Source of the DNA: a virus
Lineage: Duplodnaviria > Heunggongvirae > Uroviricota > Caudoviricetes
Reading direction: 5' to 3' (one strand)
DNA length: 42,847 bases
IMG/VR virus record: IMGVR_UViG_3300045988_015629
The translations under genes and the position numbers were made by a program. Below the pieces are notes generated by a model. The model worked only from the letters and a program-made list of their open reading frames with translations, did not search any database and was not told the origin of the DNA. Below are positions 1-42,847 of the stretch, piece after piece. Numbering within the stretch: position 1 is the first letter of the stretch; each line of letters begins with the position of its first letter.

Positions 1-271
1 CGGTAGTAGCGAGCGAAGTTTTCTCGTAGGTGGCGGCGGTAGCGCCTGGGATAGCGTTGTTATCTTTGTACCACTGGTATGTGTACGGGGCCAGACCGCC
101 AGTTACGGCTACGGTAAGAGTCATCGTCTGCCCCGTAGACTTGGTAGTGGTAGCGGCAAGTGCGGTAGAAAAAGATGCGGGCGAGATATTCGCCATATCG
201 ATTTCAACCTGACCATCGGCAGGAGAATCATCAGAAACACCGGTAATGCGACGTTTAATTACATCAACCAT
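1..271 (-). CDS. Ig-like domain virion protein, N-terminal part; gene crosses the window junction and continues at 42713..42792 (total about 116 aa)
   Basis: ATG at 271-269 preceded by AAGGAG; reading frame is continuous with the ORF ending at 42713 once the 55-bp terminal overlap is removed; translation contains a YTYQWYKDNNAIPGATAATY motif typical of phage Ig-like domains. Confidence 0.6.
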   Translation of the reverse strand, partial: MVDVIKRRITGVSDDSPADGQVEIDMANISPASFSTALAATTTKSTGQTMTLTVAVTGGLAPYTYQWYKDNNAIPGATAATYEKTSLATT

Positions 272-283
272 TTTTAAGCTCCT

Positions 284-583
284 TTAGCTTACGGTTCCTG
301 CGTTTTTAAGCGCAGTCAACAGATTTGCTACGGTAGTGCGCAGCGCGGTAACATCAGTTCGGAGTTTGTTGTACTCCGCTACAAGAGCATCGAACTCGGC
401 CTTAGTCAGGTCCGCAGCGGACTGCGACCCGGCGGCAGCGGTAATGGCCGCGGGTGCATCCACAGTAGCTGACTTTTTAACGCCACCAACTACGCTGGTA
501 GTAGCAGGCGTGACTGGGATATCAAAGTCGCCGAAATCGACATTCTGAAGGCTGCGCGGCAAGCCTTTTCCGGTCTTAGCCAT
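284..583 (-). CDS. hypothetical virion-associated protein (99 aa)
   Basis: ORF directly downstream of the capsid gene on the same strand; no recognisable motif. Confidence 0.45.
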   Translation of the reverse strand: MAKTGKGLPRSLQNVDFGDFDIPVTPATTSVVGGVKKSATVDAPAAITAAAGSQSAADLTKAEFDALVAEYNKLRTDVTALRTTVANLLTALKNAGTVS

Positions 584-642
584 AATTTACCTCTTAGTAA
601 ATGAAAAGAGGGACCGAAGTCCATCTCGATTATATCTTAACC

Positions 643-1692
643 TTAAGCCCCGACACCAGTTACCAGGAAGGCAATCGGTACATGCTTACGGTCAACCACA
701 CGGTTCCAGTTGGAGGCGTTCGCCAGGTCCTGCCAGGAAGCGGAACGTGCGACAGTCTCGGTGCCGTTACCGGTGATTACCGCGCTGGTGAAGCTGTAGC
801 CCAGTGGATGCAGCAACCAGGTCTTACGGGTCCACAGGGTTTCAACGCCGCCACCGTTGCCGCGGGATTCTTCGCGCTCGTAGGCCAGCGGATTGGCCGG
901 GGAGCCTTCGCCGTAACCGATAGCGCCATTGCCAAAGATGATGGAGATGAACTTACGGCTCGGGCCGGTGCCGACTACGGTCATGCTGTCGTCAACAATC
1001 ACACGGTAGCCCTGGTAGGTGGCAAACATGGTGTTGTTGTCGGCATCTTTGATGAAATCGATAAGCTGCTGCTTACGCGCCTGAGCGTACACGAAGCTGT
1101 GCATCGCGATAGCACCCAGCACTTCACCGCCGTTGGCCATCAGCGCATCGCCCATAGTCTGGGTAGCGTCGATGAACGCGCCGGAGTCGAAGCCCAGAGT
1201 AGCGGACACGTCGATTACCATGTCATTCTGCTCGTGGTAAGCATCGGTAGCGGCTACGTTGTCGTTGTACAGACCGAGCGCGGTAGCAATCAGACGGCGT
1301 TGTGCCTGACGCTGCCAGAAGTTATCCAGACGGGACGCTACGGATTGCAGAGGGTTCTGGCTGGTCAGTTCGACAGTCAGGTCCGCCTGACCGAAACCTT
1401 CGTTCAGGTGCGCAACGCGGGCCATCATCTCGCCAGTCTGCACATTACGCGGGGTAGCGATGTCCTGATAAACATCGTTCGAGTAGTTAGGCTCGATAGA
1501 AGTATCAATCGCTTTCCAGAAAGGAATGTTGGCGACGTTGGACGGACCGCGAGCAATCTCGGCAGCGTACGGAGTCGGGGTCAGAATACCAGACTGGAAG
1601 AACGCGGTTTTTTCTACCGGGTCCTCGGTCATATAAGACGCCAGGACCGGGATGTTGCCAGTTACGATATCGCCGATAGTGGTAATTGCCAT
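643..1692 (-). CDS. major capsid protein (HK97-fold type inferred)
   Basis: 349-aa ORF immediately after the scaffold gene, strong RBS GAGGAAATAATA before ATG at 1692, position in head module. Confidence 0.75.
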   Translation of the reverse strand: MAITTIGDIVTGNIPVLASYMTEDPVEKTAFFQSGILTPTPYAAEIARGPSNVANIPFWKAIDTSIEPNYSNDVYQDIATPRNVQTGEMMARVAHLNEGFGQADLTVELTSQNPLQSVASRLDNFWQRQAQRRLIATALGLYNDNVAATDAYHEQNDMVIDVSATLGFDSGAFIDATQTMGDALMANGGEVLGAIAMHSFVYAQARKQQLIDFIKDADNNTMFATYQGYRVIVDDSMTVVGTGPSRKFISIIFGNGAIGYGEGSPANPLAYEREESRGNGGGVETLWTRKTWLLHPLGYSFTSAVITGNGTETVARSASWQDLANASNWNRVVDRKHVPIAFLVTGVGA

Positions 1693-1694
1693 TA

Positions 1695-2396
1695 TTATTT
1701 CCTCAGGGCTTTAAGTTGCCGTTCAAATTCGGCAGGGTTCGATTTATACAGGGCTAAACGCTCTGCTTCACTCATGTCTTTAAACGCTGGTGCGGCCCCG
1801 CCGCCTTTGCTACCGGAAGCCCCGCCGCCGGAAGCTGCATTTGCTTTAATCAAATGCGAAAACGCTTTATGTTCGCGCAGGTATTTGCGGAACTGTTCCG
1901 GGTCAGTTGTGACTACGTTGCCATCCGCGCCGACAAACTTAGTAACCACATCATCACCTTCAAACTCAGTCTTAACGAACGGCGCGAGAATGTCTACTGC
2001 TTCCGGGGTAATGAAGTCACCCGCGAAAGAACCTAACACCGCTTTGCGTTCGCTGCCGAGGATGCGCTCTGCCATTCTGGAGATGCGACCATCTTTCTCG
2101 GCTAACACCGGGTCATACTGGCTACGAATCGTCTTTTCGAACTCGTCCATCTTACCGGCGGCTTTCAGGGCCTCCTGGTGTGCACGCTGCCGCTCTTCTT
2201 CGGCCTCTTTTGCTTTACGAGCGGCTTCTTTCTTCTCGTTCAGCAATGCTTCCTGGTTAGCCTTAAGCCCGGCGACTTCTTTCTCAATCAGCGCCTGCAC
2301 TTCTTCGGCTGTGTACATTTTAGGTGCGTCACCGCCCCCTGATTTATCTTCTGCTCCAGCTTCTTCCTGGAACGGATAACGTAAAAAACGATTCAT
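1695..2396 (-). CDS. scaffolding protein
   Basis: A/E/K-rich predicted coiled-coil protein directly upstream of the capsid gene; track ORF extends to 2450 but the internal ATG at 2396 (MNRFLRYPF) is the likelier start. Confidence 0.55.
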   Translation of the reverse strand: MNRFLRYPFQEEAGAEDKSGGGDAPKMYTAEEVQALIEKEVAGLKANQEALLNEKKEAARKAKEAEEERQRAHQEALKAAGKMDEFEKTIRSQYDPVLAEKDGRISRMAERILGSERKAVLGSFAGDFITPEAVDILAPFVKTEFEGDDVVTKFVGADGNVVTTDPEQFRKYLREHKAFSHLIKANAASGGGASGSKGGGAAPAFKDMSEAERLALYKSNPAEFERQLKALRK

Positions 2397-2478
2397 AGTC
2401 AGTATGTCCCCTGGACGTTGGAACCCGGGCCACCCGGATTTACATGTCAAGAATAAATTATTCCAACATACAAGGCAA

Positions 2479-2742
2479 CTATTCCAGAATATTCCTCACG
2501 TAATCCTGCAACATGAACACTTTAAGTCTCAGTTGCCGTACACATTCTGCGTTCTGGACGTCAATAGCTAAATCCTCGTCCGCGTCGCTACTTGGCGCCG
2601 CCAGTTTGCACGGCGGCTGCATCATCGTCGTATCCGGGGATGGAATTGGCGTTGGCGACGGCACGTGACTTGAGCTGCACGCGCTCAGGGTCAAAAGTGC
2701 ACACGCTGCGACCAGGCGTTTTAATGTACTTAACGACTTCAC
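2479..2742 (-). CDS. o-spanin (Rz1-like outer-membrane lipoprotein)
   Basis: Signal peptide with lipobox LTLSAC followed by a proline-rich segment; starts inside the Rz-like gene in another frame and extends past its stop. Confidence 0.6.
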   Translation of the reverse strand: MKSLSTLKRLVAACALLTLSACSSSHVPSPTPIPSPDTTMMQPPCKLAAPSSDADEDLAIDVQNAECVRQLRLKVFMLQDYVRNILE

Positions 2743-2974
2743 GGGTGATTACCTCTGATTTCGTCTTGCCTTCGTTGTCAGCGGCGGCGGCCTTTGATTC
2801 GTCCTGCTGCTGCCGTTGTGTTTTCTTCGCTAACTCAGCCTGTGCTTTCTGCTGTTGCTGCGAAACGAGATTCGCCCGGCCTTCGTTCCAGCCGCTGCGG
2901 TACTGGTAGATGCCGTGTGCGTAAGCCAGGATGATGAAACATGCCCCCGCTACGACAGTTGCTTTAAGATTCAT
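2588..2974 (-). CDS. i-spanin (Rz-like)
   Basis: N-terminal transmembrane anchor, Q/K/E-rich coiled coil, overlapping partner lipoprotein ORF. Confidence 0.65.
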   Translation of the reverse strand: MNLKATVVAGACFIILAYAHGIYQYRSGWNEGRANLVSQQQQKAQAELAKKTQRQQQDESKAAAADNEGKTKSEVITREVVKYIKTPGRSVCTFDPERVQLKSRAVANANSIPGYDDDAAAVQTGGAK

Positions 2975-2996
2975 GTTTCCCCTTTCTCGATAAGTA

Positions 2997-3020
2997 AAGC
3001 CCCGCCTTAAAGCGGGGCGC
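2997..3020 (-). terminator. terminator-like hairpin (GCCCCGC-loop-GCGGGGC) with a short U-tract, between conserved element A and the spanin start
   Basis: GC stem-loop then TTTACTT on the minus strand; weak U-run so possibly conditional. Confidence 0.4.
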
Positions 3021-3144
3021 TAGTCCTTATCATTTAAACATAGAAACGGCGTAATCTCAGTAAACCAGTTACTTTTTACACAAGCAATAGAGTATGGCCC
3101 TTCCGAACGCGTCAGCGTAACTACACTCAGGACTTACGTCCCGC

Positions 3145-3235
3145 TCCGTTACCTGCCCGCGCCGCGGTCGCTTGTTCATACTTCACAAGCTCAGGTGGAG
3201 CTTAGCACATTTTTGGTGAAAAGTCAACTATTCGA
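3145..3235 (-). promoter_or_regulatory. conserved promoter-plus-leader element A (TTGACT-N17-TAAGCT, then a 38-nt core identical to element B containing a hairpin)
   Basis: -35 at 3222-3227 and -10 at 3199-3204 on the minus strand; core 3158-3195 is identical to 14005-14042. Confidence 0.55.
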
Positions 3236-3292
3236 ATAGTTTATTCCAACATTTACAATTGAGTGGAATAACTGGAATAGTCACAGGCACTA

Positions 3293-3315
3293 AAAAGCCC
3301 CTTTCGGGGCTTCAG
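3293..3315 (-). terminator. rho-independent terminator after the Ig-like gene
   Basis: GCCCCGAAAGGGGC hairpin followed by TTTTT on the minus strand. Confidence 0.7.
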
Positions 3316-3316
3316 T

Positions 3317-3778
3317 TTATTCTGGCTTAGTAACCTTCGCTGCTTTACTTACGGCCTCTATACCATCGGCATCAGTGACTTTAACGAAGTATTCACCAAC
3401 TGCGTTAACCGTCAGAGACAGAGCCTCTTCCGGGGCGTTTACCACTTCCTTCCCGTCTTTGTACCAGGTCAGTGCATATGGTGCTTTGCCCGCCTTAACT
3501 TCGACAGCGATATTTGCGCTGCCGTCTGCCAGTTCAGCGTCCTGCGGTTGTACGGAGAAATACACATCACCAGCATCCGCCAGGTACTGAATCTCATAAA
3601 GCATACCTGCCGCTGGCAGCGCAATACCGGTCTTGTCCGCAAACGGCATATCGTCCACTGGGGTTCCGAGTACACTTTCGTCTTCAATAAACACCACGTT
3701 CTCGCCAGAGCCAGACACGCGGGCGTACTGGACTACGCGACGAGACGGTACGTCAGTTACTTTGAAAAAGCCCATCAT
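3317..3778 (-). CDS. Ig-like domain protein (possible head decoration/accessory protein)
   Basis: C-terminal YALTWYKDGKEV...GEYFVKVTDADG resembles Ig-like domains; located in head module. Confidence 0.55.
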   Translation of the reverse strand: MMGFFKVTDVPSRRVVQYARVSGSGENVVFIEDESVLGTPVDDMPFADKTGIALPAAGMLYEIQYLADAGDVYFSVQPQDAELADGSANIAVEVKAGKAPYALTWYKDGKEVVNAPEEALSLTVNAVGEYFVKVTDADGIEAVSKAAKVTKPE

Positions 3779-4854
3779 TAATCCCCTTTCAGATAATCAG
3801 CAACACGTTTATCGAGTTCCGCCATCTGCTTAAGCGTGAGCGGATTCCCGAAACCATCTACAGATATTACGCGAAACTCTTCCGGCGATATACCGCTGTT
3901 ACGGAAAATCTTACCTCGCACCGGGCCGAGCGCCTGGTCCTGAAACCACGCCGGTTGTTGTTTAAGGAACTCGTAGTAAGTGGTATCCGCGCTTACTTGC
4001 GTTCCGCCATCAGCACCTTTGGCAGCACGTTTTGCGCCTGCATCAAGGAAGTCGAACTCTGAGCTAATTACAGGTGCTGTGGTACTTCGACAATTCGGAT
4101 GGGCTGGCGGCGTAGGGCCTTTACCGATTTCCCATGTCATGCCATCTCTGGCCTTGCATATCGTGCTGGTACGGCTGTCCAGTGTTGACACCCATTCGTA
4201 TTTCTCGATGATGTCGCTGTTCTGCCGATAAGTCTCGTTGCGGGCTTCGTTAGATACGTGTGAAAGTGCGGTGCGGATTACGGTAGCGGCATTGCGCTCT
4301 GAGATGTCCGCCAGCCCGCCGGAGCCAACAACGCTCTTGATAATCTGCCGTGTTGTCTGGCCCTGTACAAACCCCATCTTAACGCCAGTTACTAGGCGCG
4401 ACACTTCTGTTTCACCCCAGCCTTCCATAAGTTTCGTGAAATCTGCTGGCTTGTCGCTTAAAGCCAGCGGTCGGAACACAGCGGCGGACCACACCTGCTC
4501 AGCGGTAGGGGTAACAAATTCCGTGTTAACGTTAGCCGCGAGTGTCTTCACATTCCACTCGGCCTCGTACGCCGCCAGTTCCTTAAGGTCTTCTGTCAGC
4601 TTCGTTTGCCAGTCACCGGTTAACCCGGTCAGTGCTTCTTCCAGGTCACGTAACAGTTTATTCAGTCGCGCAGTGCTGCGACCGTCGTCGCCGAATAGCA
4701 GCACCTGCCGTTTGATTTCATCCCGCATCTCCTGAATGAACGGCGCGAGGTCTTTCACCTCACCGGATGCGGTGCGTTGCAGCCATATCTGGTGGCTGAT
4801 TAGTGATGTAAGTAAGCTCATAGATAAACCCTGTGGCGCTAAAGTTAATAGCAT
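3778..4854 (-). CDS. head morphogenesis protein (Mu F / SPP1 gp7-like minor head protein)
   Basis: Conserved EWVSTLDSRTSTICKARDGMTW...PPAHPNCRST region typical of the Mu-F family; follows portal; true start may be the ATG at 4821. Confidence 0.75.
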   Translation of the reverse strand: MLLTLAPQGLSMSLLTSLISHQIWLQRTASGEVKDLAPFIQEMRDEIKRQVLLFGDDGRSTARLNKLLRDLEEALTGLTGDWQTKLTEDLKELAAYEAEWNVKTLAANVNTEFVTPTAEQVWSAAVFRPLALSDKPADFTKLMEGWGETEVSRLVTGVKMGFVQGQTTRQIIKSVVGSGGLADISERNAATVIRTALSHVSNEARNETYRQNSDIIEKYEWVSTLDSRTSTICKARDGMTWEIGKGPTPPAHPNCRSTTAPVISSEFDFLDAGAKRAAKGADGGTQVSADTTYYEFLKQQPAWFQDQALGPVRGKIFRNSGISPEEFRVISVDGFGNPLTLKQMAELDKRVADYLKGD

Positions 4855-4863
4855 ACTATAAGA

Positions 4864-4884
4864 AAGCCCCTTTCGGGGCTACAG
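4864..4884 (-). terminator. terminator-like hairpin between the portal and head morphogenesis genes
   Basis: GCCCCGAAAGGGGC followed by TTTCTT on the minus strand. Confidence 0.4.
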
Positions 4885-4890
4885 GTGAAC

Positions 4891-6372
4891 TTATTGCTGG
4901 GTGGCATCCTGCTGTTGCGCCGACTGCGGAATCTCGCCAGTTACCTGAGTAACAGCGCCTAACGGCACAGGTGCATCCTCAATAGCCGTTGTAATCTCCT
5001 CGTCAGTCCAGTCAGTTACCCCAGCCTTACGCAACGCGGCGTAGTAAGCAGTTGCCGGTAGTAAACCGGCATTAATGTCTGCCATCCACTGCGCACGGTC
5101 CTGAGCGGTCATTGGTTGCAGGAAGAATTCCATATTCAGCTTGAACTCAATTTCCGTTCCTTCGCGTAGACCCAGCATCGCAGCCACCCAACGCAACGCT
5201 TCGGTGTACGCCATGCTTACGTTACGCGCAATGGTTGCCATTGCGGACGTATCGGCAGCACGTTGCAGGCGAGCGGATTCGGCGGTGATTTGCTGCGTAG
5301 GCGTGATAAGCTGTGCACCAATCCGGATTGCCTGATTCTCTTTATCCAACATGTTCTGTTTGGCGAGGTTATTCTCTCCCGCCTGGACCAGAAACGCGTT
5401 GCCGCCGTAGCCGATATTGTGGCCCGAACGTGAACCCATACGTACGCCGTGGGGGTTGGCCTCTTTCCATTGCACCATGCTCATGTTCTCACCGGGGGCG
5501 ATGAACAGAGTGGGCTGGCCTACAACGAAGCTAGATTCCTCATTGTCTGCGCTGTTGCGAAAATGCCCGATATTAAGCTCAGCTAACGGCAGCAAAGGCG
5601 CATCATCAACCGTCGCGTCGTTGTTGCTGGCCCCGATGAACGTGAACGGGATTTTACCGCGCAACTGTTCGCCCAGTTCCGGGAAGATTTCTATTACTTC
5701 GTCTTGCGCGCCGCCTTCCGCATCGAATCGGTATATGCGCTGACGGTAGCGCCCGTCAATCAAGTCGAGAACGCGGTATTGTTCCCCAGACTTGGTTTCA
5801 AACTCGGCTCCAGGTTCTGAATATTCCCATACCTCACGCAGCACTACCATCGTAACGCGGTTAACAGAGCCTACGCGAGTGAGTCGCCAGTTGATGATGT
5901 TCTCTGCGGTATAGAATGCGATGACCGGGTTTAATAATCCGGCGTTCTGTTCGGCTGCCGTCGCTGCCGCTGTCTCCGGCGCATCCACCAGTAAACCGCC
6001 ACGACCCACCGAGTCAATCTCCATCAGCGTATCCTGCGCGTGCTGCCACAGGCCAACACCCGAGCCATCGGCATTGCGTAACAGGTATTCCAGTTCACGT
6101 GGAATAATCTGCTCCGGGTCTTTTCGCATTACCGAGCCAACCATACCCGACAGGGTACGCTTGGTGAAATTGTAGCAGATAGCGCCGTTCTCGTATTCTT
6201 CCTGGCGCTGGGCTGCATAAGTTGGGTCCGGCTCGTTCTTCCCGACGTTTCGCAGATAGCGGATAAGGTCACCCTCCAGTGCGTGGCGCACCTTCTGCCA
6301 TTTATCGAAGTGATGCAGCCATTCCCGGTGTTTTGTCTTAACACCCTGATTCTGACCGTTCATAGTTAACAT
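4891..6372 (-). CDS. portal protein
   Basis: 493-aa ORF between large terminase and Mu-F-like gene, the canonical portal position. Confidence 0.7.
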   Translation of the reverse strand: MLTMNGQNQGVKTKHREWLHHFDKWQKVRHALEGDLIRYLRNVGKNEPDPTYAAQRQEEYENGAICYNFTKRTLSGMVGSVMRKDPEQIIPRELEYLLRNADGSGVGLWQHAQDTLMEIDSVGRGGLLVDAPETAAATAAEQNAGLLNPVIAFYTAENIINWRLTRVGSVNRVTMVVLREVWEYSEPGAEFETKSGEQYRVLDLIDGRYRQRIYRFDAEGGAQDEVIEIFPELGEQLRGKIPFTFIGASNNDATVDDAPLLPLAELNIGHFRNSADNEESSFVVGQPTLFIAPGENMSMVQWKEANPHGVRMGSRSGHNIGYGGNAFLVQAGENNLAKQNMLDKENQAIRIGAQLITPTQQITAESARLQRAADTSAMATIARNVSMAYTEALRWVAAMLGLREGTEIEFKLNMEFFLQPMTAQDRAQWMADINAGLLPATAYYAALRKAGVTDWTDEEITTAIEDAPVPLGAVTQVTGEIPQSAQQQDATQQ

Positions 6373-6384
6373 TGAATAATCCTC

Positions 6385-7635
6385 TTAAAGTGCGAAAGTC
6401 ACCGGGATGTTGATTACTGGTTTAACCACCGGCATCTCGTAAACTACAGGATAGCCGAGAGCATCTGCCATATGGTCAATGATGCCGTCTTTAGCTGGCT
6501 CTCCGTTATCATCGTATGCCTGCTGCTCCAGCGTCTTCGCTATCTCGGGGCATAAGTGGTCATTAACCCACAGCTTACCTTTTTCCAGTGCGGTATTCAC
6601 GGCTAAAACACGGTCTTTAACCGGAGGGTTGGCGGATTTAGCGCGAACATCGAAACCGGCCTGCTGGAGTAACGCAATATCTGAGATTGACGCCGAGTTG
6701 GTCTTGCGGTTCTTGCCGCTGGCGTCCGGGTAAACGACTATGCGGTGGCCCTGCGACTTCCACTTCTCAGTAATTACACGCACGGTGTCCGGCGTATCAA
6801 ACAGACCTTTCAGTTCTGCCACCGCGTGCCAGCCGTCTTTACGTTGCACATACACGGCGCTGGCGTTCTTCGTAACGTTGAAGTCCTGCCCGATGTACAG
6901 TGTATCGCCCGGTTGAATTGTCTCTTTGCTGCGGTGCTTGCGACGGTCATACGCATAATACACGCTGCCGGATGTCAGGTTAACGAACTCACCGTTCAGG
7001 TACGCGTTAATCAGTTGCGCGGGGTAAGTCTCGGTCAGTGAGCTAATGTAGTCAGGCGGCAGGAATCGCGCGTTCTCGTGTGTAGAAGCCTGCACCATCG
7101 AGTAACTCGGCGTCGGGTTCTCTTTGAACTTGGCGTAGACGAACTTGAACCCTTCCGGTGTCGTGGTGACAGAGATGTGGTTAGTTACGCCGGGGATAAC
7201 CAGACGCATACGGGCGACTATTTTGTTCCACGCCAGCTCAGCTTTCTCACGGCTCAATACATCAAGCTCATCCACGACCGCAGCAGCGATTTTGAAGCCG
7301 ACTATCGAGCCTGGGTTATCCATAGAACGGCAGATAACTGTACCGAGCACCGTCTTACCGCGAGTAACCACGACTTCTTTGTCGCCAGATTTAACCAGCA
7401 CATCGAGGCCGAGCAGGTTAGCGGCTTCCTCAAATGTCGGGTAGAAGATGTCACGGATAGCCGGGTATGTCGGGCCGAAGTAACCCAGGCGCGTACCTGG
7501 ATGCTTGAGCATAAACGTAAGCAGGTCAAGGCAGCCAACAAATGTCTTTCCGCTGCCGAAGCCGCCGACATAGGCTTTGTATTTGTTATCGCAATTCAGG
7601 AACAGTGCCTGCGGTGCGGATAGCTGAATACTCAT
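6385..7635 (-). CDS. terminase large subunit
   Basis: Walker A GGFGSGKT and Walker B VVDELD in the N-terminal ATPase region; RBS GGTAGAGGA before the start. Confidence 0.85.
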   Translation of the reverse strand: MSIQLSAPQALFLNCDNKYKAYVGGFGSGKTFVGCLDLLTFMLKHPGTRLGYFGPTYPAIRDIFYPTFEEAANLLGLDVLVKSGDKEVVVTRGKTVLGTVICRSMDNPGSIVGFKIAAAVVDELDVLSREKAELAWNKIVARMRLVIPGVTNHISVTTTPEGFKFVYAKFKENPTPSYSMVQASTHENARFLPPDYISSLTETYPAQLINAYLNGEFVNLTSGSVYYAYDRRKHRSKETIQPGDTLYIGQDFNVTKNASAVYVQRKDGWHAVAELKGLFDTPDTVRVITEKWKSQGHRIVVYPDASGKNRKTNSASISDIALLQQAGFDVRAKSANPPVKDRVLAVNTALEKGKLWVNDHLCPEIAKTLEQQAYDDNGEPAKDGIIDHMADALGYPVVYEMPVVKPVINIPVTFAL

Positions 7636-8177
7636 TCCTCTACCTCACCCATATTCGTTGTTACAATTTTACCTACAGGCTCTGCAACACTAAAAATAAT
7701 CTCAGTCGGTGCCGTTTCTTCGGTGGATTCGACTGGTTTCTCTTTACCGAGGCCCAGTTTAGCTGCGGCGAACGTAGCAGAGATGCCCGCGGCCCCTGTC
7801 TCAGTGAAATATGCCTCTTCCAGCGCCTGTGCTGTTTCATAGGCTTCTGCAAATGCGGGAATCTCACGCAGCCACAGCTTAATAATCGGGATAGTTACGC
7901 CGATGTGTAAGGCGAAGCGGGCCAGTGACGGCGGTTTATCCTGAATCAGCGGACGTTCGTCACCCTTGGACGTAGGCACAAGTTCCCACGACGTACGGTC
8001 GAAGAACTCGATTAACGCGTCGCAATAGTCCGGGTCCCACAACGTGGCGGAATTACGGGACAATTGATAAAGGCTCTGTTTCCCACGCGGTCGCCTACGG
8101 CGGCGGTTTGCACTAACAGCTTCTTCATGTGCAGCTTGCACCACCTCTGGCGATGGCTGCTTGAGTTTCAGCTTCAT
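7632..8177 (-). CDS. terminase small subunit (putative)
   Basis: ORF immediately upstream of and overlapping the large terminase; ATG at 8177 has RBS AAGGGG; no motif recognised. Confidence 0.5.
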   Translation of the reverse strand: MKLKLKQPSPEVVQAAHEEAVSANRRRRRPRGKQSLYQLSRNSATLWDPDYCDALIEFFDRTSWELVPTSKGDERPLIQDKPPSLARFALHIGVTIPIIKLWLREIPAFAEAYETAQALEEAYFTETGAAGISATFAAAKLGLGKEKPVESTEETAPTEIIFSVAEPVGKIVTTNMGEVEE

Positions 8178-8273
8178 ATAATCCCCTTGCATATGCGTCT
8201 GACCATCAGAGCGCACCAGACGCGCCCTACGCGTCTAAAGGGAGTATATAGGGTGATTGGGCAGGATGTACAG

Positions 8274-8295
8274 AAAAGCCCTCGGTAGAGGGCTT
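8274..8295 (-). terminator. rho-independent terminator at the end of the minus-strand early region
   Basis: GCCCTC-GGTA-GAGGGC hairpin followed by TTTTCTG on the minus strand. Confidence 0.6.
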
Positions 8296-8551
8296 GTATC
8301 AGTTGTATAGGCCGTGGCGTGGTGCTCTTTTACCGTCGCCGCCGTAATGGTCGTTAGCTACGGGAATGGCCCAGGCGTTAGGGATGATTAGTAGTCTCAT
8401 TTGAAGAAACCATCCTTGACAAGCTGACGGTATAGTTTAGCTGCGTAACGCTCTGCCTGGCCTTTGCGCCGAAATATTTTCCCATTAACTGAATACTTAT
8501 TTAACTCTGGCTCGTACCAAACTTGGTTGTCGATGAACTCCAGAATACTAA

Positions 8552-8812
8552 TCATTCCCCACTCCCCTCTTTAGCGATACGTTGCTCTGTTTTAGTAATA
8601 CCCCGGCGCGTGAATAACACCGGGCTTGTCTTAACGTGCGTCATCAGACGATTGTTATAAATTACATGGCGTTCACAATCGACGTCTTTGCTGTACTTCG
8701 CAATCGTCATTTCGTTGATGCCGGTTTGTCGGCATGTCTCCGCCATCGTGCCAAATTCTTTAATCAGGTTCGGAATGCTGGTAATCATCCTAAGAAATTC
8801 CTCGTTGTCCAC
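8552..8812 (-). CDS. hypothetical early protein (86 aa)
   Basis: ORF in the early small-gene cluster. Confidence 0.4.
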   Translation of the reverse strand: MDNEEFLRMITSIPNLIKEFGTMAETCRQTGINEMTIAKYSKDVDCERHVIYNNRLMTHVKTSPVLFTRRGITKTEQRIAKEGSGE

Positions 8813-8957
8813 ATCGCATTCGGATATTTATTATCACGGTCCTGTACCACAGCAATCATGTTTCCGCGTTGCACCAGGCAGAAGTGCCGTTGTTGTTCAC
8901 CGTTGTAGCGACGCCAGATTGCTTCTTCGATTGCCGCATCAATGTCACTGAACATAA

Positions 8958-9140
8958 TCACCCCACTATCTCATCACCAAGCCACGCCGTTTCTCGTATA
9001 TCATCGACCACACAGGCGGCGTGCTCACGGCTAATTGCAAAAATGTAGAAACTAAACTTCTTCCCGTCGGCGTCGATATGGTTAACCGAGTAGGGTTTCC
9101 ACAGGACACCATCGATAACTACGGGTTCAGGCGCTTTCAT
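8958..9140 (-). CDS. hypothetical early protein (60 aa)
   Basis: ORF in the early cluster, overlapping its neighbour at the start/stop. Confidence 0.35.
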   Translation of the reverse strand: MKAPEPVVIDGVLWKPYSVNHIDADGKKFSFYIFAISREHAACVVDDIRETAWLGDEIVG

Positions 9141-9375
9141 ACGCTTTACCGCATTTTAAGCATGTGACTCGATGCTCCCCATCAACTAAATGCAGGCGGT
9201 AATCATGCTCGCAGGCGTTCATCTTTTCCTCTTCTCCTCTCAACAACATGAGAAGAACCTTAAATGCGGCTAACTGGTACTCACCGTTAATCGACAGTTG
9301 CCCGCCTAACGTCTGTTTCTCCGACTCAAGCACCAGAATACGGCGCTCGAGCGATGCGATTGTGATTTTAGGCAT
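9127..9375 (-). CDS. small zinc-ribbon protein
   Basis: C-terminal CEHDY...CLKCG cysteine pairs; likely start is the internal ATG at 9375, which overlaps the upstream stop. Confidence 0.45.
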   Translation of the reverse strand: MPKITIASLERRILVLESEKQTLGGQLSINGEYQLAAFKVLLMLLRGEEEKMNACEHDYRLHLVDGEHRVTCLKCGKAYESA

Positions 9376-9613
9376 GACGCTGTACCCCGCATTTAATACA
9401 CTGCCCACACATATCCTTCGGATTGTAGTCGAACTCATGTTCGCACTTGTTCAGGTTGAAGCGGTTAATCAGTTCACGGCGCGTCTCATAAAGCGACTCA
9501 ACCATTTGCTCAGCTACCGCGATTTTAGTATTCAGGACGTGCATCACGTGTCCGATGTCTACGCCGCCGTTAACAGCCTCTACCATCATCTTTTCGTATT
9601 CGCGGTCAGTCAT
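9368..9613 (-). CDS. small zinc-ribbon protein
   Basis: C-terminal CEHEF...CGQCIKCG cysteine pairs; paralogous in pattern to 9127..9375. Confidence 0.45.
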   Translation of the reverse strand: MTDREYEKMMVEAVNGGVDIGHVMHVLNTKIAVAEQMVESLYETRRELINRFNLNKCEHEFDYNPKDMCGQCIKCGVQRHA

Positions 9614-9946
9614 TCTTTACGCTCTCCCCACATGCGATTGAGATACTTGTTCTTGTCCGGCCCCGGGAAACTGTTACGTTTCATCAGTTCCTCGCGTGTC
9701 GGGAACGGGGTGTGACTGACTTTACGGCCTACTCGTAACGGCTGGCTTACTGGGCCTTGTTCGCTCATTTCTTCTCTCCTGCGTAAGCTGCTTTAAGTGT
9801 CTGCATCGCAGCGAACCAGAACGCGTCCGCTGGAATGCTGTTGCTCAGGTTACTAACGGCGATGCGTGCCATCAGTTGTGCGTCTTTGAATGCTTCGATG
9901 TCTGTGATTTTCATTTTCTCTACTCCGTTCTCGTTGTCGATGGAGT

Positions 9947-9976
9947 AAATATAATTGGCGTAAGAGTAATAGTCAA
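9947..9976 (-). promoter_or_regulatory. sigma70-like promoter TTGACT-N17-TATATT for the 9.9-8.3 kb minus-strand genes
   Basis: Near-consensus hexamers with 17-bp spacing, read on the minus strand. Confidence 0.45.
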
Positions 9977-9994
9977 CTAGTCATTACAGAAAAC

Positions 9995-10035
9995 AGATAA
10001 AAAAAATCCCGGCTGGGTCAGTGCCGGGATAAAAC
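9995..10035. terminator. strong bidirectional rho-independent terminator downstream of the endolysin gene
   Basis: CCCGGC-loop-GCCGGG hairpin flanked by an A8 run on one side and ATAAAA on the other. Confidence 0.7.
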
Positions 10036-10094
10036 TGGAGAGCAGAGGGATGGAACAGGAGGTGATTTAAGTATCGTCTGATTGGCCTTAGGTG

Positions 10095-10583
10095 TCAACC
10101 TTTCACCGCACGCCCGATTGCCTCAGCCTCCTGCCACGGTTTACCGTCGAACAATGCCAGACGTCCTGCGGTACGGCGACGCAGGCCAAGTAACGGTTTG
10201 CCGTTCTGGTTGATGAACAGCGCCAGCTTAGCCCGCAGCGTCGTAATATCACCCGAACGCAGCGCCTTACCGGTTCCGGTAGTAGCTGCTATCACACCAG
10301 CACCTGCGTTATACACCAGGTCACACACCGCATCGAACTGTGCCTGTGTAAGCGAATGGTGTGCTGCTGCGTCAACAGCAGCTACAGCCTTAGCCATATC
10401 GCGATTCAGTAACAGCAAGCCCTGTCCTGGTGTGATGGTCTTACCTGGTGTTACGTCTGGCCCGTAGTGACCATAACCAATAGTCAGGTACTTCTCGTTC
10501 GGCGTAGCGCGATACGCAGTTCCGCGGAATCCCTCGAACGCGGCACAGAAATGCAATCCATTATCTGAAATATTTCGAGACAC
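10095..10583 (-). CDS. endolysin, lysozyme-like muramidase (GH24-type)
   Basis: FEGFRGTAYRATPNEKYLTIGYGH matches the catalytic signature of T4/lambda-type phage lysozymes. Confidence 0.85.
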   Translation of the reverse strand: MSRNISDNGLHFCAAFEGFRGTAYRATPNEKYLTIGYGHYGPDVTPGKTITPGQGLLLLNRDMAKAVAAVDAAAHHSLTQAQFDAVCDLVYNAGAGVIAATTGTGKALRSGDITTLRAKLALFINQNGKPLLGLRRRTAGRLALFDGKPWQEAEAIGRAVKG

Positions 10584-10863
10584 GCTTATGCCCTCCGTAT
10601 GACAGCCACGCCTGGCGAATCTGGCGCAGCGCGACTAATGTGATTAATGTCTCAGGCAGCGTAGGCGACATGCTGCCCTGTAACAGGTGAATACATCCGG
10701 CGGCACAGACGATAGCAGTCAGGATATAGAGAACACGCCCGAACAGCCCGTCGTCCACGCGTTCATTATACACGTTGAACAGGGACGAAGCGCCCATTGA
10801 AAGCATTGTGACAAACCAGAATAGCTCAGTCATGCGGTCCTCCTGGGCGGGCAATATCGCCAC
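10561..10863 (-). CDS. membrane protein, holin or antiholin-like
   Basis: Two predicted hydrophobic helices; adjacent to holin and endolysin. Confidence 0.45.
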   Translation of the reverse strand: MAILPAQEDRMTELFWFVTMLSMGASSLFNVYNERVDDGLFGRVLYILTAIVCAAGCIHLLQGSMSPTLPETLITLVALRQIRQAWLSYGGHKRVSKYFR

Positions 10864-11134
10864 CCGATACGATGCCAGAAAGGCGGGAATAGATGGGCAT
10901 CCAGAGAACGGCGATAATAAAGCCCAGGCCAGCTATCTCACGCTCACCGGTAATACCGAACCATTGAGCGGCAAGAGGTGCACCGAAAATAGCACACGCG
11001 AAGCCGGTGAGAAGAAATACCAGTCCGTCAATCGGCCCGGATATAGACTTTTTATGTTGTCTTAGCCCGACCAATCCACCGACCAGTGCGGCAGCGAGAA
11101 GCCACCCCGTCACTGTTTCAGTAAATTTATCCAA
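10826..11134 (-). CDS. holin (putative, 3 hydrophobic segments)
   Basis: Three hydrophobic helices, charged C-terminus, directly upstream of endolysin; apparent TTG start with strong GGAGGA RBS. Confidence 0.55.
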   Translation of the reverse strand: MDKFTETVTGWLLAAALVGGLVGLRQHKKSISGPIDGLVFLLTGFACAIFGAPLAAQWFGITGEREIAGLGFIIAVLWMPIYSRLSGIVSGGDIARPGGPHD

Positions 11135-11209
11135 GATGAATCCTCCAGGTGCGTATTAAGTATGCAGTAACTGGAGGATACCACGGGTAGGAATTATCCT
11201 AATAGTTGT

Positions 11210-11503
11210 TTATTTATGTCTCCAGATGTATTGGCGTCTCTGCGGTTTCGTCGGAATATCATCGTATCCCAACGATTTCCAGTAATTAAATAGCCGATTA
11301 GCGATTGCTGCGCGTTCCTGTGTTTTAAACTCACCGAGATTCACAGCCTTCCCGTTCTGGAATCCACAGGCGCGGACCGCTTTGCGTCTGGCCTGAATCT
11401 CGGGGTACAGTGCATTACGGCGGCGCTTGTGTATACGCGTATTCGCTCTCGGCGACAGCGGCGCAAGGCCGCTTCGTTTCAGGATGTCAGTTGCTAACGA
11501 CAT
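11210..11503 (-). CDS. hypothetical basic protein (97 aa)
   Basis: ORF with K/R-rich N-terminus. Confidence 0.4.
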   Translation of the reverse strand: MSLATDILKRSGLAPLSPRANTRIHKRRRNALYPEIQARRKAVRACGFQNGKAVNLGEFKTQERAAIANRLFNYWKSLGYDDIPTKPQRRQYIWRHK

Positions 11504-11724
11504 TATTTCTCCTGTTTACCAAGTCGCTTAGGTGAGCAGATAGCGCGTACCTCCGAATCGTTGGGCTTGTCGCCCTGAAACAGGAAGTGCGCGTTCTCTG
11601 CGGCGCGTGCCGCTGACTGGCACGCCTCCATCGAATAAAACGTTTCCGATGCCGCTAGTTGCATCTGGCCCGCCGACAGTACCCAGATAAATAAGATGCT
11701 GGTCATCAGAAGTATTCCCCACAC
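11503..11724 (-). CDS. hypothetical secreted or membrane protein (73 aa)
   Basis: N-terminal hydrophobic signal-like segment. Confidence 0.4.
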   Translation of the reverse strand: MWGILLMTSILFIWVLSAGQMQLAASETFYSMEACQSAARAAENAHFLFQGDKPNDSEVRAICSPKRLGKQEK

Positions 11725-12221
11725 GTTTTACATACTTTCGTACCGAACGGCGCGGAGCCATCTGTTATTACATAATAGAAACTGTGTTTGCACTCCTGTG
11801 TACAGGCTGTTGCCCCATACTCAAGTCCGTCCCACTCACGCTTGCCGCATTCGCAGCAAAACAGGCTACCGGGCACGTTGTCCTTGTTGCCTTCGGCAAT
11901 AAACAATCCTGGAGCGATAATCCAATTGTGGTCACATTCCTGCGTATCTTCTTTTCGGCAACCAGATTGCTCCGAACCGTACGCACCTTTGCGGATAAGT
12001 TTGTATGCCTCCACGTCACCAGTAGCCTCGGCCAATGCCAGACGCAACTCCTTAACTTGCCCTGTCAGGTGCGATATGTGCTCAGATTTCTTAATGTTGT
12101 CTTCCCGCAACTCCTTAATCTGCACCTCATGCGCCAGGTCTTCGCACCGGTTGTTATTTACCTGATGCCGTAGCTGGTCAATCAGGTGCTCGAATACTTC
12201 GTTTTTGTTACTCACCATCAC
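11706..12221 (-). CDS. cysteine-rich putative zinc-binding protein (171 aa)
   Basis: Predicted coiled-coil N-terminus, C-terminal CCECG...CKTCG cysteine clusters. Confidence 0.45.
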   Translation of the reverse strand: MMVSNKNEVFEHLIDQLRHQVNNNRCEDLAHEVQIKELREDNIKKSEHISHLTGQVKELRLALAEATGDVEAYKLIRKGAYGSEQSGCRKEDTQECDHNWIIAPGLFIAEGNKDNVPGSLFCCECGKREWDGLEYGATACTQECKHSFYYVITDGSAPFGTKVCKTCGEYF

Positions 12222-12423
12222 CGTCCCCTTCCTCGCTAATTAGTTCGAATTTACCGTTTGCGTGCTTAATGGCTTCTTGCCCACAATGGTCGCAAACCAA
12301 CAGTTTATCGAACCCATCAAACTCATCCCCTACCACGCAAGACAGTACAAATTTATGCTTGGTGCATACTTCTTGCGGAGCACCGAAAATTGCGTGAAAA
12401 CATCTCGCCACTGCATTAAACAT
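12208..12423 (-). CDS. small zinc-binding protein (71 aa)
   Basis: C...C/H...CDHCG pattern and acidic tail; first gene after the promoter at about 12445-12480. Confidence 0.45.
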   Translation of the reverse strand: MFNAVARCFHAIFGAPQEVCTKHKFVLSCVVGDEFDGFDKLLVCDHCGQEAIKHANGKFELISEEGDGDGE

Positions 12424-12444
12424 CTTCCGTCTCTCCTCTCGCTT

Positions 12445-12480
12445 GTGTAAATGAATAGTAGCTTATTCTATCTTAGTGTG
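12445..12480 (-). promoter_or_regulatory. conserved early-type promoter, divergent copy (TTGCAC-N17-TACTAT with embedded GAATAG dyad)
   Basis: Related to the 36-bp elements at 13744-13779 and 35655-35690. Confidence 0.45.
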
Positions 12481-12490
12481 CAAGTAAATT

Positions 12491-12664
12491 TTATTGGTGT
12501 GTTATAGAGTCGATGAACGCCAGTAACCCCCTTTCCGCTTCTGCTTCTCTTTCTTCAAGCGACCAGGTAGCGGATTCCTCTGTTGCCGTTGCTAAATCGG
12601 TTTTCGCATCAACCATCGTGTCGATTAACGTGATTAGTCGTTCAGCCTGTTCTTTAGTAATCAT
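12491..12664 (-). CDS. hypothetical protein (57 aa, below the ORF-track threshold)
   Basis: Hand-translated ORF MITKEQAERLITLIDTMVDAKTDL... filling a gap between annotated early genes. Confidence 0.3.
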   Translation of the reverse strand: MITKEQAERLITLIDTMVDAKTDLATATEESATWSLEEREAEAERGLLAFIDSITHQ

Positions 12665-12798
12665 TGTTGCATCTCCTGCAATAGTCGCTTCGATTGTTGC
12701 GTTTGATGAAAGTGTCGCCTTTTGACGACACTAAGTTAAAGTTGTACGCTGCGGTGTAGCAGCGTAAGTCACTCAGTAAAATCCCAAACTATTGAACA

Positions 12799-12999
12799 TC
12801 ACACTTCTGGCGGCTCGGGTAACGGCATCCAGTGCGTCACGTACTTATCGTAGTGATTCCAGAAAGGCTTTCTCCCGTCATCAGGAACTATGTAATAATC
12901 GTGCTGAACTGCGTTATTTAACGTTTCATACACCAGGAACTCTTTATCCGTATACCCATTACCCGGCAGCATCTCACTACACTTAATCCACTCACCCAT
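12799..12999 (-). CDS. DUF551-like small phage protein
   Basis: C-terminal HWMPLPEPP motif characteristic of DUF551 proteins. Confidence 0.5.
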   Translation of the reverse strand: MGEWIKCSEMLPGNGYTDKEFLVYETLNNAVQHDYYIVPDDGRKPFWNHYDKYVTHWMPLPEPPEV

Positions 13000-13143
13000 A
13001 CCTCACACCTCTTTCAATCAAGGATTGCACACCAGCTTTCCACGCCCGCCACGCGAGACGCGTCTTAACGTTCAGGTACTCTTTCTTTGAACCCTTGTTA
13101 ACCGGCAGACCCTCGACCACAGCCCACCGTTCAAATGCTTCTC

Positions 13144-13332
13144 TCATACCAGAACCTCACATTCATCCCGATACACGAACAATAACGACCCTTTGTACTC
13201 AATCATAAAACCATAATGGTTGATGCTGAACGCCGGAAAAACATCACCTACCGAGATACCGAAATCTATAAGCCTGCGGTCAGTTATACGGACAAGCCTG
13301 CGGTCAGTTATACGGATTCGCATTAACGGCAA
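13144..13332 (-). CDS. hypothetical protein containing an 8-aa tandem repeat
   Basis: Encodes RITDRRLV RITDRRLI from a 24-bp tandem duplication at 13269-13316. Confidence 0.35.
   Translation of the reverse strand: MPLMRIRITDRRLVRITDRRLIDFGISVGDVFPAFSINHYGFMIEYKGSLLFVYRDECEVLV
13269..13316. repeat. 24-bp tandem direct repeat x2 (AGCCTGCGGTCAGTTATACGGA core)
   Basis: Two adjacent copies, 23/24 identical, read directly. Confidence 0.8.
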
Positions 13333-13526
13333 CCTCCCTCAGAGTCGTCGGCACAAGCATCACGATTCGATGCCGTTCGTATTGCTCGTAAGCTATTTAA
13401 CATTCGCTCGCTGGTAGATGTAATAACCGTTATACCGTCCGCCAGATGCACCTCGTAGCGTTCAGCTACGAAATATATTTCCTCGAAATCATGATGTTTC
13501 AGTTCTTCAAATAATTCTTCCATCAC
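13323..13526 (-). CDS. hypothetical acidic early protein (67 aa)
   Basis: ORF in early operon. Confidence 0.4.
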   Translation of the reverse strand: MMEELFEELKHHDFEEIYFVAERYEVHLADGITVITSTSERMLNSLRAIRTASNRDACADDSEGGCR

Positions 13527-13714
13527 TTCGCCCCTTTAAATTTAAAATTTTTGCCGATGAGTTTTAAGTTCTCCTCCGCTACGTATATTTGTGAATTTAC
13601 TCCTCTCACATTTTGCACGGTAACTACGTACTTTCCTGGAAATAAAGCAGATTTTAATTCAATTATGCCGTGTTTATCGTCGGAGTATTTAACCAACTGA
13701 CCACGTTTAAACAT
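13523..13714 (-). CDS. hypothetical early protein, first gene of the leftward early operon
   Basis: ATG at 13714 with AGGAG RBS; track ORF uses GTG at 13723. Confidence 0.45.
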   Translation of the reverse strand: MFKRGQLVKYSDDKHGIIELKSALFPGKYVVTVQNVRGVNSQIYVAEENLKLIGKNFKFKGAK

Positions 13715-13743
13715 AACCCTCACTCCTCTGTCTCGTTTCGATA

Positions 13744-13779
13744 AGTGAATAGTATCCTATTATGTTGGGGTGTGCAAGA
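13744..13779 (-). promoter_or_regulatory. conserved 36-bp early promoter element (minus-strand TTGCAC-N17-TACTAT; contains GAATAG-N4-CTATTA dyad)
   Basis: About 33/36 identical to 35655-35690 in the opposite orientation. Confidence 0.55.
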
Positions 13780-13822
13780 GAATAGTTACGTTGCCGTTGT
13801 GATTCTTTAGTTTAATGGGATA

Positions 13823-13880
13823 GCGAGCGAAACGAAACGAACGTGGTGCCGAAGGCACCAAGAGTGAGTGAGTGAGCTTG
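13823..13880. repeat. short tandem repeats flanking a hairpin: (CGAAA)2-3, GGTGCC-GAA-GGCACC, (GAGT)4
   Basis: Read directly; lies in the 457-bp divergent control region. Confidence 0.7.
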
Positions 13881-13989
13881 CGGATATAACCCACGGCAAA
13901 TCAGTAACTTAGATATTTAGGCGGGAATTACAATAGACTTTGGGCCTCCCAAACGCGCCAGCGAGCCTCACTCCACACGCTACACGTGC

Positions 13990-14080
13990 TCGTTTCGCCT
14001 GCCGCGCGCCGCGGTCGCTTGTTCATACTTCACAAGCTCAGGCTGAGCTTACCATATTTTTAAGTAAAAGTCAATACCGG
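13990..14080 (-). promoter_or_regulatory. conserved promoter-plus-leader element B (paralog of element A)
   Basis: -35 TTGACT at 14069-14074 and -10 TAAGCT at 14046-14051 on the minus strand; core 14005-14042 identical to 3158-3195. Confidence 0.55.
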
Positions 14081-14121
14081 TAGCATCTTTTGTATCTTAG
14101 TAACTTTGTGTGGTGTTTTGG

Positions 14122-14150
14122 TTGCTTTTACATTCCCGCTATCCTATACT
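14122..14150 (+). promoter_or_regulatory. sigma70-like promoter TTGCTT-N17-TATACT for the rightward replication operon
   Basis: Hexamers with 17-bp spacing about 35 bp upstream of the first plus-strand gene. Confidence 0.45.
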
Positions 14151-14181
14151 TGGCTTCACCAAACAAACAGGAGATTTAAAA

Positions 14182-14364
14182 ATGCAACATTACATGACCC
14201 AGAATGAAGTAGCCGAGCGTATCGGGGTGACACGTCAGACAATTAATAACTGGTTGCGCAGTGGTAAATTCCCGGATTGTTGTATTAAGGTTATGGGCCG
14301 CCGGATGCCGGGAACATTCGACCGTAATAAAGTTGAAGCGTGGATTAAGGAGAACGTGAAATGA
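14182..14364 (+). CDS. small HTH DNA-binding protein (excisionase/AlpA-like fold inferred)
   Basis: MTQNEVAERIGVTRQTINNWLRSGKFP helix-turn-helix signature; ATG at 14182 with GGAG RBS (track ORF uses GTG at 14110). Confidence 0.6.
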   Translation: MQHYMTQNEVAERIGVTRQTINNWLRSGKFPDCCIKVMGRRMPGTFDRNKVEAWIKENVK

Positions 14365-14594
14365 TTGGGCGTATGGGTTGTAGCTTCCGCGAAGACGGCA
14401 GCATTAAATATTATTTCAAGATTGCGTCAAATATAACCGACGATGGGTGTTATGTAGAACTTTTCCCTTATAACTTTTGTGGACCCACTAAAATAGTTAA
14501 ATTTTCTATAGAGGATATCCTTGATTGCAGTTTTTACCGTAGCGAAGGAGAGTGGGTTAATGCGGTGCGTAGACAAAAGAAACCCCAACGCTAG
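14361..14594 (+). CDS. hypothetical protein (77 aa), AT-rich
   Basis: ORF with noticeably lower GC than its neighbours. Confidence 0.4.
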   Translation: MIGRMGCSFREDGSIKYYFKIASNITDDGCYVELFPYNFCGPTKIVKFSIEDILDCSFYRSEGEWVNAVRRQKKPQR

Positions 14595-14644
14595 AACGTC
14601 GGGGCCGAAGCATAAATCATCAAAGTAAGCACAAGGATTATACA

Positions 14645-14773
14645 ATGACGAAGTTAATAGTTCCACAGCTACGCCGCCAGAAACACGGCGCTGATTTCTT
14701 CGCACCGGTAAAGATGAACCGCGCAATGCGCCGTATGCAGGAAGCCTTAGAACGTGCGGAGAAAAAGAAATGA
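14645..14773 (+). CDS. hypothetical small basic protein (42 aa)
   Basis: Hand-translated ORF whose stop overlaps the primase-helicase start. Confidence 0.3.
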   Translation: MTKLIVPQLRRQKHGADFFAPVKMNRAMRRMQEALERAEKKK

Positions 14774-17031
14774 ATATTGTTTTTGCAACGCTGCGTAACA
14801 CATTCGATAAAAACCCTGTAGCGCGTGAAATGCCGCTGGAGCAGTTCGTAGAGTATGTCTGTGATACATCGAAGCGTTTATCCGTGGACCCGTCGTGGAC
14901 TAAGGAAGAGTACGACGCCGCCAAGATTAAACAGAAAGCTATCGCACCTGTTGGTGGTCGCCGTAAGAACGCGATTCTGGAAGACAGTGTGGTTAAGTTC
15001 GACTTTGACCATCTCAACCGTACTCAGTACCGCAACCTGACACGCAAATTTAAGAATGCGCCGTTCTTCAACATTCTGCATACAACGGCGTCACACCGGC
15101 ACGCGTGCAAAAACGGGGATTACGCCTTCCGCGTTCTGGTTCCGGCTCGCACGCCGTTTAACTCTAACGATGCGTGGATGGTGCAACGTGCTATTTGTGC
15201 CGAGTTAGAAATAGACGAAGCATTGCGCGACCACTGCACGGAAGACGGCAATCGCCTTATCTACCTGCCGCATAAAGAGTCAAAGATAACGGTTACAGAA
15301 GGGCGGGTTATCCGTGCTGAGCGGTACATCAAGAAAGCCGAAGAGATGGGATTGCGTAAGCGTGAAGCTAAGACGCTTGCTGCCGATGAGCACGGGCTTA
15401 ACGCAGATATAGCCCATTTCTGCGAAGCTGAGTTAGGTCTTGACGCTCTATCTTCCGGCCGCGGGTACGAAGTGCCTTGCCCTAACGAACACCTGCACAC
15501 CGGAAAAGGTTCCACCAGCATTATGCTTGACGGTAAAGAAGTGCGCTTCGTGTGCCAGCACACAAACAACGGCGCTTGCACTGAACTTAACCGTCGACAA
15601 CATTTGGCCTTGCGTATGTGCGGACTGCCAGACGAGCTTAACGTAGACAAGCAACCTATCAGTATTAACAGCATTCGTGCGGCTTTGCCGGATTTACCGG
15701 ACGAAGAGATTGAGGAATTGCACCGCACAGAGAACGAAGAGCCTGTAACTTGCACGCTGGAAGACCTTGAAGACGAGCCGGAAGTAGAAAAAGAACCTGC
15801 TTACTCCGTCGTAGACGGCCTTATGCAGACTAATGAATCCTTCTACATTTGCGCAAAGTCCCACACTGGTAAGTCAACATTTAGTATGGCGATTGACGCC
15901 GCTATTGCCGCTGAAAAAAGATATGCGTTCGGCGGGGCTGAGGTCGCAGAAGGACATGCGTTCATTTTTGCGGGTGAAGGTGCGCAGTCGTTCGAGCGAC
16001 ATAAAAAGTCTTTGCAGATTGCCCTCGGGGATAGCCTGGACCGCTTGCACATTATCGATTGTGTCGCCGATGGGTGTAATTTACTTGATGAGGCGTGGCG
16101 CCGCCAGGCGGTGAGAATGATGCGCCGTGTTGCCGGTGAAGAGAAAATTGTAAAGGTTACGTTTGATACCCTACAAACTTGCATACCGGGCTTCGACGAA
16201 AACGATAACAGGTCGATGAAAGAAGCGGCGCAGGCGCTTAACGAAATAGCGGCAACGCTTAACGCTGCGGTCGGCGCTATGGTGCACCCGACTAAAAACA
16301 TCGACGAAACTGTGCCGTCTGAAAACGGCATGATGCCGAAGGGTGGAAGTGATTTTCACAACTCCATCGATAACGGGATGTTCCTGCATAAACCAGACAA
16401 CGACAATAACTTAGAGATAAACCTGTATCACATAAAGAACCGAAATGGAGAACGGCAGAAAGCCAGAGGATTCGTAATACAGAAGATTAAGATAGCGGAG
16501 CCGCCGGAAAAGAAAGAACCAACTCACAACTTCATGGGGCTTCCGGAAGGGTATAGCAGTGATGATGTGCGCGATTTTGACGCGGGAAATCCGCATATTG
16601 ATGTCTTTGTCAACTTCAACGCCTTCTCTGTCTTTGTGAAGAAAGTAGAAGGTATGACTGACGAACAGAAGGAAGCCGTTAAAGAAAAGGTAGGCCAGTT
16701 CGAGAAACTGGATTCCAAAGAGGCTACGGTTATTTACGCATTAGGTAAATTGCAGGAGCAAGGCGACGACAAGCGAGGGTTCTCTATGTCAGCTATCGTC
16801 AAAGCGGCGAAAGAAGATAGTTACGGCGTACCGATTAACGCTAATAACGACCTTCGAAAGAAACTGGAAGAGATGCACGAGGCGGGGGTTATCGTCTCTG
16901 GGCTGGATAACAACAACAGGCCCATCCCTAAGCAATACAGGTTGCCGTGGGGTATAAACGACAACAAAATTCCTAAGACAATATACGAACCGAATGAAAT
17001 GCTGACAGTGACAGAGGAGGATTTGGAATAG
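14770..17031 (+). CDS. DNA primase/helicase (zinc-binding primase-like N-terminal region plus RecA-like P-loop domain)
   Basis: Cys/His cluster CPNEHLH...CQHTNNGAC; Walker A AKSHTGKST; 753 aa at the head of the replication module. Confidence 0.65.
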   Translation: MNIVFATLRNTFDKNPVAREMPLEQFVEYVCDTSKRLSVDPSWTKEEYDAAKIKQKAIAPVGGRRKNAILEDSVVKFDFDHLNRTQYRNLTRKFKNAPFFNILHTTASHRHACKNGDYAFRVLVPARTPFNSNDAWMVQRAICAELEIDEALRDHCTEDGNRLIYLPHKESKITVTEGRVIRAERYIKKAEEMGLRKREAKTLAADEHGLNADIAHFCEAELGLDALSSGRGYEVPCPNEHLHTGKGSTSIMLDGKEVRFVCQHTNNGACTELNRRQHLALRMCGLPDELNVDKQPISINSIRAALPDLPDEEIEELHRTENEEPVTCTLEDLEDEPEVEKEPAYSVVDGLMQTNESFYICAKSHTGKSTFSMAIDAAIAAEKRYAFGGAEVAEGHAFIFAGEGAQSFERHKKSLQIALGDSLDRLHIIDCVADGCNLLDEAWRRQAVRMMRRVAGEEKIVKVTFDTLQTCIPGFDENDNRSMKEAAQALNEIAATLNAAVGAMVHPTKNIDETVPSENGMMPKGGSDFHNSIDNGMFLHKPDNDNNLEINLYHIKNRNGERQKARGFVIQKIKIAEPPEKKEPTHNFMGLPEGYSSDDVRDFDAGNPHIDVFVNFNAFSVFVKKVEGMTDEQKEAVKEKVGQFEKLDSKEATVIYALGKLQEQGDDKRGFSMSAIVKAAKEDSYGVPINANNDLRKKLEEMHEAGVIVSGLDNNNRPIPKQYRLPWGINDNKIPKTIYEPNEMLTVTEEDLE

Positions 17032-17037
17032 GTAAAA

Positions 17038-17064
17038 ATAAAGGGGCGTTAAGCCCCTTCACCC
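17038..17064. terminator. bidirectional terminator between the convergent primase-helicase and XRE genes
   Basis: AGGGGC-GTTA-GCCCCT hairpin with A-run upstream. Confidence 0.55.
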
Positions 17065-17264
17065 AACGCCAGCCACTTGGCGTCTACTTGCAGCACTTCC
17101 GCCAGTTTAAACAGCGTCGCTGGGCGGACGTCCTGAGTTACCCCAAGTGCCAGCTGGTTAATCGCGCCTTGGGAAACACCGGCCAGGACAGCCAGATGGC
17201 GCTGGGAGATACCGAGTTCTTTACGGCGTTGCTCTACACGGATACCTAGTTCAGATGGTTGCAT
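17049..17264 (-). CDS. XRE-family HTH transcriptional regulator (Cro/CI-like)
   Basis: LGISQRHLAVLAGVSQGAINQLALG is a canonical XRE helix-turn-helix; AAGGAG RBS; opposite strand to its neighbours. Confidence 0.75.
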   Translation of the reverse strand: MQPSELGIRVEQRRKELGISQRHLAVLAGVSQGAINQLALGVTQDVRPATLFKLAEVLQVDAKWLALGEGA

Positions 17265-17285
17265 GCCAATTACTCCTTAGTCAGT

Positions 17286-17357
17286 TGATATGTGAATAGT
17301 ACCATATTAATTATTTTAGAAAAGCCCATTGACAAGTGAATAGTTCGCTATTATAGT
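17286..17357. promoter_or_regulatory. divergent promoter/operator region: plus-strand TTGACA-N17-TATAGT at 17329-17357 and two GAATAG-N4-(C/A)TATTA dyads
   Basis: Dyads at about 17294-17309 and 17338-17353. Confidence 0.55.
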
Positions 17358-17388
17358 TAGCCCATACCAAACGAGAGGAGAGAAACAA

Positions 17389-17910
17389 ATGTTAGAGAAA
17401 TTCTTGGTATTACTGGAACGTTTCGTAGTCGCCCACGAACTGATTGCTGCAAACAGTGTGAAACAACCGACTAGCAAATCTGTAGGTGAATTGACTGTTG
17501 ACGTCGCGGTAACTGGGGTAGAGACAGTTAAAAAAGAACTGGCTAAAGCACTTGAAGAAGTCGAGAAGGCGAAAGAAATCCCGGTTGAAGGTGAAGACAT
17601 CGTCGACACTAAACCAGCAGAAGAAGAGAAGCCGAAGCGCAAGCCGCGTAAGGACAAAGTAGAGGAACCAACGCCAGAGCCGGAAGAAGAGAAAGAAGAA
17701 GTCGATTACCAGTCTCTGCGCGACCAGATTCAGGCTATCGACGATGCGATTAACGAAGGCCCAAGCGATGCCGCGTGCGACGATTCTGACGAACTGCTGG
17801 AAGAGTTTACCGGTAAGAAGATGAAGATTGCAGCGATTAAAGACGAAGACCTGGCTGAGTATCTGGAGCGCCTGACAGCAATCAAGAACAAGTATTTCGA
17901 AGAAGAATAA
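17389..17910 (+). CDS. highly acidic protein (173 aa), function unknown
   Basis: E/D/K-rich low-complexity middle section, acidic C-terminal part. Confidence 0.5.
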   Translation: MLEKFLVLLERFVVAHELIAANSVKQPTSKSVGELTVDVAVTGVETVKKELAKALEEVEKAKEIPVEGEDIVDTKPAEEEKPKRKPRKDKVEEPTPEPEEEKEEVDYQSLRDQIQAIDDAINEGPSDAACDDSDELLEEFTGKKMKIAAIKDEDLAEYLERLTAIKNKYFEEE

Positions 17911-17911
17911 C

Positions 17912-17938
17912 TATCCCGCGGCCTTCGGGCCGCTTTAA
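17912..17938 (+). terminator. terminator-like hairpin after the acidic protein gene
   Basis: GCGGCC-TTCG-GGCCGC followed by TTTA. Confidence 0.4.
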
Positions 17939-17953
17939 CTGAGGGTCGGAATT

Positions 17954-18226
17954 ATGATTTACCAACTCTACCGCGCCGTAGACAGGCGGGATAGCACAGA
18001 GGCGCTATGGCTGTTACGTGCGCCGTCTGGCTCGCACCAGATGGAAGATATGGCGTACTTAGGCAAAGTGCCACGGCCTAAAGACATAGGCCGCCACGTG
18101 TCACATATTAAGCGCACGACTTTCGCCAAACCGGACTTTTACGTCTTCGAGTCGATGTATGGCTGGGCTATGCACTGCGACCATAAGACACGACATTTAA
18201 TTGACCAGTGGGAGAGCAGGGTATGA
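17954..18226 (+). CDS. hypothetical protein (90 aa)
   Basis: ORF whose stop overlaps the exonuclease start (ATGA). Confidence 0.45.
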   Translation: MIYQLYRAVDRRDSTEALWLLRAPSGSHQMEDMAYLGKVPRPKDIGRHVSHIKRTTFAKPDFYVFESMYGWAMHCDHKTRHLIDQWESRV

Positions 18227-19473
18227 TTTTAAAGGAACGCGGCGGCAATAACGATGTGCACGCCTTACTGTCGCCGTCTGGCGCTAAAAAGTGGCTGGCG
18301 TGCAGTGCATCACTGGCCTGTGAGAAAGATATTCCCAACACGTCTGGTAAAGCCGCCGTTACAGGGACTGCATGCCACACCATAGCGGAGATGCACCTTA
18401 ACCAGTACATCAAAGGCACTGCTCTGCCATTAGAGCGTGAAGTCGGCGCTTACGTGCTGGATGAAGGTAAAGGCCAGATTAAGGCGCTAATCAGCCCAAT
18501 GAAAGGCGCGGTACTGATTACGGCGGACATGATTGAGCAGGTGCGCAAGTACACCGACTACTGCAAAGCGATTATCGACGTAGCGACTTACGCCAAGCTG
18601 GAAATGCGAGTCAATCTTACTGAGGTATTGCATCCTGGGTATGAAGGTGTCGAGACGTTCGGAACGGCTGACCTCGTTGCTGTCCAGGAACTGGCGAACA
18701 CCGACGAGCACATGCTCATTATTGGCGACCTTAAAACTGGACGGCATCGTGTTGAAGCGAAAGAAAACAAGCAGCTTATGCTTTACGCTCTCGGTGTTTA
18801 TCGCCGACTCAAGAGACGTTATAACATCACAGTAGTGCGCCTGGTCATCTTCCAGCCGTACGCGGGGGGTGCGTCAGAGTGGGACATCTCGGTCGAAGGT
18901 CTGGAACTGTTCGCTAAGTTCGCACAGAAACGGGCACTGTTAGCGCTTGATGCTTATTTCCGTGGAAAGAAGAACCTGAAAGCGTCGGACTTTAAACCGT
19001 CGGTCGATGGTTGCCAGTGGTGCCGGTTCTCTGAACAGTGTGCCGCGCGTACAAAGACGGTTAATTCTGTACTGGCGGAAGAACTTGAAGACGACTTTGT
19101 GCTGGAACTGACGACGGAGCAACTCGTAGTTGAGTATGAGAAGTTGCCGCTGTTGCGCCAGCACATCGACAAGGTTGAGAAAGCGATGTCCGCCGCATTG
19201 CATTCCGGTAAGAAAGTGCCAGGGTACAAACTGGTAGAAGGCCGCCCGGGTAATCGTGCGTGGAAAGATGCCGATGCGATTGAAGTGTCACACGGCGACA
19301 TTCTCAAAAAAGAGGTATTGATGTCCCCTACGGAGGCAGCAAAAGTTCTTTCTGCGGATGAGATGGCAGCGCTTGAGCCGTTTATTACCCGTAAGCCAGG
19401 CGCACCATGTGTCGCAACGGCAGACGACAAACGTCCTGAGTGGAATCAGGTTAGTGAAGAAGATTTGGAATAA
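18223..19473 (+). CDS. PD-(D/E)XK exonuclease with C-terminal cysteine cluster (RecB/Cas4-like)
   Basis: GTADLVAV...IGDLKTG and QLMLYALG motifs plus C...CQWCRF..C; ATG at 18223 with GGAG RBS. Confidence 0.7.
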   Translation: MILKERGGNNDVHALLSPSGAKKWLACSASLACEKDIPNTSGKAAVTGTACHTIAEMHLNQYIKGTALPLEREVGAYVLDEGKGQIKALISPMKGAVLITADMIEQVRKYTDYCKAIIDVATYAKLEMRVNLTEVLHPGYEGVETFGTADLVAVQELANTDEHMLIIGDLKTGRHRVEAKENKQLMLYALGVYRRLKRRYNITVVRLVIFQPYAGGASEWDISVEGLELFAKFAQKRALLALDAYFRGKKNLKASDFKPSVDGCQWCRFSEQCAARTKTVNSVLAEELEDDFVLELTTEQLVVEYEKLPLLRQHIDKVEKAMSAALHSGKKVPGYKLVEGRPGNRAWKDADAIEVSHGDILKKEVLMSPTEAAKVLSADEMAALEPFITRKPGAPCVATADDKRPEWNQVSEEDLE

Positions 19474-19477
19474 AGTG

Positions 19478-19506
19478 TTGACACCCGAATAGTTAGCTAT
19501 TATAGT
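19478..19506 (+). promoter_or_regulatory. conserved promoter TTGACA-N17-TATAGT with embedded GAATAG-N4-CTATTA dyad
   Basis: About 25/29 identical to the 17329-17357 promoter. Confidence 0.55.
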
Positions 19507-19559
19507 TCTAATCACTGGCCGGGCAGTTCCCGGAGTAAACTGAAAAGCGAGAAATCACG

Positions 19560-20186
19560 ATGGGTATTAAACTGAATCTGCGTAAAGTAAACACTGCATG
19601 GGTTAACGTATTCGAACGCGAAAAAGACCGTGAAAACGATGATGGCTCAATCACTAAAGGCCAGTACAGCGCGACTATCATCCTGCCGTCTGACCACGCA
19701 CAAATCGACGCGCTCTACGACACCGTTTACGCTGTGGTTGAAGATGCGTTGGGCGCAGCTGCCGCTGAGAAGTGGATGAAGTCCAACTACGGCGAAGGTA
19801 AGCACATGGATAAATGTGCGATTAAAGACATTGCCGAGCGCGACAATCCGTTTGAAGACTTCCCGGAAGGCTTCTACTTCAAGGCGAAGGCACAGAAACA
19901 GCCACTGATTGTAACCTCTAAAAAAGGCGAGACTCAGGTAGAACAGGACTTCAATGTAGACGGCGAACAGATTGAAGGTGAACAGGTTTACAGCGGCTGC
20001 GTCGCTAACGTAAGCGTTGAAATCTGGTTCAGCCAGAAATACAAAGTCCTCGGCGTTAACCTGCTGGCTATTAAATACGTTGGTGAAGGTAAAGCGTTTG
20101 GCGGTTCTAAAGTAGCCGCAAGCGTCGATGACCTTGAAGACGATGAAGAGGATGAAGCACCGCGCCGCGAACGTCGTCGCCGTTAA
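19560..20186 (+). CDS. putative single-stranded DNA-binding protein
   Basis: 208 aa with an acidic C-terminal tail (DDLEDDEEDE) between the exonuclease and polymerase genes; call from context, not motif. Confidence 0.4.
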   Translation: MGIKLNLRKVNTAWVNVFEREKDRENDDGSITKGQYSATIILPSDHAQIDALYDTVYAVVEDALGAAAAEKWMKSNYGEGKHMDKCAIKDIAERDNPFEDFPEGFYFKAKAQKQPLIVTSKKGETQVEQDFNVDGEQIEGEQVYSGCVANVSVEIWFSQKYKVLGVNLLAIKYVGEGKAFGGSKVAASVDDLEDDEEDEAPRRERRRR

Positions 20187-20203
20187 TATCTGAATCAATT
20201 TAA

Positions 20204-20232
20204 CTAAGGCCCTTCATTGGGCCTTTTTACTA
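20204..20232 (+). terminator. rho-independent terminator
   Basis: AAGGCCC-TTCATT-GGGCCTT followed by TTTT. Confidence 0.6.
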
Positions 20233-20245
20233 AGGGTCGAAAATA

Positions 20246-22426
20246 ATGAGTTACCTGTTCTTAGACTTTGAAACATTCTCCGAAGCCGATTTGAAGAAAG
20301 TTGGTTCCTACGCTTACGCTGAGCATCCAACTACCGAAGTCCTTATTTGTACATATGCTTTTGACGACGAGCCTGTGCGGGTATGGGATTGCACAGACGG
20401 CAGCGACATGCCGGGGGATTTGCACCGCGCGTTACGCCGTCTGGTGAAACCAAATAGTCGCATTAAGATGGTATGGCACAACGGCTCAATGTTCGACAGG
20501 CTCATCATGAAACACTGCTGGGGCTTTGATATTCCCGTAAGCAACACCATTGATACGATGATTTGGGCGTTTCGTCACGCGCTGCCGGGCTCACTTGATG
20601 CGCTGTGTGAAGTGCTTGGCGTGTCTGCTGACAATGCAAAAGATAAACGCGGCAAGGCGCTGATTCAGCGTTTCTCTAAACCGACACCGAAGAATTACAA
20701 AATCCGCCGCTACACCGCAGAAACACACCCGGACGAGTGGGCGCTGTTCATCAAGTACGCCGTGAGCGACATCACTGCGATGCGTGAAGTCTTCCATAAG
20801 CTGCCGCGTTGGGGTAACTCTGAGTTCGAAGACCGTGTACTGGAACTGGACCAGTTAATCAACGACCGCGGGTTTAAGGTTGACGTTGCACTGGCGGAAG
20901 CCGCTATTGAAGCCGTGGAGAAACACAAAGCGCAGTTACAGGAGGAAGCCCAACGCAAATACGGCGGCTCGCTTACTGGTAAGGACTTTCTGCCGATTCT
21001 TCGTGAACTCGCCCCTGCACACCGCATACACAACGCACAGAAGTCGACGCTTAACGACCTGCTGGCGGACGATGATTTACCGGACGACGCACGCACAATT
21101 ATCGAAATGCGCCTCGGGGCCGCGTCCACCGCGTCAACGAAATATAACCCGCTGCTGTTGGGCCGCTCGTCTGACGACCGACGCCGTGGTTGCATACAAT
21201 ATGGTGGAGCTAAGCGTACGTTACGGTTTGCAGGTAAAGGCTTCCAGCCGCAGAACCTCGCGCGCGGGTACTATCACGATGATGAACTGGATAAAGGAAT
21301 TTCTGCGTTACTTAAGGGCCGCGCTCATCGTCGATTTGACGTAGCCAAGCTAACGGCATCTACCGTTCGTAGCTGCATCATACCGGAAACTGGACATAAG
21401 TTTGTCGTTGCCGATTACTCTAACGTCGAAGGCCGCGGGCTTGCGTGGCTGGCGGGGGAAGAAACCGCGCTAGATACGTTCCGTGCCGGACTGGATATTT
21501 ACTGCGTAACCGCGGGTAAGATGTTCGGTATGGAGCCGGATTACATTAAGAAAGAACGTAAAGATTTGCGCCAGATTGGTAAGGCCTGCGAACTTGGGCT
21601 TGGCTATGCGGGCGGTGTCGGCGCATTCGTACAGTTCGCCAAGAACCTTGGCCTTGACCTGGTTGATATGGCAAAAACAATGGATGGGACTTTCCCCGAC
21701 CACATCTGGGCCGCTACCGCACGTGGATATGAGTGGGCGCGTATTCAGGAAACCAAGCGACCACCACGTCCAGGTGAAAAGGATGACCGACCATCATATA
21801 TTCTTGATAAGAAAGTGTGGCGTACCTGTGACGCTATCAAGCGCATGTGGCGCGAGTCTCACCCGGAAACAGTAGCTTTCTGGCGAGATATTGAAGATGC
21901 AGCTATGGCGGCTATCCGCAACCCAGGTAAAGAGTTCACCGCAGGGCCGCGGGGCGTTAAGTTTTCGCGTAACGTAGAAACGGACAACAACGGCAACAAA
22001 GTCGCCGGTTGGTGGTTGCGGATGACGTTGCCGTCGGGCCGCGTTATGTCTTATCCGGGTGTTGGGCTAAGCGTGTCGAAAGAGACAGACGAAGACGGGA
22101 AGGTGTCTACCAACGTGCGCATCAAGTACCAGGGCGAAAACCAGTTAACCCGTCAGTGGGGCTTCCAGTACACCTACTCTGGTAAACTGGTGGAAAACTG
22201 CACTCAGGCGCTGTGCCGTGATTTGTTGGCTAATGCACTGCTGAACGTCGAAGCAAACGGCTACCCGATTGTTCTTCACGTACACGATGAGATTATCTGC
22301 GAGACACCAGATTTACCGGAATACAATGTAGATGAACTGGAGAAATTAATGTGTGCGTTGCCTGAGTGGGCAGAAGGCTTCCCTCTTGTAGCAGAAGGTG
22401 CGGAGATGAAGCGTTATGCCAAGTAA
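20246..22426 (+). CDS. DNA polymerase, family A, with 3'-5' exonuclease domain
   Basis: Exo motif FLDFETFS, motif A DYSNVEGRG, motif B RQIGKACELGLGYAGG, motif C VHDEI. Confidence 0.9.
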   Translation: MSYLFLDFETFSEADLKKVGSYAYAEHPTTEVLICTYAFDDEPVRVWDCTDGSDMPGDLHRALRRLVKPNSRIKMVWHNGSMFDRLIMKHCWGFDIPVSNTIDTMIWAFRHALPGSLDALCEVLGVSADNAKDKRGKALIQRFSKPTPKNYKIRRYTAETHPDEWALFIKYAVSDITAMREVFHKLPRWGNSEFEDRVLELDQLINDRGFKVDVALAEAAIEAVEKHKAQLQEEAQRKYGGSLTGKDFLPILRELAPAHRIHNAQKSTLNDLLADDDLPDDARTIIEMRLGAASTASTKYNPLLLGRSSDDRRRGCIQYGGAKRTLRFAGKGFQPQNLARGYYHDDELDKGISALLKGRAHRRFDVAKLTASTVRSCIIPETGHKFVVADYSNVEGRGLAWLAGEETALDTFRAGLDIYCVTAGKMFGMEPDYIKKERKDLRQIGKACELGLGYAGGVGAFVQFAKNLGLDLVDMAKTMDGTFPDHIWAATARGYEWARIQETKRPPRPGEKDDRPSYILDKKVWRTCDAIKRMWRESHPETVAFWRDIEDAAMAAIRNPGKEFTAGPRGVKFSRNVETDNNGNKVAGWWLRMTLPSGRVMSYPGVGLSVSKETDEDGKVSTNVRIKYQGENQLTRQWGFQYTYSGKLVENCTQALCRDLLANALLNVEANGYPIVLHVHDEIICETPDLPEYNVDELEKLMCALPEWAEGFPLVAEGAEMKRYAK

Positions 22427-22628
22427 ACTGATTATCGCGGTACTGGCTGGATTCGCCGCCGGTGTTTACTGTCATGAGGGTCAGTACGGCATGATGGTTG
22501 CCGTATTGGGTATATTCATCGCAATTTATCTGTGGGTGCTGGAATGAAAATTTACTGGTTATATGAAGAAGACTGTCGAATCTGCCCTCGCTGCGGTATC
22601 GCGCATACGAAACGGGAGGGGTGTATAG

Positions 22629-22916
22629 ATGAGTACGCCTGAGGGGCGCGTGCAGAAATACGCAAAAGAGCGATTCGAGGCCCTGGGAGGCCTCGTACGC
22701 AAATTGTCGTACGAAAATAGAGCGGGCGCCCCCGACCTGCTGGTAATTCTCCCTGGTGGCATCATCTGGTTCGTCGAGGTTAAGAAAGACGAAAACACGA
22801 AGCCGGACCCGCACCAGTTACGAGAGCACGAGCGGATGCGTAAACGTGGTGCAAATGTTTTTGTCGTTGGTTCGTTTAAACAGGTTGACGACCTAATAGC
22901 GGGCTATTATAGTTAA
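22629..22916 (+). CDS. VRR-NUC domain nuclease
   Basis: PDLLVIL...WFVEVKKD PD-(D/E)XK arrangement typical of VRR-NUC; 95 aa. Confidence 0.65.
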   Translation: MSTPEGRVQKYAKERFEALGGLVRKLSYENRAGAPDLLVILPGGIIWFVEVKKDENTKPDPHQLREHERMRKRGANVFVVGSFKQVDDLIAGYYS

Positions 22917-22946
22917 TCACACACCAACAATATAAGGAATTGAGAA

Positions 22947-23138
22947 ATGAAACACGAATACGACCGCAAACCAGCACGTGACATCGTACCGGGTGACATG
23001 ATTTTCAACGTTAAGACACGTCAACCTGTTGCCGTTGATACGGTGTTCGTCGAGTCGAACGGTAAACTGGTTATCGAAGATGTAACGGGTAACGTTACGG
23101 CGTTCGGGCGTAAAGAGCTGGTGCTGGTGGCGAAATGA
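22947..23138 (+). CDS. hypothetical protein (63 aa)
   Basis: ORF with AAGGAA RBS. Confidence 0.4.
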   Translation: MKHEYDRKPARDIVPGDMIFNVKTRQPVAVDTVFVESNGKLVIEDVTGNVTAFGRKELVLVAK

Positions 23139-23959
23139 ACTATTACAACGAATGGGATAAAGGCGCAGCCGCGTGGCTGCGTGAATTAATAAAACATGGT
23201 CACATACCTTTTGGAGTTGTAGATGAAAGAAGCATTACCGAAGTTAAGCCAGAAGACCTTGACGGGTTCACCCAGTGTCATTTTTTCGCTGGTATCGGCG
23301 GCTGGCCTCTCGCGCTCAGACTTGCGGGAGTTTCGGAGGATACGCCTCTCTGGACGGGAAGCCCGCCTTGCCAACCGTTTAGCACGGCAGGAAAACAACT
23401 CGGACAGTTCGACCCGAGACACCTCGCGCCGGTCTTCCTCGACATCATCAGCGAGTGCCGCCCTCCAGTCATCTTTGGGGAGCAGGTTGCGGCAGCAATT
23501 GCAAAATCGTGGATGTGCGATTTACAAGCTCACCTGGAAGGAGAAGACTACGCCGTCGGGTTTGCTGTTCTCCCAGCTTGTAGCGTCGGCGCACCGCACA
23601 AAAGAGAACGACTCTTCTTTGGCGCGCACGAACTGGCCTACACCGACAGCGAACGACTTCAGAGGGAGCGGAGAGACAGTGATTCGCACGGACGGGAGGG
23701 ACAGAACATTCGACAGGCTGGACTACTCAACAGAGCAGGGATTGAAAGCGAGTCAACCAACCCGCACCACGGCTTCTGGTCAGATGCTGACTGGCTCGGA
23801 TGCCGTGATGGAAAGTTCCGGCCGGTTGAACCCGGCGCATTCCCGCTGGCTAATGGGATACCCGCAAGAGTGGGACGATTGCGCGGTTACGGCAATGCCA
23901 TCGTCCCGCAAGTAGCCGCTGAATTTATAAAGGCATTCATGGGGGCGGTAAATGAGTAA
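23135..23959 (+). CDS. DNA (cytosine-5)-methyltransferase, compact (274 aa)
   Basis: Motif I FFAGIGG, motif [10 protein letters not shown] (catalytic Cys), ENV-like FGEQV, motif [12 protein letters not shown], motif X-like GYGNAIVP. Confidence 0.8.
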
Positions 23960-25376
23960 GTTTCAAAGGCGCGAATACCAGAAGCTCATGACTTCGTTCA
24001 TGCTGCGGCACCATCGCTGTAATATTTGGGCGAGTATGGGTGCCGGGAAGACTGGCAGCGTACTGTGGGTCTTAAACCGACTGTTCCGCAACGGCCAACT
24101 TAATGATGGCGACCGGGTGTTAATTCTGGCTCCTTTACGTGTTGCGTCCGGCACATGGCCGGCAGAGCAAGAGAAATGGAATTTCCCATGTCTGCGTGTC
24201 GTAGACGCGACAGGTTCAGAGAAGCGCCGCATCGCGGCGCTGGAGTCAGATGCTAACGTGGTGTGCACGAACTACGAAGTTATCGAGTGGCTGATCGACT
24301 ACTACGGCAAAGATGACTGGCCTTTTACGGTTATCGTTGCCGATGAGAGCACGAAGCTGAAATCATTCCGCAGCCGTTCAGGTGGTAGCAAGCGGGCAAA
24401 GGCGCTCAGTAAGGTGGCGTTTGGAAAGGTTAAGCGTTTTATAAACCTTACCGGCACGCCCTCACCAAACGGCCTCAAGGACTTGTGGGGTCAGAACTGG
24501 TTTATCGACGCTGGCGAACGCCTAGGTTCTTCGTACACGGCATTCACCGACCGCTGGTTTAACTCGGTACAGAAAGGAAAGTCGGCGATGGCGCGCGAAT
24601 ACCACGCCCGTCCTGGCGCGGATAATGAAATTCACCAGAAGATGAAGGACATCAGCCTCACTATTGACGCCGCTGAGTGGTTCGGGTGTGAAGCGCCGAT
24701 TATTGTTACGGTTGAAATCGACCTGCCGAAGAAAGCACGTCAGGCGTACATCGATATGGAGGAGAAGTTATTCGCGGAACTTGAGAGCGGGGAAGTGGAA
24801 GCTGCTAACGCTGCGGCGAAGACGTCGAAGTGCTTGCAAATTGCGTCCGGTGCCGTATATGTATCGGGGCCAGACGGCGAAGCAACCAAAGACTGGGAGA
24901 AAGTACACGACACGAAACTGGACGCGCTGGAGTCCATTGCCGAGGAGTTGCAGGGTGCGCCGTTACTAGTCGCCTATCAGTTCAAGCACGAACTGGAGCG
25001 CATCCTCAAGCGCTTCCCGCAGGCGCAGGCTTTTGCAAAAGGCGCGAAGGGCAATAAGCAGATGGAAGCGTGGAACCGTGGCGAAATCGAAATCCTATGC
25101 GTGCACCCCGCGTCAGCCGGCCATGGTTTGAATTTACAGGACGGCGGACATCATCTGGCGTTCATCTCGCAAGGCTGGAACCTTGAACACTATTTGCAGG
25201 TTGTCGAGCGTATAGGCCCTGTCCGCCAGAAACAGGCAGGTCATGAGCGCCCGGTGTTCCTCTATCACATCGTTGCAAAAGACACGCTGGACGAGGTTGT
25301 TGCCGCGCGTACTGACGAGAAGAAATCCGTCCAGGAAGAGTTGCTTAACTACATGAAGAGACGAGGTAAGAAATGA
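23952..25376 (+). CDS. SNF2-family DNA helicase
   Basis: N-terminal GAGKTG, DExx-like VIVADEST, LTGTPSPNGLKDLW and a C-terminal helicase domain. Confidence 0.8.
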   Translation: MSKFQRREYQKLMTSFMLRHHRCNIWASMGAGKTGSVLWVLNRLFRNGQLNDGDRVLILAPLRVASGTWPAEQEKWNFPCLRVVDATGSEKRRIAALESDANVVCTNYEVIEWLIDYYGKDDWPFTVIVADESTKLKSFRSRSGGSKRAKALSKVAFGKVKRFINLTGTPSPNGLKDLWGQNWFIDAGERLGSSYTAFTDRWFNSVQKGKSAMAREYHARPGADNEIHQKMKDISLTIDAAEWFGCEAPIIVTVEIDLPKKARQAYIDMEEKLFAELESGEVEAANAAAKTSKCLQIASGAVYVSGPDGEATKDWEKVHDTKLDALESIAEELQGAPLLVAYQFKHELERILKRFPQAQAFAKGAKGNKQMEAWNRGEIEILCVHPASAGHGLNLQDGGHHLAFISQGWNLEHYLQVVERIGPVRQKQAGHERPVFLYHIVAKDTLDEVVAARTDEKKSVQEELLNYMKRRGKK

Positions 25377-25576
25377 ATAATGAGTTTGATATTGACGCCT
25401 GCAACGAATTGGTAAAATCTGCTCTTAATGCCCGCGAGCAACTTCTTGCTATGCAGTTAAAGCGAGAAATAAAACGTATCAAGGAACTTGAAGAGGAGGT
25501 TCTACGACTACGGCAGCAAAGAGACGCCGCTAACGCACAACTGGCGTTTGTACTGGAGAAGCTATCAGAAGAGTAG
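25373..25576 (+). CDS. hypothetical protein with predicted coiled coil (67 aa)
   Basis: Last gene of the rightward operon. Confidence 0.4.
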   Translation: MNNEFDIDACNELVKSALNAREQLLAMQLKREIKRIKELEEEVLRLRQQRDAANAQLAFVLEKLSEE

Positions 25577-25608
25577 AGAAAAGGCCCCGTTTGGGGCCTT
25601 AGTTTTAT
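25576..25608. terminator. bidirectional rho-independent terminator at the replication/tailspike convergence
   Basis: GGCCCCGTTTGGGGCC hairpin flanked by AGAAAA and TTAGTTTTA. Confidence 0.75.
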
Positions 25609-28559
25609 TTATCTTCTAGTGCTGCCAGCCTCTTCTCGAACTCGCGCATCTTCTTACGCTGATAGGCAATCTCTATGAAGAACATCTGGTCCGCCCTAAC
25701 CCCCCATCTGCCGCCGGGAGGGGATACTTGTACAGTCTGACCATCTTCATCAATATCATACGTAGCTTCAATTGAGTCGTAGCACAAGAAAGCATATTTA
25801 CAGTATGTAGAACCCTCCTCCATAAGCCCATGGTTGACCAAGATGTCTCGCACATCTTGGGCTATCACACCGAAGTGTATCCTTGCAGTGTCACCCTTGA
25901 TTGCTAGGCTTTCAAGCCACTTAAAAGATATTACATGTATATCCTCCCATGCGGTAAGGAGTTGTCCCTCAATTTCCTCTTTGTTCGTCTTAAGTGTACC
26001 ATCAGACGTGTTTATCGTACCGGTGGTCGCGTACACCGTAGTCCACCTATTACCTGCCGAACCTAAAGACACTTGCGAGTCTAAGTAAGGAAGGAAATTG
26101 TTGTATGAGTAGAAGCCTCCTGACGCATACATAATAGCCCTGTTAGGCCTTGCATGGTTTGCCCCGTACAGTTGCAGCAACGCACCATCGGAACTGGATG
26201 CACCATCACCACCGCTAACTATCAGTCTTTGACCCGATGGGGTTTTAGTGGGGACTGTTTTTGAAATCAGCCCGTAATCACCATCAAACCGTGCACGCAC
26301 GGCAGACTGTTGTGTGCCATCATATTCCAGACCAGTTACATGCAGGGAGTACACGCTTACATCATTGTCAAACGTTAAAGGTGCTTCTACATGGCGTACA
26401 CCATCTACCCCCATGGCGACAGGTATTGTACGGTTAGGAGTTGCTCCGTATTTGAAATCACGTGATACATACGGGTGGTCTTCAATCTTTATCCGGTAGC
26501 TATATAAGTCAGCCGGGTGCCCATCATGTTTGTACCATAACTTCGCACTGTTATCCCCGATGCTCCAGGGAGAGAAGAAGTCTTCCCCTCCAAAGATATA
26601 GTACAACCAGCCATCTTTAACACAGACAGAGCCGACGCCGACGGCAGTGTTAACGATATGGCCCTGGTATATTTGGTCGGTAATATTAAACCACTGAACA
26701 TCATCTAAAGATGAAGGCCAGGACGACACATTGACTTTGCACATAAAGGTCCTCGGATACGAACCTTCATAGCGGCTGCCCGGCTCGCCACCTTCCCACT
26801 CACCAAATGCACGTTCTGTACCAAAGATGTAGAGATAGTCACCTACTTTAGCGAACGGAAGATTGGAGTGATGTACATTGTTCGGGAATCGCAAGTAGCT
26901 CCAGTTTTGCCCAGAATCGGTGCTCATCGCCAGTGTAGAGCCGGGGGAAGTAGGTAATGTGCCGCGTGTGGTAAGGTAGAGCACACCGCCATAACTTTTC
27001 ACACACGGCTCAGAAGCGTTATCAGCGTATGCCTGAGCGACAGTGCGACGAACGAATACGCCTGGATTGTCATACACGTTACTAAAATACAAGACACCGA
27101 GACGCCGAGGGGACACATCGCCGTTGTGATAGCCGACAGCGATAGTGTAGTTAGCATCATCTATAACCGCAAAACTATGTGTCTCCGTGACACACAAATC
27201 AGCGTTAGTGGAGTATGCCACCCCCGGCAATTCGGTAATTTCCCATGGGCTGTCCCAGAATAGCGTTGCGAAGTTCCAGGTAACCCCCGCATTGTTTATG
27301 GTGGAGCCCGCAGGGCTTGAGAGCGTAACAGTGAACGTATTTCGGTTAATTATAGACGCAACCGTCATATTACCCGATACGCCAGTTGCCGATGTATTAG
27401 AGAAGTTAACCGCATCTCCTGCTTTTAGGCCATGATTTTCTATGACAATGGTAGCAGTAGTGGAGCCAGAACTAATAGTTATTCCGCCGGTTGGGTGTCT
27501 AAAATACGGCATTGGGCGTGACCAAAGTTCTGCCTTCTTCATCCGCATATTAGATAAGTAGCGGGTTTCTATAACTGCATATAATCGGTTGCCGCACGTA
27601 CCCATGCTCATGCAGTGGTAGTTAACTCTGTCCGTAGAAACACTAGCATTATAGTCAGCATGGATTGGAGTCAACCACTCAGGCATTGACCAAGTCTGCC
27701 CGTCGTCTCCAGAGCGAACCCAAGCTACATGTAAGTTTTGAACACCATGTCGTTCGCCCGCCATAAACGGGGCGTAAATAACATGGTCGTAGACGAAAGT
27801 TTTATCCTGCGTCCATGCGTTGTAGAACGGGGTATCCGTCACCTTAGTTAGTGAGCCGTTAAAGAAGCCATCAGCTACATAAGTAAGCGGTTGCCCGGCT
27901 ACGCGCTCGTAAACGAATGCAGCATTCTTAAATTTACTAATGTCAGGTAATTGGGAAACTTTATAAGTCAAACCCCTGCCGTCTATAATCCAATTGTTGG
28001 GGGAAGCTGCTAATACATTAAAAATAGATTGAGTATCATCAGTTACGCCGTCGCCCACGGCGCCCCATGCGCGCGGGTCGTATTCGTCCTTCCATCGCGC
28101 CACATGTAAATCTGGGTACAGAATTGCACCGTTTACATCAGATATTTGCTGCCGCAGTATGACCGACCCGACAGGCTGCCACGCCCCATCTGCCACGCCA
28201 CCGGTGGACTGCGGAGAAGATGACGCCGGGATAATTTTTGGTAGAGCACCCAACCAATAGTACCAATCCCCGTCACCGCCAGAGGACGACGGCCACAAAA
28301 CTGCGGTGTTTCGGTCGTTAGCGGATAGTGTACCGCCTGACGTGAAATCAAAATCTGCCAGTTTAAAACCAGCATCACGCAACACGGCAGGTAACGTCTT
28401 CTGGGTCTGTCCAGTAACCTGATTTGTCGCGTAATCAATATCGGCACCACCGGCGACACCGCCGGATTTGCCAGTGGTAACCTCGGCCTCGAAAATCTGA
28501 TGTTTCTTGGCGGTTTGTAAATCCGCCAGGCTTAAAACGTCACCGCATCCGCTTGACAT
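25605..28559 (-). CDS. tailspike / tail fibre protein with C-terminal intramolecular chaperone (peptidase S74-like) domain
   Basis: 984 aa; C-terminal ...SLGSAGNRWTTVYATTGTINTSDGTLKTNKEEIEG... resembles the autoproteolytic chaperone domain of endosialidase-type tailspikes; RBS AAAGAGGA. Confidence 0.75.
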   Translation of the reverse strand: MSSGCGDVLSLADLQTAKKHQIFEAEVTTGKSGGVAGGADIDYATNQVTGQTQKTLPAVLRDAGFKLADFDFTSGGTLSANDRNTAVLWPSSSGGDGDWYYWLGALPKIIPASSSPQSTGGVADGAWQPVGSVILRQQISDVNGAILYPDLHVARWKDEYDPRAWGAVGDGVTDDTQSIFNVLAASPNNWIIDGRGLTYKVSQLPDISKFKNAAFVYERVAGQPLTYVADGFFNGSLTKVTDTPFYNAWTQDKTFVYDHVIYAPFMAGERHGVQNLHVAWVRSGDDGQTWSMPEWLTPIHADYNASVSTDRVNYHCMSMGTCGNRLYAVIETRYLSNMRMKKAELWSRPMPYFRHPTGGITISSGSTTATIVIENHGLKAGDAVNFSNTSATGVSGNMTVASIINRNTFTVTLSSPAGSTINNAGVTWNFATLFWDSPWEITELPGVAYSTNADLCVTETHSFAVIDDANYTIAVGYHNGDVSPRRLGVLYFSNVYDNPGVFVRRTVAQAYADNASEPCVKSYGGVLYLTTRGTLPTSPGSTLAMSTDSGQNWSYLRFPNNVHHSNLPFAKVGDYLYIFGTERAFGEWEGGEPGSRYEGSYPRTFMCKVNVSSWPSSLDDVQWFNITDQIYQGHIVNTAVGVGSVCVKDGWLYYIFGGEDFFSPWSIGDNSAKLWYKHDGHPADLYSYRIKIEDHPYVSRDFKYGATPNRTIPVAMGVDGVRHVEAPLTFDNDVSVYSLHVTGLEYDGTQQSAVRARFDGDYGLISKTVPTKTPSGQRLIVSGGDGASSSDGALLQLYGANHARPNRAIMYASGGFYSYNNFLPYLDSQVSLGSAGNRWTTVYATTGTINTSDGTLKTNKEEIEGQLLTAWEDIHVISFKWLESLAIKGDTARIHFGVIAQDVRDILVNHGLMEEGSTYCKYAFLCYDSIEATYDIDEDGQTVQVSPPGGRWGVRADQMFFIEIAYQRKKMREFEKRLAALEDK

Positions 28560-28571
28560 ATAGAGTCCTCT

Positions 28572-31127
28572 TTAATTAAAACCATTGCTGAATCCGTCGG
28601 AGAAACCGCTGCCGTATGGCGCGACGCCGTCGTATTTGTAGAATCCGTCGTCATAGTTGTAGCCAGTAATCTTGACAGTGCGGTCGTCGCCGGGGTCGAT
28701 TGAAGAAACAACTATCTTCTGAGCATTATGCCTTGCTTCGTTGCCGAATGAAAACTCAGTTTTTAGTGCGCTATTCCCTGTATAGACTGCCTCCTCCGGC
28801 GCGGATAGCATAATCACCTCGCGGTCATGGCTTCCTTTGGTAACAGAGATACTCTGCACAGAGCCGTCGCGCTTCTTAAGGATGATGGAGTGGTCGTCGC
28901 CTGGGGTAAACGTAACCGGTTGAGATAGCGTAAGTGTAAGCCCATTAACGGCAACAACATAACCATCCTGAGGCGCGATGCGGGAGCCTTTAACAACGCT
29001 GATCACCCCGCCGGGGGTAGCTAGCGCGCCCTCTTCAGTAGCCTCGAACTCTACAACAACTTTACTTAATGTGTTGCGCTGGTAACGACGCCATGCCAGC
29101 CAATATGCCTGTTGGTAGTTACGCACGCCCTTCGATTCATATTTCTCGGTATTTGCACCGAGTTCTTCCGGGATATAAATAGTTTCCTGTACGTTAGTAT
29201 CCGGGTCGATGTATGAGAACGACAGGCTATCGTAGGTTGTCGAATCGTTGAACGTGCGGGTCCATTTCTCGGTACCGGTAGTTTTGCTGCGGTGGGTGAA
29301 CACCATTTCAGGCCCCGCGACAGGACGGTCGAATCGCAGCATAATATCCGCACCTTTACGGTACGCAGTACAGAAAACGGCTTCCGCTATGGTCTGGACG
29401 ATGTCCTGCATGGTTGTGTCATAGTCGTCGAACGTGTAGCAGAATTGCCCTGCTAATTCACTTCCGAAATAGGACTCAATTTCTTCCTGCACAGCAAGTA
29501 ACTTGTCCATGTTTGCCGTTGTCAGTTCCAGATTGCCTACTGCGGGGTCGCGCGCCAGTCGAATTAGAGATTGTACGGCTTGCGTGTTCGGTGTCATTAC
29601 TGTATCGAATACCCCATTGCCGAGGTATTTGTAACACATCTCGGTTGCAATCATGCGCAGTTCCGGGTTGTCTATGCTGGCGGCACGCGGCGTCTGTTTA
29701 CGTGCGCAATGCACGGTAGTTCGGTTGCCGTAGTGTGGGGTTGTGTCCAGCGACTGCCCGTACAGGTTGATGAAGGTTATCTCGTCGCTTACTGTACCGT
29801 TGTAGTCCTTATCAAAATTCGTTATACGGCGCATACGGGCGCGGAAACGCGATGCAGTAGGCAATCGCCCGTAGATAGACGTACCGACGTAATCCGTGCT
29901 ATTACCGGTAATTGTAGCCTGTACTGTGTAAATATCGCTCAACGGGTTACGCTGAGAATCAATCATCTGGTACTGGAGTTCTACGGTTACGCTGGTGCGG
30001 TTGTAGCCGCCGTCGTATTTGTAGAGGCCGTTCTGCCCGGCTACGTTAGCGAGCACACGGTCGACTTCCCCACGCACCATGTAATACCAGTCTGTAAGGG
30101 ATACGTCGTAGGTGTTGCTCGGGCCGATAAACGTATCTGAACGCTCTGTTAGGGTGTACGTCTGTCCGCTGGTCAACGCCGCCCAGTTAGACGCTCCGTT
30201 TACCGCTAATCTTACTTCGAAGTCGTCAACGTATAAAACATCAAACGAGCCGTTCAGGTTAGTGACATCAGCAACGTCAAAGTTGCTAAGCACCGCCACA
30301 TCACCAACGCTAAGAAACTCAGAAAAAGCAGAGTCGCCTGACGGGTCATAGATGTAGCCGGTGTTTGAAATGCGTTTAGCCGTGCCGTCGGAGCTTGGGT
30401 TAGCTCCGATGTCGTTTGGTGCTTTCAGCACAATACCGTCAACGTCGTCGTTGGAGTATGTCACATAGAGTTTCTGGTCGATGACGTCGCCGATTTGTAG
30501 TTGCGGCGATGTGGTGTTGTTCGGTGACGTATACGGCGCGTATACGGCAACAGAGGAACCTGTGATGTCGCTTATCAGGGTGTCGCCCTCTGTGACGCCA
30601 TCAGCCTCAATATGCAGATGTCCGCGCCCCGCGTCATAGTACGAATACTCCAGCAAAGCACCAGTGGAGTTGAACGCCTTATACGTCTGCATCAGGTCAT
30701 TAGGTATTGTCTGCACAGTCCCGCAGATGTCATAGGAGCGCTCGTAAGGGCGTGGTTTGTTTGAGCGGTCTGTGAGGCTGTTATTTGGCGATGTTGTCTG
30801 GTTGTTAGTCGCCGTGTAGTTGGCGTTGGCGGCCGTGTTCAGGCCAAACAACTTGGCGATTGGCTTAAGGATAAAACCAAACACCTTACTAACCGCACCG
30901 AGCGCCCCGCCACCAGCACCCTCGATAATGTGATATACCGCGTCTTCGTCTTTAAGCGCATCGAAGTCATCGGTTACGTCTGTGTCATCGCCAATCTCAC
31001 CGAGGTAGACGCGCACCGGCACGCCGTCAGGGATACGACTAACGACAAACTCCATCGGCATCCCGACGTGTTTTGTACGGTCGAAAGCGCCATCAGCGTT
31101 TCGCGTGTAGTGCAGAATTATCGCCAA
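28572..31127 (-). CDS. central tail fibre / host-specificity protein (lambda J-like, inferred)
   Basis: 851-aa protein downstream of the K-like gene and upstream of the tailspike. Confidence 0.5.
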   Translation of the reverse strand: MAIILHYTRNADGAFDRTKHVGMPMEFVVSRIPDGVPVRVYLGEIGDDTDVTDDFDALKDEDAVYHIIEGAGGGALGAVSKVFGFILKPIAKLFGLNTAANANYTATNNQTTSPNNSLTDRSNKPRPYERSYDICGTVQTIPNDLMQTYKAFNSTGALLEYSYYDAGRGHLHIEADGVTEGDTLISDITGSSVAVYAPYTSPNNTTSPQLQIGDVIDQKLYVTYSNDDVDGIVLKAPNDIGANPSSDGTAKRISNTGYIYDPSGDSAFSEFLSVGDVAVLSNFDVADVTNLNGSFDVLYVDDFEVRLAVNGASNWAALTSGQTYTLTERSDTFIGPSNTYDVSLTDWYYMVRGEVDRVLANVAGQNGLYKYDGGYNRTSVTVELQYQMIDSQRNPLSDIYTVQATITGNSTDYVGTSIYGRLPTASRFRARMRRITNFDKDYNGTVSDEITFINLYGQSLDTTPHYGNRTTVHCARKQTPRAASIDNPELRMIATEMCYKYLGNGVFDTVMTPNTQAVQSLIRLARDPAVGNLELTTANMDKLLAVQEEIESYFGSELAGQFCYTFDDYDTTMQDIVQTIAEAVFCTAYRKGADIMLRFDRPVAGPEMVFTHRSKTTGTEKWTRTFNDSTTYDSLSFSYIDPDTNVQETIYIPEELGANTEKYESKGVRNYQQAYWLAWRRYQRNTLSKVVVEFEATEEGALATPGGVISVVKGSRIAPQDGYVVAVNGLTLTLSQPVTFTPGDDHSIILKKRDGSVQSISVTKGSHDREVIMLSAPEEAVYTGNSALKTEFSFGNEARHNAQKIVVSSIDPGDDRTVKITGYNYDDGFYKYDGVAPYGSGFSDGFSNGFN

Positions 31128-31483
31128 AATTCAATCTCCGTGTACGTGTCTCTGAGGTCCGCCAGCCTGTCCAGCCGTACCTGACGTGAAGCAAGTTCGC
31201 AATGGCTAACCATCCCGTCGAAGTAAACTCCCGCGTGCCACACAATACGACCGCCACGGCGATACCCCATAAGCACCGCACAGAAGTTTTCAGGCTTATC
31301 AATTTTCGTAAGCCCCTTCGTGTTGCGGTGGCCTTCGTCAAACGCGTCGTTAATTGCCGTTGGGCTTGTAACATCGAAAGCCGGGGTTTCTAACCCGGCG
31401 TCCGCACGTACAATGCGCACGTGATGCCAGCAATTGCGTTTGCGAAAGTCGTAAGGTATTCCCGTGTAGTCGTTAATATTCAT
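31118..31483 (-). CDS. tail assembly protein with NlpC/P60-like fold (lambda K-like, inferred)
   Basis: Cys...His pattern (NCWHHV...HAGVYFDG) in a 121-aa protein within the tail tip cluster. Confidence 0.45.
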   Translation of the reverse strand: MNINDYTGIPYDFRKRNCWHHVRIVRADAGLETPAFDVTSPTAINDAFDEGHRNTKGLTKIDKPENFCAVLMGYRRGGRIVWHAGVYFDGMVSHCELASRQVRLDRLADLRDTYTEIEFWR

Positions 31484-32010
31484 GTGGTCAACAGGCCGCG
31501 TAATAACGGTATCTCTTTAGGTGTCATCAGTATACCAGTGCTCCGTTGGTTCAGCATAGGTGTACCGACATCTGCGGAGAACTCGCCTTTCTCCTGGTTG
31601 ATAGCCTGTAACTCGTACACGACCGGGCCGTCCGCCGGATAAGACAGGTCGGTACTGACATAACGGCGGAAGACGAATTTCGGCAACTCGGTGTTACTCA
31701 TCGGGATTTTATCCATCTCATCATCCAGTTGATTGAGAATATCCGGTAGAGTAAACGTGGTAGTCTGGTCCATATCACTGTTGTTAGCAGCCCCCGACGC
31801 TTCCATCGGGGTGGGTTCGAATGTGATAGTTTCGCCGGTTTCCAGTGTCGCCGTAAGTTCCTGCAGCCCGCGCACAAGATAGTACGTCTTCGACAGCAAC
31901 GGGTGGCTGATTTGCAACGTTACGTAGTCCATCTCGCCGTCTGGATTTGATGCCAACTTACGGCGATAGGCAGCTTCTACTGATTCCTGGCTCATTGCAT
32001 CGGGTCCCAA
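31480..32010 (-). CDS. minor tail protein (lambda L-like by position)
   Basis: Gene order after tape measure; no motif recognised. Confidence 0.35.
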   Translation of the reverse strand: MGPDAMSQESVEAAYRRKLASNPDGEMDYVTLQISHPLLSKTYYLVRGLQELTATLETGETITFEPTPMEASGAANNSDMDQTTTFTLPDILNQLDDEMDKIPMSNTELPKFVFRRYVSTDLSYPADGPVVYELQAINQEKGEFSADVGTPMLNQRSTGILMTPKEIPLLRGLLTT

Positions 32011-32492
32011 ATTCGTGGAAACGTTGATTGTGCAGTTCCGTAGGCTTTAAGGAAACACCCCAGCCCGTCACCATAGCAACCGTACAAATCCGGCAGATTG
32101 TTAATCAGGCACTGGTTCTCAAGGTCCTGGAACGGCGATTTCTCGGCGGTTGCCGTGAAAGTAATCGTCCAGTTAATCCCGTCTTCGGTAGACTCGGCGA
32201 TGGTGGATGTAATTGTTACCTGATAATCCTCGATACCCATGCCGAAGTCATGTGCCATCCAGAAACTTGACGCACCGCCGTCTACTTTTTCGAGGAACGA
32301 CAGAAACGCCTGTCGCCCCATTGCGGATGTAATCAGGGTTACGCTAACAGGGAACACGTCGTAATACGTGTCACGGCCCTGACGCACCCCGCCACCGGCT
32401 AAATCTACACTCCAGACGTTGTTACGTCTGGTCATTGAGTAGCCTTTCGATACAATTGGCTTAAGGCTACGTGGGAAATATAAGTCGCTCAT
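31992..32492 (-). CDS. minor tail protein (lambda M-like by position)
   Basis: Immediately downstream of the tape measure gene. Confidence 0.35.
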   Translation of the reverse strand: MSDLYFPRSLKPIVSKGYSMTRRNNVWSVDLAGGGVRQGRDTYYDVFPVSVTLITSAMGRQAFLSFLEKVDGGASSFWMAHDFGMGIEDYQVTITSTIAESTEDGINWTITFTATAEKSPFQDLENQCLINNLPDLYGCYGDGLGCFLKAYGTAQSTFPRIWDPMQ

Positions 32493-34780
32493 TATTTAAA
32501 CCCCGGCGCATTTCTTGTGGCTTTGCGGGCCTTGCTAATCTTGCTGTTGCTGTTCTGCAAAGAGGCAGCCACCTGCTCCTCGATGATGATTCGCAAACGG
32601 CCTTCATCATCTTGTTCGGTGGATACGTTGCCGATCTGAGAACTTGTGTTGTTTACGATAGTAACATTAGACGGGCCGGAAGAAGACCCGTTTTGCCCCA
32701 TAATTTCTTTCATCTGCTGTGCTGTGCGAACACGCGATGCACCCGCGGGCATGATAACTTCTGGTTTACCGCGTTCAGCGATAGTAGAAGCCTGCCCGGC
32801 GGATAACTGCCCACCCTGTTCACGTGCGGACCGGATAGCGGAAATCTGCGCCATACCTGCACCAACGGCAGCGGCAGCGGCTACAGGGGCTAGGAAGGGG
32901 CCAACAACGGGGATAGCAGCCGTTGACTTGTACGCTTCAATGGCTGCGGTGTATGTGGCGATAGTGGCCTGCACAATAGCGAATGCCTTATACGCACCAG
33001 AAGCCTCGCCCAATGCGGACCCGATGTTTGAAGCCATATTACCAAAGGCGGTTGCCGTTGCATCGGCACGTTTGGTTGCGTATTGCTCGTTGATGGCGTT
33101 AAGAGCGGCCTGATACTGCTTCTCGCTAATCAAACCCTGCTCGCGGTACTTATCCGCTACCGCCAGTTTCTGCTGTTCCTGGATGTCGAGAAGCTCAAGC
33201 TCAGTAGCGTTCTGACCCATAATCTGAGCCATGAAGTCGTCACCTTTCTGCTGCTTTTCCTGGGCTTCTTTCTGGCGTTTATCCAGTTCATCTTGTCGTT
33301 TTTGCCCGGCTTCGAGGACGATAGCTGTTTTAGCTTGTTCATATTCTTTCAGGGACAACGCGCCCTGGCTGTAGAACTCTTTTGCCTTAGCCAGTTTCTG
33401 CTGTTCCTGCGCGTCGATAGCCTTTAACTCGTCGTTGTTCTGACGGGCCAAAGTGTCGAGGTAATCTTGCGCCTGATTCCGCAATTGCTCTGCTTTCTTG
33501 GCGGCGGCTTTTGCTGCTTTATCGTCGGTTGTCCCCACCCCACCAGTTCCGCCCTTTTTATTAACAAGGCTGGCTAAGTCAATTTCTTGCTTCTTACGCT
33601 CGTCGTACTGCTTGCGCTGTTCCTCAATTTCTTTCTTACGCTGCTTAGACCTGTCGGTAATGGCTTGGGATTCGGCCTCTGCACGTTTTATACTGGCGTC
33701 GTATGCGGCATCAGCCTCTGCAGTCAGTTTTTTAAATGTGAGCGCCGACGTTTTGCTCGGGTCAAACACATCAGCAAGGGTCTGGCCTAACGCTACCGCG
33801 TAGTCGTCAATGCGCTGGAACCACGCAATAACCTCGTGGAATGTCTGCTGGATATCCGGCAACCACTCACGGATGGCATCCGGTATATCCCCCAGCGAGT
33901 CGGACATATCAACGGATTTGTCCTCGGTATCGAATGCCAGGTCGTTCAAGGCGTCAGAAATAAACTTGAACGACTCATTGAACAGTGTCACCCAATCCTG
34001 GAGCGTGGCGGAGATCTCATTGGACGCGATGGCGTCGGTGAGTGCGGTGATAGCATCTTCCGCTGTTGCCGCTTGTTCGCCTACCGCGTCGCCAAAACCG
34101 GATTGCGCTACCGCAAGAACAAGACCATCGAAGGAGTCCGCCAGGCTAGATAACTGACCATCTAAGGTCTTCGAGCGCGTCTCCATCGCTCCGGCGAAAT
34201 CAGTGTTACCGATATTTAGCAGGTATTTCTGAATCTCTTCGGAGTTCTTTTTAACCGTGGTCGTTACGCCACGGAACGTAAACGAAACTGTATCCGCCTG
34301 TTGGGAAGACTTGATACCGAACTCTTTTAAGCGCTCAAATTCAAATGTACTGGCGTCGGCAACTGCCTCAATCATTTGGTTAAGGTCTTTGCCCATAGCT
34401 GCGGCGGTGTTGCCGTAGGATATTAACGCCTCTTTGCTGGGGTTAAGACCTAGCGCCACGAGCTTGGTAAACCCCTCTACCGCCTGATTGAGGCCATACG
34501 GAGTTTCTTTTGCGAACTGTTGCAGGACGCTGAATGCCTTAGCAGCGTTCTCGGCGCTCCCGGTCATTGTGATGAGGCCGGAGTTCAGCTTATCGAAGTT
34601 GCGCTGGGAGTCCACCAGCGCACTGAACACCTGTTTGGCAGTTTCCAGACTGACAACGGCAGCGGCGGCGGCCCCCGCGGCTTTGGTAAGCCCGTTCAGT
34701 TGTGATGTGGTTTTATCGACGCCGGTCGATGATACTCGTACGATCAAGCTAGCGGTATCAGCCATGATTTCTACCTTCAA
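32492..34780 (-). CDS. tail tape measure protein
   Basis: 762 aa, predicted coiled-coil A/Q/K/E-rich repeats, preceded by a chaperone pair. Confidence 0.75.
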   Translation of the reverse strand: MKVEIMADTASLIVRVSSTGVDKTTSQLNGLTKAAGAAAAAVVSLETAKQVFSALVDSQRNFDKLNSGLITMTGSAENAAKAFSVLQQFAKETPYGLNQAVEGFTKLVALGLNPSKEALISYGNTAAAMGKDLNQMIEAVADASTFEFERLKEFGIKSSQQADTVSFTFRGVTTTVKKNSEEIQKYLLNIGNTDFAGAMETRSKTLDGQLSSLADSFDGLVLAVAQSGFGDAVGEQAATAEDAITALTDAIASNEISATLQDWVTLFNESFKFISDALNDLAFDTEDKSVDMSDSLGDIPDAIREWLPDIQQTFHEVIAWFQRIDDYAVALGQTLADVFDPSKTSALTFKKLTAEADAAYDASIKRAEAESQAITDRSKQRKKEIEEQRKQYDERKKQEIDLASLVNKKGGTGGVGTTDDKAAKAAAKKAEQLRNQAQDYLDTLARQNNDELKAIDAQEQQKLAKAKEFYSQGALSLKEYEQAKTAIVLEAGQKRQDELDKRQKEAQEKQQKGDDFMAQIMGQNATELELLDIQEQQKLAVADKYREQGLISEKQYQAALNAINEQYATKRADATATAFGNMASNIGSALGEASGAYKAFAIVQATIATYTAAIEAYKSTAAIPVVGPFLAPVAAAAAVGAGMAQISAIRSAREQGGQLSAGQASTIAERGKPEVIMPAGASRVRTAQQMKEIMGQNGSSSGPSNVTIVNNTSSQIGNVSTEQDDEGRLRIIIEEQVAASLQNSNSKISKARKATRNAPGFK

Positions 34781-35090
34781 AGATTGCTTCTAAGCCCATG
34801 ATAATGTCTATCTCGAACAGGCTAAGCTGTTTTTGCGTAACATCGAGATAGGCTTTCAGGTCTTGCCACGTAACGGATTCTCTTGCGAACAATACTACAG
34901 CGTCCTCGCGCACGTGTCGCGTAAACTTAATGTCGCAGTACGTCTCGAAGGTGGATATAAAAAGGGGCGGGCATTCTGGCCCACCCCGTCGCGCTGCACG
35001 TTTTTTCTTATCGATTACACCCATCGCGATAAGCGCCTGTTCGTGTCCGTCGGCTATAGAATCAAACTCTCTGATTTTATGCTTATCCAC
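34758..35090 (-). CDS. tail assembly chaperone T-like segment (possible -1 frameshift extension of the upstream chaperone)
   Basis: This frame is open from 35147, overlapping the end of the 35123..35539 ORF in the -1 frame; no ATG, track start is GTG. Confidence 0.4.
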   Translation of the reverse strand: MDKHKIREFDSIADGHEQALIAMGVIDKKKRAARRGGPECPPLFISTFETYCDIKFTRHVREDAVVLFARESVTWQDLKAYLDVTQKQLSLFEIDIIMGLEAIFEGRNHG

Positions 35091-35122
35091 AAACTCATAG
35101 GTGGCGAACCTGTACAGCGCGT

Positions 35123-35539
35123 CTACTTTTCCTGTAATGCTTTGCGCTCAGCGTTATGGAACGCTGCTACCTGTGTGCCTAATGCCTTGAACTGGTCCAG
35201 CAATTTGTTAAATGCTTCTTTAGAGAAAGGCTCATCAAAGCTCCAGCCGTTTACGACTTCTGCCGCGAGTTGCCGGTTGAGGTCTTCCGCCAGTTCGTTA
35301 ATAGCCAGGTTATATTCAGTATAGTCGCCGGATTCTTTGGCGGCTTTTTCCAGTTCTTCGAAACGCGCCAACCCGCGACGGTACGCAATAATGAAAGCAC
35401 GCCCCGCTTTAACGGCGACATCCGCATCGGGACTTACAACGTTAAGCCATTCACCGGAGTCTTCGCCGTTTGGCAGCAGAATGGGCATCTTCTTGCCTAC
35501 CAGTGCTTTCTCTTCGAAATAAAAATCAGAAAGTTTCAT
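35123..35539 (-). CDS. tail assembly chaperone (lambda G-like, inferred)
   Basis: Acidic 138-aa protein immediately upstream of the tape measure gene. Confidence 0.5.
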   Translation of the reverse strand: MKLSDFYFEEKALVGKKMPILLPNGEDSGEWLNVVSPDADVAVKAGRAFIIAYRRGLARFEELEKAAKESGDYTEYNLAINELAEDLNRQLAAEVVNGWSFDEPFSKEAFNKLLDQFKALGTQVAAFHNAERKALQEK

Positions 35540-35647
35540 TCTTTAATCCTTTGGTTAAGAGGTTACAGGTTAACGATAAATGCGCCAGACGGGAACCACC
35601 CGCTTTTCGTGTGCGACACTAGGCGCAAACTTATTCTATCACATTAC

Positions 35648-35690
35648 TTGCACACCCCAATATAATAGGGTACTATTCACTTACACCAAC
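35648..35690. promoter_or_regulatory. conserved 36-bp promoter element, divergent (plus-strand TTGCAC-N17-TACTAT for the island; minus-strand promoter for the chaperone/tape-measure operon)
   Basis: Reverse complement is about 33/36 identical to 13744-13779. Confidence 0.55.
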
Positions 35691-35691
35691 A

Positions 35692-35898
35692 ATGAAGGGG
35701 TTTAAAATGTCCAGTTTACCAGTTTCCTTAATTCTGTTTGCACTGCTCGCTTATTTCGCGCCTTTCCTGGTTGCGTACTTCCGTAACCATAAAGCGAAGT
35801 TAGCGATATTCATGGCTAATCTGTTTCTTGGTTGGGTTCTGCTGCCGTGGGTATTTATCTTAATCTGGGCGTGCAACTCGAATGTCAAAGAGAAGTGA
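35692..35898 (+). CDS. small membrane protein (2 TM helices)
   Basis: Two hydrophobic helices; RBS GAAGGGG before the second ATG at 35707. Confidence 0.55.
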   Translation: MKGFKMSSLPVSLILFALLAYFAPFLVAYFRNHKAKLAIFMANLFLGWVLLPWVFILIWACNSNVKEK

Positions 35899-35935
35899 GC
35901 TAGTATAGGACAAATCCTAAACACGAGGAATAAGC

Positions 35936-37066
35936 ATGGCCAGGAAGAAAATAACCGACGAACAGTTACAGGAAGAATTGAACGCCGGTATGAAGAATAT
36001 CGACATCGCCCGTAAATACGGCATCTCCGACCGCGTTATTCGTATCCGTAAAGCGAAGCTGGCTAAGAAAGGTGTAGGCCACGGGCGTGACGTTAGTTAC
36101 CTTGTACCGGACGGCTACAAGATTAAAGGAACGTCATCACTGGTGGATGAGTTTGGCAACACCAAGTTGCAATGGGTTAAGACCGACACCGATGCCGAAC
36201 GTCAGGTTGAATTGATGAAAGCCGTAATCGAAGGCATGAAGTCGGAGATTACACCAGTTGCACCTGTTAAAGCCGTTCGCGCCAAACGAGACGACAAGCT
36301 ACTCAACCTTTACACTGTGTCTGATTTCCATCTCGGTATGCTGGCCTGGGCTGACGAGAGCGGCGACGACTGGGACATGAAGATTGCGGAAGACCTGTTC
36401 TCCCGCTGGTTCGACGCAGCGTTCCAGAAAGCACCGGATGCCGGAACAGGAGTTATTAATCTGCTGGGCGACCTTGCGCATTTCGATAGTCTGGACGCCG
36501 TTACACCTGCCAGTGGTCATGTTCTTGACGCTGACACCCGCTATCAGAAACTTGTACGCTACATGATTCGTATGGTCCGCCGTGTCATTGATATGGCTCT
36601 CGTTAAACATAAAAATGTTCGCTTGCTTATCGTGCAAGGTAACCACGACGAAAGCGGAATGATTTGGTTAGCTGAGATGTTTAGTACGCTGTACGACAAT
36701 GAGCCGCGTGTGTTCGTCGATACGTCGCCGGATGTTTACAAGATGGTGCAACACGGCAAAACGACGCTGTTCTTCCATCATGGGCATAAAGCACGATTCG
36801 ACGCTATCGAACCGGTTATGATCGCCAAGTTCCGCAAAGCGTTCGGCGAGAGTGTTTACAGCTACGCCCACGTGGGTCACCTGCACCACCAAAAGATTGT
36901 AGAAAGCCGTAACATGATTGTTGAGCAACACCGCACTCTCGCGGCTAAAGATGCATATGCCTCCCGCGGTGGGTGGATGTCGGGCCGCAGTGCAAACGTA
37001 ATTACTTATAGCGCCGAATATGGCGAGGTCGCACGTTTAACTATTTCACCGGAGATGCTTGGATGA
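35936..37066 (+). CDS. calcineurin-like metallophosphoesterase with N-terminal HTH domain
   Basis: MPP motifs SDFHLG, LLGDLAHFD, VQGNHDE, FHHGHK, HVGHLHH; N-terminal 40 aa resemble a helix-turn-helix. Confidence 0.75.
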   Translation: MARKKITDEQLQEELNAGMKNIDIARKYGISDRVIRIRKAKLAKKGVGHGRDVSYLVPDGYKIKGTSSLVDEFGNTKLQWVKTDTDAERQVELMKAVIEGMKSEITPVAPVKAVRAKRDDKLLNLYTVSDFHLGMLAWADESGDDWDMKIAEDLFSRWFDAAFQKAPDAGTGVINLLGDLAHFDSLDAVTPASGHVLDADTRYQKLVRYMIRMVRRVIDMALVKHKNVRLLIVQGNHDESGMIWLAEMFSTLYDNEPRVFVDTSPDVYKMVQHGKTTLFFHHGHKARFDAIEPVMIAKFRKAFGESVYSYAHVGHLHHQKIVESRNMIVEQHRTLAAKDAYASRGGWMSGRSANVITYSAEYGEVARLTISPEMLG

Positions 37067-37548
37067 AAGATATTGTGATTTTCGATTTAGACGGGACATT
37101 GGCAGATGGTACTCATCGTTTACACCTGCTGCCGAAAGATAACTACGGCGAAACCTGGGCGTGGAAACCATTTAACATGGCGTGCAAAGACGATGCACCC
37201 ATTAAAGATAACATCGAACTGTGTAACGCCCTTAATCGTCGCTATGCCGTTATTATCTTAACAGGCCGTAGTGATGACGCGGAAAAAGAAACCAGAATGT
37301 GGTTGCAGCGCCACCGCGTCGAATTTTATCAGTTAATCATGCGCAGCAAACACGACAACAGAAAAGACATCGTAATTAAAGAAGAGGTGTTGCGTGCTAT
37401 TGGGCCGGAGAGAATCTTGTGTGCATTCGACGACTCTCCAGCGGTAATAAAGCATTTCCGCGAACTCGGCATAACCACTCACGCAGTTACTGAATACGAC
37501 TGTAACGGGAACTCTACACACTTAAAACCACATGGGAGTGATAAATAA
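37063..37548 (+). CDS. HAD-superfamily phosphatase
   Basis: Motif I FDLDGTL, motif II ILTGR, later K and FDDS acidic motifs. Confidence 0.75.
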   Translation: MKDIVIFDLDGTLADGTHRLHLLPKDNYGETWAWKPFNMACKDDAPIKDNIELCNALNRRYAVIILTGRSDDAEKETRMWLQRHRVEFYQLIMRSKHDNRKDIVIKEEVLRAIGPERILCAFDDSPAVIKHFRELGITTHAVTEYDCNGNSTHLKPHGSDK

Positions 37549-38102
37549 TGGCTAAGGTAATTATTCTTAATGGTCCTGCGGGCTGCGGGAAAGACACACT
37601 TGCTAGGGCGCTGGTAGAAATGGGCTTTGCGAAGGGTGTCGCCAGTTTCAAGAATCCGATGTTCAATATTGCTATGGCTGCGTTAGGCCAGGATGCTTAC
37701 CGCGAGTTTCTCGACGGCTACGACGACCGGGCGCGGAAAGAAAAGCCAGAGGGTTTCCTTAACGGGTTGTCTCGGCGTCAGTTCATGATTGCCATTTCCG
37801 AGCAATTCATTAAACCGGTGTTCGGTGATGATTATTTCGGTAAGTATCTTGCCGGAAACTTGCCCGACGGCGACGAAGTTTTTGTGGTGTCTGATGGCGG
37901 GTTCGCCAGCGAAGTAGCCCCTATCGTTGCCGCGGGGCATGATGTGAGAATCGTCCGCTTGCACAGAGACGGCCATACGTTTGAAGGGGACAGCCGCGGT
38001 TACCTGTACGATATTGATGGTGTAAAAGATTATGACACCTACATCATACCGGGTTACGTTAAATCGAACGCTATAGGCATTGCTTTAAGATTAGGTTTGT
38101 AA
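37548..38102 (+). CDS. P-loop nucleotide/polynucleotide kinase (dNMP-kinase-like)
   Basis: N-terminal Walker A VIILNGPAGCGKDT; the GKDT variant is reminiscent of phage dNMP kinases. Confidence 0.7.
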   Translation: MAKVIILNGPAGCGKDTLARALVEMGFAKGVASFKNPMFNIAMAALGQDAYREFLDGYDDRARKEKPEGFLNGLSRRQFMIAISEQFIKPVFGDDYFGKYLAGNLPDGDEVFVVSDGGFASEVAPIVAAGHDVRIVRLHRDGHTFEGDSRGYLYDIDGVKDYDTYIIPGYVKSNAIGIALRLGL

Positions 38103-38133
38103 GAAAAAGGCCCCAAACGGGGCCTTAGTTTTA
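38103..38133. terminator. bidirectional rho-independent terminator at the island/major-tail convergence
   Basis: GGCCCCAAACGGGGCC hairpin flanked by AAGAAAAA and TTAGTTTTA; same stem as the 25576-25608 terminator. Confidence 0.75.
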
Positions 38134-39303
38134 TGCGTATGTGATACGCTGAATAACAATAGACGACTGGTACTGGTTGCCAGTAGCCTGGCCTTCAATA
38201 GACTGAGTGATTGACTCAGGTCCTCCAATCTCAGGTGTAACCGCCGTAAGTTCTGCACGTTTCAAACTGAAAGACATAGCCCCATTTACCCCAGCCAGAA
38301 TAGAGTTAATCTCCACCTGCTGCTCGTTGATAAACTTCTGAATCATCGCCATGTCGTACAGCTTACCGGAGATGGAGAAGGTGTTAGCTGCTCGGCTACG
38401 CTCCACAAACGCTACGTTAGTGTTGCCGAGTTCGAACTGTGCGGACGCGCTGTTGTCGTTGGTGATGGTCAGGCTGTCGCAACGCAACGGCGTAGAACCG
38501 TCGAACACAGAAACATCGACCGAGGAGAATGGCTCGTCACCAAACGTAACAGAGGAGAAATCAGAACCAGACGGCTGCGTGGTGAGAATCTCCTGACTGC
38601 GACCGATGAACGGGAAGCTGCCAGTTACCATAGCGTTAACAGCCTGTTCGATGGTAAAACCAGAAACTTCCACGCCTTTGGTTAGTGTGTACGCGTCAGT
38701 CCCGCCGCACTGGCCTTTGTACCAGGTGAGAATAGAGAACGTCTTGCACTGGCTTCCCGTTTCCAGTTTATCCCCTGTCTTAGCGGCGGTAGTTACTGTC
38801 TCTGTGGTCAGGGTATGCTGGATACCCGCCCCGGTCACTACCAGCGCCTCTACTGCAGTTACGATAAACGGTTTTGCGTTGTCACCGGTTAAGTCGGTAA
38901 ACGCAATCAGGTCGCCCACTTCAACGCCGTCAGAAATAAAGCTACCTTCGGCACGGGTAAAGGTCTTGCCTGCAGGCGCGACGGTAATTGATAGCCTGGT
39001 CAGAGAACTACCGGATTGCCATGTAGAGCCTAAAGCACCCGCCAGCCAGTCGTCCTGGCTTTTCGAGCTAAGCTCAATAGCGTATTCTCCGCTAACCTGC
39101 TTGTTACCGGTGCGGATTGACGTAGTTTCACGGCTGCCGTCCAGTTCGTTGGAGGTCAGCGTGTCGCGGGTAATGGCAGGAACGCCACCTGTGTTACGCA
39201 ATGGCGACCAGACCGGGTTAGTCGGTGTTACGCCAGGGGTAGTTTCTGCCACATAGAATTGCGCAGTATTCGCGCCCTTAAAAGGAGTTGTAGCCATATT
39301 CAC
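38131..39303 (-). CDS. major tail (tube) protein, putative
   Basis: 390-aa protein at the end of the head-tail joining cluster and upstream of the chaperones. Confidence 0.5.
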   Translation of the reverse strand: MNMATTPFKGANTAQFYVAETTPGVTPTNPVWSPLRNTGGVPAITRDTLTSNELDGSRETTSIRTGNKQVSGEYAIELSSKSQDDWLAGALGSTWQSGSSLTRLSITVAPAGKTFTRAEGSFISDGVEVGDLIAFTDLTGDNAKPFIVTAVEALVVTGAGIQHTLTTETVTTAAKTGDKLETGSQCKTFSILTWYKGQCGGTDAYTLTKGVEVSGFTIEQAVNAMVTGSFPFIGRSQEILTTQPSGSDFSSVTFGDEPFSSVDVSVFDGSTPLRCDSLTITNDNSASAQFELGNTNVAFVERSRAANTFSISGKLYDMAMIQKFINEQQVEINSILAGVNGAMSFSLKRAELTAVTPEIGGPESITQSIEGQATGNQYQSSIVIQRITYA

Positions 39304-39716
39304 AGCCTCTTGGTGAATGCAATAAAGTTAATTGACAATGGTCGTTTGGCCCATCCGTTTTCTACAATCAGCGGCCCCAGGCTAACCGATTGAACCTCGG
39401 CGCAGATGTCGTTACGAGAAAATGACTTACCTGCTTTGAATGCCGTGTTAAGTAAGTCTGCCATTTTATTGATTGGCGCGCTACCTTTCACCGATGCGTA
39501 GTTAATGTCGACCTGATAAACACCCGCGCGTTGTTCCGTGAAGAACAAATCTGCTTGCTCGGTATCCGCCAGTAACATGTAACTTGCCAGATATGGCGTA
39601 TCGGTTGACGTCGGCGCGTCGATGTTTTCAAGCGCGACCTTGATGCCGTTGGCGGTTCCGAAGGCTACCAGCGGAACATCGAACGCTTTTGTTAAGTCCT
39701 CAAAGTAGCCCATCAT
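39300..39716 (-). CDS. tail completion / tail terminator-like protein, putative
   Basis: Position immediately upstream of the major tail protein. Confidence 0.4.
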   Translation of the reverse strand: MMGYFEDLTKAFDVPLVAFGTANGIKVALENIDAPTSTDTPYLASYMLLADTEQADLFFTEQRAGVYQVDINYASVKGSAPINKMADLLNTAFKAGKSFSRNDICAEVQSVSLGPLIVENGWAKRPLSINFIAFTKRL

Positions 39717-40108
39717 TTCACCTTGTTGGCTTCTTCGTTAATGAGTTGCTGGAAGCGAGACACATTAGTCCTGACAACCCCGGCTGGCGCCTGTTGCGAC
39801 CAACCATACTCCAGCCGTTGCGCATACGGCAGATTATTTGTCAGCGTGAACTCATGCCAGTCAGCGGCTTTCAGCACGAAACTCGTAGCGTTTCCGGTTG
39901 CTGTGTTTCCTGATTTATCCGTAGCGTCCGTAATCCCGGAAGCAGGAGTACCGCCAGATGCCATCCAGTTCATACGAAAGCGGCCCGTGTCTACCGGACT
40001 CGCCTTTATAATAGCGGAAAACAGCTTGATAGACACCTGACGCATCACCTTCTCAGGGTTCTTCTTCGCCTTTTCCACGAACTTAGAGACATCGAGCGCG
40101 AAACTCAT
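39713..40108 (-). CDS. HK97 gp10-like head-tail joining protein, putative
   Basis: SPVDTGRFRMNW resembles the conserved VDTGxLRxSW motif of that family. Confidence 0.5.
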   Translation of the reverse strand: MSFALDVSKFVEKAKKNPEKVMRQVSIKLFSAIIKASPVDTGRFRMNWMASGGTPASGITDATDKSGNTATGNATSFVLKAADWHEFTLTNNLPYAQRLEYGWSQQAPAGVVRTNVSRFQQLINEEANKVK

Positions 40109-40464
40109 TTTCTCACCTGAATAAAGTACGCCACGACGTCATCGTTAACCATCTTCTTCTCAATAGCTACGATGGACCATTGCTCGCCGCCGAATTGCAC
40201 CTTGTCTTCCATCTTCGGAACGACGCTGTAATCGGCTTTAACAATCATGTCGCCAGCCTGAATCGTCGTACCGTTTACCAGTCCCGCGTTTACCGGAACC
40301 GGAACGGCCTTCAACGGCAACACTTCATCCGCAGACCAGACGTACTCACCGAGAACTTCATCCCATACTTTTGAACCAGCGCGAATCAGAGATACCGTGC
40401 TACCGAATTTGGTTAGCAGGCGCGTACCCACGCCTTGCATACGTTTACTGAAAGCGGTGCTCAT
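40105..40464 (-). CDS. head-tail connector/adaptor protein, putative
   Basis: Start moved to the ATG at 40464 with AAGAGG RBS (track ORF begins further upstream). Confidence 0.4.
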   Translation of the reverse strand: MSTAFSKRMQGVGTRLLTKFGSTVSLIRAGSKVWDEVLGEYVWSADEVLPLKAVPVPVNAGLVNGTTIQAGDMIVKADYSVVPKMEDKVQFGGEQWSIVAIEKKMVNDDVVAYFIQVRK

Positions 40465-40558
40465 TTTAGCACCTCTTGCAGCGTCAAAAGAACACCGTAA
40501 CTGTGCAAGACTACCGCGGTAAGAAAACCAAAAACTACACCACATGTGAACTTATTCA

Positions 40559-41173
40559 TCAAGCGGCCTCCAGTCTCGAAATAACCAGTAGCGCGGACGG
40601 TGCTGTGCCCCATGCTGTTACGGTAGCGGCTTGTGGGTACACGCCGCCGAAGTTGCTTCCGGCACCATCCCGCATAATCTGAACGGCAAACGTCTGGCCT
40701 GCTGCGGTGTTAATAACGACGCGGGATTCAATCGGGATGGTCACGTCCGCGCTTACCAGCTTAGTTGCTGCGGGAGAGCCGTACTGAGCACCGTTTACTA
40801 AAATACGTGATAGCAGGATTGATGTCCCACTAGCGCCAGTACGCCCCGCCTGTAACTTGATGCGAACGGCGTAGTTACCCGCGGTGTTGAATGTAACAAG
40901 CCCTGCGGCATTAATCATTACCGGGTTAGACGCGCCTCCCTGCGCTGCACCGAAGGTTAGTTGCAACGCCGTGTCAACCGCAGACGGGGCCTGAACGGCG
41001 GTAGACGCAGCCCGTAGCACCTCAACCTCTTTCACCCCCGGAGTGGTGTAAATAGGCGAGTCGTCCATCTGCGTAAGTACGCCACGCAATTTAGCTGGTG
41101 TAATTTGCCCGGTCGTGTTGTCAGGTAGCTCGGACCCGATTAGCGTAAATATCTCTGTTTTAGTCTTCGCCAT
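40559..41173 (-). CDS. hypothetical structural protein (204 aa)
   Basis: G/A/T-rich protein within the head-tail gene block. Confidence 0.4.
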   Translation of the reverse strand: MAKTKTEIFTLIGSELPDNTTGQITPAKLRGVLTQMDDSPIYTTPGVKEVEVLRAASTAVQAPSAVDTALQLTFGAAQGGASNPVMINAAGLVTFNTAGNYAVRIKLQAGRTGASGTSILLSRILVNGAQYGSPAATKLVSADVTIPIESRVVINTAAGQTFAVQIMRDGAGSNFGGVYPQAATVTAWGTAPSALLVISRLEAA

Positions 41174-41175
41174 TT

Positions 41176-41688
41176 TTAACCCCGGTACACATTAAATGAG
41201 AAGCCGTTGTTAAGACCGCCACACAGTAACGGGCGTAAAGCGTCGTCCGCAGCGGTAATAGCAGTTGTAGCCCCGCTGTTGCCGTTGTTGAAGTAGGTCA
41301 CTGTCACCGCACCCTCGACACGCTCAGTCTGCACGGAACGCCCGTCTGAGTTAGCCCGAACATCAGTACCCGCACCATACGTAACCGCAGCGATTACTTG
41401 TGCCCGGATTAACTGCGACGGGATAACATTATCCGCTACGGTGAAGCCGTTTAGTGTTGTTCCTGTACGTGGGTACGCCAGAGACTGTTCAGCGGATACA
41501 CGGCGGCCGCACATCTGCGTTTCGGCGAGCCCGACATAAGTAGCACCATTGCGCAGAGCTACTTCGGCGTCAGTGTCGTCGGCAGGTAACTCAAGACCGT
41601 AATTAGCCGCTAACGCGCGGGCGTCAGCCAGTGAGATGTACGAATCGGCCCCTTCTATAATTTGACCTGTTTCTACGGTTAAGGACAC
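41176..41688 (-). CDS. head-tail adaptor-like structural protein, putative
   Basis: Position downstream of the HNH gene. Confidence 0.4.
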   Translation of the reverse strand: MSLTVETGQIIEGADSYISLADARALAANYGLELPADDTDAEVALRNGATYVGLAETQMCGRRVSAEQSLAYPRTGTTLNGFTVADNVIPSQLIRAQVIAAVTYGAGTDVRANSDGRSVQTERVEGAVTVTYFNNGNSGATTAITAADDALRPLLCGGLNNGFSFNVYRG

Positions 41689-41691
41689 TTT

Positions 41692-42441
41692 TCACCCCTT
41701 CTTACAGTTATCAAAGTGCCACCTCTTTAGAAGAGATAGCGCCCCTTCGGTTCCGCAATGTGGGCATACCCCGCGCGGGCGTTTCATTCCAGTAAGTTTA
41801 TCTGAAATTTTCTTGACAGTCTCGCCCTTTAACGTATGGCCCTTCTTAAAACTTCCGGAGTTAGGTTTTCTATTAACCTTGCCAACGATTCTATTTGGGT
41901 CCGCGAACTGGCATTTCTTGCAGCAATATTTACGCGCTCGTGATTTAAAACGGTAGGGGATCGGCTGGTCGCATGTTACACATCGTTGTGGGTTTGCCAT
42001 GTAATGCTCTATTCTGGCTTTTCTACTTGCAGTTTCCCCGGTAGCAATTCCTTTATTCCACGCCTTTTGCCCTAGATGTGCTTGTCTGAGATTTTCTATA
42101 CGTTTATCAGAAAATTTAACACCAGTATTCAACCTGGACATCTCTATAGCCCAAGCCTCTTTCGCCAACTTAAAGGAATGTGAGGTAACTTTTGACCTTT
42201 GATTGTTTTTAGGGTTAATACACATAACCCTCCAGGCGAAAGCTAGTTCTTTAGTCCCGTGTATCTTATAGAGAAGCCAATGCGCAATAAAATGCTGTCT
42301 AGCGCTCAAAGATACAATATTGTCAAAAGTATCTCCACCACCCATGCATTTCGGGACTATGTGATGTTTTTCGGTATACCCACTAAACGGATTGATTTTT
42401 GCGTTCGATATTAACTGTTCATAGATTTTGGCGTAGTTCAT
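41692..42441 (-). mobile_element. HNH homing endonuclease (free-standing)
   Basis: HHIVPKCMGGGDTFDNIVSLSARQHFIAHW is a canonical HNH motif; C-terminal CxxC pairs; gene is visibly AT-richer than its flanks; TGGTATAAT-like extended -10 upstream. Confidence 0.85.
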
Positions 42442-42496
42442 GATTCACCCTTTTCAATGGAGGATGGATTCATTATACCAACTACGCCAGATATTA

Positions 42497-42676
42497 CTAT
42501 TCCTCAGACTTACGGCGACGACGCTTAGTGCCACCGCCGTTGTTGTGCGCTTCTTCGTTGTCCGGTTGGGTCGCAACCAGCTCATCCGCCTCTACAACAC
42601 CGCGCACGGGTATCACCTGACCATCAACCATATCAACGTGGGTGTACTTTTCGCGGATTACATAATTATCTGCCAT
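42497..42676 (-). CDS. hypothetical small protein (59 aa, just below the track threshold)
   Basis: Hand-translated MADNYVIREKYTHVDMVDGQ...KRRRRKSEE with AAGGAAAGG RBS. Confidence 0.4.
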   Translation of the reverse strand: MADNYVIREKYTHVDMVDGQVIPVRGVVEADELVATQPDNEEAHNNGGGTKRRRRKSEE

Positions 42677-42712
42677 GACCTTTCCTTATTACGGCCCCGA
42701 AGGGACGCGGTA

Positions 42713-42847
42713 TTAAGATACAATTGCTCCGGTGCTGCTGGAGATAATATTACCGTATACATCGTGGACAACCACTTTATACGTACCGGAATCGGTAGTA
42801 GCGAGCGAAGTTTTCTCGTAGGTGGCGGCGGTAGCGCCTGGGATAGC
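42713..42847 (-). CDS. Ig-like domain virion protein, C-terminal part of the junction-spanning gene (see 1..271)
   Basis: Frame continuous with 1..271 across the terminal overlap; stop codon at 42713-42715. Confidence 0.6.
   Translation of the reverse strand, partial: AIPGATAATYEKTSLATTDSGTYKVVVHDVYGNIISSSTGAIVS
42793..42847. repeat. 55-bp exact terminal direct repeat (identical to 1-55)
   Basis: Direct comparison of the first and last 55 nt. Confidence 0.95.

Follow-up and report, generated by a model that had tools for sequence, protein, structure and literature searches.

Residues 852-984 of the tailspike described here almost certainly form a C-terminal intramolecular chaperone domain (CIMCD; MEROPS/Pfam Peptidase S74). 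The domain belongs to an endosialidase specific for the K1 capsule and, in the processing that we propose, would be cut from each chain of a trimeric spike. The domain architecture, the homology to solved CIMCDs, the conservation of the mechanism residues and the near-identity to enzymes reported as processed are directly apparent. Both the domain family and its mechanism are already known from the literature and from database annotations, as is the occurrence of the domain in endosialidases of the 63D, K1G and K1H type. Features are listed in Table 1.

Table 1. Features of the tailspike gene and its flanks.
Feature	Residues	Position	Strand	Basis and remarks
Ribosome-binding site AAGAGGA		28566..28572	-	6 nt 5' of the ATG at 28559; read from sequence
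Tailspike (endosialidase) gene	1-984	25605..28559	-	984 aa plus stop codon; ORF list
N-terminal virion-attachment module	1-165	28065..28559	-	Pfam, PDB and PHROG matches
Endosialidase catalytic head	166-693	26481..28064	-	Pfam; 4HIZ, 1V0E and 3GVL alignments
Head: N-terminal extension	167-233			
Head: six-bladed beta-propeller	234-693			
Head: inserted beta-barrel	351-432			
Stalk domain	694-851	26007..26480	-	Mature C-terminus T851; Pfam PF12219 End_tail_spike, E 9.6e-75
D827 codon	827	26079-26081	-	In stalk
R838 codon	838	26046-26048	-	In stalk
Predicted scissile bond T851-S852, codons ACG TCT	851-852	26004..26009	-	T-S invariant in homologues
K857 codon	857	25989-25991	-	Catalytic residue with S852
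C-terminal intramolecular chaperone domain (Peptidase S74)	852-984	25608..26006	-	133 aa, 15.3 kDa
C-terminal helix of chaperone domain (ADQMFFIEIAYQRKKMREFEKRLAALEDK)	956-984	25608..25694	-	3GW6 alignment
GC-rich hairpin AAGGCCCC-GTTT-GGGGCCTT		25581..25600	.	Terminator scan; minus-strand sequence read

The tailspike gene and its setting

The window is the whole stretch of DNA that was analysed, 42,847 nucleotides in length. Judged from its sequence, it is a complete Kagunavirus (Guernseyvirinae) genome. Phage K1G covers 99% of positions 21501-42847 at 96.0% nucleotide identity, and MirsaeidiM_Esher4 covers 85% of positions 1-21500 at 95.9%. The source phage differs very little from the published coliphages K1G, K1H and 63D. 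Scans of the whole window for tRNAs and Rfam families gave no matches.

The first-pass annotation described a 984-residue tailspike containing the string SLGSAGNRWTTVYATTGTINTSDGTLKTNKEEIEG. Both were found; the string corresponds to residues 831-865 of the minus-strand open reading frame. The nucleotide sequence of the gene is 98.1% identical to that of Escherichia phage L AB-2017, 97.6% to K1G, 96.8% to K1H, 97.3% to the endo-N-acetylneuraminidase gene of phage 63D ('Phage #D') and 96.0% to the JSSK01 orthologue. At the amino acid level, identity is 98.6% (K1G), 97.0% (K1H) and 97.8% (63D). Gene order around the spike is the same in K1G. The ribosome-binding site overlaps the TAA stop codon (28572-28574) of the upstream tail-protein gene, and the 63D record has a ribosome-binding site annotated at the equivalent position. 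At its other end, the gene is separated from a convergent open reading frame (25373..25576) by the hairpin. This hairpin is likely to act as a bidirectional intrinsic terminator.

Attachment module and catalytic head

The Pfam architecture of the tailspike is Tail_spike_N, End_N_terminal, End_beta_propel with an inserted End_beta_barrel, End_tail_spike and Peptidase_S74. Tail_spike_N (PF18668) matches residues 97-131 (E 1e-13). The N-terminal module also matches the N-termini of other tailspikes in the PDB (9VVR, 4OJ5 and 8X8M), as well as phrog_29731 and phrog_20900. In Kagunaviruses with other tailspikes, DNA similarity is found only over query nucleotides 2563-2955, equivalent to residues 1-131.

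The catalytic head and stalk match PF12217 (E 5.9e-224), PF12195 (E 2.6e-41), PF12219 (E 9.6e-75) and PF12218 (E 1.2e-38). The structures 4HIZ, 1V0E and 3GVL align with the tailspike across residues 166-851. All parts of the endosialidase (GH58) architecture, namely a beta-propeller, an inserted beta-barrel and a stalk, are present. In the 1V0E alignment, H271, R485, E517, R532 and R583 align with H350, R549, E581, R596 and R647 of the K1F enzyme; an offset of +244 from chain to K1F numbering was assumed, and is backed by agreement of all five residue types. The K1F residues are listed as catalytic or substrate-binding (PMC12632334).

These alignments identify the central region as a GH58 endosialidase with specificity for the polysialic-acid capsule of the K1 type. 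The first-pass annotation had offered a capsule or LPS depolymerase. The former stands (End_beta_propel; 4HIZ and 1V0E). An LPS depolymerase was rejected, because the tailspike has every one of the four endosialidase Pfam domains as well as the catalytic residues. By analogy with the K1H and JSSK01 enzymes, the tailspike is predicted to degrade alpha-2,8-polysialic acid. Such degradation of the K1 capsule has been shown for K1H (PMC5696595) and for JSSK01 (PMC11641727), and the genes for both enzymes share 96-97% nucleotide identity with the tailspike gene. The JSSK01 orthologue carries annotations for the same four Pfam domains, and immunogold labelling places it at the tail tip (PMC11641727). 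The assignment identifies recognition of the K1 capsule as the host-range determinant.

The C-terminal domain and its proposed processing

An S74 chaperone domain had been proposed at the C-terminus, and we detected one. Peptidase_S74 (PF13884) matches residues 852-912 over its full profile (1-58/58) with a score of 48.9 bits (E 7.9e-13); the Pfam gathering cutoff is 22 bits. The match is far beyond chance. The last 181 residues of the tailspike match the solved stalk and chaperone of the K1F endosialidase (3GW6, E 1.3e-41). Sequence homology to 3GW6 covers the whole chaperone domain in two stretches, the second of which (E 1.6e-6) aligns the C-terminal helix with the last 42 residues of the structure. 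The domain also matches the GA-1 neck appendage (3GUD, E 2.3e-12), T5 pb1 with its chaperone (4UW8, E 1.8e-7) and the tail proteins 9VVR and 7Y5S. A homologue is present in 310 phage records. An AlphaFold2 model of residues 756-984, made from a single sequence, was uninformative (mean pLDDT 34, pTM 0.27).

The End_tail_spike match (694-851) stops exactly at residue 851 and adjoins the S74 domain, which runs from residue 852 to the stop codon. The boundary is exactly at T851-S852. A domain of roughly 150 residues had been expected. Its location at the C-terminal end was correct; its size was slightly overestimated, the domain proper having 133 residues. The span 25605-26100 takes in the stop codon and residues 820-984, which comprise the chaperone domain and the last 32 stalk residues with D827 and R838.

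At the N-terminal boundary of the S74 domain there is a Ser-Lys dyad (S-x4-K) preceded by Thr. In the published mechanism, the Ser/Lys pair is the catalytic dyad and an arginine stabilises the oxyanion (PMC3742443). This conserved Arg is supplied by the neighbouring chain of a three-fold stalk (PMC4690869). Here, D827 precedes S852 by 25 residues, and R838 precedes it by 14. The spacing of D827, R838, T851, S852 and K857 equals that of D1239, R1250, T1263, S1264 and K1269 in T5 pb1, which is cleaved at Thr1263-Ser1264 (PMC4690869). The T-S-x4-K motif is invariant in the aligned homologues (9/9), which come from siphoviruses, podoviruses, myoviruses and a Bacillus phage. The upstream D and R occupy the same column in seven of the nine; in the other two, the R is one column off. 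The segment T851-S852-D-G-T-L-K857 is in register with 3GW6 (an S911A mutant), 9VVR, 7Y5S and 3GUD. The suggested likeness to the autoproteolytic domains of endosialidases and L-shaped fibres holds at the level of the S852/K857 dyad and of D827, R838 and T851.

Cleavage at T851-S852 would yield a mature spike chain with a computed mass of 92.7 kDa and a released 133-residue domain of 15.3 kDa. In the K1H enzyme (97.0% identical), all five mechanism residues are the same as in the tailspike. Recombinant K1H enzyme is reported to migrate at 93 kDa "after proteolysis" and to be mostly trimeric by size-exclusion chromatography (PMC5696595). By analogy, this is consistent with the trimeric, proteolytically matured protein that had been foreseen. 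In addition, the crystallised mature endosialidase chain 4HIZ terminates at ...GTINT, which aligns with T851.

We consider it very improbable that the S74-like domain is kept in the mature spike, as an uncleaved C-terminal cap or a receptor-binding tip. Such retention would be compatible with the predicted size of ~113 kDa, the only one given for the recombinant JSSK01 protein (PMC11641727), although this value speaks neither for nor against processing. However, all five cleavage residues are intact, the K1H orthologue migrates at its processed size (PMC5696595) and the 4HIZ chain stops at the position equivalent to T851. Furthermore, a retained chaperone blocks receptor binding by T5 pb1 (PMC4690869).

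There is scarcely any chance that the 63D-type siphovirus endosialidase is a tetramer, with a C-terminal domain that works unlike the trimeric K1F chaperone. Spikes of elongated shape often behave anomalously in gel filtration. Over their full length, the catalytic and stalk regions align with crystal structures that are trimeric (4HIZ, with three chains, and 1V0E). A review does list the 63D enzyme as '108/tetramer', a homotetramer, citing Machida et al. 2000 (PMC5380687), and this conflicts with a trimer-dependent mechanism. Conversely, size-exclusion chromatography showed the K1H enzyme, with 97% identity to the tailspike, to be mostly trimeric (PMC5696595), and the equivalent of the conserved R838 acts from the neighbouring chain of a three-fold stalk (PMC4690869). 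Hence, since the K1H enzyme is trimeric, we judged tetrameric assembly unlikely.

For cleavage of a trimeric spike, we infer by analogy that the domain acts as a chaperone, that events follow the order given below and that the process depends on trimers. The C-terminal helix is expected to form a trimeric coiled coil; the equivalent helix of T5 pb1 is a triple coiled coil (PMC4690869). The C-terminal domain would gather three nascent chains, with the last helix forming the coiled coil, and would nucleate folding of the trimeric stalk. In a correctly folded stalk, R838 of the neighbouring chain would lie between D827 and T851 and form the oxyanion hole. K857 would then activate S852, and the T851-S852 bond would be cut in every chain. 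The 15.3-kDa domain would depart to leave a kinetically stable 3 x 92.7-kDa spike. The N-terminal 165 residues would dock this spike to the siphovirus tail tip, and the beta-propeller would cleave the alpha-2,8-polysialic acid of the E. coli K1 capsule. Proteolytic release reportedly confers processivity, and cleavage may unmask a polysialic-acid binding site in the stalk.

The result matters little beyond correct annotation of the tailspike. Anyone who expresses the depolymerase, for instance for anti-K1 therapy or as a reagent for polysialic acid, would need to clone the full-length gene. A C-terminal tag would be lost in processing, and the active product should be a ~93-kDa chain in a trimer.

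Relation to known systems

The closest relatives are the endosialidases of the Kagunavirus phages K1G, K1H and 63D (ADA82273, ADA82322 and BAA32990), which are also 984 residues long. Their genes share the same position, downstream of a large tail protein gene and convergent with the helicase-side genes. Their chaperone domains are 97.0%, 96.2% and 94.7% identical to that of the tailspike, respectively, and all cleavage residues are identical. Across residues 820-984 there are only 4-8 substitutions, such as E915K, G916D, Y919S/D and T933A, and none is at a mechanism residue.

The closest solved catalytic region is that of the 4HIZ endosialidase, which gives an alignment free of large gaps across residues 166-851 (1298 bits). 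The chaperone domain of the tail fibre protein of myovirus PNJ1809-36 is 58% identical to that of the tailspike. Both proteins have an N-terminal adaptor unlike that of the tailspike. The tailspike chaperone lacks 29 mid-domain residues found in PNJ1809-36 and in the P22-like 720R6 spike. Tentatively, this gap may mark the Kagunavirus domain as a minimal chaperone. If this short form supports folding of the same stalk just as well, long tentacles would be dispensable, and the 133-residue module could serve as a compact, portable tag for trimerisation and cleavage.

The K1F endosialidase (endoNF; 3GW6) has a homologous stalk end and chaperone, with T-S-x4-K, the upstream D and R and the C-terminal helix. 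Homology extends to its catalytic head (1V0E, E 1.4e-229). In the hairpin region (query 129-140 versus chain 202-234), the K1F chaperone has ~21 more residues. The 29-residue gap falls where K1F forms its stalk-embracing hairpin 'tentacles'. K1F is a podovirus with a T7-type N-terminal adaptor, whereas the tailspike has a Tail_spike_N-type N-terminus and belongs to a siphovirus.

The L-shaped tail fibre of T5 (pb1; 4UW8) and the neck appendage of Bacillus phage GA-1 (gp12; 3GUD) carry the same kind of chaperone domain, with the same spacing of D, R, T, S and K and cleavage at Thr-Ser. The T5 domain also has 133 residues; the 29-residue deletion brings the Kagunavirus chaperone to this size. 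Sequence identity is low, at about 28-32% (tblastn), and the mature parts, a fibre and an appendage, are unrelated to the tailspike sialidase. By description, the ICA domain of eukaryotic MYRF, a trimerisation domain that cleaves itself, is homologous and has the same Ser/Lys dyad (PMC3742443). Unlike the tailspike domain, it resides in a membrane-bound transcription factor, and it frees the N-terminal part for nuclear entry.

Domain architecture of the tailspike

The first-pass annotation placed a self-cleaving intramolecular chaperone at the C-terminus of the tailspike. The span proposed, 25605-26100, encodes residues 820-984 and the stop codon. This interpretation is supported. The motif quoted, SLGSAGNRWTTVYATTGTINTSDGTLKTNKEEIEG, is present at residues 831-865. 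The Pfam architecture is complete, with non-overlapping domains, and the Peptidase_S74 (PF13884) match that was to be sought scores 48.9 bits against a cutoff of 22 bits. Coordinates are collected in the table.

Coordinates of the tailspike gene, its domains and other features of the genome
Feature	Position (nt)	Residues	Strand	Detail
Tailspike ORF	25605..28559		-	984 aa, ORF list
Ribosome-binding site AAGAGGA	28566-28572			tailspike; rated good
Hairpin	25581-25600			separates tailspike gene and convergent ORF
Convergent ORF	25373..25576			67 aa
Tail_spike_N		97-131		Pfam, E 1e-13
End_N_terminal		167-233		Pfam, E 1.2e-38
End_beta_propel		234-693		Pfam, E 5.9e-224
End_beta_barrel, inserted		351-432		Pfam, E 2.6e-41
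End_tail_spike		694-851		Pfam, E 9.6e-75
Peptidase_S74, 'chaperone of endosialidase'		852-912		Pfam, E 7.9e-13
Module boundary	28153-28167	about 131-136		sharp
Stretch missing from chaperone domain	about 25740-25760	about 933-940		mid-domain
C5-cytosine methylase gene	23135-23959		+	
Nested ORF	23223-23915		+	230 aa
Low-GC region	about 12200-14400			GC 0.456 vs about 0.52

The last 181 residues were searched separately against solved structures. Matches were to 3GW6 (K1F stalk plus chaperone; E 1.3e-41), 9VVR (tail spike; E 3.4e-22), 7Y5S (tail fibre; E 8.8e-20), 3GUD (GA-1 neck-appendage chaperone; E 2.3e-12) and 4UW8 (T5 L-shaped fibre with chaperone; E 1.8e-7). Hence, the likeness to endosialidase-type and L-shaped-fibre chaperones, first noticed from the sequence alone, is borne out. 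In the full protein, 3GW6 aligns with residues 756-984.

The centre of the spike, previously 'possibly' a depolymerase, can be described more firmly. The 4HIZ endosialidase chain aligns almost without gaps to residues 166-851 (1298 bits) and the K1F endosialidase (1V0E/3GVL) matches the same region (E about 1e-229). Residues H350, R549, E581, R596 and R647 of K1F function in catalysis or substrate binding (PMC12632334); their tailspike counterparts are H271, R485, E517, R532 and R583. Taken with the Pfam domains, these matches identify the central region as a predicted K1 polysialic-acid endosialidase.

Predicted cleavage and assembly

The cleavage mechanism of the T5 fibre pb1 was transposed from K1F. 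In pb1, a neighbouring chain contributes R1250, which is placed between D1239 and T1263 and creates an oxyanion hole, and S1264, activated by K1269, cuts the Thr1263-Ser1264 bond (PMC4690869). The family's catalytic dyad is serine and lysine, with the oxyanion stabilised by arginine (PMC3742443). Tailspike residues D827, R838, T851, S852 and K857 have spacings (25, 14, 1 and 5 residues) exactly as in pb1. We aligned the window protein with eight homologues from phage genomes: PNJ1809-36 (myovirus), 720R6 and CUS-3 (P22-like), fFiEco02 (non-K1 Kagunavirus), VEc3 (Vectrevirus), VLC5 (Klebsiella phage), GA-1 (Bacillus phage) and Mydo (Proteus phage). T-S-x4-K was invariant in all nine. The upstream D and R were found in seven; in the other two the R is one column earlier.

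The crystallised mature chain 4HIZ ends ...GTINT, aligned to T851, and the Pfam boundary between stalk and S74 domains falls directly after this residue. From a precursor of 107.9 kDa, the predicted cut, T851|S852, would yield a mature chain of 92.7 kDa and a 133-aa fragment of 15.3 kDa (computed masses). A single-sequence AlphaFold model reached a pLDDT of only 34.

The self-cleaving chaperone is a known feature, annotated in near-identical published phages. The tailspike is 98.6%, 97.0% and 97.8% identical to the proteins of K1G (ADA82273), K1H (ADA82322) and 63D (BAA32990). The chaperone domain differs from theirs at just 4-7 positions (97.0-94.7% identity), and the mechanism residues are unchanged. 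Phage 63-D has already been named among those presumed to use the pb1-type mechanism (PMC4690869). The recombinant K1H enzyme is reported to run at 93 kDa following proteolysis, and it degrades K1 capsule (PMC5696595). For the JSSK01 orthologue, the same Pfam domains are annotated, PF13884 included, and immunogold labelling located the protein at the tail tip (PMC11641727). Processing and trimer state, seen for the 97%-identical orthologue only, would extend to the window protein by analogy. Were the S74 domain instead uncleaved, it would be retained in the spike. This is unlikely because the catalytic set is intact and the K1H product is 93 kDa (PMC5696595). That a 63D-type enzyme is a tetramer, as a review states for 63D (homotetramer; PMC5380687), is highly improbable; the 97%-identical K1H enzyme is mostly trimeric by size-exclusion chromatography (PMC5696595) and crystal structures of close homologues are trimeric. 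The published record is discrepant on this point.

We favour a cleaved trimer; architecture, homology and residue conservation are observed for the window protein, and the most likely pathway is as follows. Three chains would come together through their C-terminal domains, as homology to the trimers 3GW6 and 4UW8 suggests, and these domains would template the trimeric stalk. Correct folding of the stalk would complete three inter-subunit active sites, and K857-activated S852 would attack the T851 carbonyl. The chaperone would then be released. The SDS-stable trimer would dock to the tail tip via residues 1-165 and depolymerise the K1 capsule. By analogy, K1F work suggests that the chaperone is needed for folding.

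Genome setting and spike modularity

A complete Kagunavirus genome makes up the window. Positions 1-55 exactly repeat 42793-42847, which looks like an assembler k-mer overlap on a circularly closed contig; hence, this is a complete phage genome (unique length 42,792 bp) rather than a fragment. On nucleotide comparison, the genome is mosaic. K1G covers 99% of 21501-42847 at 96.0% identity. The left half (1-21500) has no single close relative; Escherichia phage MirsaeidiM_Esher4 is best (85% coverage at 95.9%) and others cover 67-79% at 88-93%. Around the spike, genes stand in the K1G order, which runs from DNA polymerase through small ORFs, C5-methylase and SNF2 helicase to the convergent spike, tail protein and tape measure.

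The tailspike gene begins 12 nt beyond the stop codon of the gene for the large tail protein and ends 4 nt before the GC-rich hairpin. This hairpin (perfect, 8 bp; AAGGCCCC GTTT GGGGCCTT) lies in the 28-nt gap before the convergent ORF, has T-rich flanks on both sides and is probably a bidirectional terminator. Elsewhere, the C5-cytosine methylase gene contains a nested ORF in another frame, the K1G equivalent of which is recorded as a 'putative Mte8-like protein'. This ORF may not be a real gene, since a Pfam search of it gave no match and its composition is Ser/Arg-rich. In the region of lowest GC, at the switch from - to + strand genes, the ORFs of both strands are all short (45-85 aa); this is probably an early or regulatory region.

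The tailspike is modular. With its gene as the nucleotide query, Kagunaviruses of other specificities (matches H23-H25) share only query nt 2563-2955, encoding residues 1-131, at 75-79% DNA identity. Conversely, phage XY1 (match H20) shares residues 136-984 only. Because of these complementary matches, the module boundary is taken to mark a putative recombination joint between tail adaptor and receptor-destroying part. Against PDB entry 9VVR, the tailspike aligns in its N-terminal adaptor and chaperone domain and not in its centre. Homologues of the chaperone domain are present in 310 phage records spanning many genera.

Comparison with known chaperone domains

Departures of the window domain from known members are minor. 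The PNJ1809-36 (myovirus) and 720R6 (P22-like) spikes have 29 more residues in this domain, and K1F has about 21 more. The missing stretch corresponds to the K1F hairpin-tentacle region. The T5 pb1 chaperone, like that of the window, has 133 residues (PMC4690869).

Follow-up and report, generated by a model that had tools for sequence, protein, structure and literature searches.

Among the described systems, the frameshift that yields gpG and gpGT in phage lambda (Levin et al., 1993; Xu, Hendrix and Duda, 2004; both cited in PMC5009743) gives two tail assembly chaperones which are both absent from mature virions (PMC5009743). In E. coli one tRNA-Lys serves both AAA and AAG (PMC5009743), and A_AAG is there the most shift-prone tetramer, with a frequency of 5.6% when it is followed by the IS3 pseudoknot (PMC4066793). 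A strong pseudoknot is needed for such tetramers, which in reporter assays gave 0.147% when lacking a stimulator, compared to a background of 0.112% (PMC4066793). The pattern NNA_AAG is used by IS1222 and is also present in B. subtilis cdd (PMC5009743).

In this work the chaperone locus of a tailed phage (IMG/VR record IMGVR_UViG_3300045988_015629) was analyzed; the whole stretch of 42,847 nucleotides is referred to here as the window. Positions 34400..36000 are 100% identical to Escherichia phage K1G (GU196277 / NC_027993), which belongs to Kagunavirus, Guernseyvirinae. The initial annotation had proposed that a programmed -1 shift joins the two chaperone ORFs, a proposal which is now backed by comparative evidence and by the identical fusion of the K1G depositors. 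It is very likely that a programmed -1 frameshift at the last sense codon of G generates the 138-aa G protein together with a 260-aa G-T fusion. The G/T frameshift is real, ordinary and already annotated for K1G, and it is of a type of phage recoding that ranks among the best known; the interest which remains is in the minimal, apparently structure-free signal, in which A_AAG abuts the stop codon.

The G/T locus of K1G and its annotation

The elements of the locus, all on the minus strand, are the following.

35123..35539, minus strand: ORF G (K1G ORF22A), the short tail assembly chaperone (138 aa), from the ATG at 35539 to the TAG at 35125..35123
35126..35132, minus strand: putative slip site G_GAA_AAG with the conserved core A_AAG at 35129..35126, codons 137/138 in 77 relatives
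35123..35125, minus strand: 0-frame stop TAG, flush with the 3' side of the slip codon, TAG or TAA in 77 relatives
35148..35150, minus strand: TGA of the -1 frame, which bounds the stretch of possible shifts on its 5' side
35115..35120, minus strand: GCGCTG, encoding Ala141-Leu142 of the fusion, 5 nt 3' of AAG, a place of synonymous-site invariance
34758..35126, minus strand: T segment in the -1 frame, starting with GTA (35126..35124) and made up of 122 codons, the last one GGC, before TGA (34760..34758)
34758..35539, minus strand: G-T fusion CDS of 260 aa with the junction ...ALQEK/VDALYRF..., a joined CDS in NC_027993
32492..34765, minus strand: tape measure gene, beginning with the ATG at 34765, which overlaps the end of T (ATGGCTGA)

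On the minus strand the last codons of G read GCT GAG CGC AAA GCA TTA CAG GAA AAG TAG. As initially described, the -1 frame is open from 35147, next to the TGA at 35150..35148, which produces a sense overlap of 22 nt with the final eight codons of G. The GGAAAAG which had been pointed out within this overlap is found at 35132..35126 in the register G_GAA_AAG, and it is indeed an imperfect heptamer which does not follow X_XXY_YYZ. There is one occurrence of GGAAAAGTAG in the window, compared to 0.03 expected from shuffles. The +1 frame is shut after nine codons, and the TGA terminating T at 34760..34758 overlaps the tape measure ATG at 34765. The statement that the downstream ORF has no ATG start is valid at the 5' end of this ORF only: its first start-type codon is the GTG at 35090, and codon 173 of the fusion, at 35024, is an in-frame ATG.

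The RefSeq record of K1G, NC_027993, contains ORF22A (35539..35123) and, as a CDS joined from two pieces, ORF22B (35539..34758); each is named "tail assembly chaperone", and both are located directly upstream of the tape measure gene. Seven candidate junction variants were built by placing the shift anywhere in the overlap, and the public protein collection holds only the one joined between K and V as above, in the K1G fusion (ADA82267.1 / YP_009168804.1) and in two close relatives. As this A_AAG junction is the only variant in the public databases, the depositors of K1G must have put the shift at the same GAA_AAG site. A joined CDS is present in none of six relatives fetched from GenBank; their second ORFs are listed separately with differing starts, in three records under the name "tail assembly chaperone" and otherwise as "hypothetical protein". 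Separate T ORFs, of 110-119 aa or 88 aa, are given by gene callers and in several GenBank records, and TTG is the annotated T start in the relatives L13 and SP-101. For the relative Shashou the genome announcement reports "no canonical slippery sequence" (PMC6776780). In the papers searched we found no experimental test of the frameshift in the phage group of K1G.

Both parts of the fusion are recognised by chaperone profiles: the G part matches Pfam Phage_TAC_4 with 25.2 bits (cutoff 21.1), and the T part matches Phage_TAC_18 over fusion residues 171-255 with 65.5 bits (cutoff 27). PHROG 15027 (259 positions) spans the fusion, with profile positions 1-138 corresponding to G and 139-259 to T. 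The NCBIfam search gave no match, the PDB sequence search with the chaperone gave no meaningful relative, and the single-sequence AlphaFold model of G was too poor for use (pLDDT 57). Digestion with Glu-C would produce a junction peptide across K138-V139 of the fusion, e.g., KVDALYRFATYE.

The major tail gene (38131..39303) is split from G by a block of genes at 35707..38102. This block is composed of four plus strand genes, for superinfection immunity, a DNA repair exonuclease, a polynucleotide kinase and an ATP-binding protein. As the tail module is split by genes on the opposite strand, the G/T/tape measure unit probably needs its own promoter; a simple consensus scan of 35400..36000 identified none on the minus strand.

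Conservation of the junction among relatives

A tblastn search with the fused protein identified 496 phage records, 490 of which had one place covering at least 80% of the query; in 59 out of the 60 listed, two pieces had to be joined to make up this place. Six diverged GenBank loci and 80 IMG/VR loci were compared, and these correspond to 77 distinct G+T sequences down to ~45% protein identity. The G/GT arrangement upstream of the tape measure gene, which had been recognised initially, is constant in the 86 loci.

In all 77 sequences G ends with NNA_AAG followed at once by a stop codon (TAG 54, TAA 23, TGA 0), that is, with the layout of a shifty stop, in which the slip codon is directly 5' of the 0-frame TAG or TAA. 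Codon 138 is always AAG and never AAA, and codon 137 is NNA in 77 out of 77 while the residue it encodes can be E, A, V, K, S or G. The presence of A before AAG irrespective of the encoded residue points to selection on the RNA and not on the protein. The heptamers found were G_GAA_AAG (n = 55), C_GCA_AAG (n = 10), G_GTA_AAG (n = 4), A_GCA_AAG (n = 3), A_AAA_AAG (n = 2) and, once each, G_TCA_AAG, G_GGA_AAG and G_GCA_AAG; just three of the 77 are canonical X_XXY_YYZ heptamers (G_GGA_AAG once and A_AAA_AAG twice), and K1G itself is non-canonical. The idea of lysine slippage in the absence of a perfect heptamer is borne out by the retention of A_AAG with its adjoining stop in every relative, and the comparison with homologous chaperone pairs, which had been suggested as a check, came out in its favour, with NNA_AAG, TAG or TAA and the -1 extension constant in the 77 distinct relatives.

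The sense overlap between the two frames ranges from 7 to 205 nt among the relatives. Two of them have an overlap of just 7 nt (CGCAAAG, with TAA CGC AAA GTA in the -1 frame), so that a shift would there be possible only at GCA_AAG. In nearly all complete loci the -1 ORF runs on for 120-121 codons, its end overlapping the ATG of the tape measure gene (ATGGCTGA), and the +1 frame is shut after 4-20 codons in nearly all relatives. The chance of one in-frame NNA_AAG in an overlap of eight codons is a few percent by a rough estimate, and a single occurrence is weak evidence; it is the invariance in 77 diverged relatives which places A_AAG beyond chance.

Conservation continues past the stop codon. 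The sequence GCGYUG starts 5 nt past AAG, with GCG and YTG each present in 77 out of 77 (L142 is encoded by CTG or TTG). Among 53 conserved degenerate columns only K138 (AAG), V139 (GTA) and A141 (GCG) use a single codon, and the minimum of synonymous variation among well-sampled codon windows, 0.16 of expectation, is at codons 136-142. A family rule of NNA_AAG and TAR, then GTA..GCGYTG, would permit consistent annotation of the fusion.

A separate observation regards the base after the G stop, which is A, C or T and never G (TAGA 46, TAAA 18, TAGC 8, TAAC 4, TAAT 1). The restriction of the stop to TAG or TAA, together with a next base other than G, may reflect a constraint on the termination context.

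One alternative is that T has its own initiation within the -1 ORF, either at GTG 35090 or at ATG 35024, in which case its overlap with G would be incidental. K1G does possess both of these codons, and the separate T ORFs in gene calls and in several GenBank records agree with such a start. However, the first ATG, GTG or TTG past the G stop is found anywhere from +8 to +323 nt among the relatives, which means that no T start codon is conserved, and GTG 35090 has no good Shine-Dalgarno sequence. Furthermore the 12-34 codons before these starts show coding periodicity; the entropy by codon position for codons 143-171 in the -1 frame is 0.74/0.64/1.44, compared to 0.77/0.72/1.51 in G, and pairwise amino-acid identity from the junction to the first starts is 0.62-0.63, compared to 0.54 in the rest of T. 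By these measures the stretch between the junction and the first start codons of K1G is coding in the -1 frame. Independent initiation would also leave the invariant A_AAG and stop unexplained, and we regard it as very unlikely.

Termination at UAG followed by reinitiation 8 nt downstream at YUG (CTG 35117..35115 in K1G) would produce T without G, and we hold it to be less probable still. It would agree with a codon 142 which is always CTG or TTG after an invariant GCG, and TTG is a legitimate start, annotated as such in L13 and SP-101, but 59 of the 77 relatives, K1G included, have CTG, a very poor bacterial start codon. The T part of lambda works within the gpGT fusion (PMC5009743), which also speaks against a T made on its own. 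Neither the constant A before AAG nor the absence of AAA is explained by reinitiation. Slippage of the RNA polymerase on the run of A, rather than of the ribosome, could in principle generate the fusion as well, given the GGAAAAG at the site and the seven A's in two relatives (GCAAAAAAG). Most relatives have merely three to four A's (e.g., GCAAAG or GTAAAG), however, and runs of this length are shorter than those known to be prone to transcriptional slippage. The conserved adjacency of the stop and the wobble base of AAG point to decoding, which makes transcriptional slippage extremely improbable.

Another CDS of the K1G record is also joined: ORF14A/14B ("tail completion or Neck1"; 39713..40464, minus strand), across AGA_AAA_TGA with the junction at 40105..40112. 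Among 44 distinct relatives the downstream ATG is retained in nearly all, the putative slip tetramer is often C_AAA, which is non-slippery, and the form of the junction changes (ATGA, TAATG, TAG-C-ATG) with an inconstant frame relation. The retained ATG, the C_AAA and the shifting form of the junction look like those of ordinary translational coupling, and the frameshift annotated for this pair is probably wrong. The G/T junction is the opposite on all three counts, i.e., start retention, tetramer and frame constancy.

A minimal slip signal and the search for a stimulator

In the programmed -1 frameshift which we favour, a small share of the ribosomes translating G would step back by one nucleotide at the final sense codon. 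The tRNA-Lys on AAG would re-pair with the overlapping AAA, GUA (Val) would be read next, and the shifted ribosomes would read 122 further codons to give the G-T fusion beside the 138-aa G. In K1G, pairing rules would let GAA partly re-pair as GGA (G-C, G.U and A-U), so that tandem slippage is conceivable. As GCA, GUA or UCA, the preceding codon in some relatives, cannot re-pair, we infer that the mechanism common to the family is slippage of a lone tRNA-Lys. This slippage would probably be helped by slow decoding of the adjacent UAG or UAA, and possibly also by the GCGYUG 5 nt downstream; the sequence would fit slippage of tRNA-Lys in the P site, with the stop in the A site, as well as slippage in the A site itself. 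By analogy with lambda gpG and gpGT, both G and G-T may bind the tape measure protein with the T part recruiting the tail tube protein, and the frameshift rate would then set the ratio of G to G-T.

Because tetramers without a stimulator remain near background in reporters, a stimulator was sought at the K1G site. RNAalifold gave -0.33 kcal/mol with three trivial pairs for 43 sequences across 95 nt and -0.44 kcal/mol for 36 sequences across 170 nt, and neither run showed covarying pairs. The single fold of 96 nt of K1G had z = -0.89, and per-sequence folds of 45-70 nt in 70 sequences had a mean z of -0.1 to -0.2; longer fold windows reached a mean z of -1.3 to -1.7 as measured against mononucleotide shuffles only. 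The Rfam scan gave no relevant match, and 5-9 nt 3' of the slip site there was no conserved hairpin or pseudoknot in analyses which did not model pseudoknots directly. A recurrent 5-bp helix, GCUGU/ACAGC, was rejected as it had no compensatory changes and was no better than shuffles. A Shine-Dalgarno-like upstream stimulator was likewise discarded: purine-rich codons 9-19 nt upstream, seen by eye in some relatives (AAGGAG in Jersey), were inconsistent.

In most relatives a GC-rich palindrome, GGGCC-N-GAATGCCC, is present at ~34965..34986 on the minus strand, ~140 nt 3' of the slip site. It encodes G-P-E-C-P in the T part and might represent either a motif of the protein or a hairpin formed locally; it is too distant to act on the slip site.

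The stop flush with AAG and GCGYUG are thus left as the sole conserved candidates for a stimulator. For GCGCTG at 35115..35120 neither a pairing partner nor a known role was found. It is a tentative and rather doubtful proposal that the Guernseyvirinae site represents a minimal structure-free cassette, composed of A_AAG, a UAR stop and a linear GCGYUG at 5-nt spacing which would replace the hairpin or pseudoknot as stimulator. Were this so, GCGYUG would be a 3' element of a type that has not been described before. The G/T site apparently uses a bare A_AAG without recognisable RNA structure, though reporters suggest that a strong stimulator is needed, and it is thus a compact test case for whether an adjacent stop or a short linear motif can supply stimulation.

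Comparison with described systems

As in lambda gpG/gpGT, the two ORFs of K1G immediately precede the tape measure gene, and the downstream one is in the -1 frame and without a start of its own; in both phages the shift is placed on a Lys AAG near the end of G, and the end of T overlaps the start of the tape measure gene. The G proteins are of similar size (138 aa in K1G and 140 aa in lambda), and BLASTP of K1G G against lambda gpG detected no similarity. Both phages follow one logic, in which a low-level -1 shift would set the ratio of two chaperone products. The signals differ, with lambda having the canonical G_GGA_AAG 15 nt (five sense codons) before the G stop and K1G having G_GAA_AAG flush with the stop. 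Unlike lambda, K1G has four opposite-strand genes between the major tail gene and G, so that its G/T pair is located between the major tail and tape measure genes but is not adjacent to the former.

The insertion sequence IS1222 (G_CGA_AAG) and B. subtilis cdd (A_CGA_AAG) share with K1G the A_AAG core and a 5' codon which need not re-pair (PMC5009743; PMC4066793). IS elements have a strong 3' stem-loop or pseudoknot, whereas in the K1G group no conserved structure was found and there is an adjoining stop instead. In Burkholderia phage KL1 the slip site predicted for gp18/gp19 is, as in K1G, immediately upstream of the stop of the short chaperone, and KL1 gp20 has been reported to be similar to K1G tail proteins (PMC3483164). 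The KL1 site, which is also a prediction only, differs from that of K1G in its canonical GGGAAAC before TGA, and in KL1 an extra gene separates the chaperones from the tape measure gene.

The K1G site lacks the heptamer of the canonical tandem-slippage signal, and the folding analyses found no conserved 3' structure of the kind which belongs to that signal. It has the layout, the conserved slip sequence, the lack of a conserved T start and the chaperone profiles of the G/GT class (Xu et al., 2004), and the in-frame A_AAG with a free 5' codon found across the K1G group is that of the tRNA-Lys tetramer/hexamer class.

Follow-up and report, generated by a model that had tools for sequence, protein, structure and literature searches.

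Headful packaging of DNA has already been described in Kagunavirus, and the members of this genus are the systems closest to the phage considered here. For Snoke (MK931441), whose host is E. coli 4s and not a K1 strain, PhageTerm predicts a pac-type headful mechanism, and PCR and Sanger sequencing were used to close the raw SPAdes contig at its ends (PMC6776784). The PhageTerm call for Shashou is also pac (PMC6776780); both are computational calls on reads, given in short genome announcements, and not biochemistry. In two further relatives, the kagunavirus fBC-Eco01 (PMC9825357) and vB-EcoS_179-3 (PMC13507304), PhageTerm finds no termini, which is commonly the outcome for a permuted genome. 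A phylogeny of the large terminase subunit (TerL) places the K1G/K1H-type enzymes beside those of headful phages and away from the clade of phages with direct terminal repeats (DTRs) (PMC5582158). As to what repeated contig ends can signify, the SPAdes contig of the T4-like phage 132 had 55-bp overlapping ends, which were read as circular closure and trimmed (PMC8483715).

The window, i.e. the whole stretch of 42,847 nt that was analysed, is assigned by sequence comparison to Kagunavirus (Guernseyvirinae), as a K1G-like, K1-type coliphage. It is 88-96% identical to many Kagunavirus records, its first half being matched best overall by MirsaeidiM_Esher4 and its second by K1G. K1G (Kagunavirus K1G, NC_027993; a record of 43,587 bp opened at the terminase gene) shares its gene order with the window and, like it, has a K1 endosialidase-type tailspike; a 984-aa open reading frame of the window (25605-28559) lies within a stretch that matches the tailspike endosialidase/sialidase genes of relatives. 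For window positions 1-20000, however, K1G is outside the 30 best records, so this part is less similar to K1G and the genome is a mosaic. Snoke has the same order of head genes and, at the position that corresponds to the gene discussed below, a gene for an Ig-like capsid decoration protein of 113 aa, but it lacks the homing endonuclease gene found beside that gene in the window, and it carries an intein in its head morphogenesis gene. The window contains no detectable tRNA genes and no Rfam families at gathering thresholds.

How do the two ends of the window relate to each other? Positions 1-55 and 42793-42847 are identical at 55 of 55 bases, and 55 nt is the longest prefix of the window that is also a suffix, the identity stopping at that fixed length. 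A third copy of the 55-mer was sought on both strands of the window and is absent, with none on the reverse strand. Within the unique 42,792 bp, exact direct repeats reach 38 nt at most. A chance match of the ends was considered and rejected (probability of a 55-nt end match, about 8e-34). When one copy is dropped, the unique genome is a circular map of 42,792 bp. The join creates a reading frame on the minus strand, and the features concerned are as follows.

1-55, no strand assigned: left copy of the terminal overlap, genuine genome sequence; on the minus strand it codes for residues 73-91 of the junction gene
42793-42847, no strand assigned: right copy of the terminal overlap, redundant and for trimming, which leaves the 42,792-bp unique circle
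1-271, minus strand: 5' part of the predicted Hoc-like Ig-domain gene (start, codons 1-90 and the first base of codon 91)
42713-42792, minus strand: 3' part of the same gene (remainder of codon 91 to codon 116, then TAA)

With position 42792 joined to position 1, the open reading frame runs from 271 to 1 and on from 42792 to 42713. Its 271 + 80 = 351 nt make up 116 codons and a TAA in an unbroken frame; the ATG start and the TAA stop are complementary to 269-271 and 42713-42715, respectively. Codon 91 spans the join, and residues 73-91 are those encoded by the 55-nt overlap. In the linear window the gene is reduced to a 90-codon 5' piece that has no stop and a 44-codon 3' piece that has no start, and the list of open reading frames omits both because both run past the window ends. 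The product matches the profile phrog_4069 ('Hoc-like head decoration') over positions 1-116 of 116 (E 6.8e-57) and Pfam Ig_3 marginally (30.7 bits, with a cut-off of 30). It is also identical to K1G gp11 (YP_009168791.1) at 113 of 116 residues (97%), the two proteins being of equal length. With this full-length family match, the junction gene is predicted to encode a Hoc-like Ig-domain head decoration protein of the phrog_4069 family. The 116-aa gene is itself ordinary and is cut in two only by the arbitrary start point. The initial annotation had reported the terminal identity, a unique genome of about 42,792 bp, and an Ig-like gene divided between 42713..42792 and 1..271; all three are borne out, with the coordinates of the gene correct and its joined frame free of breaks.

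Around the junction, late genes follow one another on the minus strand over a long stretch, in the order scaffold, major head protein, head fibre, Hoc-like gene, 59-aa open reading frame, homing endonuclease and head-tail adaptor. There is a second Hoc-like gene at 3317-3778, the equivalent of K1G gp05, and it does not contain the 55-mer. A scan for promoters and terminators around the right end gave nothing that exceeds the shuffled expectation.

Is the join found in nature, that is, in relatives of the phage? A 2,612-nt query drawn across the closed junction is covered in full (100%) by one match to K1G, homing endonuclease insert included; the identity is 96.2%, and the match occupies positions 6294-8904 of the record, far from its ends. 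The junction site is internal in all 30 records listed, in either orientation and anywhere between about 5.9 and 38 kb, and among these listed relatives no record begins or ends at the 55-nt site. In a three-way alignment K1G has a single copy of the 55-mer (54/55), flanked by the right-end and the left-end sequence of the window; a four-way alignment adds two IMG/VR contigs (45,080 and 5,638 bp), in which the exact 55-mer (55/55) occurs once, internally, with the same flanks. The join is real, since in K1G and these two contigs the 55-mer occurs once, internally, between the two end sequences of the window. Window positions 20001-42792 are 100% covered by K1G in a megablast comparison (95.7% identity), and the match ends at K1G position 7637, within gp11 (7366-7716), which is homologous to the junction gene. 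Gene complement and order are as in K1G across the regions compared, which are those from the terminase to the tail genes and 20001-42792. At 42.8 kb, the window is also similar in size to the listed relatives, which range from 40.8 to 45.8 kb.

The terminal identity is thus almost certainly a by-product of assembly, and the phage genome a circle of 42,792 bp. The initial annotation had come to the same reading of an assembler overlap as against DTRs, and had argued from length, as DTRs usually span hundreds of bp. The conclusion stands, while the length argument is its weakest part; what decides the matter is that the junction gene is intact and the relatives are contiguous, with the repeat lying within a conserved coding sequence and a single bridging copy lying internally in K1G and in the two IMG/VR contigs.

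How might the overlap have arisen? In a short-read de Bruijn graph, permuted molecules, like any closed map, would yield reads that form a closed cycle, and if the cycle is put out as a linear contig from an arbitrary k-mer, that starting k-mer would be repeated at the end. A k-mer size of 55 is a default, standard setting of SPAdes and metaSPAdes. We infer both the assembler and k = 55 as the source of the 55-nt overlap. As in the k-mer overlaps of circular SPAdes and metaSPAdes contigs with k = 55, the repeat is exact and confined to the ends, and trimming restores continuity; there is no observable difference between the window and the documented SPAdes overlap. The cycle would close through pac headful packaging from concatemers, which would provide permuted, redundant virion molecules, presumably in the present isolate as well. 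The cut point has landed by chance in codon 91 of the 116-codon Hoc-like gene, amid the late operon of the minus strand; a break within a codon of a conserved gene would be expected because the break point is arbitrary.

The actual ends of the virion DNA are set by the terminase and not by the ends of a contig. The two terminase genes are:

6385-7635, minus strand: large terminase subunit TerL (Pfam Terminase_6N and Terminase_6C)
7632-8216, minus strand: small terminase subunit TerS (phrog_3064 'terminase', E 3e-73)

TerL is 100% identical to that of K1H and shares 409 of 416 residues (98%) with that of Snoke, while TerS shares 181 of 194 (93%) with the Snoke protein, for which the annotation of the Snoke depositors gives an HHpred match of 99.4% to P22 gp3. 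Phmmer searches of the PDB chain sequences with TerL (E 0.01) and TerS (E 1) returned no match and therewith no link to a biochemically characterised terminase. Large terminases all share one fold, and the fold does not discriminate between packaging types. Circular closure is uninformative on packaging type, because cos, pac and DTR phages (the repeat of the last being collapsed) all close. Headful packaging is suggested instead by the terminase, which is nearly identical to that of Snoke, together with the PhageTerm pac calls in relatives. Most likely, then, the virion DNA would be circularly permuted and terminally redundant, without fixed ends, and would be packaged by the headful from concatemers. 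In P22, Sf6 and SPP1 the pac site is situated in or near the small terminase gene; in the window one might likewise infer a pac site in or near the TerS gene (7632-8216). A literature search on Jerseyvirinae with circular permutation returned nothing. The view of the initial annotation that the window boundaries are not the physical ends agrees with the 98% and 93% identity of TerL and TerS to those of Snoke, pac headful by PhageTerm. It had also left cos, pac and DTR all open, and in this respect the evidence from the family now favours pac headful packaging, which means no unique ends.

Could the 55 nt nevertheless be a genuine short DTR, made by a terminase that cuts at a fixed site in the manner of T7? 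An exact direct repeat is present at both termini as given, and short DTRs are found in other groups, e.g. those of 165-289 bp in K1E/K1F-like podophages (PMC5582158); the likeness of the window to T7-type DTRs is, however, confined to the formal appearance of an exact end repeat. True DTRs are fixed ends common to relatives, whose records start or stop there, whereas the listed relatives of this phage are continuous at the site and none of their records starts or stops at it. The repeat of the window is also placed inside a conserved coding gene, where a fixed end would cut codon 91, and its length coincides exactly with a standard assembler k. Moreover, the TerL is 98% identical to that of Snoke, which was called pac headful, and TerL proteins of the K1G type cluster with headful and not with DTR terminases (PMC5582158). 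A genuine short DTR is therefore very improbable. The same slight chance is given to its corollary, a site-specific terminase cut within the Hoc-like gene such that the gene is intact only on circularised or concatemeric DNA, which nothing favours. A false circularisation, in which the 55-mer would occur twice in the real genome (e.g. in two Ig-domain genes) and a segment would have been dropped at the join, is the least probable of all. It could draw on the existence of the second Hoc-like gene (3317-3778) and on the ability of repeats of at least k to short-circuit an assembly graph, but that gene lacks the 55-mer, K1G and two independent IMG/VR contigs have identical flanks around one copy, gene order continues over the junction as it does in K1G in the regions compared, and the genome size is within the range of the family. 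On these comparisons, false circularisation through a repeated Ig-domain sequence is excluded for practical purposes.

A different question is whether the circle is valid as a map while the virion DNA has fixed ends elsewhere, either cos ends or a longer DTR that the assembler has collapsed, and is not permuted. Assemblies of cos and DTR phages close into circles too; one kagunavirus paper words its terminase in cos terms, although generically (PMC9825357), and in two relatives the termini could not be determined (PMC9825357, PMC13507304). Against this are the PhageTerm pac calls for Snoke and Shashou, and the failure to find termini in fBC-Eco01 is itself typical of a permuted genome (PMC9825357). 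The Terminase_6N/6C architecture of TerL, and a TerS that is 93% identical to a Snoke protein of the P22 gp3 type (by HHpred), argue in the same direction, as does the absence of internal exact repeats longer than 38 nt, though a collapsed DTR would not show in this way. Fixed ends elsewhere are thus improbable, if somewhat less so than a DTR of 55 nt.

An assembly overlap, the preferred reading, has practical value only. The repeat is an ordinary bookkeeping artefact and not a real biological feature; 55 nt should be trimmed and the circle re-opened, e.g. at the gene for the small terminase subunit, where K1G and Snoke are opened, whereupon the Hoc-like decoration gene and the late operon can be annotated intact. 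The terminal identity is usable as evidence of completeness, but it should not be called a DTR or serve as the basis for a packaging mechanism.

Several other elements of the genome deserve a description. TerL (6385-7635) has counterparts of at least 99% identity in 59 phage records, of the K1H and Snoke type, but its identity to the TerL of other kagunaviruses (EM1, Bas76, phiWAO78-1) and to that of jerseyviruses (SETP3, SE2) is only about 54%. Two TerL lineages therefore circulate in Guernseyvirinae, which points to module exchange. Beside the Hoc-like gene there is an insertion:

41692-42441, minus strand: HNH/mobE-like homing endonuclease of 249 aa, between the head-tail adaptor gene and the small open reading frame beside the Hoc-like gene

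This insertion is present in K1G and MirsaeidiM_Esher4, and most other kagunaviruses are without it; those without it align to the junction region as two pieces, with 67% coverage.

A family of promoter-like sites consists of TTGAC... followed by TATTAT, with the palindrome AATAGT-N4-CTATT between the -35 and -10 positions. A second family is that of GC-rich hairpins at the boundaries of gene blocks. Their locations are:

13738-13767, 17285-17314, 17329-17358, 19478-19507 and 22885-22914, plus strand: promoter-like sites bearing the palindrome (repeat family)
12445-12487 and 35644-35686, inverted: inverted copies of these sites (same repeat family)
3294-3315, 4863-4884, 25581-25602 and 38105-38134, no strand assigned: GC-rich hairpins of the AAAGCCCC-TTTC-GGGGCTT type, at gene-block boundaries

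The promoter sites with AATAGT-N4-CTATT amount to five plus-strand matches, where 0.01 are expected, plus the two inverted ones. The palindrome looks like a putative operator that overlaps promoters of the plus-strand replication genes. Two of the GC-rich hairpins form an inverted pair (25581-25607 and 38100-38126), and the hairpins probably serve as intrinsic terminators in both directions where transcription units converge. In the early region, at 13270-13316, there are also two exact 23-nt direct repeats (AAGCCTGCGGTCAGTTATACGGA) one base apart.

Two paralogous non-coding units are present on the minus strand, unit A from about 3235 to 2985 and unit B from about 14082 to 13800. Each has a sigma-70-like promoter (TTGACT, 17 nt, TAAGCT), and they have in common a 70-nt segment that is 89% identical and holds the 38-nt longest internal repeat. 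Each comprises about 200 nt that contain no open reading frame of 60 aa or more, and has a GC-rich terminator hairpin, which in unit A is a clear intrinsic terminator right before the ribosome-binding site of the spanin gene. Immediately downstream on the minus strand are the spanin, scaffold and major head genes in the case of unit A, and small open reading frames in that of unit B. About 180 phage records, of Kagunavirus and of Salmonella phages, contain unit A with 95-100% identity, and the stretch is almost always unannotated; 65 of these records are Salmonella phages, at least one of them a Jerseyvirus. Relative to the Jerseyvirus FSL SP-101, unit A stands out as a peak of conservation (95-100%), compared with 62-90% for the flanking coding DNA. 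The 5,426 complete E. coli genomes searched do not contain it, and Rfam yields no match to either unit at E <= 1. No more than about 20 records contain a full-length homologue of unit B; others contain a third variant.

A covariance model built from seven sequences detected 60 instances from 56 sources, and its IMG/VR hits are all on contigs of about 41-45 kb, the genome size of the family, or on shorter fragments. In the model-fitted alignment, 96.7% of the cells of the long helix are paired, and four of its pairs vary on both sides (e.g. CG/UA/AU and UA/AU/GC). For the whole structure 95.3% of the cells pair in this model-fitted alignment, versus 34-40% with the partners slid; a third helix is unsupported in it. 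What role might such units have? A search of the literature on Jerseyvirus antitermination found nothing. The layout, in two paralogous copies, is one of promoter, structured RNA, terminator and late genes, and is reminiscent of the processive-antitermination leaders putL/putR of HK022 or of the lambda pR'-6S-tR' region. Purely as a hypothesis, the units may be either antitermination leaders of the put-like or Q/6S-like kind or an sRNA moron.
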